From an uncultured archaeon (GTDB lineage Archaea; Aenigmatarchaeota; Aenigmatarchaeia; GW2011-AR5): a stretch of DNA of 34,851 nucleotides. Each line of letters opens with the position of its first letter. Position 1 is the stretch's first letter. The position numbers were made by a program, and so were the translations under genes. Below are positions 1 through 34,851 of the stretch, one piece after another. The notes under the pieces are model-generated. The model was not told the origin of the DNA. It saw only the letters and a program-made list of their open reading frames with translations, and did no database searches. Where the stretch lies: assembly GCA_964373695.1 (NCBI GenBank), contig CAYJVT010000009.1, positions 1 to 34,851 of the forward strand, given 5' to 3'.

Positions 1-55
1 ACTACCAGAAGAAAGCTGCCTAATTTTTTCTCTTTTTCTTTATTTTCATTTTTCT

Positions 56-160
56 GTCAATGACCACCGTCTGAAGACGGTGGCTTGTTAAAATACAACA
101 AGTTCATTGAGCATCTCAGATTCCACTTTTAACCACTGCTTTAAAGCAGTGGAATCTGCA
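56..160 (+). mobile_element. Miniature non-autonomous IS200/IS605-family remnant (PATE-like) with an IscB omegaRNA/HEARO-like 5' end
   Basis: GTCAATGA-CCACCGTC-TGAA-GACGGTGG-CTTGTT..AACAAG-TTCATTGA. Hairpin 64-83, hairpin 84-102 and closing stem 57-63/104-110 resemble the GTCAA-hairpin-GCTTG..CAAG..TTGA ends of IS200/IS605/IscB elements as I recall them. A second perfect 20-bp palindrome CCACTGCTTTAAAGCAGTGG lies at 133-152. No transposase or nuclease ORF lies between them. Confidence 0.6.
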
Positions 161-235
161 GATTTAAATTCGTTATCTTTAAGTAGTGAAAATCTTTATA
201 TACCCATGGAACCATATATATAGCAGGTGAAATGG

Positions 236-853
236 ATGCCACAGACAAAATCGATGTCGGTATTTCCTCCTAGAGAAGCAGGATTTGGTGACAATTCTGT
301 ATACCCTACAAAAACAATTATGGACGGCGGACTTAACGTTATACATGTAGGAAGGCCGTTCTCATGGGTTTATGATAAATTTGACGACCTTGTTGACCAG
401 TGGAAAAAGCTCAATACGTGGGGGATTCCTAAGAATGGGAAGAAAGGCGACAAACCATCGCCGCCTCCAAGACCGCCCGGGCTCATGCTTCCAAGAGACT
501 ACAGAGGCAGTATCGGAACAGATATGGAAGCTTTCTACGATTCAATTGGAAGACCTCATGGTATTCATGTCTCTGAAGTTCCTTACCCGTCTATGGGCGG
601 AGATTTCGTCGGAATGTATCTTGGAGACAGGATACTAGTTGCGGACGGCAATGGTGAAAGAACGCTCTCACCTAATGAGAAAAGGGCCGTGGCATACCAT
701 GAACTGGGTCATCATTATGCCGGTGCGGATGAGAGAGATGCCCATGAAAGAGGGGCGGACCTTGCATTAAGATACGGCGATACCGCGGCTTATGAAGAGC
801 TGATGAGAATGATAGAAGCCAGCCCGCGTTATCTAGGCTATTCCATGAACTGA
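236..853 (+). CDS. HExxH zinc metallopeptidase-like protein (ImmA/IrrE-like)
   Basis: AVAYHELGHH motif followed by ADERDAH (candidate third-ligand Glu). GGTGA SD at 226-230 lies 5 nt before the ATG at 236; the track start at 227 sits inside the SD. Confidence 0.7.
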   Translation: MPQTKSMSVFPPREAGFGDNSVYPTKTIMDGGLNVIHVGRPFSWVYDKFDDLVDQWKKLNTWGIPKNGKKGDKPSPPPRPPGLMLPRDYRGSIGTDMEAFYDSIGRPHGIHVSEVPYPSMGGDFVGMYLGDRILVADGNGERTLSPNEKRAVAYHELGHHYAGADERDAHERGADLALRYGDTAAYEELMRMIEASPRYLGYSMN

Positions 854-893
854 TTTCACTATCTTTTTATTCCACTAATTACATTAAGTTTCT

Positions 894-1508
894 ATGGCCC
901 TTGAAGACATAGGACAGCTTCTGTTCGTCGACATACTAAAGATGAGCCAGTATCCGGGCTCGCCTTTCACCGGCAACATCTTCAATGACCTGGTCATGTT
1001 CTTCTTCATACCCACTGTTTTTATTATTCTGGTCGTCTACATGATGGTCGCGAGGGTGCTGCCGGCACAATATATCGGGCTCAGGTTCCTCCTTGGTATA
1101 GCGGCTTACATGTTCATCATAGTAGGCGGCTACTACAGCCTTTTCGCATACCTGGCAGGACCTTACTTCCTGTTCCTCATACTTTTCATGGGGCTGCTGT
1201 TCTATTTCACGAGGCATTTCCAGAAGACAGGGCCAGGACTGGCAGGCAGCACGACAAAGGGAGGTGTGAATGAAACCGGGGCTGACAGCCGCGTCACCGA
1301 GCTTATAAATGCCGAAATAGAAGCGGAGGAATTGGATAAACAGATAAAAGAGGCGAAGCACTTGGCAAATCCCCAGAACGTCCCGCAGATGCAGACAAGG
1401 CTTTCTGAATTGAGGTCGACAATAAGGCGCCTGAAGCCCAATGTCACGCGAAATCCCATAGAGAACCTTCAATACCAGAATCTCAGGCACAAACACCACC
1501 TGAGGTGA
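894..1508 (+). CDS. Multi-pass membrane protein with C-terminal coiled coil, unknown function
   Basis: About 3-4 hydrophobic segments in the N-terminal half, charged helical tail. First gene of a co-oriented membrane-protein cluster. Confidence 0.85.
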   Translation: MALEDIGQLLFVDILKMSQYPGSPFTGNIFNDLVMFFFIPTVFIILVVYMMVARVLPAQYIGLRFLLGIAAYMFIIVGGYYSLFAYLAGPYFLFLILFMGLLFYFTRHFQKTGPGLAGSTTKGGVNETGADSRVTELINAEIEAEELDKQIKEAKHLANPQNVPQMQTRLSELRSTIRRLKPNVTRNPIENLQYQNLRHKHHLR

Positions 1509-1512
1509 TACC

Positions 1513-1986
1513 ATGCTTTTCGACCCTGTCATTGCGCCCATCGTCCTCGCATTCATATTCGTGTTCGCGGTCGTGTACGGCCTGCTGGCCTCGTCGAAAG
1601 TGCTTGAATTCAAGAGGCCCGTCAACGCTGCAATAGCTATAGTGTTCGCCGGCTTCTCCGCGTCCTACGAGCCTTTCGTCGTCATGATACAGGACATAAT
1701 GCCCGTCGCCTCGATATTCCTGATTATAATATTCTTCATCATATTTGTGAAGAAGAACCTGTTCGGGGAGAAAAAAGACAAGGAGGGGAAGCAGGAAAAG
1801 AGCGACATGTTGCCGCTTGGAGTCTCGATGGCCCTGCTATTGATAGTTCTCGGCTCAATGGGCGATGTGCTGGTCCCGTACCTGCCTGCCGGCATAGAGC
1901 CGGCGAATGTCCTGTGGCTGGCCGGCATATTAATAATATTAATCCTGTTGTGGATAGGCTACAAGAAAGGCTTTTCACAAACATGA
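1513..1986 (+). CDS. Small 4-TM membrane protein, paralog of 2039-2554 and 2672-3136
   Basis: FIFVFAVVYGLLASSKVL..VNAAIAIVFA matches the paralog motif. GGTGA SD overlaps the upstream stop. Confidence 0.85.
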   Translation: MLFDPVIAPIVLAFIFVFAVVYGLLASSKVLEFKRPVNAAIAIVFAGFSASYEPFVVMIQDIMPVASIFLIIIFFIIFVKKNLFGEKKDKEGKQEKSDMLPLGVSMALLLIVLGSMGDVLVPYLPAGIEPANVLWLAGILIILILLWIGYKKGFSQT

Positions 1987-1990
1987 AAGG

Positions 1991-1998
1991 TTTATATA
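1991..1998 (+). promoter_or_regulatory. Candidate TATA box (TTTATATA) with upstream purine-rich BRE
   Basis: GAAAGG-TTTATATA about 40 nt upstream of the ATG at 2039. Confidence 0.5.
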
Positions 1999-2038
1999 GG
2001 ACAAACACAAATAATTGAACATAGAAGGAGGTTATGAA

Positions 2039-2554
2039 ATGGCAGCATTTCCAACACAGCTTTTCAATCTGGGCCCTGAATTCTACGGGTTTTTACTTCC
2101 ATGGATATTCAGCTTCGCAATAGTATACGGTCTGCTTATCAAGGCCGGCCTGTTCGGCGAAAAGGTCAACAAACAGGTTTCTGTTGCGCTCGCTTTCGTT
2201 ATAGCGTTCTTCGTTACAGGCGTCGGAGGCGCGCAGCTGGCTGCGTTCTTCACCAACCTGTTCGGAGGCGCATCGGTGTTCCTTGCTGGAATACTGGTCG
2301 TGGTGCTGTTTGCATCGATGCTGCGGCCAGGCGAGAAGAAGGAGAACTGGTTGCATAAATCTTTCGTGCCTCTCGCAGCCGTAATCATCATCGGCATTGC
2401 GCTGTTCCTCGGCTCAACAGGCACGCTTGACGGTAGCGTGTGGCTTGATTCACAGACCGCGGTGACGCTGTTCTGGGTAATCATAATCGTCATAGCCATC
2501 TACCTCGTGACGATGGAAAAGGCTGAGGCTGCACCGGCAGCAAAGAAGGAGTAG
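2039..2554 (+). CDS. Small multi-TM membrane protein (FLLPW..F..vYgLL family)
   Basis: GFLLPWIFSFAIVYGLL motif and about 5 hydrophobic segments. GGAGG SD before the ATG at 2039. Confidence 0.85.
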   Translation: MAAFPTQLFNLGPEFYGFLLPWIFSFAIVYGLLIKAGLFGEKVNKQVSVALAFVIAFFVTGVGGAQLAAFFTNLFGGASVFLAGILVVVLFASMLRPGEKKENWLHKSFVPLAAVIIIGIALFLGSTGTLDGSVWLDSQTAVTLFWVIIIVIAIYLVTMEKAEAAPAAKKE

Positions 2555-2598
2555 GGGCAGAATGAAAAAAATATTCCTATCAGCATGATAAATCCCCC

Positions 2599-2618
2599 GC
2601 TTCTTTTTTTTTCTTTCC
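2599..2618 (+). terminator. Oligo-T tract, candidate archaeal intrinsic terminator
   Basis: Long T-rich run about 45 nt downstream of the stop at 2554. Confidence 0.4.
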
Positions 2619-2671
2619 AGATTTCTAAAGCATTTAAGAAAGACAGGATATATGTTTATTCAGTGAAATAA

Positions 2672-3136
2672 ATGGGCCCGTTCGAAGTGATGATTCATAA
2701 CCTGAGCCAGCTCGGGGTGTTCGGGTTCCTCCTTCCGTGGATATTCATTTTCGTCGTCATGTACGCGCTGCTTCTAAAGTCGAAGGCGCTTGGCGAGGAC
2801 CACAAGATAATAGGCGTAATATCCATTGTCGTCGCCTTCTTCGTCGTGGCTTTCGGCGGGCCGGCAATGGCCAAGTTCTTCACGAACTTCTTCGGAACCA
2901 TGGCCCTTGTCCTGGCCGGCGTTCTCGGAATCATACTGGTTGTGGGACTCACCGGGGCCGACGTAAGCAAGACCCTGAACACGAAATCCATACTGGCAGT
3001 CCTGGCAGGAATAGTAGTTGTCGTATTCGTCATATCGCTGGGGGCCTACGGCGTCAACATAGGCAGCACCATAGTAAGCCTGGTATTCATACTCGCCCTT
3101 CTGGCGGTGGCCGTGATGTTCATAACGAAGAACTGA
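2672..3136 (+). CDS. Small multi-TM membrane protein (FLLPW..F..vYaLL family)
   Basis: GFLLPWIFIFVVMYALL, clearly paralogous to 2039-2554. Confidence 0.85.
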   Translation: MGPFEVMIHNLSQLGVFGFLLPWIFIFVVMYALLLKSKALGEDHKIIGVISIVVAFFVVAFGGPAMAKFFTNFFGTMALVLAGVLGIILVVGLTGADVSKTLNTKSILAVLAGIVVVVFVISLGAYGVNIGSTIVSLVFILALLAVAVMFITKN

Positions 3137-3141
3137 TTCGC

Positions 3142-3336
3142 ATGGAAGAAAGGAAAGACGACTGGAGGAAAAAGGGCGCGGCGATGATAATAATAGGCAT
3201 CATCTCTTTATTGAGCGCGTTCTTCATCTTCGCTTTCTACGAGATGCCTGAGGGCGGCTTCGCGAAGAGCCTCTTCTTCCTCATAGCAGGGCTTTTCCTC
3301 ATAGTTGCCGGCAAAAGGTCGTATCATTTCGGCTGA
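3142..3336 (+). CDS. 64-aa two-TM membrane protein
   Basis: MEERKDDWRKKGAAMIIIGIISLL...LFFLIAGLFLIVAG. ATG lies 5 nt after the upstream stop; this is the 3' part of the track's 2737-3336 ORF. Confidence 0.7.
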   Translation: MEERKDDWRKKGAAMIIIGIISLLSAFFIFAFYEMPEGGFAKSLFFLIAGLFLIVAGKRSYHFG

Positions 3337-3337
3337 T

Positions 3338-3772
3338 TTACCATCCGAATTCGCTGTAGAATATACCTTTCCTTACGTTTTCTATGGCATGCCTAACATA
3401 GGGTATTGTGTTTTCGGGAAGCTCGTCTATGTTGAACCATGACATGCCGTCGCATTTGTGAGGCTCTATATTTTTCAGCTCCCCTTCCCAGCTAGAAGCC
3501 GTGAAAAAGAAGTCTATCCTCCCGTCATCCGATTTCCTGTTCATTACACGAATCGCATTCAAGCTTGCTGGATTTATTTTAATGCCGGCTTCCTCTTCCG
3601 CCTCCCTTACCATCGCCTGCGTGGCGGACTCGCTGCCGTCTAGATGGCCGGCAATCACGGAATATTTACCGTCCTCGTAGCCTGTATTGAACCGCCTTAT
3701 AAGAAGTATTTTCCCGTCCTTTATCAGAAATAAATGAGAAGTTGAAACCAGCTTGAACCTTTCTTTTGGCAT
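3338..3772 (-). CDS. NUDIX hydrolase
   Basis: Nudix box G-x5-E-x7-REAEEEAG (GHLDGSESATQAMVREAEEEAGI). Start taken at MPKERF (ATG 3772). Confidence 0.92.
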   Translation of the reverse strand: MPKERFKLVSTSHLFLIKDGKILLIRRFNTGYEDGKYSVIAGHLDGSESATQAMVREAEEEAGIKINPASLNAIRVMNRKSDDGRIDFFFTASSWEGELKNIEPHKCDGMSWFNIDELPENTIPYVRHAIENVRKGIFYSEFGW

Positions 3773-3797
3773 ATAAAATTTAGACCGGCAATCTTTA

Positions 3798-4445
3798 TTA
3801 CTGATATGGCCCCTCGACAGGCACATGCTTCTGCTTCATCTCGTGTATCATTTTCGAGAGGGATTCTATGTTGCGCGTCAGGGACGGGAGGAACTGCTTG
3901 AAAGCGCGCTCAAGCCCTCCGACGCGGGCCTGCAAATCCTCGAGCTGCTCCGTCATCTCCTGGCTGTTAGACTCAGAGACGGGCTCATTCTTCAGCTCGC
4001 CGAGCCTCTGCTCCATCCCTTTTATGCTGCCTGAAAGGGCGTCAACAGTATCCTTCAGCTTCTTCATCTCGGTCTCGTACTTGCTTATCTTGTCCTCCAT
4101 GACGCTCTCGATAAGCTCTTCCATCATCAGCTCGGGGGACTGCTGCTGCTCGTTAGGCATTATGGCGTCGAATTCCGGCATTTCATCCGACTGAAAATCC
4201 TGCTGAGGAGTTGAAGGCGGCGCGGAGAATTCCTCGAACTTGGGCCTCTGCTGCGGCGACTGCGTGGCATCATCAACGCCGCTCTTGACAGCCTGAAGCA
4301 TCGCCTTCTCTATATCCTCGTAGGAATAGCCCTTCGATTTGAGCGTCTTTATTATCTCGTGGTCCGTCATCCCCTTTCCGCTCATTCTACTTATCTCGCC
4401 GACAGGGAGCTCCCTGTATTCCTCTTTTTTCTTCTTGCCGAACAT
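3798..4445 (-). CDS. Soluble protein with N-terminal small helical domain, low-complexity linker and C-terminal coiled coil
   Basis: 215-aa ORF with typical codon usage and heptad-rich C-terminal half. Divergent from the pilus ATPase. Confidence 0.85.
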   Translation of the reverse strand: MFGKKKKEEYRELPVGEISRMSGKGMTDHEIIKTLKSKGYSYEDIEKAMLQAVKSGVDDATQSPQQRPKFEEFSAPPSTPQQDFQSDEMPEFDAIMPNEQQQSPELMMEELIESVMEDKISKYETEMKKLKDTVDALSGSIKGMEQRLGELKNEPVSESNSQEMTEQLEDLQARVGGLERAFKQFLPSLTRNIESLSKMIHEMKQKHVPVEGPYQ

Positions 4446-4482
4446 AAACGCACCTGAATATAATTATAATTGGGGGTTTATT

Positions 4483-4498
4483 AACGTTTAATTCAGAC
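4483..4498 (+). repeat. 16-bp direct repeat, copy 1 (AACGTTTAATTCAGAC)
   Basis: Exact second copy at 4913-4928. Confidence 0.8.
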
Positions 4499-4861
4499 GA
4501 CAGGCTGCCTGACAGGGCGCTGCTCAGAGTACTGCTTCATCGGGTTGAGCAGGTCCAGCATCCTTTCCATCTCCTTTATGTCGCTTTTCCTAGCGAACTT
4601 GACTATCTGCCTGTTTATCTTCTCCATGTTGTTCCTCAGCCTCGAGAACTCGTCATAGAGGCCTTTCAGCGACGCCTCCATCTCAGAAATCTTTGCAGTG
4701 GACTTTTTCGACCTCTCCAGATTCGCGGACTCGAGCGAATTCATGCGGTTCTCGAGCATGTCGAGGCGCTGCTCCAGGCTCCTGATGCGCCGCGTGTCCT
4801 CGCTGTTCTTCCTTATGAGCTCGTGTATTATGATATTGTACTTCGACTCTTCCCTAACCAT
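4493..4861 (-). CDS. Coiled-coil protein, unknown function
   Basis: 122 aa, continuous heptad pattern (IRSLEQRLDMLENRMNSLE). Confidence 0.85.
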   Translation of the reverse strand: MVREESKYNIIIHELIRKNSEDTRRIRSLEQRLDMLENRMNSLESANLERSKKSTAKISEMEASLKGLYDEFSRLRNNMEKINRQIVKFARKSDIKEMERMLDLLNPMKQYSEQRPVRQPVV

Positions 4862-4912
4862 GGATATAATTTCTATTTTCCACTATTTATAATTTGAAAG
4901 AGCGGCCGGCAA

Positions 4913-4928
4913 AACGTTTAATTCAGAC
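4913..4928 (+). repeat. 16-bp direct repeat, copy 2 (AACGTTTAATTCAGAC)
   Basis: Exact copy of 4483-4498. Confidence 0.8.
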
Positions 4929-4945
4929 ATCTAAATAATACTTGT

Positions 4946-7900
4946 ATGGTCTTCGAATACGACTACGACGAGGAGGCGCAGAGGATAAGGATAAACTGCA
5001 TAGGCGCGATATCGGAGACCAGCGTGGAGGACTACGACCTCTGCATGGCCACGACCATAGAGAAGCTCATGGAAGTGAAGAGGGTCGTGAGGGTCGTCCT
5101 GGCCGGCTCAAGGGAATACGAATACGACTTCAACGAGGCCAAGCTGCTGCTCGAGATAGGGTACGCGATAGAGCGCATCATAAAGGAAAGGATAATATCC
5201 ATGAGGAACGTCGCCGCCAGGGAGGACGACATGTGGATACAGCAGCGTTACAGGTTTCTGCAGAATTTTCTCAACAGGCTAAAATACGACCCCATAGAGG
5301 CCTACAAGAGCCTCCTGAGAGAGATAAGGCACAGCAAGATAAAGAAGGAAAAAGAGCCTGATTACGCCTCGAAGATATCCTACCAGCATTATATAAACAA
5401 TTCACTGGAGCCGATAAGGCAGATACTGGAGGAGTGCGAGCTCATACAGATAGCGAAGCCGCAGCTCACAGAAAACAAGAACCGCTCCTTATACAGGAAA
5501 ATATTCCACCCGACGATAAGGCCCAACTTCATCTACACCAGGTACATATCGCTGCCGCCGCCTGACGCGGAGCTCCTGGAGAGGTACAGAATGGGGGATA
5601 CTGACGTGGAGATATACAAGATCAAGGGAAAGCTCAGGAATTTGTATCATGTGATACCCCCCGAATTCAGGCTGGACGAGAACGAATACACGCTCCTCGA
5701 CACAGCAAGGCGCTACCTTGGAAGGCACGAGCCTGTCGAAGGCGAACTTTCGAAACCGGAGAACGTGAGGGAGAACCTTTACAGGATAGGGCTTGACATG
5801 ATAAGGGACATCGCGAACAACAATAACATGCAGCTCAGCGAGAAGAAGCTGGGCAACCTGGCGAAGATACTGACCAGGTACACTGCAGGGCTCGGCATAC
5901 TAGACCTCATACTGCAGGACGACAAGATACAGGACATAGCGGTCAATTCGCCTGTGGGGACGTCGCCGGTCTACATATACCATGCCGACTACCACGAGTG
6001 CGAGACCAATATCGTGCCGAGCCAGGAGGACGCCGAATCGTGGGCCACGAGATTCAGGCTTAGCAGCGGCAGGCCTTTCGACGAGGCCAACCCAGTGCTG
6101 GACACCGAGCTCGAAGTTCCTGGGGGCCGCGCCAGGGTGGCTGCAATAACAAGGACGCTTTCGCCGGACGGGCTTGGATTCTCTTTCAGGCGTCACAGAG
6201 ACAAGCCGTGGACATTCCCCCTCTTCATAAAGAACCGGATGATAGACTCGTTTTCCGCGGGGCTCCTGTGGTTCCTGATAGACGGCTCAAGGACGATGCT
6301 GATAGCAGGGACCAGGTCAAGCGGCAAGACGTCATTCCTGTCGTCGTGCATCGTCCAGATAATGCCGAAAATCAGGATTGTAAGCCTGGAAGACAGCGTT
6401 ACCGGAGACTGCCAGATTATCTACGAAAGGGACGGGAAGATGGAAAAGGGAACCGTTGGCAAACTTATTGATGATGTTATAAAAAAATATGGATGCGAGT
6501 GTGATTTCGGCCGCGATGTCCTAAGAACCAATCCCGAAAAGATAAGGGTTTTTTCAATGCGAAAAGACGGCAAATTTGGACTTTCTGAAGTGAGCGCTTT
6601 CATAAGGCATATGAGCACCAAGGACATATTCGAGGTAACAACACGCATGGGGAAGAAAATAAAGGTCACAGGAGACCACTCGCTTTTTACCTTGGGAAAG
6701 AACGGCGAAATAATGCCGGTAAAGGCTGGAGAACTAAAAATAGACGACTATCTTGTAACGCCCAGAAAACTTCCTTTTGCCGGAGGAAAGAAAGAACATA
6801 TCGATATTTTCGATTATTTGGAGAAAATAAATAACGGGTACTTCACCGGCCGCGGCGTCGAAAAATGCCTCAGAGACAACTGGAATGAGATAAAGAAAAA
6901 CGTCGCCAGATCAAAGAGATTGTGGTGGAAAAGAAAAAACATCATCACCGTAAATTTCGCGAAAAATTTGATTAAAAATGGCTATAATTTTGACAATGAT
7001 ATTTTCTACAAATCGTCCTCCCATGCAAAGCCATTGCCAAGAATCATTCCGCTTACGGATGAAATGATGCAGTTTTTCGGGCTTTGGCTGGCAGACGGAT
7101 GCTACGACAGTCATTCCGTAATAATATCAGTGGTAGACGAATATTCCAGGGCATGTGTCAAAAATATTGCAAGTCAAATTGGAATGAATACTAAGATGCA
7201 TAGCGACGGAATTTCCATTATGATAAACTCAATAACACTGAAAAACCTGATGAAAATAGTGGGCTTCGAAGGAGATGCTTATACAAAAAAAGTTCCATCG
7301 TGGATATATCATCTAGAAAAAGGGAAAAAAGCCTCTTTGCTTCGCGGACTTTTCAGCGGTGACGGATATCTAGGAAAATATGAAGCCTCTATAAGCCTTG
7401 TATCACCAGAACTTATAAAAGACATCCAGACACTTCTTTTGTCACTGGGTATAATGTCCAGAATAAACAAAATGAATGAAAAGGACAAGACTTATTCGTG
7501 CAGGATAGGTACGGTTCATGCCCTAAAGGCATTCAGGGATATCGGGTTCCTTCAGAATGACAGGACAAAGAAGCTCGAAGAAATGTGCAGCAAGATACCA
7601 AGCCACGACAACAGCGATATCATACCGTTCACAGCAGAATACAAGCGAACTATAGGAAAGAGCTGTAAAAATTTCAATTCATGGGATTACATATCCAGAG
7701 GAAACAACATAGGAAGGCAAAAGCTATTGGGCATGGTAAGTGAAATTGAATCCCAAGACATTTCTTCAAGACTTCTCATGCTTGCAGAATCAGACATTTT
7801 CTGGGACCAGATAAGAGAGATAAAAAGGCTGGAAAATCAGGAATGCTATGTTTATGATTTTTCCGTTCCTGAATGTGAAAACTTTGTCTGCGAAAACATC

Positions 7901-8701
7901 CTTGCACATAACACCCTTGAAATTCCCGTTCCGCAGCTGCGAGAGCTGGGGTACAACATAGAGAGGCTGAAGTCGAGAAGCGTAATAACCAACGTGGAGA
8001 CGGAGCTGCCGGCCGAGGAAGGGCTCCGCACCGCACTGCGACTCGGAGACTCCGCGCTGATAGTAGGCGAGGTAAGGAGCAGGGAGGCGATAGCGCTGTA
8101 CGAGGCCATGAGAATAGGCGCCCTGGCCAACCTTGTAGCAGGCACCATCCACGGCGAGAGCGCTTACGGTGTCTTTGACAGGGTCGTAAACGACCTCGGA
8201 GTGCCGCCGACCAGCTTCAAGGCCACTGACATAGTCGTCGTGAACAACATGATAAGGTCCCCGGACGGGCTCCGCTCCTTCAGGAGGACTGTCGAGCTGA
8301 CGGAGATAAGGAAGCACTGGTCAAGCGACCCGGTGAAGGAGGGAGGCTTCGTGAACCTCCTGGAGTATTCTGCAAAGGAGGACAAGCTCAAGCCCACGAA
8401 GACTCTTCTTACAGGCGAGTCGGAAATAATAAACGACATAATGTCGAGGGTCCGTGAATGGAGGGGGAACTGGGACGCAGTATGGGAGAACATAATCATG
8501 AGGCAGAAGATACTGCAGTCCCTTGTAAACTATTCGGACGCTTACAGGAGGCCCGACATTATGGAAGCCCAGGCCGTGATAGAATCCAACTCCATGTTCC
8601 ACATAGCAAGCGCCGACGTCAAGGAAGAAACCGGCTCCATGGACAACAGGCTCATATACGAAAGGTGGCATAACTGGCTCGGAAAAAAAGTTAAGCAGTG
8701 A
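4946..8701 (+). CDS. Type IV pilus/Tad assembly ATPase (CpaF/TadA/FlaI/VirB11 family) with N-terminal extension, split by an intein
   Basis: Walker A GTRSSGKT (nt 6308-6331), Asp box IVSLED|TLE, Walker B LIVGEVR and His box GTIHGES. 1251 aa in total, 745 aa after intein removal. Adjacent to a TadB/C-like gene and pilins. Confidence 0.95.
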   Translation: MVFEYDYDEEAQRIRINCIGAISETSVEDYDLCMATTIEKLMEVKRVVRVVLAGSREYEYDFNEAKLLLEIGYAIERIIKERIISMRNVAAREDDMWIQQRYRFLQNFLNRLKYDPIEAYKSLLREIRHSKIKKEKEPDYASKISYQHYINNSLEPIRQILEECELIQIAKPQLTENKNRSLYRKIFHPTIRPNFIYTRYISLPPPDAELLERYRMGDTDVEIYKIKGKLRNLYHVIPPEFRLDENEYTLLDTARRYLGRHEPVEGELSKPENVRENLYRIGLDMIRDIANNNNMQLSEKKLGNLAKILTRYTAGLGILDLILQDDKIQDIAVNSPVGTSPVYIYHADYHECETNIVPSQEDAESWATRFRLSSGRPFDEANPVLDTELEVPGGRARVAAITRTLSPDGLGFSFRRHRDKPWTFPLFIKNRMIDSFSAGLLWFLIDGSRTMLIAGTRSSGKTSFLSSCIVQIMPKIRIVSLEDSVTGDCQIIYERDGKMEKGTVGKLIDDVIKKYGCECDFGRDVLRTNPEKIRVFSMRKDGKFGLSEVSAFIRHMSTKDIFEVTTRMGKKIKVTGDHSLFTLGKNGEIMPVKAGELKIDDYLVTPRKLPFAGGKKEHIDIFDYLEKINNGYFTGRGVEKCLRDNWNEIKKNVARSKRLWWKRKNIITVNFAKNLIKNGYNFDNDIFYKSSSHAKPLPRIIPLTDEMMQFFGLWLADGCYDSHSVIISVVDEYSRACVKNIASQIGMNTKMHSDGISIMINSITLKNLMKIVGFEGDAYTKKVPSWIYHLEKGKKASLLRGLFSGDGYLGKYEASISLVSPELIKDIQTLLLSLGIMSRINKMNEKDKTYSCRIGTVHALKAFRDIGFLQNDRTKKLEEMCSKIPSHDNSDIIPFTAEYKRTIGKSCKNFNSWDYISRGNNIGRQKLLGMVSEIESQDISSRLLMLAESDIFWDQIREIKRLENQECYVYDFSVPECENFVCENILAHNTLEIPVPQLRELGYNIERLKSRSVITNVETELPAEEGLRTALRLGDSALIVGEVRSREAIALYEAMRIGALANLVAGTIHGESAYGVFDRVVNDLGVPPTSFKATDIVVVNNMIRSPDGLRSFRRTVELTEIRKHWSSDPVKEGGFVNLLEYSAKEDKLKPTKTLLTGESEIINDIMSRVREWRGNWDAVWENIIMRQKILQSLVNYSDAYRRPDIMEAQAVIESNSMFHIASADVKEETGSMDNRLIYERWHNWLGKKVKQ
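6395..7912 (+). mobile_element. Intein (506 aa) with LAGLIDADG homing endonuclease
   Basis: Starts at Ser (SVTGD), ends at ILAHN, +1 Thr. Removal restores IVSLED-TLEIPV. LAGLIDADG-like blocks FFGLWLADG and LRGLFSGDG. DNA is AT-richer than the exteins. Confidence 0.95.
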
Positions 8702-8707
8702 CATAAC

Positions 8708-10663
8708 ATGGAAGACAAAGAGAGGGCCGCCAAGATAAAAAAAATAATATCAAGGGAATACAGAATATACAAGGAGGAGGAGGAGATATTCTCGCTTCCG
8801 AGAACGCTTTACGAGAAAGCGTGCAGGATATCGGCGGCGCTCCTCAACCTGAAACCTGACGCCAAGACCAGGAAGAAGCTTGAGGAAGTAATAGAATTCT
8901 CCCACCTCAAGATAACGCCAGCCGGCGTCTCGTCCCTCACCATACTGTTCGCACTTCTCACCACGATACCGACGACATTACTGATTATACTGTCGCTCTT
9001 CACGCCTTTCAACATTCTGCCATTCGGGTACGGGATGCTTCTCATGCTGATGTCGCTGTTCTTCGTGGTCTACCTCTACAACTACCCGTTCTTCCTGAAG
9101 AGAAGATACGAGTCCGAAGTGAGCTCGGAGATAGTGACGATGATACTCTACATGGCGATGTACATGAGGAACAACCCCAGCCTTGAAGGCGCCATAAAAT
9201 TCGCGGCCGACAACCTCTCAGGGCCGATAGGGCTGGAGCTCAAGAAAATGCTGTGGGACGTGGAGGTCGGCAACTACTTCTCAATGCAGGCGGCGCTCCT
9301 GGACTACACGGAGAAGTGGGCGAAGAACAGGGAGTTCGTGCAGGCCGTGGAGCTTCTTATAACATCAATGAAGCAGGTCGGCGAGAAGCGCATAACGCTA
9401 CTTGACGAGACGGTCAACATAGTCCTCGAGGGCAACAGGGAAAGGGCCAAGCACTTCAACCAGAAGCTGAAGCTGCCTGTCATGGTCGTGCACGCCCTGG
9501 GGGTAATACTTCCCGTCATGGGCCTGGTAATGTTCCCCGTCATATCCGTCTTTCTGGGAATAGAGTCGGCAGTTCTTTTCGTCATATACGACGTGCTGCT
9601 CCCATTGATACTCTACTTCGTCATAATGCGCATATCGGAGCTGAGGCCAGCGACGTTCAGCAAGATAGACATCTCCGAGAATCCGGACGTGCCGCCGATG
9701 GGGAAGATAAAGATTGGTAGCAGGCTGGTTTCAGCGTGGCCGATAGCGGCGCTGAGCGCGATACCATTCATAGGGCTCGGTCTGTTCATCAAGCAGTTCG
9801 AGACGGAGGGGATAATAGCGGGGCTCCTGATGCTATTCGGCGTGGCGTTCTCCATTTCCCTCTACAACATACTCCTTTCCAGGAAGAGAATCGAGGTCAG
9901 GGACAAGACAAGGAAGATAGAAGGCGAATTCGCGGAAGCCCTATTCCAGATGGGGAACCAGGTGTCCTCGGGAAAGCCGATAGAAATATCGATAAAGAAT
10001 TCCATGGAGCGCATCAACAACCTCGAGATAAAGAAATTCTTCGACAAGGCGCTGAACAACATAAAGTCGCTCGGCATGACGTTCCAGCAGGCCTTCTTTG
10101 ACAAGGACTTCGGCGCGATAAGGCTCTACCCGTCGAGGATGATAAAGAACATCATGAGGACGGTAGTGGAGTCAAGCAAGAAGGGGGTCAACGTGGCGTC
10201 GAACGCCATGCTGTCAGTTTCAAGATACCTGAAGGGCATCCACTCGACCCAGGAAGAGGTGAGGGAGGAGCTGAGCGAGACCGTAAACTCGCTGAAATTC
10301 CAGCTCTATTTCCTGTCGCCCATGATATCAGGCATAGTCGTGACCCTGGCCATAATAATAATAAGGATACTGAAGTCGCTGTCCGCCAGCCTCGGCGACT
10401 TCCAGAGCATACAGGTCCCGCTCATAAGCCAGTTCGCCAACATCACCGTGACGCCGTTCCAATTTATAATAGTCGTGGGCACATATATCATAGAAACATG
10501 CGTAATCATCTCCATATTCATAAACAACATAGAGAACGGCGACGACCCGATAGGGCGCATGCACACGACGGGTTACTCGCTCCTGATAGGGTTCATCATG
10601 TTCACCGTGTTCACCATGGTAACGCTGATGGTGTTCGGGCCGCTGATAACGACGCTGGTGTGA
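8708..10663 (+). CDS. Pilus membrane platform protein (TadB/TadC/FlaJ, T2SS-F family, duplicated domains)
   Basis: 651 aa with alternating TM clusters and cytoplasmic domains (NPSLEGAI; QVSSGKPIE). Directly downstream of the ATPase. Confidence 0.9.
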   Translation: MEDKERAAKIKKIISREYRIYKEEEEIFSLPRTLYEKACRISAALLNLKPDAKTRKKLEEVIEFSHLKITPAGVSSLTILFALLTTIPTTLLIILSLFTPFNILPFGYGMLLMLMSLFFVVYLYNYPFFLKRRYESEVSSEIVTMILYMAMYMRNNPSLEGAIKFAADNLSGPIGLELKKMLWDVEVGNYFSMQAALLDYTEKWAKNREFVQAVELLITSMKQVGEKRITLLDETVNIVLEGNRERAKHFNQKLKLPVMVVHALGVILPVMGLVMFPVISVFLGIESAVLFVIYDVLLPLILYFVIMRISELRPATFSKIDISENPDVPPMGKIKIGSRLVSAWPIAALSAIPFIGLGLFIKQFETEGIIAGLLMLFGVAFSISLYNILLSRKRIEVRDKTRKIEGEFAEALFQMGNQVSSGKPIEISIKNSMERINNLEIKKFFDKALNNIKSLGMTFQQAFFDKDFGAIRLYPSRMIKNIMRTVVESSKKGVNVASNAMLSVSRYLKGIHSTQEEVREELSETVNSLKFQLYFLSPMISGIVVTLAIIIIRILKSLSASLGDFQSIQVPLISQFANITVTPFQFIIVVGTYIIETCVIISIFINNIENGDDPIGRMHTTGYSLLIGFIMFTVFTMVTLMVFGPLITTLV

Positions 10664-10667
10664 CGGC

Positions 10668-10940
10668 ATGAAGATGTGTAAAAAACTCCATTTTTTGACA
10701 TCCCAAAAGAACAAAGTTCCTTTGAAGAAAGGGATTTCCGACGCGCTCCTGTGGACCATGATAGGCCTTGCCGTGGCGCTGCTGGCGCTGGCGATACTCA
10801 TAGCGATAGCCGGAAGCCAGACTACCCTGGTGAAGGACGACATAGAGATACAGCGCGAGAGTGTATACACGGCGCCCGACATACAGGAACCGTATAACAA
10901 CTGCGAGGAGGCAGACTTTTCATGGAAAGCCTTGAACTGA
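10668..10940 (+). CDS. Type IV pilin-like protein with class III signal peptide
   Basis: LKKG|ISDALLWTMIGLAVALLALAILIAI. An alternative TTG start at 10722 gives MKKG|I. Confidence 0.8.
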   Translation: MKMCKKLHFLTSQKNKVPLKKGISDALLWTMIGLAVALLALAILIAIAGSQTTLVKDDIEIQRESVYTAPDIQEPYNNCEEADFSWKALN

Positions 10941-11263
10941 AGCCCATATTCTACGTAATATTCGGCATCGTCATAACGATAGTCGTCGGCCTCGTCTTAT
11001 GGAACAAGTTCGCGCCTGACGCCAGCCGGGCGTTCTACAATACGGTAACTGGGCCGGGCGGCCTGTTCGGCCTCGCGCTTGCGGGAAGAAGGAAGAAAGG
11101 GATGGAAATGTCCCTTCTTGTGCTGATAATCGGCTCCGTAATAGCCATCACAGTCATATTCCTTGTCATGGGAGGCTTCATAGGCGAATCGGGCGGCGTG
11201 TCAAGCTCTCTCCGCGACTCGTTGACGGATTTCGGCCTCGGAGCCTTGTCCAATATAGGGTGA
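10922..11263 (+). CDS. Two-unit pilin-like protein with internal class III cleavage motif
   Basis: N-terminal MESLELKPIFYVIFGIVITIVVGLVLW helix, then internal RRKKG|MEMSLLVLIIGSVIAITVIFLVM (nt 11087-11104). Confidence 0.85.
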   Translation: MESLELKPIFYVIFGIVITIVVGLVLWNKFAPDASRAFYNTVTGPGGLFGLALAGRRKKGMEMSLLVLIIGSVIAITVIFLVMGGFIGESGGVSSSLRDSLTDFGLGALSNIG

Positions 11264-12159
11264 TACTCATAGAAATACAGGAAATCATGCCAGCAATAAT
11301 CACGGCAGTGATAGTTCTGTTGATAGTGGTAATCTTTTTCATTCCGAAGGAGCTTCTTGCCAGCAGCTACGGCAATTTTACAGGAAAATTTCTCATAATG
11401 CCCAGGGACACCAATATCGAAGTAAAAGAAACTTATCAGGATGCACAAGGGGGCGTAACAGGCTACAGACTAGAAATCCTAACGAGCCTTTCGTACATAA
11501 ACCCCGAATCCCTGAAGGAGGAAAGCGTCAATGTAGTACCGATAGTCCATTTCAAAGGTGGTTCTGTAAGCGGCACCCCGTTCACCATAACCAAGAATGA
11601 CATGATAAGCGGCGCTGGTAGCGTGCGCCAGACTCTGAATCTTGAGGTTCGAACAAACGAGCCGCCGTATAAAACAGAGCAAAACCCATTCTCCGGCGAG
11701 GTGATGGAAAAGCAGGGGCTCGTCATGAAATCCAGCGAAGGCGGGGACTTCCTGGTGAAGCTGGAGAAGTATGATGACACGCGTGTTACACCATGCGAGT
11801 TAGGATTCCGCATCCAGTGCGGGAACACGACGAAAGCGCTGTATCTTGATGAAAAGAACGACTGCATAAATGACGGCGGCCAATACACATGCTTTGAAAA
11901 TACAGAGGCATGCGACGGCGTCGTGCGTATAGAGATGAACGAGAAACCGGACTGCGACGCCAGGAAGAACGCCATGACAATAACAGTGAAAGAGGGGACA
12001 GAGGGCCCGGTGCAGGAGGAGATATCCATAAGCTTCTGGCGCGACGGAGATGAGAAATGTATTGCCGGGGAGACGGACTACAAGCGCCTCACGGCATTGT
12101 GCGGGAAGGACAGGCTCAGCGGTCTGTACCTTTACAGCTTCCCCATGTTCTATATGTGA
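11260..12159 (+). CDS. Pilin-like membrane-anchored protein with Cys-rich extracellular domain
   Basis: N-terminal helix IEIQEIMPAIITAVIVLLIVVIFF, beta-rich body, 8 Cys in the C-terminal half. Start uncertain (GTG 11260, ATA 11269 or ATG 11287). Confidence 0.85.
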   Translation: MILIEIQEIMPAIITAVIVLLIVVIFFIPKELLASSYGNFTGKFLIMPRDTNIEVKETYQDAQGGVTGYRLEILTSLSYINPESLKEESVNVVPIVHFKGGSVSGTPFTITKNDMISGAGSVRQTLNLEVRTNEPPYKTEQNPFSGEVMEKQGLVMKSSEGGDFLVKLEKYDDTRVTPCELGFRIQCGNTTKALYLDEKNDCINDGGQYTCFENTEACDGVVRIEMNEKPDCDARKNAMTITVKEGTEGPVQEEISISFWRDGDEKCIAGETDYKRLTALCGKDRLSGLYLYSFPMFYM

Positions 12160-12203
12160 ACCAAATAAATAAACAGGATATAACTTATTTGGTTCACATA
12201 TAG
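12150..12203. repeat. Perfect 19-bp inverted repeat with 16-nt spacer
   Basis: CTATATGTGAACCAAATAA (12150-12168) and TTATTTGGTTCACATATAG (12185-12203). Overlaps the stop codon at 12157-12159. Confidence 0.9.
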
Positions 12204-12290
12204 TGCCAAAGAAAACTAATATTATGATTGTTTTCTTGGAGCACTATAGACCATGACAAGTATTTATTCTGACGTTTCAAATCAGTATTT

Positions 12291-12935
12291 ATGACCGAGA
12301 TAAGAAGCCTTCTGCTGACGATATTTGTAGGACTTCTTGTGCTTACCGTAATGATACTCATATTCACCCGGGGCAACGAGAGCGCCCTCACGCTGAAGGA
12401 CAGGCTGGAGAAGGCATTTGACAAGGAAAAGTTCACTGTCCACGTTTCCGATGGTACATGCTACGCTGTCGGCACGTCAAGATTCACTGTGTCCGGCATA
12501 GTCCCTGAATACAGGGATTACGTGGCTGAAGGCGGCTCCGTTTCCATTTTATTCACGGTAACAGTCGATGGCAGGGCTGGTTTCAGGCAAGAACTTGACG
12601 ACAATGATGACTATGTTTTGGACAGCAATGAACTGCAGCTTTCAAGCATGTCACCCATAACATGCGAAAGCGACGGAGAGCAGTGCAACTTCCTGCAAAC
12701 TTCAATCGATTTCAATACGGCTCAGAGTGATGTTATTCGCCTGGAGGATGGCGGAGATGTTATTAAATCCAAGAATATTGAGGAAATTCTAACTTCCCAG
12801 CAAAGCATCCACATAAGCGCTTGGAAGGAGGTCGGTCTGGATGCCAACCGCGTCTATCCTGTGACGAATGAAAAGCTCATAGAGCAGAGGGCCGATTTTT
12901 ATCTCGGCAGCTTCATACTAAATACAAGGTGCTAA
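12291..12935 (+). CDS. Pilin-like membrane-anchored protein without basic leader
   Basis: MTEIRSLLLTIFVGLLVLTVMILIF followed by a soluble beta-rich domain. Lies within the pilin cluster. Confidence 0.85.
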   Translation: MTEIRSLLLTIFVGLLVLTVMILIFTRGNESALTLKDRLEKAFDKEKFTVHVSDGTCYAVGTSRFTVSGIVPEYRDYVAEGGSVSILFTVTVDGRAGFRQELDDNDDYVLDSNELQLSSMSPITCESDGEQCNFLQTSIDFNTAQSDVIRLEDGGDVIKSKNIEEILTSQQSIHISAWKEVGLDANRVYPVTNEKLIEQRADFYLGSFILNTRC

Positions 12936-12939
12936 TGGA

Positions 12940-13083
12940 ATGGAAAAGAAAGCGATAGGAATGGCCGTAGGGTTCGTGATACTTGTAGTCCTGATAGCTC
13001 TTGTCGTGATACTGACGAGCAGGAGCCAGGGCGGGTCAATATCAAACCTCGAAACCGCCCTCGGCATAGTGAGGGGTGTCTAG
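12940..13083 (+). CDS. 47-aa micro-pilin with class III signal peptide (not in ORF track)
   Basis: MEKKA|IGMAVGFVILVVLIALVVILTSRSQGGSISNLETALGIVRGV*, with a GGTG SD upstream. Confidence 0.8.
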   Translation: MEKKAIGMAVGFVILVVLIALVVILTSRSQGGSISNLETALGIVRGV

Positions 13084-13203
13084 ATGCGACTGGAATACAT
13101 CGCAGTCGGGTTCATACTGATGCTGGTAGTGCTCATGGTAGTGATATCAATACTTTCTGGCGTGGCTCCGGGTGTTGAATTCATATTCAGCAAGGTGAAG
13201 TGA
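13084..13203 (+). CDS. 39-aa leaderless micro-pilin-like protein (not in ORF track)
   Basis: MRLEYIAVGFILMLVVLMVVISILSGVAPGVEFIFSKVK*. The ATG directly follows the upstream TAG in frame; GGGGTG SD present. Confidence 0.75.
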   Translation: MRLEYIAVGFILMLVVLMVVISILSGVAPGVEFIFSKVK

Positions 13204-14844
13204 ATGGAGGAAAACACACAGGCAATATTCATTGTCATCAGCCTTCTGTTCGTCCTCATAGGACTGACCTTGGTATCGGCGCTGCTGGCAAGCGCCGACC
13301 CCTATGCTTTCATTGCGACCTCGAACACCGAGAAGCTCAGGAATGCGATGGAGCAGGCATGCGGCGGCCAGAACCAGAAGATAAGCTTCTCATTGCCCCA
13401 GAATGTCCCTGCCATGACTTCGATATTTTCATTCGCAACTTCATGGCTCCTTTATGAGGGCGGCGACCCGCATTACACGCTTTATTATGAGATGTTCCCT
13501 GCCGGCGACGCCATAGGATGGGAGTCGTTCCAGAAGTTCAGGCCAAAGTCCCTTGCGTACATAACTGAAGATGCCGCGAACAAACTCGGCCAGCGCGTAA
13601 GCAGTTCGGATGACGTAGACGACTACATGAAAGACGTGAAGAAAAAGCTCGACGACAAGGAAATCGCCACCGACATCATTATATTGAGGAATGTCATACT
13701 GAACAGTGAATTCCCGCATTACCGGAACTACAGGATTGACCGCAGGGAAAAGACGGGCTCCTCTTCGGACGACTTCGTATCCGGCTTCTTCGGGTTCGGT
13801 GAGTGGAAGCGCGTGGACAAGAATGGAAAGCCGCTTGACGGCGACAATTATTTTGAGTTCATCAACTATGACGCACTGCCTACCGAGGAGAAGACGGCGA
13901 TAAAATACATGCCGTGCGGCGACCATTCGCTCTGCCTGAAGACGCGCTCCGGGGTCTACAGATACGAGCTGCCCAACTGCGAGGCACAGGACATAAAATA
14001 CGTTGCGCTTGCGTACGAGGAAAGGAATGTAGTAAAAGGGCTTGCCACAGGTGCTGAATTAACAGCTATTGCTCTGTATCCTCCTGCCAGGGTCCGCGCC
14101 TTAGCAGTCTCAAAATTTGCCTACAATCTCCTGTCAAAAATACCATGGCTGGGAAAGACAATAATAGTCGCCGGAGCGGCATACGGAACCGACAGCATGA
14201 CGAAATACTTTGTGGCGGCTTTCGCCGGATACAAATCATCGGATTTCAGCATCGCGAGCCCGTGCGCCGCTGAAGAAATGGAGGTAACAATGATGAAATG
14301 CGGTGACATTCCGGACGAATACTCGTGCAACAGGATGGAAAAAATACCTATAATGAAGTTCGACAAGGACGACGGGATACTACCAGAGAACCAATACCGC
14401 GAATATCACTATACATGCACGGAAAAATACAATGAAAACTACGACAGCACTTCATCAAATCCGAATATTTTCTCACTTGAATCCGGCGAAATAAGCAACG
14501 ACCAGTGCCTCCTGGTCAAGGTCACCAAACTACCCGAAGGGTACTGCTGGACGCCCGACCCGTATAAGGAGCTTTCACTCGGAGGCGGCATAGATAACCT
14601 GTTCAGAGAACCCGCAACACAGGCAGTTGCAAGGGGCCTGGGCATCACGCCGGTAAGAGAATTCACTTCCTACGTGTATCAGAATATGGAGGGCGTTTCC
14701 CCTGTGACTCTTCTGCTTCCTTGGGTTGACAATGGATTTTTCATCGACAGGTCAGGCGGCCTTGTATCGTGGGGATGGCCGCAACATAAAGGGGAGAGCA
14801 TACTAGGAGACTTCCTCGGACTTCCAGGAATATTCATTAATTAA
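13204..14844 (+). CDS. Large pilin-like surface protein (546 aa) with internal hydrophobic segment
   Basis: N-terminal helix QAIFIVISLLFVLIGLTLVSALLA, scattered Cys, and an internal Ala/Gly-rich hydrophobic stretch at about nt 14029-14229. Confidence 0.85.
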   Translation: MEENTQAIFIVISLLFVLIGLTLVSALLASADPYAFIATSNTEKLRNAMEQACGGQNQKISFSLPQNVPAMTSIFSFATSWLLYEGGDPHYTLYYEMFPAGDAIGWESFQKFRPKSLAYITEDAANKLGQRVSSSDDVDDYMKDVKKKLDDKEIATDIIILRNVILNSEFPHYRNYRIDRREKTGSSSDDFVSGFFGFGEWKRVDKNGKPLDGDNYFEFINYDALPTEEKTAIKYMPCGDHSLCLKTRSGVYRYELPNCEAQDIKYVALAYEERNVVKGLATGAELTAIALYPPARVRALAVSKFAYNLLSKIPWLGKTIIVAGAAYGTDSMTKYFVAAFAGYKSSDFSIASPCAAEEMEVTMMKCGDIPDEYSCNRMEKIPIMKFDKDDGILPENQYREYHYTCTEKYNENYDSTSSNPNIFSLESGEISNDQCLLVKVTKLPEGYCWTPDPYKELSLGGGIDNLFREPATQAVARGLGITPVREFTSYVYQNMEGVSPVTLLLPWVDNGFFIDRSGGLVSWGWPQHKGESILGDFLGLPGIFIN

Positions 14845-14875
14845 AGATTTAATCAAACACTGGCATATTTATCCT

Positions 14876-15262
14876 ATGCACGGCGTCACGAGCATAAAGA
14901 ACTTCATATCCATCGCAATACTCCTCATCATGCTTCTCGGGTTCGCAACCCCCCTTCAGGGGGCTGTCCAGGATTTAATAAACACCGATGCTTCCCTGCA
15001 GGCAGAGCTTCTGTCGTCCAAGCTTAACGTGCTGAGGGCCGCTCCCGACGGCACCAGGACCAGGATATCGCTGCCGGACGCGAAATGCACCGTCAGGTTC
15101 GGGAACAATTTCTTTATCTACATATATGAAAAGACGGGCGCGAAACCGGCGAGCATAGTGAAGGACCTGGTGCAGAATCCGACGGTAATCAACATCCCGG
15201 AGGCTTCGTGCCCTGAATCATTCTTCCTGAAGAAACAAAACGGCATTATATCGGTGGGCTGA
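14876..15262 (+). CDS. Pilin-like membrane-anchored protein
   Basis: NFISIAILLIMLLGF helix followed by an amphipathic alpha segment and a small beta domain. Confidence 0.8.
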   Translation: MHGVTSIKNFISIAILLIMLLGFATPLQGAVQDLINTDASLQAELLSSKLNVLRAAPDGTRTRISLPDAKCTVRFGNNFFIYIYEKTGAKPASIVKDLVQNPTVINIPEASCPESFFLKKQNGIISVG

Positions 15263-16237
15263 ATGGCTGAAAACTTCGACCCTGTATGGATGATAATGTT
15301 CATCGTAAGGATAGTCTTCGCCGTCGGCATTGTATTCTTCATGTCATTCCTCATACTTTCCATAACCATAACACTTGACGACGACGAGCTGAAGAGGTTC
15401 TCACACGAGCTCGCAGAGAACTTGCTGAACTCTGAACTGACAGCAAGCAAGGGCGTGATATCGGAGGCGAAGCTGGAAAGATTCATATCGGATTCTGCTG
15501 AAGTCATAAGGAACAATTATCCTGGCCTTTCAGACGTCCAGAGAAACAGGGTGCTTGGCGATGAATCTCCGCCGTATCCAAATATAGAGCCCAATTTCGC
15601 AAGGCATTGCCTGATAGGATACAGCGCGTACATAAGGGAAATAAACGGCGACGGATTCTGGGAATTCGGATACAGGTCTTGGGGCCTTGAGGAATACGGG
15701 CTTGCAGACGAAAACTTCAAGTCATCCCAGGAAAGCTTCCCGATATCCATAATGAAAGAAGACGGCTCGCTTCGGCAGGCGGAAATGGAGCTGAGGGTTT
15801 TCATAGACCCCATGAGCCGATACTCCTGCCTTGCCGAGAGGGCCAAGGCGGCGAAGGAAAAGCAGGAGCTGGGCATGCCTCTTTGCACTATTTCCAAATG
15901 CAAGGTGTCAATAAGAAATTTTTATGACAAGAATAATTACATATGCGAATTCAAGATAATTACCTCCCCCGCAGGCGGGCCTGAGCCTGAATACACATCA
16001 TGCAGATACGTGCCTGACGTCAGTGTAATACCTTCGTCCTTCACCTACTTGAAAGACGAGAAAAAGAAACTTGTCGCATATCCTGTAAAGGAAGGAGCCC
16101 CATATGCGGATATCATGAGCGACCCTGACAATGCTATGCAACTTTCATTGGAAAACTGCGACTCAATTAAGACAAACCGGATAGCAACCAATACAGACAC
16201 TGTAGGACATGTGGTTTTCTGCATGGAGCCAGGATAA
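15263..16237 (+). CDS. Pilin-like membrane-anchored protein with Cys-containing C-terminal domain
   Basis: MAENFDPVWMIMFIVRIVFAVGIVFFMSFLILSI. The ATG directly follows the upstream TGA in frame. Confidence 0.85.
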   Translation: MAENFDPVWMIMFIVRIVFAVGIVFFMSFLILSITITLDDDELKRFSHELAENLLNSELTASKGVISEAKLERFISDSAEVIRNNYPGLSDVQRNRVLGDESPPYPNIEPNFARHCLIGYSAYIREINGDGFWEFGYRSWGLEEYGLADENFKSSQESFPISIMKEDGSLRQAEMELRVFIDPMSRYSCLAERAKAAKEKQELGMPLCTISKCKVSIRNFYDKNNYICEFKIITSPAGGPEPEYTSCRYVPDVSVIPSSFTYLKDEKKKLVAYPVKEGAPYADIMSDPDNAMQLSLENCDSIKTNRIATNTDTVGHVVFCMEPG

Positions 16238-16238
16238 C

Positions 16239-17108
16239 ATGAAAGGACAGTCATCATTGCCGGAGGACATAGGATGGACGATATTCATAGTCATAGCAGT
16301 CATTTTCGTGGCCATAATATCACTGTCGCTTACTGCAGCATCCAGGCTCGAGAATTATGGGAGGGGAAGCAACCTCGTATATTCCCTGTATTTCGTCAGC
16401 ATATCAACGGAGCCCTACCTTGTCGGCGAATCTCTGTCGTTTTACAGCATAGGCGACAGGCAGTTCTTCGAGCATGCCCTCGAAAGCGCTGTAACGGGCT
16501 CCCTCGAGAGCTCGTCATCATTGAATGTTCCGGCAGAGCTGAAACTGTTCATGGAGGCTTACGAGTTCCGCAGATACATCGTCGAAATAAGGAGCGGCAG
16601 GAAATCCATCTTGAATTTGGATAACATTCTCAGAAAATGCGGTAGCGACTCCAACAACGACAACATCCCTGACGGGATATGCGTGAACAAGTATAACAAC
16701 GACTTCACCTCATGCGGCATAGGCAGGAGTGAGATAGACGATGCCGACGCATGCAGCTTTTACCAGTCATGCTGCACGGATGACTCGTCTGCAGTGCCGG
16801 TCGGCATAACGGTGCAGAGATGCGGGCCGCAGGATGCCGGCATATGCTCGAAGAACCTGGCGCCTCCTACACGCAGGTCAGATATTTTTATACCGACGTG
16901 TATTGATGGCCGGGACTACTATCCCGATACCAAAAATAATTGTAGGGACACAAACAACGGCGAAACACCCGTATGCTGCGTTCCAATAACATCGCAGAAT
17001 CTTGCAGCATCGGAGACAGCAGCTTCTGCAGAAATACCTATGTTCTTCAAAGGAACTTCCGGCTACGACAAGGACTCGGATAGCTCCATAGAGGTGACCA
17101 TAGGATGA
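16239..17108 (+). CDS. Class III signal-peptide pilin-like protein with two 6-Cys modules
   Basis: MKG|QSSLPEDIGWTIFIVIAVIFVAII (classic archaeal KG|Q site) and two C..GIC..C..C..CC repeats. Confidence 0.88.
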   Translation: MKGQSSLPEDIGWTIFIVIAVIFVAIISLSLTAASRLENYGRGSNLVYSLYFVSISTEPYLVGESLSFYSIGDRQFFEHALESAVTGSLESSSSLNVPAELKLFMEAYEFRRYIVEIRSGRKSILNLDNILRKCGSDSNNDNIPDGICVNKYNNDFTSCGIGRSEIDDADACSFYQSCCTDDSSAVPVGITVQRCGPQDAGICSKNLAPPTRRSDIFIPTCIDGRDYYPDTKNNCRDTNNGETPVCCVPITSQNLAASETAASAEIPMFFKGTSGYDKDSDSSIEVTIG

Positions 17109-19369
17109 AGAAGGGGGCCGGCACAACTATAGAGTCCATCATGATACTGATAATTATACTGTTCTTTTTCGCCATATTCCTTGCTCTCATGTCGAAATCG
17201 ACTACCAAAAACGTCCAGCTCAACACGGAAACTCTGGAGCTGTCAAAGCTCTCCAACACGTTCTACCTTCTCAACAGGTCGCTCTACACGACATGGTACG
17301 TGTCGACAGTGCAGACGCTGTTCACGGCAGGATTTGACGGGCTTGGCTGCGGGTTCGACAACACGGCAATGCGGCTGGGATACTGGTACGAAGGCAGGAA
17401 CGGCAACCTGAAGGACGAGAGGAACATACGATTTCCTGTCATAGTGCCCGAAGCCGTGAAGACGGGCGAGCCGTTCTTCATAGAGACGTATGATGTCAAC
17501 GGCGCTTCCGAAACAAGATACGCAAGGATGACATGCAGAATTGGCGAAGAGATGGCAGCACCCGGAGAGATAACAGATACGACATCCGGCTGCACCGAAA
17601 TAGGGCCCGGAAAGGTCGAGAAAATATTCATAGAGACGTCAGTTCCGGCAGACGGCTCCTACAAGATTTTCTCATGCTCTGTCAGCAAATACTCGGACGG
17701 CCAATGCACTGACATTGTGGTAAGGGGGGTGTCTGCCATTGTTGACAGGAATTTCGCGGCCGGAGGCGGCCTGAAGCAGAACCCTGACAGGAAATACACA
17801 TCAGACACAAACGAGGCCTTATGCGTCCCGAACGAGGCCCTGATGTCGCACTTTCTAAACCGGACATTCTCGTCTTACAAGAGCATAAGGAGGACTGCCG
17901 ATGCAAACGGCATAAAGATATACGTCGGAACGGATGACCCTGAGAAGAATTCCGAGAACAACGACATAATATCCGAATTTTTCGTGGGCCGCGACAATGT
18001 CAAGAACCGCGTAAGCCATGAAGTGCGCCTTGAATCGGTTTCGAGCAGAATCGACACAAGCATCGTCCATGACGTGTCTCTGCAGGCAAACTTCTCCGAC
18101 ATGGCCGACAATGCAAGGCAGGCCGTCGGCTACCTTATCACGCTTCGCGACAGGATGACCAGGAATACTGATGAAACCGGACTAATCGATATAGACGGAA
18201 ACCTTGTCTACAGGGACGAAACATTCAACACGGTGACTCTTTATCAGGAATCCGTGCCAGAAACCGATGCAAACGGCAGCCTTGTAAGGGACGGAAACGG
18301 GAATTATGTCCTGACGGCGGGCGACGGCAAATCAAGCTATACGAGCAGAATAAGGGGCGTCATGAACTCGCAGATGCCTTCGGCGCCCAATCTTGACGTG
18401 AGCGTAAAGGAAAACGCCATGTCATTTGAGGCGCTTCCCGGAGAAAGGGGCCTGGCGCTTCATTACGACATTGACGTAAGCTTCTCGGAAAAATCCACGA
18501 AGTCCCGGAGAGAAATTAAAATAGGCCTCCAGAAGGACGCGAGCAAGACATTCGGCTGGCAATGGCCGACCAACAGCAGGAGGATAACAAGCTGCTTCGA
18601 CGAGGCGAGGAAGAACGAGCGCGGCAGCGGCGTTCACAAAGGACTTGATATAGGAAGCAATGAGCCCGGCAATCCGTTATACGAGGACGTGGTATATCCC
18701 AGCTTCCCGAAGGCATCCCTGCCGTTCCCTCTGAAGGTATCTAGAACCAGCGATTCGTGTGCGGCAGGCAGCGAGTCGTGTGGGGGCGGCTACGGGAACT
18801 TCGTCGAGCTCGAATACGACACCGGAGAGGGGAAGATTTACTTCCTGTACGCGCATCTTGAAAGCGTCGGCATGAACGTAGGAGACGAGTTCTATTACGA
18901 GCCGGCAACCAATCCGACGGTTGGCATGATGGGAAACACTGGCCGCTCCTCAGGAAAGCACCTGCATTTCGAGGTGCGGGACGAGGACGGGAACAAGCTG
19001 AACCCGTGCGACTTCATAGACTGCGGCGAAACGACGCTCCGCACATGCGGCTTCAGCGGCACGGACGAGCCCGTGGTCGTGGAGGAAGAAACGGACAGCG
19101 GCTATTATTTTTACGACGACGATTCAAACAGATTCTACAAGAGCCCGATGCAACTCCGAATAAGCGCGGAGGGCTACCTTCCGGCAATCGACTGCATATT
19201 GTATCAAGGCTCCCGCATATTCCTGTGGGAAGGGCAGGATATAATGGCATGTTCAGAAGGAAAGCTATATACATGCGGCGCTGCAAATAATATCCAGGGC
19301 CTTTCAGATGCCCAGAAAATAAGCCCGGGCCAGAACATTCCGGGCATGATAATCTCCTGCGGTGCGTGA
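17105..19369 (+). CDS. Class III signal-peptide pilin-like protein with M23 (LytM/lysostaphin-type) metallopeptidase domain
   Basis: MKKG|AGTTIESIMILIIILFFF. M23 motifs: WPT..ITS.F, HKGLD (nt 18635), GGYGNFV, YAHL, GNTGRSSGKHLHFEV (HLH at nt 18959-18967) and NP. Confidence 0.92.
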   Translation: MKKGAGTTIESIMILIIILFFFAIFLALMSKSTTKNVQLNTETLELSKLSNTFYLLNRSLYTTWYVSTVQTLFTAGFDGLGCGFDNTAMRLGYWYEGRNGNLKDERNIRFPVIVPEAVKTGEPFFIETYDVNGASETRYARMTCRIGEEMAAPGEITDTTSGCTEIGPGKVEKIFIETSVPADGSYKIFSCSVSKYSDGQCTDIVVRGVSAIVDRNFAAGGGLKQNPDRKYTSDTNEALCVPNEALMSHFLNRTFSSYKSIRRTADANGIKIYVGTDDPEKNSENNDIISEFFVGRDNVKNRVSHEVRLESVSSRIDTSIVHDVSLQANFSDMADNARQAVGYLITLRDRMTRNTDETGLIDIDGNLVYRDETFNTVTLYQESVPETDANGSLVRDGNGNYVLTAGDGKSSYTSRIRGVMNSQMPSAPNLDVSVKENAMSFEALPGERGLALHYDIDVSFSEKSTKSRREIKIGLQKDASKTFGWQWPTNSRRITSCFDEARKNERGSGVHKGLDIGSNEPGNPLYEDVVYPSFPKASLPFPLKVSRTSDSCAAGSESCGGGYGNFVELEYDTGEGKIYFLYAHLESVGMNVGDEFYYEPATNPTVGMMGNTGRSSGKHLHFEVRDEDGNKLNPCDFIDCGETTLRTCGFSGTDEPVVVEEETDSGYYFYDDDSNRFYKSPMQLRISAEGYLPAIDCILYQGSRIFLWEGQDIMACSEGKLYTCGAANNIQGLSDAQKISPGQNIPGMIISCGA

Positions 19370-19373
19370 TGTC

Positions 19374-19679
19374 ATGAAAGGAGTTTCGCTAGCGATAGAA
19401 ACGGTGGTGTTCATCATACTCGCCGTGCTCGTCCTGACAATACTGCTGTTCTTCTTCACCAGCCAGTCAGGGCCGGCGCAGCAGGAGATAAGCCTGCAGA
19501 GGCAGCGCGCCGAGATATGCGGCCGGATTGCAACTGCCGACCCCAAGTGCGAGACCTTTACAGGAGTCTCTGGTATGGACAAACTTATAACGACATGCGC
19601 CGGCCTTAAGCTGTGCACAGCCGGCCAAGATAATGAGGCTTGCGTCAAGAAATGCTGCACGATATTCTGCCCTGTGTGA
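19374..19679 (+). CDS. Small Cys-rich type IV pilin-like protein
   Basis: MKG|VSLAIETVVFIILAVLVLTILLFFF, with 8 Cys in the C-terminal half. Confidence 0.88.
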   Translation: MKGVSLAIETVVFIILAVLVLTILLFFFTSQSGPAQQEISLQRQRAEICGRIATADPKCETFTGVSGMDKLITTCAGLKLCTAGQDNEACVKKCCTIFCPV

Positions 19680-19683
19680 TTAT

Positions 19684-20022
19684 ATGGACCTGTTCCTTTC
19701 GAAGGACGAGAAGATGGGGAAGCTGGAGAAAAGGCTGAACTCCCTTGAGAAGAGCACCGAAAGGAGGTTTGACAGGAGCGACGAGAGCTTCGAGTTCTTC
19801 AAGTCCATTATCCTGCAGATGCAGAAGGAGAACGCCCAGCTGAAGAAAGACAGGGACTATCTTTTCACTTCGTACAGGAACCTCCTCGACAGGCTTTACG
19901 ACTCGGCGCTGTCGGACGAGCTGCGGAATTTCATAGAGCCCATGAGGAAAGGCATGAAGGAGAACTTCAATCTCATACAGCAGGCCGCGAAGGAAGGCCT
20001 GGTGGAAAAGAAAAGGAAGTGA
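19684..20022 (+). CDS. Coiled-coil protein, unknown function
   Basis: Charged helical 112-aa ORF. The ATG lies 4 nt after the last pilin gene. Confidence 0.75.
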   Translation: MDLFLSKDEKMGKLEKRLNSLEKSTERRFDRSDESFEFFKSIILQMQKENAQLKKDRDYLFTSYRNLLDRLYDSALSDELRNFIEPMRKGMKENFNLIQQAAKEGLVEKKRK

Positions 20023-20074
20023 TTGTCAAAGAACAATAGATTCTTGGTGAATTGAATTATACATAGTTACAAAT

Positions 20075-21436
20075 TTATTTCTCCTTTCTTCTGAAGTCAT
20101 ATAGAAATTCGTCCTTCTTCTTTTTGTGCAGCTTCTGCTGTTTTGGCTGCGTCCATCCCTTTTCCGGATGGTATCCGGTCGGGGAGCCCTGGGGCCAGAA
20201 CAGGTATGCGAGAACCCCGATGATGCCGACGGCAGCAACGCCCGCAACAACATAAACAGGATTGATATCAATTCCCAAGCCGCATGTTCCCGGCGCCGTG
20301 TTCAGTATCTTCTGGTTGAGTTCGTCAAGGCCTTTCGTGACCTCCTCAATAAGGGTGTTTGCCCTGACGTAGTCCTTGGCGTCAAGGTACTCCTGGATTT
20401 TCTTCATCTTTTCTTTTATCTCGTCCCGGTTGCTTTCAAGGAGCTTTACGTCTGTGCACGTCTCTGCGAGGCCTGACACCTTCTTCTCAAGCTCGGAAAG
20501 CCTGGAAGACGCATTGTTGTAATTAGGAATGATTTCTTTCTGCACCGTCTCCTCGGTCGGGATGACAAAGACCTTGAAGCTCATTGAGGTGGATACAGAA
20601 GAGTTGCTCGTAGCAACGTTCGCCGTCACGTCGTACACCTTGGCTGTCGCATCCGAGGGGATTATGAATTCCATTCCGAAGGTCGCGTTGGCATTTATCG
20701 TTATGTTGAGCCTGTCAGGCCCTATGCTCACCCACGATGCTTCAATTCCGGAGACGCTCACGGAGACGTTGAAGAGGGTCCTGTTCCCTGTATTCTTTAC
20801 TACAATGGTTTTCAGCGCCTTTGTCCCCTGGGTTATGTTGAAGTCAGAAAGCGACGACAGGACGCTTATTTTCTGGTTGAAATCGCCGGTGCTTGAGGAA
20901 GAGCCGCCGCTGGATGAGGAGCTTGACGAGGATGATGAAGCGGCGCACGCGCCGGCAGAGCATGTGTTGTTGCTGGAGCATGAAGTGGATGAACCCCATG
21001 TGCCGCTCGAGCATGTGCGGTAGCTCGTCGACGTGTCGCATACAGACGAGCCGGTTGCCGTCGCCGTGCCGTTGTGATAGCAGCTCGTGATGCCAGTAAG
21101 GTTGCACCATCCTGCCCTGCCGCCCCCTCCCGTGCTGTCCCAGTCGAGGAAGCACGCATAGCCGAAGCACTCATATCCATTGTTGCAGTAATCCACCGTA
21201 TAGGCATAGATTCCGGTGACGATTGACACGTTGGATGTGGACATATTAAGCTGGCCGCCCGTTTCCGCAAGCGACGCGGCGGAAGCCGCAATCACTATGA
21301 GCGCCAGTCTGCAAAGAAGCTTCGCTTCTCTGCGGAGACATTTTATAATGTCTCCGAGATGCCAAAAACTCACTTTGAGATTCTGAAAAGTCCTGCCTTT
21401 CAAGAAAATTCCATAATTCATCAGTATCACTATCAT
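20075..21436 (-). CDS. Cell-surface glycoprotein: Cys-rich region, poly-Ser linker, Ig-like (CARDB/NEW3-like) domain, coiled coil and C-terminal TM anchor; start uncertain
   Basis: Signal-like LALIVIAASAASLA, Ser tract, IVVKNTGNRTLFNVSV Ig-like motif, TM VYVVAGVAAVGIIGVLAYLFW and a basic tail. Confidence 0.8.
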   Translation of the reverse strand: MIVILMNYGIFLKGRTFQNLKVSFWHLGDIIKCLRREAKLLCRLALIVIAASAASLAETGGQLNMSTSNVSIVTGIYAYTVDYCNNGYECFGYACFLDWDSTGGGGRAGWCNLTGITSCYHNGTATATGSSVCDTSTSYRTCSSGTWGSSTSCSSNNTCSAGACAASSSSSSSSSSGGSSSSTGDFNQKISVLSSLSDFNITQGTKALKTIVVKNTGNRTLFNVSVSVSGIEASWVSIGPDRLNITINANATFGMEFIIPSDATAKVYDVTANVATSNSSVSTSMSFKVFVIPTEETVQKEIIPNYNNASSRLSELEKKVSGLAETCTDVKLLESNRDEIKEKMKKIQEYLDAKDYVRANTLIEEVTKGLDELNQKILNTAPGTCGLGIDINPVYVVAGVAAVGIIGVLAYLFWPQGSPTGYHPEKGWTQPKQQKLHKKKKDEFLYDFRRKEK

Positions 21437-22716
21437 TCAGAGCGGAACAGGAAATTATACGTAGACGACCAAGAATTTGTTATGATAGTTCCGGTTGGTA
21501 TTATCATCCTCATAACCACATAATACAGCGTGCCTTCGGTGCAGCATCCCTGCACTGGCATCGAATAATTGTAGATATATGTAATGTTCATTATGTTCGT
21601 CCAGTTCGCATTGTCCCTCAAGGAAGCATAAAATCCGTCCCCGGTCGAGTTTGTGAGCGAAATGTTGCCAAGGGCGCTTGTCCAGTTCGTGAGGTTCATC
21701 TGCAGCTTGCCAGTCATGTTGGCCGTGAAATTGAGCGTGAAGTTGAACTCCCAGAAGTCTGTGCCGTTGACAAGGGCTGTGCTTTTCGTTATCGAAACCG
21801 ACGAGACGTTGACAAGCTGCTTCATCGTGACGTTGTTCACGGTGCTGTTCGTTTCTGTCGGAAGGGTCGTGAAGTTCGAGCCGGAAACAGTGGAGTTGAC
21901 GGCAACGCTGACTATCGTGGACGCATTGGTCGTTGCGTTGAAGAACACCTTTATCCTTGGTCCGGCTCTGAGGGTGATGCCGCCGCTTCCGAAAGAAACA
22001 TTCAGGCTCCTGGACGAAGTGGTGGCCGAATAGTCGCTGGAAGCGGCGCTCAGGTTGATAGAATCCTCGACATTAGAGACGTAAGGAGTGCCGAACCCGA
22101 AGGGAAGCGTTATGTTGAAGCCGTATATCCTGTCCAGGCCTTCATATATGAACGAGTAGACAAAGCTCTGGTTTATCACGTTGGTGTCGACATTCCGCGG
22201 CGTTATGGTGCCGTTCACGTGCATATCCTGCACCTGGGCGCTTGACGACTGCGCGCCGAGCGTGGACACGTTGTCAGCCGAGTTGTTCGTAGTCAGGCCG
22301 AAGCTCATGTTAACGGCGAAAGTTGACGTCCTGGTCGCGTTCCTGCTTATGTTTATCTCGACTATCATCGACCTGTTCTGCCACAAAGTGACATTGAATC
22401 CGCCGGAGGGGCTAAGAATAGTATAATTCGTCGTCGTGTTCCACGTAGTGTTTGTCGCTATTATAGAGCCCGTCTCGTTTATCAGCCTCACGAGAGTGAC
22501 ATTCTCTACTCCGACGCCTTTTATGGTTATATTGAGCGATGTGACATTGATATCGGTCGCGGTGGCGTTGAACGAGAGGTTGAGAAAGCTGTAGACAGTT
22601 CTTGTATTAACGTAAGAGGGGGCCAGGCTGGTTCCATTCACTGTAACATTGCCTATGGCAAGCGCAGGGGAGACCAGAACAGCAGCAAATACTATGAACG
22701 CTATCAAAAACTTCAT
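21433..22716 (-). CDS. Secreted, very heavily N-glycosylated surface protein
   Basis: Sec signal MKFLIAFIVFAAVLVSPALA, about 40 N-x-S/T sequons by manual count, beta-rich composition. Confidence 0.88.
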   Translation of the reverse strand: MKFLIAFIVFAAVLVSPALAIGNVTVNGTSLAPSYVNTRTVYSFLNLSFNATATDINVTSLNITIKGVGVENVTLVRLINETGSIIATNTTWNTTTNYTILSPSGGFNVTLWQNRSMIVEINISRNATRTSTFAVNMSFGLTTNNSADNVSTLGAQSSSAQVQDMHVNGTITPRNVDTNVINQSFVYSFIYEGLDRIYGFNITLPFGFGTPYVSNVEDSINLSAASSDYSATTSSRSLNVSFGSGGITLRAGPRIKVFFNATTNASTIVSVAVNSTVSGSNFTTLPTETNSTVNNVTMKQLVNVSSVSITKSTALVNGTDFWEFNFTLNFTANMTGKLQMNLTNWTSALGNISLTNSTGDGFYASLRDNANWTNIMNITYIYNYSMPVQGCCTEGTLYYVVMRMIIPTGTIITNSWSSTYNFLFRSE

Positions 22717-22774
22717 CTATTATCCACTATTTACTTATTAGAATAAGCCCGATATAAAGATTTTTCCCCTTCAG

Positions 22775-22975
22775 CGTCCCCGGCGCGATTCGAACGCGCG
22801 ACCCCTTGCTATCAACCGGCATCGTCCTCATCGCCAAGAGTTCGGAAGCGCTTTGCGCTTCATTCGACTTGGCTCGGTTCACCTCCGTGCCGATAGGAGG
22901 CCTGCACTTGCCTTCATGACGAAGGGCAATAAGTGCTCTTTTCGGGAAGCTCTATCCAAACTGAGCTACAGGGAC
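22775..22975 (-). tRNA. tRNA-Arg(CCT) with three introns (14 nt in the D-loop, 29 nt at 29/30, 83 nt at 37/38)
   Basis: Removing 22953-22940, 22930-22902 and 22893-22811 gives a 75-nt cloverleaf: acceptor GTCCCTG/CGGGGAC, D GCTC/GAGC, anticodon stem CTTGC/GCAAG, loop CT-CCT-AA, T arm GCGCG-TTCGAAT-CGCGC. BHB central helices are TTGG/CCGA (intron 1) and GCAC/GTGC (intron 2). Confidence 0.85.
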
Positions 22976-23000
22976 ATTAGGATTATTAACAACCAAAAAG

Positions 23001-23008
23001 CATATATG
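23001..23008 (-). promoter_or_regulatory. Candidate TATA box for tRNA-Arg
   Basis: CATATATG 26-33 nt upstream of the tRNA 5' end. Confidence 0.45.
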
Positions 23009-23017
23009 CTCAAATCC

Positions 23018-24811
23018 TTATACAAAGGCCTTCAGGTTATTCCTTATGACGGCCTTCATCACGTTTTTTCCCGTGTCACTGTCCTTGCTAATCCGTATTA
23101 TGCCTTTCTTTCCGACAGTAGCGGAGAACAAATATTCGTCGCCGACGTAAAAGTTGGCCACGCTGTTCACGAGGCTCTCGTCAAATCTCATGCATATGTA
23201 AGCGCCGGTCTCCTCCACGACAAGCTGGACTTCGCTGCCGAACGTTTCGACCTTCGGCAATACCTCTATCCTCAGCCCCAACTTCTCCTCAAGCTGCTTT
23301 ATGGTTGAGCCGGACTTGCCTATGATGCGAGGTATGACGTCGTTTTCGACGCGCACGACCACCTTCTCATCCCCGGCGATCTCTATTTCAGCATGCCTGT
23401 CGAACTTCGATATCTCGGACATTATGTATTTCTTCGCGAGCCTTCCCATGGGAGACTCCTTCTTCTGGGCCTTTACTGGTATTATGACGTTCTCGTCTCC
23501 GTAAGTATATATCTCGTACTCCAGATTGTTGTTTTCGAAGTTCCTTATCTCGACGACCGGCCTCGCGAGGTCGGCTTCCGTCATGCCGGTGGGCGTCCTT
23601 ACGGTCAGGCTTAGCATGTAGGTCTTCTCTATCTTCCCGTCTTTTATGTATATTATAGTATCCACTATGTGGGGGACGACGCCGAGCTCTATGCGGCTTA
23701 TGAAGCGCTGGACCGCATCGACCGGGTCGGTGGCATGCACGACTCCCAGCATGCCGATGCCTGACAGACGCATGTCAGAGAACACCATGAACTCCTCCGT
23801 CTTCCTCACTTCGTCGAATATGGTGTAATCCGGCCTGACAAGAAGCAGAATGTCAGCGGTGTTCTCGAAGCTCCCCTTGAGCTTCGAATACTGCGTCACC
23901 TCTTTGCCGACCTGGAGGTCCCTCGGAGATTCCATTGTCTTGACTATCTTCCCCCGGGACTCGAAGAATTCGGCCATTGCAGCCGCGAACGTTGACTTGC
24001 CGGAGCCGGGCGCGCCTGCTATCAATACGCCTTCAGCCTTCTTCTCGAGGCGTTCCATGAGCTTTCCAGATATATCATAGTCCGAAAGCGAAAGCTTTGC
24101 GACCGGCCTCACGACTGTCATCTCGACGCCGTCAGAGAAAGGCGGCCTTGCAATAACTATCCTCATGTCGCCGAACTGCACAACGCTCGCGGAATGGCCC
24201 CCGACCTCGATGAACGAATCGCTCTCATAACGCGTCGCATCCATGACTTCCTTTATTATCTCCTCTATCTTCTCGGCAGAAATCGGCTCGTCAGAAAGCC
24301 TGACAAGGGAGGAGTTTCCCGGCGTCCCTCTCTTTGCGACAGGGACAGCGCCTTCCTTGATGTGAAGGCTCATCGTGTCAGGTGTAAGCATCTCAGACAG
24401 CCTGGTTGACTGCTTCTTCTCGTAAGGAGGAAAATATTTCGCGACGACCTTTTCCGCCTCCGCGACCGTCGACTGCACGTAATCAGACGTGAAGAGGATT
24501 GCGTTCTCTTCCCTGGCAATGTCAAGAATAAGAGCGTCTATCCTGCCGTATTTCGCGAGCTGTATTTCTTCCATCGTCTGCCTTCGCCCCATCCTGACGA
24601 GCTTTATCCTGTCGCTCTCCAGGGACCTGAGCCGTTTTATCTCCTCGAGGCCGCGAAATCCGATTTCGCGCCCCTTTGACGCCTGGGCCCTTAGTTCCTC
24701 TATGACGAACTCCGGTATTATTATCTCGGCTTCCTTCATCTCGCCTTTTTCTATCATCCCAGTTATTATTCCGGATATAAGTACGCTCGTATCCGGCACT
24801 ATTTTCTGCAT
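23018..24811 (-). CDS. pinA: PIN-domain ATPase with C-terminal KH domain (PINA, archaeal branch-migration ATPase family)
   Basis: N-terminal PIN (IVPDTSVL), Walker [21 protein letters not shown], and KH GxxG (IIGKSG). GGTGA SD present. Confidence 0.92.
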
Positions 24812-24898
24812 TCAATCACCTTTTTATTTCACTTAGAAGTAAGAGTCTATAATACGTCTTCCGAAAACTTTTTAAACCCCATTTTATATTCTCCAGAA

Positions 24899-24905
24899 TA
24901 TAAAA
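24899..24905 (+). promoter_or_regulatory. Candidate TATA box for zinc-ribbon microgene 1
   Basis: TATAAAA about 32 nt upstream of the ATG at 24937. Confidence 0.45.
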
Positions 24906-24936
24906 TCCTATTAAGTGGGAAAATCACAGAATTCAT

Positions 24937-25023
24937 ATGAAGTGCATGGAGTGTGGCTCGTCCAGATTCATTCTGGAGATGGGTATAAAATTCTGCGTGG
25001 AATGTGGGATTGCAAACGGATAG
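24937..25023 (+). CDS. 28-aa CxxCG zinc-ribbon microprotein (not in ORF track)
   Basis: MKCMECGSSRFILEMGIKFCVECGIANG*. Confidence 0.7.
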   Translation: MKCMECGSSRFILEMGIKFCVECGIANG

Positions 25024-25230
25024 CATCGCACAACAACTCTGCCGCGGCTTCATTTAATCATTCCAATGCCACCGTCAAAAGCCATTATTTCCCACCCAGT
25101 GGTATAGGTTATATTCTTTTCCGGATTGCAAAACATATTTCGTTTTCCCGAAATCACTATTATAACCGACGAGTAGATATCATAGTGGTGTGAGTCGATA
25201 CGATGACGCTCTCACTGACGAGGTGAGAAT

Positions 25231-25338
25231 ATGCATTGCCCGGAATGCGGTTCAAGCAGAATAACCGAAGACAAGAAGTTTGATGTCTTCTGTCAGAGAT
25301 GCGGAACTGTCTTGGAAGAACCTATATTCTTGGAGTGA
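25231..25338 (+). CDS. 35-aa TFIIB-type zinc-ribbon microprotein (not in ORF track)
   Basis: MHCPECGSSRITEDKKFDVFCQRCGTVLEEPIFLE*, with a strong GAGGTGA SD at 25220-25226. Confidence 0.85.
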   Translation: MHCPECGSSRITEDKKFDVFCQRCGTVLEEPIFLE

Positions 25339-25359
25339 AGAGGAAATGAGGAGTTGGAT

Positions 25360-25497
25360 ATGAACTGCCATGTGTGCGGTTCTGATAAAGTTAGGACCAG
25401 CAAGACAAAGGCCGACATAATATGCTCGGAATGCGGGACGCCTTTCCATATCAGCGGACGTTATTTCTATTACATGAATGATGACAGCAACTTCTAG
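25360..25497 (+). CDS. 45-aa zinc-ribbon microprotein (not in ORF track)
   Basis: MNCHVCGSDKVRTSKTKADIICSECGTPFHISGRYFYYMNDDSNF*, with a GAGGAG SD. Its stop overlaps the hisS stop (CTAG). Confidence 0.8.
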   Translation: MNCHVCGSDKVRTSKTKADIICSECGTPFHISGRYFYYMNDDSNF

Positions 25498-26735
25498 AGC
25501 ATGGATTTCATAGACGATAAGTCATCTACTTCCTTCTCGTCGCCAGTCGTCATGTCCCGGAGCCTGTATTTTCCAGAAGACATCTCCTTCTCGCCGACCA
25601 CTATCACGTATCCTATCTTCTTCGAACTGGCGTAGTCAAGCTGCTTGCTTAGCGAGCGCGGCATGAGGTCGCATTCGCATACTATGCCATAAGAGCGCAG
25701 CTTTTCGGCCATCTTCATTGCATCCGGGATGAATTTCTCATTCACCGTCGCTATATAGACCGAAGCCCTCTTCGCTTCCTGTATGAGATTTTTCTTCTCC
25801 AGGACCTGCATTAAGCGCTCTATTCCTATGCTGAATCCTGTTGCCGGCGTTGTCTGGCCTCCATATCTCTCTATAAGGCTGTCGTATCTTCCGCCGCCCA
25901 CAACCGAACCCAGCTCTTCAAAGCCTGTGATAACGCATTCGAAAACAAATCCAGTATAATATTCAAGACCGCGCGCGATGCTCATGTCAGGCCTGACGTA
26001 CCTCCTGTATCTCTTGTCAAGGGCGTCCATTATGGCATCGATGTCCGAAGTATCGGCGACGCTCCTCGCAGAATCGACTGGCGACAATATGAAATCCATA
26101 ACCTGCTTCGCCTTCTTCTCCTTCAGCCTCTTCTTCAATTCCTTGTAGACTTCCTGCCGGCCTTTTTTGTCCAGCTTATCTATGATGCGGAAAACTTCAT
26201 CCCTGTCCTTTATCTTCAGCTTGTCGGCGAACGAATCCAGTATCTTCCTGCTGTTTATCCTGACAGTAAAGTCCTTCAGCCCCAGCGCCAGCATGGTATC
26301 TATGAAGATGCGGAGTATCTCGGCATCAGCCTGCGGCGACGCTGAACCCAGAAGCTCGACGCCGGCCTGCCATAACTCCCGCGACCTTCCTTTCGTCACA
26401 TCCTCATAGCGCCACATGTTCGTTATGTAGTAGAGCTTCACCGGCTTGGGCAGGCTTTTCATGCCCACTACTATCCTCGCGACAGGCGTGGTCATGTCAA
26501 AACGCAGGCCGAGCTCTCGCCCCGACTTGTCCTTGAAGCGGTATATGTCCTTCACGGCCTCCTGGCCCAGGGAGCCCTTGCACGTCAGAAGGGAAATCTC
26601 CTCGAACGCCGGGGTCTGCACCTCGCCAAAACCGTAGCCCTCAAAGACGTTCCTAATCATGTCGAAAACCTGCCTGCGCTTCCGCATCTCCTCGGGCATG
26701 AAGTCGCGCGTGCCGCGCGGAGTCTGGAATTTCAT
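25494..26735 (-). CDS. hisS: Histidine--tRNA ligase
   Basis: PRGTRDF, LRFDMT, WRYE..GRSRELWQAGVE, ARGLEYYTG, GGGRYD, GFSIGIERL, plus a class IIa anticodon-binding domain. Confidence 0.98.
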   Translation of the reverse strand: MKFQTPRGTRDFMPEEMRKRRQVFDMIRNVFEGYGFGEVQTPAFEEISLLTCKGSLGQEAVKDIYRFKDKSGRELGLRFDMTTPVARIVVGMKSLPKPVKLYYITNMWRYEDVTKGRSRELWQAGVELLGSASPQADAEILRIFIDTMLALGLKDFTVRINSRKILDSFADKLKIKDRDEVFRIIDKLDKKGRQEVYKELKKRLKEKKAKQVMDFILSPVDSARSVADTSDIDAIMDALDKRYRRYVRPDMSIARGLEYYTGFVFECVITGFEELGSVVGGGRYDSLIERYGGQTTPATGFSIGIERLMQVLEKKNLIQEAKRASVYIATVNEKFIPDAMKMAEKLRSYGIVCECDLMPRSLSKQLDYASSKKIGYVIVVGEKEMSSGKYRLRDMTTGDEKEVDDLSSMKSML

Positions 26736-26741
26736 AATTAA

Positions 26742-27026
26742 TCATTGCTCCTTTACGCTATAAGCTTTAGGAGAACATAAAGGAACTTCTATTTCGCACA
26801 TGTGTCCAAGAGTGATTTTTCTGGAGCCTACATATTTTTGCATAAATTCACCAAGAGGAACATCCACGACTGCACAATATATTTTTATCCCACAGCCACC
26901 CATGGATGGTGATGCAAAATAATCTTTTGTGTTGTAGCCTCTAATTTCCATTTCGAGTTCTACAGCTAATACTAACCTGTAGTCTAATTCCGCATCTCCA
27001 TAAACCCTATACCAACTTAGTTCCAT
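26742..27026 (-). CDS. 94-aa hypothetical protein, candidate toxin partner of the AbrB gene
   Basis: GAGGAGGG SD, AT-rich codon usage, 20-nt overlap with the upstream AbrB-like gene. Confidence 0.7.
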   Translation of the reverse strand: MELSWYRVYGDAELDYRLVLAVELEMEIRGYNTKDYFASPSMGGCGIKIYCAVVDVPLGEFMQKYVGSRKITLGHMCEIEVPLCSPKAYSVKEQ

Positions 27027-27183
27027 AACTATCCCTCCTCAGAACCAGAATATCGTCAGAAATAACCATGTCCAAAAACAGGACTTCGCCTTTTGACAGG
27101 CCCAGCGTCCTTCTAATCATATTAGGCAGCAATATCCTGCCCTTCTCGTCAATTGTGACCTCTATGCTGTAAGAACTAGCCAA
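27007..27183 (-). CDS. AbrB/MazE/SpoVT-family DNA-binding protein (not in ORF track); TTG start or frameshifted longer gene from ATG 27251
   Basis: (M)ASSYSIEVTIDEKGRILLPNMIRRTLGLSKGEVLFLDMVISDDILVLRR carries the classic IDxKGRIxLPxxIRxxLGL signature. Confidence 0.8.
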   Translation of the reverse strand: MASSYSIEVTIDEKGRILLPNMIRRTLGLSKGEVLFLDMVISDDILVLRRDSYGTKLV

Positions 27184-27324
27184 TCCGCGCTTCCTACGCC
27201 CTGCATCCGAAATGAAGTCGATCCCTTCTTATGAAGGCGTTCACCTGACATTTTTGTCACCACTATCATAAACAAAAATACGTATTTAAAGAAAACGTGG
27301 GATGAAATATCCTGTGAATTATGA

Positions 27325-27331
27325 TTTATAA
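27325..27331 (+). promoter_or_regulatory. Candidate TATA box for tRNA-His
   Basis: TTTATAA about 25 nt upstream of the tRNA start. Confidence 0.55.
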
Positions 27332-27355
27332 TTAGCCAAACAAAGTCTGTTCAAT

Positions 27356-27441
27356 GGCTGTGGTGATGTAATGGCAGCATAAGGGACTGTGGAATATTTT
27401 GCAGAAATCCCTTCGTCCGGGTTCGAATCCCGGCCACGGCC
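27356..27441 (+). tRNA. tRNA-His(GTG) with encoded G-1 and 14-nt canonical 37/38 intron
   Basis: Acceptor GCTGTGG/CCACGGC, G-1:C73, anticodon stem AGGGA/TCCCT, GTG at 27389-27391. Intron 27393-27406 has BHB helix CTGT/GCAG. T arm CCGGG-TTCGAAT-CCCGG. CCA not encoded. Confidence 0.95.
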
Positions 27442-27448
27442 CTCACAT

Positions 27449-27895
27449 TCATCTTTTCTTTATTTTGACCTCGGCGATATCCCCCAGCGTCAATTCAGGC
27501 GTTTTAGCGGAAGTTTTTTTCTCTGTCACGTATTCAGCACCAAGCAGTTTTATGCTCAACACCTTTTCCAGGCGCTTTGCAACCTCATCCGTCGGCCGCA
27601 TGCCTTTTTCGATCCTATGCATAACTGAAGCTGGGACTGAAATTCTCCCTGCAAGCTCCTCAATCGACACACCAAGAGACTTCCTGGCGTCCCTGACTAA
27701 CGATGCGAAGTCCGGATCTATAACATTCTCTTTTATCTCATGCTCGCGGGATTTCCTGGCCGGCAAGGCAACGGACTCCTCCACAATGCTGCCGAATTTT
27801 GCGCATCTCTCGCATACATGGAGCAGCGTGCCCTCAACCCGAGCTTTTTTCAGTCCCTTAAAAGAGCCGCACATCTCGCACTCGATATAAATCAC
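27449..27895 (-). CDS. mbf1: Archaeal multiprotein bridging factor aMBF1 (zinc ribbon plus HTH)
   Basis: CEMCG...VEG..LHVCERCAKFG ribbon, Cro-type HTH (ARKSLGVSIEELA..MHRIEKG) and C-terminal TLGDI. Confidence 0.95.
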   Translation of the reverse strand: MIYIECEMCGSFKGLKKARVEGTLLHVCERCAKFGSIVEESVALPARKSREHEIKENVIDPDFASLVRDARKSLGVSIEELAGRISVPASVMHRIEKGMRPTDEVAKRLEKVLSIKLLGAEYVTEKKTSAKTPELTLGDIAEVKIKKR

Positions 27896-27961
27896 CAGGA
27901 TAATAATTATATTCCTGCAAGAATTTTAAACCTTTATCAAGAAGTTATAATAAGTGTATCT

Positions 27962-30900
27962 ATGAAGCGCGAGGAAGAGGAAAAGATAAAGGAATACTGG
28001 AAAAAGAAGAAGGTATACGACAAGCTGAAGAAACGACAGGGCAAGAAATTCTACTTCCTAGACGGGCCGCCTTATGCCACGGGATACATCCATATGGGGA
28101 CCGCGTGGAACAAGGTTCTGAAGGACGCATACATAAGATTCTGGAGGATGAAGGGGCGCGACGTGTGGGACAGACCGGGATACGACACCCACGGCCTTCC
28201 AATAGAAAACAAGGTGGAGAAGGAGCTCGGGATAAAATCCAAGTCAGACATAGAAAGGCTCGGAGTGGAGAAATTCATCCTTGCATGCCGGAATTTCGCC
28301 ACGAAATTCATAGAAATAATGAACAAACAGTTCGAAGATTTGGGAGTATGGATGGACTGGAAAAATCCCTACCTCACCCTGGAAAACAGCTACATAGAAG
28401 GCGCCTGGGCCACTTTCAAGACATCGTTCGAAAAGGGACTGCTGTACAAAGGCCTTTATCCCGTCCACGTATGCTCGCACTGTGTTGATCCTAATTCAAC
28501 TATTCTCGTAGAGGGCGGTACAAGGAAAATAAAGGAACTGAAAAATTGCTGGCGGCATAATAAAGTTCTATCAGTGGACACCGAATCCGGAGAGCTTACT
28601 ATAACAAAACCCCTAGGGTACATGGAACATGAAGAAGACGCGTTTGTTCTTGAAACAAAAACCGGGAAAAGGCTTACAGCTTCGCCAGACCATCCATTCT
28701 GGACACAACAAGGGTGGGTACAGCTTTCAAAGCTGAATCCGGGCGCTAAAGTTGCTGTGTATAATAATGTAGAAAGCAGGTTGCCGAAAATTACTGAAAA
28801 AGGCAGTGTAATACTTAACGAAAACCGCATTAGATCTTTTATAGAAAGACTGGAGAAGCCAATGTTGGCAGCCAAAAACAATACGTATAATGACATGACA
28901 AGCAGTTCAAAAAATAAAGTCAAAGACTACGTTTTCGGCCTGAGAAGTGCAGGATTTTCTTATAATGAAATTGTAAATAAAGTCAGATCTAAATACAAAG
29001 TTAAAGTAGCAAAATCATGGATAGCAAAAATACTCAAGACATCTACAAAGACTAGAAACGATTCAATAGTTTCAGAGCTGAAGGAGAAAAGCTTATTGCC
29101 TCTTTATAGCAAATCCTCGGCGGCATTTATTTTATCGCGGATTGCTGGACATATTTTTGGGGATGGGTCAATTGCCATAAAATTCTCTAAAAACCGCAAA
29201 TTCCCTGTTTTCTACACATCATTCTGCGGAAAAGAAGAGGATCTTGAAGAAATTCGTAAAGATTTGAATATTCTAGGGTTTGAATGTACCGAGATTTCTA
29301 CCACCGAAACCAAATCTGTAGTAAATAACCGCATAATAAACGGCTTTACGACATCCATGAGGTGTAACTCATCGGCTTTAGCGGTTTTGCTTATTTCTCT
29401 GGGCTGCCCAATGGGGCGGAAAACGGAAAAGAAAACATATGTGCCGAAATGGATAAAATCCAATAAGAAGTTAACAAGAGACTTTTTGGCGTCCTATTTC
29501 GGAAGCGAACTGCAGATAATAGGAACCATGGCATATGAAAAAGGGTTCAATTGCCTAAGGCTTTATTTAACAAAAGAGAGGCACCTGGAAAAAAATGGGC
29601 TGGAATTTGCGAAAGATGTGTGTGAACTTATAAAAAAATTTGGCGTAACAACATCCCAAATAAAAGCAAAAAGGACTAAAGTAAATGAAAAAGACAAGTC
29701 AAAAATTACAATAAGCATAGACTGTAATGATGATAATTTAATCAGATTTACGAGATTTTTAGGCTACGAATACTGCAAATATAGAAAAACAAGGGCTGCA
29801 TATGTTTTGAGCTATCTTCTCAACAAGAAATCTTTAGAAAAGGAGTACAGAAGAAAGAAGAATAGCATCCTGAAACTAAGGCAGTCTAAAGTTCCTTGCA
29901 GCAAAATTGCCATAAAATTGGGATTGCCGAAACTTTATGTTAGGCATGTCGTTTATGGAAAAGCTAAAAATATAATAGTATCTAAATACATTTCTCCGTT
30001 CAACGAATGGCTGAAAAAGTCGGCAGATAGCCTCAGAGATGGATTAATATGGGATGAAATAGAGACCATAAAATATTTAGGAAAGCGAAAAGTTTGTGAT
30101 ATTGCAGTAGAAACGCATCATAACTTTATAACTAACGGCTTCTTAACGCATAATTGCGAGACTGCCGTCGCATACAACGAGATAGAATACGCAAAGGTGT
30201 CCGACCCTTCCGTATACGTCAAATTCAAGGTGCACGGAAAGAAGGACGAGTTCATAGTTATATGGACAACGACCCCATGGACTCTGCCGTCAAACACCGG
30301 AGTCATGGCGAAACCAGATGCCGACTACGTGAAGATACAGAGCGGCGGGATGAAACTTATACTCGCAAAGGAGCTACTGGAAACGGTAGCGAAAAAGGTG
30401 GGTATAGAAGACTATGATATCATTGAAATATTCAAAGGCCGGAAACTTGAAGGCCTCAAGTACGACCATCCCCTTTCCGACGAGTTCGAGTTCCAGAAAA
30501 AGCTTTCCGGAGCCCACAGGGTCATCCTTTCAGACCAATATGTAACGCTTGACACAGGCACCGGCCTGGTTCACACGGCCCCGGGCCACGGCCAGGAAGA
30601 CTATAAGGTGGGAATAGAGAACGGCCTTCCTGTAGTATCTCCCGTGAAGATGAACGGGACTTACAACGACGAGTGCGGCAAGTTTGCCGGGATATTCGTC
30701 AAGCATGCGGACAAGCTCATAATAAAGAACCTGCGGGAGAAGGGCCTGCTCCTCCGCGAAGAAACCATAACGCACGACTACCCGCAGTGCTGGAGATGCA
30801 ACTCGCTGCTGCTGCAGCTTTCCGTCCCGCAGTGGTTCTTCCGTGTCACGGAGATAAGGGAAAAGCTTATCGAGGAGAACGAAAAAGTCAGCTGGTATCC

Positions 30901-32425
30901 TTCCTGGGCGAAGCAGCGCTTCAGGAACTGGCTGGAAAGCCTGGGCGACTGGCCGATATCAAGGCAGAGATATTGGGGCATACCTCTGCCTATATGGACA
31001 TGCAAAAAGTGCGATAAAGTCAGGGTGGTTGGCAGCGCAAAGGAGCTTGGGAAGGCCGTGAAGGACCTGCACAGGCCCTATATAGACGAAGTGAAGCTGA
31101 AATGCGCGTGCGGCTCGCAGATGGAGCGGATAAAGGACGTTCTTGACGTGTGGTTCGACTCCGGCCTTGCGGCATGGGCATCCATAGGTTATCCCAAGAA
31201 CAAGAAGCTTTTCAAAAGCCTCTGGAAGACAGACCTGGAGATAGAGGGCCCGGACCAGATAAGGGGATGGTGGAACTCACAGCTGATAACAAGCGTCATA
31301 ACATTCGGCGAATCCCCTTTCACCAGCATACTTTTCCATGGGTTCGTCCTGGACGCCCACGGCGTGAAGATGAGCAAATCCAAGGGCAACATAGTCAATC
31401 CGGAGGAAGTCGTCAATAAATACGGGACCGACGTCCTGAGGATGTACCTTCTCTCGTCACCTCCGTGGGAGGACTTCTACTTCAAGTGGATAGACGTCGA
31501 GAACGTGTCGAAGTCTTTCGTAGTGATAGAAAACACGTTCAACTTCGTGAAGACTTATGCGTCAGGAAAAGGCTTGGAGGGCAATATGCTCCCCGAGGAC
31601 AGGTGGATAATCTCGAGGATGAACTCCTTGACAAAGTCATTCGCCGAAAACATGGAATCCTACAACATACACAAGGCGTCCCAGGAGCTCGTAGATTTCA
31701 TAGTGAACGACTTCTCCAGATGGTACATAAAGATAATCAGGAACCGTGTATGGCCGTCCTACGGTGGAGAGGATAAGAAAGGCGCCGTTTTCGCGCTGAG
31801 AACGGTGTCGAAGAACATCCTCACGTTGATGGCGCCTATCTGCCCGTTCGTTTCGGAGAAGCTGAATATAGAGATATTCGGCGATGAGAGCGTGCACCTG
31901 AAGCTTCTTCCGAAACCCGACAAGGTCGACTCCAAAGCAGAGTCGCAGATGGCGGTGGCAAGGGAAATAGTCGAGACCTGCAATTCCATAAGAAAGGAGA
32001 ACAGCCTCAAGCTGAAATGGCCAATGGAAAGCATATGGATAGAGCCCAAAGACTCGGAAAATGTCGGCGATGCCGTGAAAACTTTCGGGGATGTCATCAT
32101 TGACATGGCGAACGCCGGCAAGATAGAAAAATGCCACGGATATAAAAAAGAATTTTCCGGCGGCACGGTGCACATGAGCAAGGAAGTGATGAAGAACGAG
32201 GCGCTTTTGAGGGAGCTTCTCAGGGCGGTGCAGGAAAAACGCAAGAATGACGGAATGAACGTCTCGGACAAGATAACCCTTTACATAGACGGCGACATGA
32301 AGAAATTCGAGAAGCAGATAAAAGAGAAGGTATCTGCCGGAAAGATCGTGTTCAAAAAGCTCCACGACGGAGAAGAAGTGGAGTTCGAAGACATGAAGCT
32401 GAAGTTTCTAGTTGAGCGTGTATAA
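27962..32425 (+). CDS. ileS: Isoleucine--tRNA ligase, split by an intein
   Basis: DGPPYATGYIHMGT (HIGH-like), GTGLVHTAPGHG, DWPISRQRYWG, DQIRGW and KMSKS. 929 aa after intein removal. Start at ATG 27962, not the track's 27740. Confidence 0.97.
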   Translation: MKREEEEKIKEYWKKKKVYDKLKKRQGKKFYFLDGPPYATGYIHMGTAWNKVLKDAYIRFWRMKGRDVWDRPGYDTHGLPIENKVEKELGIKSKSDIERLGVEKFILACRNFATKFIEIMNKQFEDLGVWMDWKNPYLTLENSYIEGAWATFKTSFEKGLLYKGLYPVHVCSHCVDPNSTILVEGGTRKIKELKNCWRHNKVLSVDTESGELTITKPLGYMEHEEDAFVLETKTGKRLTASPDHPFWTQQGWVQLSKLNPGAKVAVYNNVESRLPKITEKGSVILNENRIRSFIERLEKPMLAAKNNTYNDMTSSSKNKVKDYVFGLRSAGFSYNEIVNKVRSKYKVKVAKSWIAKILKTSTKTRNDSIVSELKEKSLLPLYSKSSAAFILSRIAGHIFGDGSIAIKFSKNRKFPVFYTSFCGKEEDLEEIRKDLNILGFECTEISTTETKSVVNNRIINGFTTSMRCNSSALAVLLISLGCPMGRKTEKKTYVPKWIKSNKKLTRDFLASYFGSELQIIGTMAYEKGFNCLRLYLTKERHLEKNGLEFAKDVCELIKKFGVTTSQIKAKRTKVNEKDKSKITISIDCNDDNLIRFTRFLGYEYCKYRKTRAAYVLSYLLNKKSLEKEYRRKKNSILKLRQSKVPCSKIAIKLGLPKLYVRHVVYGKAKNIIVSKYISPFNEWLKKSADSLRDGLIWDEIETIKYLGKRKVCDIAVETHHNFITNGFLTHNCETAVAYNEIEYAKVSDPSVYVKFKVHGKKDEFIVIWTTTPWTLPSNTGVMAKPDADYVKIQSGGMKLILAKELLETVAKKVGIEDYDIIEIFKGRKLEGLKYDHPLSDEFEFQKKLSGAHRVILSDQYVTLDTGTGLVHTAPGHGQEDYKVGIENGLPVVSPVKMNGTYNDECGKFAGIFVKHADKLIIKNLREKGLLLREETITHDYPQCWRCNSLLLQLSVPQWFFRVTEIREKLIEENEKVSWYPSWAKQRFRNWLESLGDWPISRQRYWGIPLPIWTCKKCDKVRVVGSAKELGKAVKDLHRPYIDEVKLKCACGSQMERIKDVLDVWFDSGLAAWASIGYPKNKKLFKSLWKTDLEIEGPDQIRGWWNSQLITSVITFGESPFTSILFHGFVLDAHGVKMSKSKGNIVNPEEVVNKYGTDVLRMYLLSSPPWEDFYFKWIDVENVSKSFVVIENTFNFVKTYASGKGLEGNMLPEDRWIISRMNSLTKSFAENMESYNIHKASQELVDFIVNDFSRWYIKIIRNRVWPSYGGEDKKGAVFALRTVSKNILTLMAPICPFVSEKLNIEIFGDESVHLKLLPKPDKVDSKAESQMAVAREIVETCNSIRKENSLKLKWPMESIWIEPKDSENVGDAVKTFGDVIIDMANAGKIEKCHGYKKEFSGGTVHMSKEVMKNEALLRELLRAVQEKRKNDGMNVSDKITLYIDGDMKKFEKQIKEKVSAGKIVFKKLHDGEEVEFEDMKLKFLVERV
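28481..30154 (+). mobile_element. Intein (558 aa) with LAGLIDADG-type endonuclease and extra HTH-like segments
   Basis: Starts at Cys (CVDPNS), ends at FLTHN, +1 Cys. Removal restores CSH-CETAVA. Contains TASPDHPF block B, RIAGHIFGDG and FLASYFGSEL. DNA is strongly AT-rich. Confidence 0.95.
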
Positions 32426-32426
32426 A

Positions 32427-33458
32427 ATGGAAAAAGCCGCCAGATTCCTGAGAAGCGTAAAGGAAAACGACAATGTCGTGATAATATTCAACAATGATGC
32501 GGACGGCATATGCTCATGCGCCCTTGTCGACATTTTCCTCAGGAAAAGTCTGAAAAAAGAGACGCTTCTTATAAGCCAGCCGATGCCGATGGACAAGAAT
32601 CTCATAAGCAGGATACGGACAACGGTACCGGACAAGATAATATTTCTCGACCTTGCTGCGGACCAGCAGGAACAGATGGTGAAAAAGATAGCCGGACTGG
32701 CGGAAGTCCTGATAATAGACCACCATCAAGTCCATAAGGACATGAATTCCGGCAGGATTGTGCACTGCAATCCCAGAATGAAAAAGAAGGGTATCTACCA
32801 GTCCACAAGCTACCTGGCCTACAAGATATGCTCGAAGCTGGACGACATGAGCGGATATCTGTGGGTCGCAGCTGCCGGGATGATAGGAGACTACAATCTT
32901 GACGACTCCGATGACCTCGTGAAGGAAATAGCCGCCGAATATAAAGTCGGTGAAAAGCTCTACGACAGCTTCCTCGGCCGGATAACAGACATGATATCGG
33001 CCTCGCAAGCGACAAAAGCGTTTTCATGCGAGCAGATGGTCAGGATAATCGAAACTTCAGATGCGGAAGGAATAAGGAACAACGAGAAACTTACGGATGC
33101 GTACAGAAAAGTGGAAAACGAGATGGCAAGGCTCATGGAGGACGCCGAGGTGCACGCAGAAAGGCATGGCGATATCGTGTTTTACGGCTTCAAATCCAGC
33201 ATAAGCCTGCGTTCGGAGATATCGACGAAGCTCAGCTCCAAGTTCAGGGGCAAGACAGTCGTCATTTATGAAAAGATTGGCTCCAAGATGAAGGTTTCAG
33301 GCCGCAACCAGTCCGGGAAGGACGTCGCAAAGCTTTTCAAGGAGGCAGGCGAAGGCCTTGACGTGCTTGCCGGGGGCCATGAAGCCGCTGCGGGGGCCGC
33401 CGTTGCCGCAGACGACTGGGATGAGTTCAAGAAGCGGCTGATAGAGATGGGGAAGTAA
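32427..33458 (+). CDS. DHH-family phosphoesterase with DHHA1 domain (RecJ/GAN/NrnA-like)
   Basis: NNDADG, FLD, IIDHH and GGHEAAAG motifs. Confidence 0.93.
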   Translation: MEKAARFLRSVKENDNVVIIFNNDADGICSCALVDIFLRKSLKKETLLISQPMPMDKNLISRIRTTVPDKIIFLDLAADQQEQMVKKIAGLAEVLIIDHHQVHKDMNSGRIVHCNPRMKKKGIYQSTSYLAYKICSKLDDMSGYLWVAAAGMIGDYNLDDSDDLVKEIAAEYKVGEKLYDSFLGRITDMISASQATKAFSCEQMVRIIETSDAEGIRNNEKLTDAYRKVENEMARLMEDAEVHAERHGDIVFYGFKSSISLRSEISTKLSSKFRGKTVVIYEKIGSKMKVSGRNQSGKDVAKLFKEAGEGLDVLAGGHEAAAGAAVAADDWDEFKKRLIEMGK

Positions 33459-33534
33459 TTAATGCACCGTTTGTAGTATAAATTTTAAATAATACTTTCA
33501 TCAAGCATTATAAATGGTTGGAAAAAAGGATTTA

Positions 33535-34017
33535 ATGAAAGTATATTTAGATACAAGTGTTATTCTCCCTTGGTTCCAAAACATTATGACAGAAAATAAT
33601 GAAACGCCTATGATAATACGATTTCTTGTGGAACATCCTGAAATTGAAAAATATATCTCATCATTTACCGTAGCAGAGCTAGTAGAGAAACTGATGTTCA
33701 AAACAGATAAAATAAGGGACCATATGAAAAAACTTGAGATAATTACGAGCTTTATTGATGTATTTCAGAGAACAATACCTAACTTGTATATAATAGAGCT
33801 TGAAGAGTCAAAAAACGGTGAAAGAGGCATTCTTATTCCAATTCCAGAACTCATAGAATATATATCAGTCATCGGCAATGTAAAAGATGCAATACATGTC
33901 TGCATAGCAAAGCATGAAGACATATACATAGTGACGAAAGATGATGAAATAGGCAGAATCCAGAGCCTTTATCCAAAGACTGTAGGAATGAAAGGATTTG
34001 CAAAGGCTTTCAGCTAG
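33535..34017 (+). CDS. PIN-domain (VapC-like) ribonuclease
   Basis: MKVYLDTSV, SSFTVAEL, DAIHVCIA and IVTKD motifs. Alternative start at 33514. Confidence 0.88.
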   Translation: MKVYLDTSVILPWFQNIMTENNETPMIIRFLVEHPEIEKYISSFTVAELVEKLMFKTDKIRDHMKKLEIITSFIDVFQRTIPNLYIIELEESKNGERGILIPIPELIEYISVIGNVKDAIHVCIAKHEDIYIVTKDDEIGRIQSLYPKTVGMKGFAKAFS

Positions 34018-34164
34018 TTATTTAGCTTCATCGAGAATTTTCCTTAATTTATCTTCTCCTTCCTTAAGGCTCAGCAATTTCTGGGATGAAGGCCTAATTA
34101 CAATAACTTCGTGTTTATTCAATCGCATCTTAGCCCTTTCTCCTGGCAATTCCCACTTTTTCAT
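34018..34164 (-). CDS. 48-aa small protein convergent with the PIN gene, possible antitoxin (not in ORF track)
   Basis: MKKWELPGERAKMRLNKHEVIVIRPSSQKLLSLKEGEDKLRKILDEAK*, with a GAGTGA SD 5 nt upstream. Its stop directly abuts the PIN stop. Confidence 0.5.
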   Translation of the reverse strand: MKKWELPGERAKMRLNKHEVIVIRPSSQKLLSLKEGEDKLRKILDEAK

Positions 34165-34500
34165 ATCAATCACTCTTTAATACAGACACCCCATGCACAA
34201 TGAACAGGCTTCTGTAGATAAGAATTGGTAAAAGCCCTTATAAATAGATTTTAACTTTAATGCCTTTCTGAAGCCCGCAACATATACTTTCCACTCAACT
34301 CGCCATCTCATCATACTCAGGCTCAGGTCAGAGCTTAAGCGTGGTTGCTCCAGCGAATCAGGATAGGGTTAAGTGTTGATAATACGTCTTATTCCACAGA
34401 AGGCGTCTACAACCAGACGATTCCGATTGGAAATGTTGGATCGGATGAAAATTCTTTGATAGGCAGATTGAATTTAAGAGATTTGTATGTATGTTTATTT

Positions 34501-34851
34501 TTATTCGTTGGTAACGGATTCTACATTTATGTTATTTACAATCCCGCTCTGAACATCAACATCCCCAGAAACCCTAACCGATATTTTTGTTATAGTAACA
34601 GTTCCAACTATAGGAATGCCAGTGTCAATTTGAATAGGAAACGAAGTTTTCATAGCTGTTCTGTAGGTTCTTCCAGAAATCAATGAAATACTATCTTTAA
34701 CCCATGTGACAGAAGGTATTTTACTTTTCAATGCACCAGATATGATATTTTCTGTAATTTGAGACAATAAACTATTCTGTATTTTTAAATCACTCGAGCT
34801 TCGTAGAAATCCTCTGACAAAAGTCAAGATCAGGTCGATATTGTGCACAAG
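34501..34851 (-). CDS. Probable 3' part of a gene entering from beyond the window, unknown function
   Basis: Frame is open to the window edge; AT-rich; no recognised motif. Confidence 0.45.
   Translation of the reverse strand, partial: LVHNIDLILTFVRGFLRSSSDLKIQNSLLSQITENIISGALKSKIPSVTWVKDSISLISGRTYRTAMKTSFPIQIDTGIPIVGTVTITKISVRVSGDVDVQSGIVNNINVESVTNE

Follow-up and report, generated by a model that had tools for sequence, protein, structure and literature searches.

Prepilin peptidases are regarded as trimmers of short N-terminal leaders, and to our knowledge every described class III signal peptidase site lies in such a leader. A 113-aa open reading frame (ORF) from an uncultured archaeon of the Candidatus Aenigmatarchaeota (DPANN) raises the question of whether these enzymes may also act in the middle of a protein. 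The ORF carries two very small pilin-like units in one frame, and a prepilin-type motif, RRKKG/ME (the slash marks the putative cleavage point here and below), stands at the joint between them. Is it a precursor of separate subunits, an uncleaved membrane protein, or a pair of overlapping cistrons? The window, meaning the whole stretch of 34,851 nt that was analysed, comes from a genome of ~1.02 Mb in 60 contigs that is 91% complete.

The two-unit ORF and its locus

The 113-aa ORF adjoins the genes for a secretion ATPase and a TadC/FlaJ-type platform protein in a type IV filament locus of conserved synteny. The gene order is ATPase, platform, a 90-aa prepilin-like gene, the 113-aa ORF and then genes with N-terminal hydrophobic helices. 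The features of the locus and the parts of the ORF are as follows.

4946..8701, + strand: secretion ATPase (T2SSE), split by a LAGLIDADG intein
8708..10663, + strand: TadC/FlaJ-type platform protein (T2SSF)
10668..10940, + strand: 90-aa prepilin-like gene with leader ...PLKKG/ISDALLW, overlapping the start of the 113-aa ORF
10905..10911, + strand: Shine-Dalgarno motif GAGGAGG, 10 nt upstream of the ATG of the 113-aa ORF
10922..11263, + strand: whole two-unit ORF, 113 aa plus stop, with orthologues and contigs of three runs
Residues 1-60: unit 1, comprising a transmembrane (TM) helix, a polar loop, a GGLFGLALAG-containing segment and RRKKG
Residues 1-7: N-tail MESLELK
10943..11002, + strand: TM helix of unit 1, P8-W27, a 20-residue uncharged run inside AF2 helix 7-43
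Residues 28-40: polar loop, net charge +1
11042..11086, + strand: H2 segment T41-G55 (TVTGPGGLFGLALAG, including GGLFGLALAG), uncharged and rich in Gly, Ala and Pro; AF2 short helix 45-53
11087..11101, + strand: basic junction RRKKG, R56-G60, putative internal class III signal peptidase site with a predicted cut after G60
11102..11260, + strand: unit 2, M61-G113, predicted mature 53-aa pilin-like product, homologous to stand-alone M..KKG proteins of 48-70 aa
11108-11185, + strand: TM helix of unit 2, M63-G88, a 26-residue uncharged run; AF2 helix 63-87
Residues 89-113: C-terminal tail, net charge -2
11287..12159, + strand: ~290-aa pilin-like protein; conserved neighbour on the downstream side, which served as synteny anchor

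The 113-aa ORF is a real gene. Its Shine-Dalgarno motif is of the type used by its neighbours, with GGAGGTGA-type motifs at similar spacing before other genes of the operon (13084, 13204 and 17105). Logan contigs from runs X1 and X2, both possible sources of this DNA, and from X4 span the ORF with identical sequence and no indels, and orthologues occur at 87% and at 42-53% identity. The joint divides the single frame at 10922..11263 (+) into MESLELKPIFYVIFGIVITIVVGLVLWNKFAPDASRAFYNTVTGPGGLFGLALAGRRKKG (60 aa) and MEMSLLVLIIGSVIAITVIFLVMGGFIGESGGVSSSLRDSLTDFGLGALSNIG (53 aa), exactly the two units with RRKKG between them that the sequence-only reading had described. An AF2 model of the protein, built on a 16-row alignment, contains helices at residues 7-43, 45-53, 63-87 and 91-112 and places the junction in a loop; because its mean pLDDT is 68, it serves as a rough guide only.

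Unit 2 shares two features with class III substrates, namely Lys or Arg at -2 with Gly or Ala at -1 (RRKKG/M) and a hydrophobic helix of ~20 residues at or near +1. Archaeal prepilin-like peptidases depend critically on the -1 Gly of the substrate, and basic residues at -2 and -3 matter as well (PMC4187195). A short N-terminal leader is found solely on stand-alone unit-2 homologues in other genera; in the 113-aa ORF the site is at residue 60, behind a TM helix. For reference, archaellin leaders measure 6-12 aa (PMC4187195).

Several other features of the window were recorded. The 90-aa prepilin (10668-10940) has a 22-residue leader, MKMCKKLHFLTSQKNKVPLKKG/, versus 3-5 residues in its relatives (MKG/, MSKG/, MPKKA/), and the stop of its gene overlaps the start of the 113-aa ORF by 19 nt. 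Further downstream, at 12940-13260, pilin-like ORFs of 47, 39 and 546 aa share one frame and are separated by single stops, each followed immediately by an ATG (..VRGV-stop-MRLEY.. and ..SKVK-stop-MEENT..). This arrangement also occurs in the sister genome (L020, L045) and looks like another fused-or-split joint of tiny pilin units. Inteins are present in both the pilus ATPase (4946-8701) and a class I aminoacyl-tRNA synthetase (27740-32425, 1561 aa), and the one in the ATPase includes a LAGLIDADG homing endonuclease. On the minus strand, 23018-24811 encodes a fusion of PIN, T2SSE-like ATPase and KH domains of the archaea-specific MJ1533-type family, which is unlinked to secretion loci (PMC4858521).

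Fused and split relatives

Relatives were read from the small ORFs just upstream of the ~290-aa anchor gene, and were therefore selected by synteny and not by motif. Fused two-unit ORFs of 87-130 aa were found in 16 genomes from 8 genera of the same GTDB family (G000, G001, G002, G063, G067, G033, G066, G062, G028, G009, G015, G024, G006, G008, G029 and G007). Apart from the 87% sister, these orthologues share 18-34% identity, and in their alignment near-invariance is limited to columns K59 and G60. [KR][GA] directly precedes the unit 2 helix in all 16. Full-length two-unit matches in two further genomes, G064 and G023, bring the total to at least 18 genomes in 8 genera.

A sequence homology search returned the 113-aa protein and two close relatives only, and the rest were reached by an exhaustive profile search. 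A HMMER profile of the 16 fused ORFs, run against 1.84 billion representatives, matched 80 proteins: 56 with two units, one with three (P0038), one dubious (P0080) and 22 short forms of 48-70 aa that match the unit-2 half only. No useful protein names were found among the matches looked up. The 56 two-unit matches, the 113-aa protein and a close relative make up the 58 fused sequences used for the counts below. Full-length two-unit matches were obtained only in the family of the target genome; elsewhere in the phylum there are weak matches to the KKG-plus-helix half alone, at the N-termini of various ORFs. P0038, a 231-aa protein from a 965-bp ENA contig, seems to hold three units in one ORF, with sites MPKG/, RLKG/ and SRKG/.

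The junction is sharply defined in the 58 fused sequences. Position -1 is Gly in 57 (with one Ala) and position -2 is Lys in 57, while Lys or Arg occupies -3 in 51 and -4 in 43; position +1 is mostly I, M, T, L, V or F. Because the HMMER profile itself contained K-G, the synteny-selected set is the cleaner evidence. As a control, internal TM starts with at least two K/R upstream were collected from multi-TM ORFs of the same genome: [KR]G lies within 10 residues of 23 of these 132 basic starts (17%), and [KR][KR]G of 7 (5%). Judged from these alignments, the K-G junction motif is more than chance. Codon choice at the junction varies across the 16 fused genes: GGG, GGC, GGT and GGA all occur for the -1 Gly, and both AAA and AAG for the Lys. 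The use of all four Gly codons indicates selection on the residues and not on an RNA motif.

The stand-alone forms of unit 2 reveal what the internal motif corresponds to. Of the 22 short forms, 19 start with M-x(0-17)-[KR][GA] in register with the internal site, with leaders such as MKKG/, MARKKG/ and MRRKKG/, and the mature start I-x-[IL]-T-T is common to short and fused forms. Genomes with split units agree: unit 2 begins MVIMKG/LSTV in G019 (where unit 1 is a separate protein of 49 aa), MTAKKG/VSSL in G011 and G025, and MGKG/LSFM in G040. In G014, G026 and G031 there are three small genes, the last of which starts (M)KKG/IV[IV][TS]T. Where unit 2 is a separate gene in these relatives, it begins with M-x(0-8)-[KR]KG, a canonical class III signal peptide, so the internal KKG corresponds by homology to a prepilin site at the N-terminus. 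The N-terminal class III consensus of the genome itself is M-K-(K)-G, with 54 pattern matches versus 6 in reversed sequence. Its carriers include a 754-aa M23 protein of the same window (MKKG/A) and a pilin at the end of contig C2 (MKKG/MELP), which has the same KKG/ME as the internal site. The proposal that RRKKG/ME is a prepilin-type site is thereby supported, both by homology to the MKKG/ of stand-alone unit-2 genes and by agreement with the consensus of the genome. It had been stated that the idea would fail if the units were always separate genes or if the motif were unconserved; fused homologues exist, and the motif is kept in them.

The number of units also varies. Some genera have three small units, A, B and C, the last two being paralogues of each other. 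In G007, G029 and G008 (L005, L008 and L010, respectively), A is fused to B and C is separate, and all three are separate in G026, G031 and G014 (L004, L006 and L007, respectively). The genus of the 113-aa ORF has only A, fused to a C-like unit. In G008, a stand-alone unit-2-like gene (L010:1492-1647) starts directly at MELTAKTL, without a KG leader, and resembles the mature N-terminus found elsewhere; a leader is thus not always needed.

To place the fused and split states on a phylogeny, a maximum likelihood tree of the A24 peptidase from 25 genomes was used as a stand-in for the species tree; genomes in which no small ORF was found were excluded. The fused/split label needs about four changes on this tree, at least two of them forced by strongly supported branches, and the two states have therefore interconverted repeatedly. 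This history suggests that fused and split states are equivalent in function, and cleavage of the fused form would be the simplest way to explain that.

Topology and the proposed processing

The two units of the ORF appear to be related. When the profiles of unit 1 and unit 2 were compared (hhalign), the probability was 94% (E 1e-7; reversed control 3%), and the register was kept from the Gly across the TM helix. The ORF would be best explained as a fusion of two neighbouring pilin-like membrane proteins, both very small and distant paralogues of each other. The sequence-only reading had called them two pilins, and this stands insofar as the units are of like architecture. As a label, however, it is too strong, because unit 1 of the 113-aa ORF starts MESLELKP, without a [KR]G leader, and would keep a basic cytoplasmic tail after the predicted cut. 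An M-K-G start of its own is present on unit 1 in 28 of the 58 fused proteins. It is doubtful that unit 1 assembles as a pilin, and it more likely stays in the membrane after the predicted cut.

Charge distribution in the 58 fused sequences sets the junction apart from the other segments. It has a mean of 4.4 K+R and a mean net charge of +3.6, whereas the N-tail (1.07 and 0.0), the loop after the first TM helix (1.64 and +0.2) and the C-tail (1.45 and -0.5) are near neutral. The junction is therefore predicted to be cytoplasmic and the unit 2 helix to run N-in/C-out. Two models of unit 1 were compared, one with two spans in the whole protein (N-out, H2 at the inner face) and one with three (N-in, H2 crossing back). 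H2 averages 12.4 residues in the family (range 7-19), with 17% Gly and 7% Pro; this short, Gly/Pro-rich composition and the K+R bias (3.55 vs 2.41) would mildly favour two spans. The M-K-G start in nearly half of the fused proteins and the homology of the two units would favour three. The positive-inside rule puts the junction inside in both models, and the span number bears on the identity of unit 1, not on access of the peptidase to the internal site. It had been cautioned that the site must face the cytoplasm and that GGLFGLALAG would have to re-enter the membrane for this; this caution carries less weight than it was given, as the junction is predicted inside either way.

The peptidase that such a site calls for is present. 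The genome has one Peptidase_A24 gene (G000:C22:9740-10528), which scores 31 bits against PF01478 when the genome is searched and 27.8 bits as an ORF (cut-off 26.5), and an A24 peptidase occurs in 41 of 44 genomes of the family. Twenty of these enzymes were aligned, and all have the catalytic residues D19 (WDLKTTEVPDE) and D81 (G-x-A-D-A-W). A complex prediction of the A24 peptidase with the precursor scored 0.00, which is no evidence either way.

Based on these data, we consider it moderately probable that the precursor is cut at KKG/M and frees a 53-aa, Flp-sized pilin-like subunit. The precursor would insert with its strongly basic junction in the cytoplasm and the unit 2 helix oriented N-in/C-out, like that of any prepilin. 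The single A24 class III signal peptidase (PibD/EppA-like) would then cut after G60 (RRKKG/MEM). The freed unit 2, one hydrophobic helix with a short tail and about the size of a Flp/Tad pilin, would then be available to the ATPase and platform whose genes lie just upstream. Unit 1, produced in a 1:1 ratio with it, would remain in the membrane and amount to a membrane-anchored leader of 60 residues. We infer three of these steps: the cut itself, what becomes of unit 1, and the use of unit 2 in a filament. The locus, with its ATPase, its platform and several other prepilin-like genes, counts in favour of cleavage. Counted against it are the position of the site behind 60 residues that include a TM helix, the failure of the unit-2 family to match any Pfam or NCBIfam pilin model, the leaderless gene of G008, the ATG at +1 in the genus of the 113-aa ORF and the only moderate pLDDT of the AF2 model. 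Neither a tandem pilin precursor nor an internal class III site is described in the archaeal type IV filament (T4F) censuses (PMC4858521, PMC13705601) or in the other literature searched. The broader proposition, that class III signal peptidases act on internal sites of small membrane polyproteins and that tandem pilus-subunit precursors of one Aenigmatarchaeota family, with two units or perhaps three as in P0038, are thereby resolved into stoichiometric pilin-like pieces, is given an even chance.

The main rival holds that the protein is never cut and is a stable accessory subunit of the pilus machine, a small polytopic protein with two or three spans in which KKG, as the relic of a leader, would serve only as a positive-inside topology signal with a helix-breaking Gly. 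Its helical hairpin architecture with a basic cytoplasmic loop would suit such a role, no recognised pilin family is present, and internal class III cleavage would be without precedent in the two archaeal T4F censuses (PMC4858521, PMC13705601). A topology signal, however, requires charge and not Gly, yet the Gly is kept in 57 of 58 junctions, compared with [KR]G in 17% of comparable loops. The repeated switching between fused and split states is also easier if both yield the same products, and an uncleaved protein is rated unlikely. A joining of two genes by sequencing or assembly error has a negligible probability, given identical, indel-free contigs from several runs and the recurrence of the fusion in 18 or more genomes of 8 genera. 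It is highly improbable that the tail of unit 1 is a miniature C-terminal sorting signal for a protein of the exosortase/archaeosortase family, acting instead of or beside the prepilin peptidase. A PF09721 ORF does lie ~5 kb from the A24 gene (G000:C22:4625-5074, 182-aa frame, 46 bits, above the cut-off), P-G or P opens H2 in many relatives, and in split forms H2 and the basic cluster form the extreme C-terminus. This idea was ranked low because H2 is too short (a mean of 12 residues versus 19-24 in clear C-terminal anchors of the same genome) and internal in the fused forms; moreover, a shared signature motif was not found, and the invariant K-G followed by a helix is unaccounted for. Candidate C-terminal anchors of 19-24 hydrophobic residues with a basic tail were observed on contig C18.

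Another rival is internal translation initiation. Here, unit 2 would come mainly from a start of its own, at ATG 11102 or 11108 or, in some relatives, at a Met between -3 and -8; the Shine-Dalgarno role would fall to the purine-rich Arg/Lys/Gly codons, and the long ORF would be two in-frame overlapping cistrons. ATG or GTG stands at +1 in 5 of the 16 fused genes, including the 113-aa ORF, and two others have one at +2. In G033 (MRKG), G024 (MNMKG), G063 (MPRHKKG) and G066 (MNSAKKKG), a Met located at -3 to -8 would restore a normal leader, AGGAGG lies 9 nt ahead of the internal ATG in G001, and Shine-Dalgarno motifs are in use in the source organism. By contrast, G009 has no in-frame ATG, GTG or TTG from -8 to +8, and in G015, G062 and G067 the first starts come only at +5, +6 or +8, within the mature hydrophobic N-terminus. 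The internal ATG of the 113-aa ORF itself follows AGAAGGAAGAAAGGG, in which the Shine-Dalgarno motif is weak (AAGGAAG vs GAGGAGG), and initiation at +1 would leave the helix without the basic leader by which it is oriented. Furthermore, the conservation of K-G at the residue level is unexplained unless the peptidase still acts. The ATG at +1 behind purine-rich codons means that an internal start is allowed in the genus of the 113-aa ORF, but the mechanism is not general, as the family has no start codon at a constant position in the junction. The caution that RRKKG codons might serve internal initiation may thus apply to this genus and not to the family, as the start-free G009 illustrates. Internal initiation may contribute in this genus and would leave the family-wide pattern unexplained; as the main source of unit 2, and with the long ORF read as two cistrons, it is judged improbable.

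Relation to known pilin systems

Comparison of the cleaved-precursor reading with described systems shows both likenesses and departures. In Pfam and NCBIfam, neither the ORF, nor unit 2, nor any of 19 stand-alone homologues produced more than chance TM matches, and Pilin_N (PF07790) and Flp_Fap (PF04964) were unmatched. A PDB profile search likewise gave chance TM matches only, and the ESM Atlas yielded unnamed clusters of 53-56 aa at a score of 0.76, below the useful level. Because no Pfam or NCBIfam pilin model matches, unit 2 is called a pilin from its motif and context alone.

The archaeal class III proteins, which comprise pilins, archaellins and Sulfolobus sugar-binding proteins processed by PibD/EppA/FlaK (PMC4187195), offer one close parallel. 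They have in common with unit 2 the basic -2 and -3, the Gly at -1, the ~20-residue helix from +1, the ATPase and platform neighbours, the two-Asp A24 peptidase and, in the stand-alone homologues, the short leader. Their leader is short and N-terminal, whereas the putative site here is at residue 60 behind a whole membrane unit, and unit 2 has no sequence match to the described archaeal pilin families.

Bacterial Flp/Tad pilins (PMC11067988, PMC10710030) resemble the predicted mature unit 2 in size, with 53 aa for the 113-aa ORF and 40-59 aa across the family, and in consisting of an alpha-1 helix with a short tail and no beta-sheet head domain; for unit 2, AF2 gives a helix-turn-helix. The Caulobacter Tad pilin likewise has no globular domain (PMC11067988, PMC10710030), and the Tad lineage is thought to be archaeal in origin (PMC6668835). 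The G/XXXXEY motif of Flp pilins is missing, however: MEMSLL follows the Gly in the 113-aa ORF and I-x-[IL]-T-T in the family, with no E-Y at +5/+6. Flp pilins are also single-unit precursors, and no significant match to Pfam Flp_Fap was obtained.

Two further systems involve joined proteins. In modular (bimodular) type IV pilins such as Streptococcus sanguinis PilB (PMC8179133), a pilin module is likewise joined to a second module; there, the pilin carries an additional functional domain at its C-terminus that stays attached, whereas here tandem pilin-like units have a peptidase-type site between them. ArlC/D/E of the archaellum (PMC4858521, PMC13705601) are likewise adjacent T4F genes that are fused or split by lineage, but these are soluble or cytoplasmic accessory proteins and their joint has no cleavage site.

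If the proposed processing is true, no earlier case of type IV filament subunits made by way of a polyprotein would be known. A prepilin site that is conserved and correctly oriented in mid-protein would widen the substrate architecture of A24 peptidases, and a tandem precursor would offer a simple route to fixed subunit stoichiometry. The coexistence of fused and split forms would show how very small pilin genes join and separate in evolution. Pilin finders such as FlaFind and PilFind scan only the first few dozen residues, and motif finders restricted to the N-terminus would miss subunits of this kind.

A recent census found T4F systems to be common across most archaeal phyla, with the Asgard and DPANN groups as exceptions (PMC13705601). 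The pilus cluster described here is probably the organism's means of host contact, and the finding points to divergent, very small subunits that escape standard models.

Follow-up and report, generated by a model that had tools for sequence, protein, structure and literature searches.

Modular type IV pilins are known from bacteria, among them PilB-vWA and PilC-lectin of Streptococcus sanguinis (Raynaud et al. 2021, PMC8179133); a survey of such pilins counted 264 architectures, predicted peptidase modules (S74 and M26) among them, and the bulky modular subunits were argued to sit at the filament tip (PMC8179133). Tip complexes of minor pilins, i.e., GspI-J-K in type II secretion and CofB/TcpB in type IVb pili, are summarized in the same publication. 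In Sulfolobus, the sugar-binding proteins of the bindosome have class III signals and are not filament subunits (PMC13705601). Wall-degrading enzymes have also been described in archaea: Woldo and Danwoldo of Halogranum salarium are peptidoglycan hydrolases that kill bacteria (PMC12352652), and genomes of Woesearchaeota and other DPANN were reported to encode GH23 lytic murein transglycosylases of large size (PMC9723730; Vigneron et al. 2022, with reference to the AR20 genome).

We analyzed a locus of an uncultured DPANN archaeon (GTDB lineage Archaea; Aenigmatarchaeota; Aenigmatarchaeia; GW2011-AR5; assembly GCA_964373695.1), the window being the whole stretch of 34,851 nucleotides studied (contig CAYJVT010000009.1, positions 1-34,851, forward strand). 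We consider it rather probable that one of its genes encodes an extracellular carrier with a prepilin-type N-terminus, which displays an M23 endopeptidase cutting the walls of contacted bacteria. The system had been proposed as undescribed. We agree with this in part: we found no paper joining archaeal pilin-like proteins with murein hydrolases, but modular pilins (PMC8179133), a bacteria-killing archaeal M23 enzyme (PMC12352652), and DPANN murein hydrolases (PMC9723730) have each been published.

Like the modular pilins, the carrier combines an N-terminal prepilin-type module with a grafted functional module and is encoded in a pilus locus, and the tip argument applies to it equally. The modular pilins, however, are bacterial and have the IPR012902 motif, whereas the carrier is archaeal, has a KG leader for an archaeal A24 peptidase, and is a putative pilin; it is also far larger (helix, stalk, and C-terminal domain), it places its cargo between the stalk and the C-terminal domain, and its cargo set is confined to murein hydrolases. 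With the carrier, the principle of the modular pilin would reach archaea as well as cargo that degrades walls enzymatically. Woldo resembles the window protein in its domain shuffling and in having an intact M23 (or glucosaminidase) domain that an archaeon without murein aims at bacterial walls, but it is soluble, Tat-secreted, patchily distributed, and equipped with two PG_binding_1 domains (PMC12352652). The window protein instead has a prepilin-type N-terminus, a fixed operon slot, and a near-universal distribution in its lineage. Its architecture is not that of a Woldo-type enzyme (catalytic domain, binding domain, and Sec or Tat signal): its N-terminus has no twin-arginine motif and no Sec or Tat signal, and Pfam searches up to E 1 found no peptidoglycan-binding domain. 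The GH23 report likewise concerns DPANN murein hydrolase genes read as attack on bacteria, and SLT domains occur in 34 of 52 carrier family members; it differs in making no mention of pilins, pili, or M23 (PMC9723730). The bindosome, too, is an instance of a prepilin-type signal plus a functional domain giving type IV filament machinery a new function, although its cargo consists of substrate-binding domains for uptake, encoded beside ABC transporters, whereas the carrier holds wall-degrading enzymes and lies inside a filament operon.

The filament operon and its carrier protein

The carrier gene always occupies one slot of a conserved operon of ATPase, platform, and pilin-like genes, with the type IV filament ATPase as the conserved head. 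In the window, its parts are as follows:

4946..8701, + strand: type IV filament ATPase, split by an intein with a LAGLIDADG endonuclease (Pfam T2SSE, Intein_splicing, LAGLIDADG_3)
8708..10663, + strand: platform protein (T2SSF; Pfam E 1e-6; 46-65% identity in relatives)
10668..16237, + strand: co-oriented gene row (p90, p113, p299a, p214, p546, p128, p324) whose products have hydrophobic helices at the N-terminus
16239..17108, + strand: p299b, upstream Cys-rich pilin-like protein starting with MKG, adjoining the carrier in all genomes examined
17105..19369, + strand: the carrier, 754 aa
19362..19679, + strand: p105, downstream small pilin-like protein (MKG and a hydrophobic helix), following the carrier in 11 of 12 loci

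Several genes of the row from p90 to p324 have a KG site, and p546, p128, p324, and p299a keep their order in relatives; none of the row matched any curated family. Orthologs of p299b begin with MKG and a helix. The carrier gene's start overlaps the stop of the upstream gene (ATGA), with GAGGTGA just 5' of it, and a further 12 genomes of the lineage share the order of the operon. Membership in a type IV filament operon is supported by the fixed slot, by an ATPase and a platform on the same strand, and by conservation in relatives. A retractile pilus, which had been proposed as one option, we could not support, as we saw a single ATPase in the operon and nothing resembling PilT to accompany it. 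The A24 prepilin peptidase that would serve a class III signal is encoded in the genome as an intact 276-aa ORF on contig C22 (PF01478, 31 bits versus a cut-off of 26.5).

The ORF itself exists exactly as first described, with the MKKG|AGTTIE start, a hydrophobic stretch of ~25 residues, and an intact M23 domain; its N-terminus, MKKG followed by AGTTIESIMILIIILFFFAIFLALM, consists of a short basic leader and a hydrophobic helix. We assigned the following parts to it:

17105..17116, + strand: leader MKKG, residues 1-4, with a putative prepilin-peptidase site after G4
17114..17335, + strand: long N-terminal helix, residues 4-77 (AF2 model m6da421a4e605)
17213..17305, + strand: most conserved helix segment, 'NTFxLxNRSL..TW..S..Q', residues 37-67 (from conservation; predicted interface)
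17423..17770, + strand: Ig/FN3/PKD-like beta-sandwich, residues 107-222 (VIA Z 8-9 to FN3, PKD, and Ig domains)
17813..18517, + strand: alpha/beta stalk domain (secondary structure from the AF2 model), residues 237-471, which is the carrier's second conserved block
18557..19024, + strand: M23 metallopeptidase domain, residues 485-640 (Pfam and structural match)
19076..19366, + strand: Cys-rich C-terminal beta domain, residues 658-754, a constant part of the carrier

The proposed class III signal was supported at the level of the family. Among 51 divergent members of the carrier family, at least 90% retain K3 and G4, and in 103 of 108 N-termini of the family a [KR][GA] pair lies within 14 residues ahead of a hydrophobic run (median leader, 4 residues); the motif stays directly before the helix even in members whose N-terminus is extended by as many as 44 residues. 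Full-length homologs with 27-81% identity have the same motif at their N-termini, all five M23 residues, and a Cys-rich tail; the joint occurrence of the motif and M23 in this ORF is therefore not due to chance. The KG motif and helix could nevertheless be an uncleaved signal anchor instead of a prepilin signal. Curated pilin and class III signal models (Pfam, NCBIfam) gave no match up to E 1 with the window protein, its neighbors, or the 51 members, and the N-terminal profile matched no PDB sequence at E 10, solved pilins included. We count both results against our preferred reading, together with the length of the helix, which at 74 residues exceeds that of the usual pilin alpha-1. Curated models of this kind are short, and many archaeal pilins escape them.

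The AF2 model rests on 51 sequences and replaced a poor one made from 7 (pLDDT 57.8). It predicts the helix, comprising a hydrophobic membrane part (residues ~5-30) and a conserved extracellular part thereafter, followed by beta-rich domains; block-wise pLDDT is 74-95 over residues 11-100. S59, L60, T63, W64, S67, and Q70 are near-invariant among family members. Profile positions ~220-450, i.e., the stalk, form the second stretch matched repeatedly across the family. Every family member, even one without cargo, retains the Cys-rich C-terminal domain, in which C697, C716, C724, and C752 are invariant, and the many invariant cysteines would be compatible with an extracellular carrier protein. 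Structure searches and the language-model atlas returned no fold or family match for this domain. More generally, structure searches were filled by M23 and Ig-like domains, and Foldseek against the PDB, VIA, and the atlas yielded no usable result for residues 1-106, 223-480, and 645-754, which does not mark their folds as new.

The M23 domain and its exchange for other murein hydrolases

The M23 domain was matched by Pfam Peptidase_M23 (PF01551; E 3.4e-10, 40.4 bits versus a cut-off of 28.7), and its structural boundaries agree with the earlier estimate of ~18557-19020. The zinc ligands H511, D515, and H621 and the catalytic H584 and H619 are all present, in HKGLD (H511 to D515, nt 18635-18649), YAHL (residues 582-585, nt 18848-18859), and HLH (H619/H621, nt 18959-18967), and there are extra Cys pairs. 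The domain model (pLDDT mostly 79-97 over residues 511-640; Foldseek probability of the M23 match, 1.00) superposes on 8tzl_E with a Z of 17.0 and an rmsd of 1.7 A over 125 residues, with Z of 14-16 on LytM, StM23, Csd3, and ShyA-type enzymes, and with Z of 12.7-15.2 on the set of LytM, StM23, Csd3, and lysostaphin. The domain is therefore intact, as had been claimed, and from its residues and fold we predict that the M23 murein endopeptidase displayed by the carrier is active. Of the 42 M23 domains in the family, 35 retain all five residues; C635 and C640 are invariant. The window protein is the only M23 protein of its genome.

Whether the domain had a bacterial donor had been raised as a question for its phylogeny. 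We found that 41 of the 42 family M23 domains form one clade (39-row set, SH-aLRT 95), so the M23 cargo is old and inherited and not a recent contaminant. The closest relatives outside the family are bacterial but weak (E 5e-12 or worse), and a recent bacterial donor was accordingly rejected.

The carrier family comprises at least 116 representative clusters with a common N-terminal module and is lineage-specific: carriers were found in 14 of 15 genomes of the archaeon's own family, in 7 of the 13 other genomes of its order, and in 1 of ~172 genomes of the phylum beyond that order. The leader ([KR]G), the 74-residue helix, the stalk, and the Cys-rich C-terminal domain are constant, and the position between stalk and C-terminal domain is taken by differing murein hydrolases in different genomes. 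Among 52 members, we found SLT in 34, M23 in 21, Amidase_2 in 4, Lysozyme_like in 3, CHAP in 2, and Amidase_3, VanY, glucosaminidase, M15_4, and NlpC/P60 in one each. At the operon slot itself, in 10 genomes, the cargo was M23 (3), SLT (1), Amidase_3 with M23 (1), or SLT with Amidase_2 (1); in the other four none was recognized (three proteins of 257-487 aa and one of 1087 aa). A conserved, vertically inherited carrier in a pilus operon thus has, as its sole variable part, enzymes that cut different bonds of peptidoglycan.

SLT, MurNAc-L-Ala amidases, VanY/M15 D-Ala-D-Ala peptidases, and glucosaminidase cut MurNAc glycosidic or amide bonds and D-amino acid peptides, none of which occur in pseudomurein or S-layers. 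Because the relatives' carriers bear SLT, amidase, CHAP, NlpC/P60, VanY/M15, and glucosaminidase domains, all of them murein-specific, the target is very probably bacterial peptidoglycan. Pseudomurein, the other target originally considered, is disfavored by this spectrum. No Mur ligase was found in the source genome, Mur-ligase-fold ORFs occurred only singly in 4 of 31 family genomes, and no genes for murein or pseudomurein synthesis were found in the lineage; remodeling of the archaeon's own wall was rejected for lack of Mur ligases. The lineage therefore probably works on bacterial walls by contact, and the carrier family is a concrete molecular lead that its partners or prey are bacteria.

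Partner binding and competing explanations

Complex prediction with carrier residues 1-480 and p299b gave a score of 0.71, as compared to 0.00 for the best control. Of 80 solved complexes, 58 attained this mark, as did 2 of 110 mismatched pairs, a calibration only roughly valid here because the alignments were made by us. The runs share at least 64% of contacts, with a partner pLDDT of at least 68, and place the interface at residues 37-67 of the carrier's helix and residues 257-274 of its stalk. In GspI-J-K and CofB/TcpB, a large minor subunit likewise joins smaller minor pilins through helices; the likeness is one of predicted binding mode and not of demonstrated sequence or fold relation.

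We envisage that MKKG would be removed by the A24 peptidase, whose gene lies on contig C22, and that the mature carrier would bind its pilin-like neighbors via the conserved, extracellular segment of the helix, as predicted for p299b. The bulky complex may then sit at the tip of a pilus or form a short surface pseudopilus, where the M23 enzyme would cleave peptide cross-links in the peptidoglycan of a bacterium touched by the archaeon. Such cleavage could breach the wall at that spot, permitting attachment and uptake, or it could release wall fragments as food. We note that no peptidoglycan-binding domain was recognized in the carrier family and that every cultivated DPANN archaeon has an archaeal host (PMC11291902), both of which we counted against this explanation.

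The same parts could form a foraging complex, either a short pseudopilus resembling the Sulfolobus bindosome or membrane-anchored, at the archaeon's own surface, where murein hydrolases would digest the debris of dead bacteria to yield amino sugars and amino acids while leaving living cells unharmed. Class III signals on binding proteins outside filaments are established in archaea (PMC13705601), and no pilin model or pilin fold was matched, although the searches barely reached the N-terminal part. Furthermore, in related genomes murein hydrolase domains are also borne by giant surface proteins beyond the operon, which would suit general foraging on walls, and the small genome of the archaeon (1.02 Mb) is reliant on external supply. 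Nonetheless, an ATPase, a platform, and about ten pilin-like genes are heavy machinery for anchoring alone, and retention of the scaffold in members without cargo hints that it serves as a structural element of an assembled organelle. We regard foraging on debris as unlikely. It is still less probable that the carrier is an antibacterial weapon for competition or defense, shed or displayed, that has nothing to do with nutrition or a host. The precedent of Halogranum Woldo, an archaeal M23 hydrolase shown experimentally to kill bacteria (PMC12352652), and the swapping of catalytic modules, which resembles bacteriocin and lysin evolution, would fit a weapon; such genes, however, are usually patchy in distribution, whereas the carrier is vertically inherited and near-universal in its family, is built into a filament operon, and has neither a wall-binding domain nor a Sec or Tat signal.

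Some M23 enzymes (LasA, beta-lytic protease) cleave proteins, the known hosts of DPANN are archaeal, and the window protein bears only M23; one could thus suppose that it acts on pseudomurein, on the S-layer or another Gly-rich protein of an archaeal host, or, while the pilus is being assembled, on the envelope of the archaeon itself. We find this very improbable, as orthologous carriers have SLT, amidases, VanY/M15, and glucosaminidase and no synthesis genes for murein or pseudomurein were found in the lineage. An artifact, i.e., a bacterial or viral fragment that was mis-binned or assembled chimerically, can practically be dismissed. M23 is typically a domain of bacteria and phages, and its nearest outside relatives here are indeed bacterial, but these matches are weak, G+C is uniform over the whole window, and the operon is flanked by archaeal-type genes (intein-bearing IleRS, HisRS, and PIN-KH ATPase). 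Another 12 genomes, as well as several metagenome contigs, have the same operon and carrier between archaeal genes, and this synteny over independent assemblies refutes the artifact; the contig is neither chimeric nor bacterial at this locus, a concern raised at the outset.

Beyond the display of a wall-cutting enzyme, which we favor, it is conceivable, though less likely than not, that an entire order of Aenigmatarchaeota lives or preys on living bacteria, whose walls would be opened where the cells touch by a tip complex of a type IV filament with an exchangeable murein hydrolase. If true, this would be the first cross-domain contact apparatus between DPANN and bacteria, with its cargo tuned to the wall chemistry of the host. 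The type of cargo may also mark the kind of wall attacked.

A 1694-aa ORF on contig C2 was considered as a second carrier and rejected, since it had only sub-threshold lysozyme-like matches and its N-terminus is not pilin-like. The beta-sandwich insert (residues 107-222) is limited to the close clade of the window protein and is missing from the homologs P0006 and P0007 (alignment A1). For the N-terminus, the language-model atlas yielded mere leads, at scores of 0.88-0.90: small proteins annotated as hypothetical from Aenigmatarchaeota, Woesearchaeota, and Nanobdellota.

The carrier gene and its operon

The pilin-like carrier is encoded by the penultimate gene of a co-oriented row, in which the platform gene is followed by about ten ORFs that each begin with a hydrophobic helix; in five of these, the carrier included, K-G stands directly ahead of the helix.

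Genes of the co-oriented row
4946-8701: T2SSE-type ATPase, interrupted by an intein (head of the row)
8708-10663: T2SSF platform protein (second in the row)
17105-19369, + strand: carrier ORF, 754 aa

The order ATPase, platform, p299a, p546, p128, p324, p299b, carrier, p105 (p, proteins with an N-terminal hydrophobic helix) is shared by 12 genomes from the family and order of the window. The carrier's ATG overlaps the stop codon of the preceding gene (ATGA), with GAGGTGA a few bases 5' of the start. The original prediction described a prepilin-like M23 ORF, and its description and coordinates are correct: the N-terminus reads MKKG, then AGTTIE and a hydrophobic stretch, Peptidase_M23 is matched above the curated Pfam cut-off (E 3.4e-10), and the M23 motifs are complete, namely HxxxD (H511, D515), the catalytic His of YAHL (H584), and HLH (H619, H621). 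Its description of the pilus as possibly retractile is without support because the operon holds one ATPase. The window genome (1.02 Mb, 91% complete, one M23 match) has an intact A24 prepilin peptidase gene on a different contig and further T2SSE-type ATPases elsewhere, and the carrier operon is therefore not its sole filament locus.

Parts of the carrier in the AlphaFold2 model (alignment of 51 sequences; mean pLDDT 85.7, pTM 0.81)
Residues 4-77: N-terminal helix
Residues 107-222: Ig/FN3/PKD-like sandwich (Z 8-9), an insert specific to the clade
Residues 237-471: alpha/beta stalk
Residues 485-640: M23 domain
Residues 658-754: beta-rich C-terminal domain

Compared with solved M23 structures, the modeled M23 domain reached Z up to 17.0 (rmsd 1.7 Å over 125 residues); in these searches, for which Foldseek was also run, the N-terminal and C-terminal parts were barely covered.

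Among the unannotated operon proteins, p546 (13204-14844) is the best conserved (23-34% identity in 12/12 loci); it has no KG site and may belong to the structural core of the apparatus. Inteins interrupt the isoleucyl-tRNA synthetase (27740-32425) as well as the pilus ATPase, whose intein contains a LAGLIDADG homing endonuclease; judged from match spacing, some relatives have the insert in their ATPase and some do not.

Carrier family and predicted partner

The closest homolog of the carrier (81% identity) comes from a MAG named Candidatus Aenigmarchaeota by NCBI, and all five genome-collection matches are Aenigmatarchaeota MAGs from groundwater and a hot spring. Full-length homologs (27-81% identity) retain the N-terminal motif and the M23 residues, along with a highly conserved helix segment and a C-terminal tail rich in Cys. 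A family profile built from the N-terminal and stalk part, with M23 left out, was searched against 1.84 billion proteins and matched 116 representative clusters (59 with an E of 1e-30 or below); most matches have positions 2-101 and a second block in common, with lengths of about 400 to 1340 aa. In 103 of 108 members, [KR][GA] lies at most 14 residues ahead of the hydrophobic run (median leader, 4 residues); it adjoins the helix even in members with up to 44 additional N-terminal residues. K3 and G4 are each kept in at least 90% of the 51 members having only 24-32% identity to the window protein. Among sampled genomes, the profile was found in 14 of 15 from the window's family, 7 of 13 from other families of the order, and 1 of ∼172 from the rest of the phylum. 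For P0007, a distant homolog, the call starts at an internal Met; its upstream frame (L007:3583-3648) encodes a basic stretch ending RKG and then a hydrophobic helix, with no evident ATG, GTG or TTG start, and an unusual start codon may be used.

M23 domains of the family fall into a single clade (41 of 42 together with midpoint rooting; SH-aLRT 95 for a 39-row set), the outlier being the second cargo of a 1614-aa member, and the nearest domains outside the family, those of LysM-M23 proteins from bacteria, match at E no better than 5e-12. The single clade and weak outside matches point to an old, inherited cargo and rule out recent transfer or a contaminant as its source, so the bacterial donor raised by the original prediction was not borne out as a recent one; with 138 columns and an outgroup drawn from best matches to the window domain, the tree does not justify going deeper on the question of a donor.

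Complex prediction for carrier residues 1-480 with p299b, encoded directly upstream (16239-17108), gave a model confidence score of 0.71, whereas the highest of three controls reached 0.00; a score of 0.71 or better was obtained for 58 of 80 solved complexes and for 2 of 110 mismatched pairs, counts that are rough here since the alignments were self-made. Contact agreement between runs was at least 64%, and partner pLDDT at least 68. The predicted interface comprises carrier residues 37-67 and 257-274, the former being the extracellular and most conserved part of the helix, which would be so conserved because it contacts p299b. Such a contact fits a hetero-oligomer of pilin-like proteins. No known family was matched by p299b, which has many invariant cysteines, two CC pairs among them, and whose orthologs start with MKG and a helix in most genomes.

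Exchangeable cargo and its target

Cargo of the carrier family by Pfam (52 members)
SLT: 34
M23: 21
Amidase_2: 4
Lysozyme_like: 3
CHAP: 2
Amidase_3, VanY, Glucosaminidase, Peptidase_M15_4, NlpC/P60: 1 each

Cargo at the carrier position in 10 of the 12 genomes with the common operon order
M23: 3
SLT: 1
Amidase_3 + M23: 1
SLT + Amidase_2: 1
None recognised, proteins of 257-487 aa: 3
None recognised, protein of 1087 aa: 1

Because the cargo differs among genomes at one operon slot, the constant part is the carrier, into which the hydrolase is inserted between stalk and C-terminal domain. Recognised cargo is, by its domain assignments, always murein-specific. The cargo classes differ in the linkage that they cleave within a single polymer (the MurNAc-GlcNAc bond, the MurNAc-L-Ala amide, or D-amino-acid peptide bonds), and from established biochemistry none of these linkages occurs in pseudomurein or S-layers. 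This spectrum says far more than a single M23 domain could and makes the strongest case for bacterial murein as the target, a reading that is well supported. Comparative evidence lends good support both to a pilin-like carrier and to murein as the target; a tip location, attack on a live host, and a cross-domain host, as originally predicted, are inferences.

Alternative readings and related systems

Remodelling of the archaeon's own wall is unlikely, as no Mur ligase was found in the window genome, Mur-ligase-fold ORFs occur, singly, in just 4 of 31 family genomes, and the Mur-ligase model also matches murein-free control archaea. The ORFs in question (one each in G206, G214, G133, and G018, 390-446 aa) probably encode a FolC-like or other non-murein ligase. 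A surface complex for foraging on wall debris, signal-anchored or bindosome-like, stays a serious alternative because leader cleavage and filament assembly are putative; it is favored by the lack of a match between the carrier and any curated pilin model, and by the clear SLT, once with M23 as well, that related genomes carry in giant proteins (ORFs of 1464-2035 aa) encoded outside the operon. In the window genome, a 1694-aa ORF (contig C2:12969-18053, or L038:970-6054) has Ig-like and PKD-like repeats and sub-threshold lysozyme-like matches (SLT_3, 24.8 bits versus 27; SLT, 16.1 versus 21.3); it is without a pilin-like N-terminus, and the best T2SSE ATPase match of the genome is ∼16 kb away.

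GH23 murein hydrolases in DPANN genomes and the idea of predation have already been published, without a link to pilins or M23 (PMC9723730), and an archaeal Tat-secreted M23 enzyme was found to kill bacteria (PMC12352652). Modular pilins with grafted modules have been described in bacteria only (PMC8179133), and a 2026 survey of archaeal type IV filaments reported class III signals on binding proteins but not on hydrolases (PMC13705601). In the literature on DPANN, pilins, peptidoglycan, and hydrolases, we found no paper describing a pilin-like carrier with a murein hydrolase.

Directly beyond the operon lie two convergent minus-strand genes (20075-21436 and 21433-22716), and a corresponding pair trails the operon at locus L003 and on the contig of the carrier homolog P0005. 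Their products (453 and 427 aa) are rich in N-x-S/T sequons, one having a Ser-rich linker and a C-terminal membrane anchor, and are possibly S-layer or surface glycoproteins.
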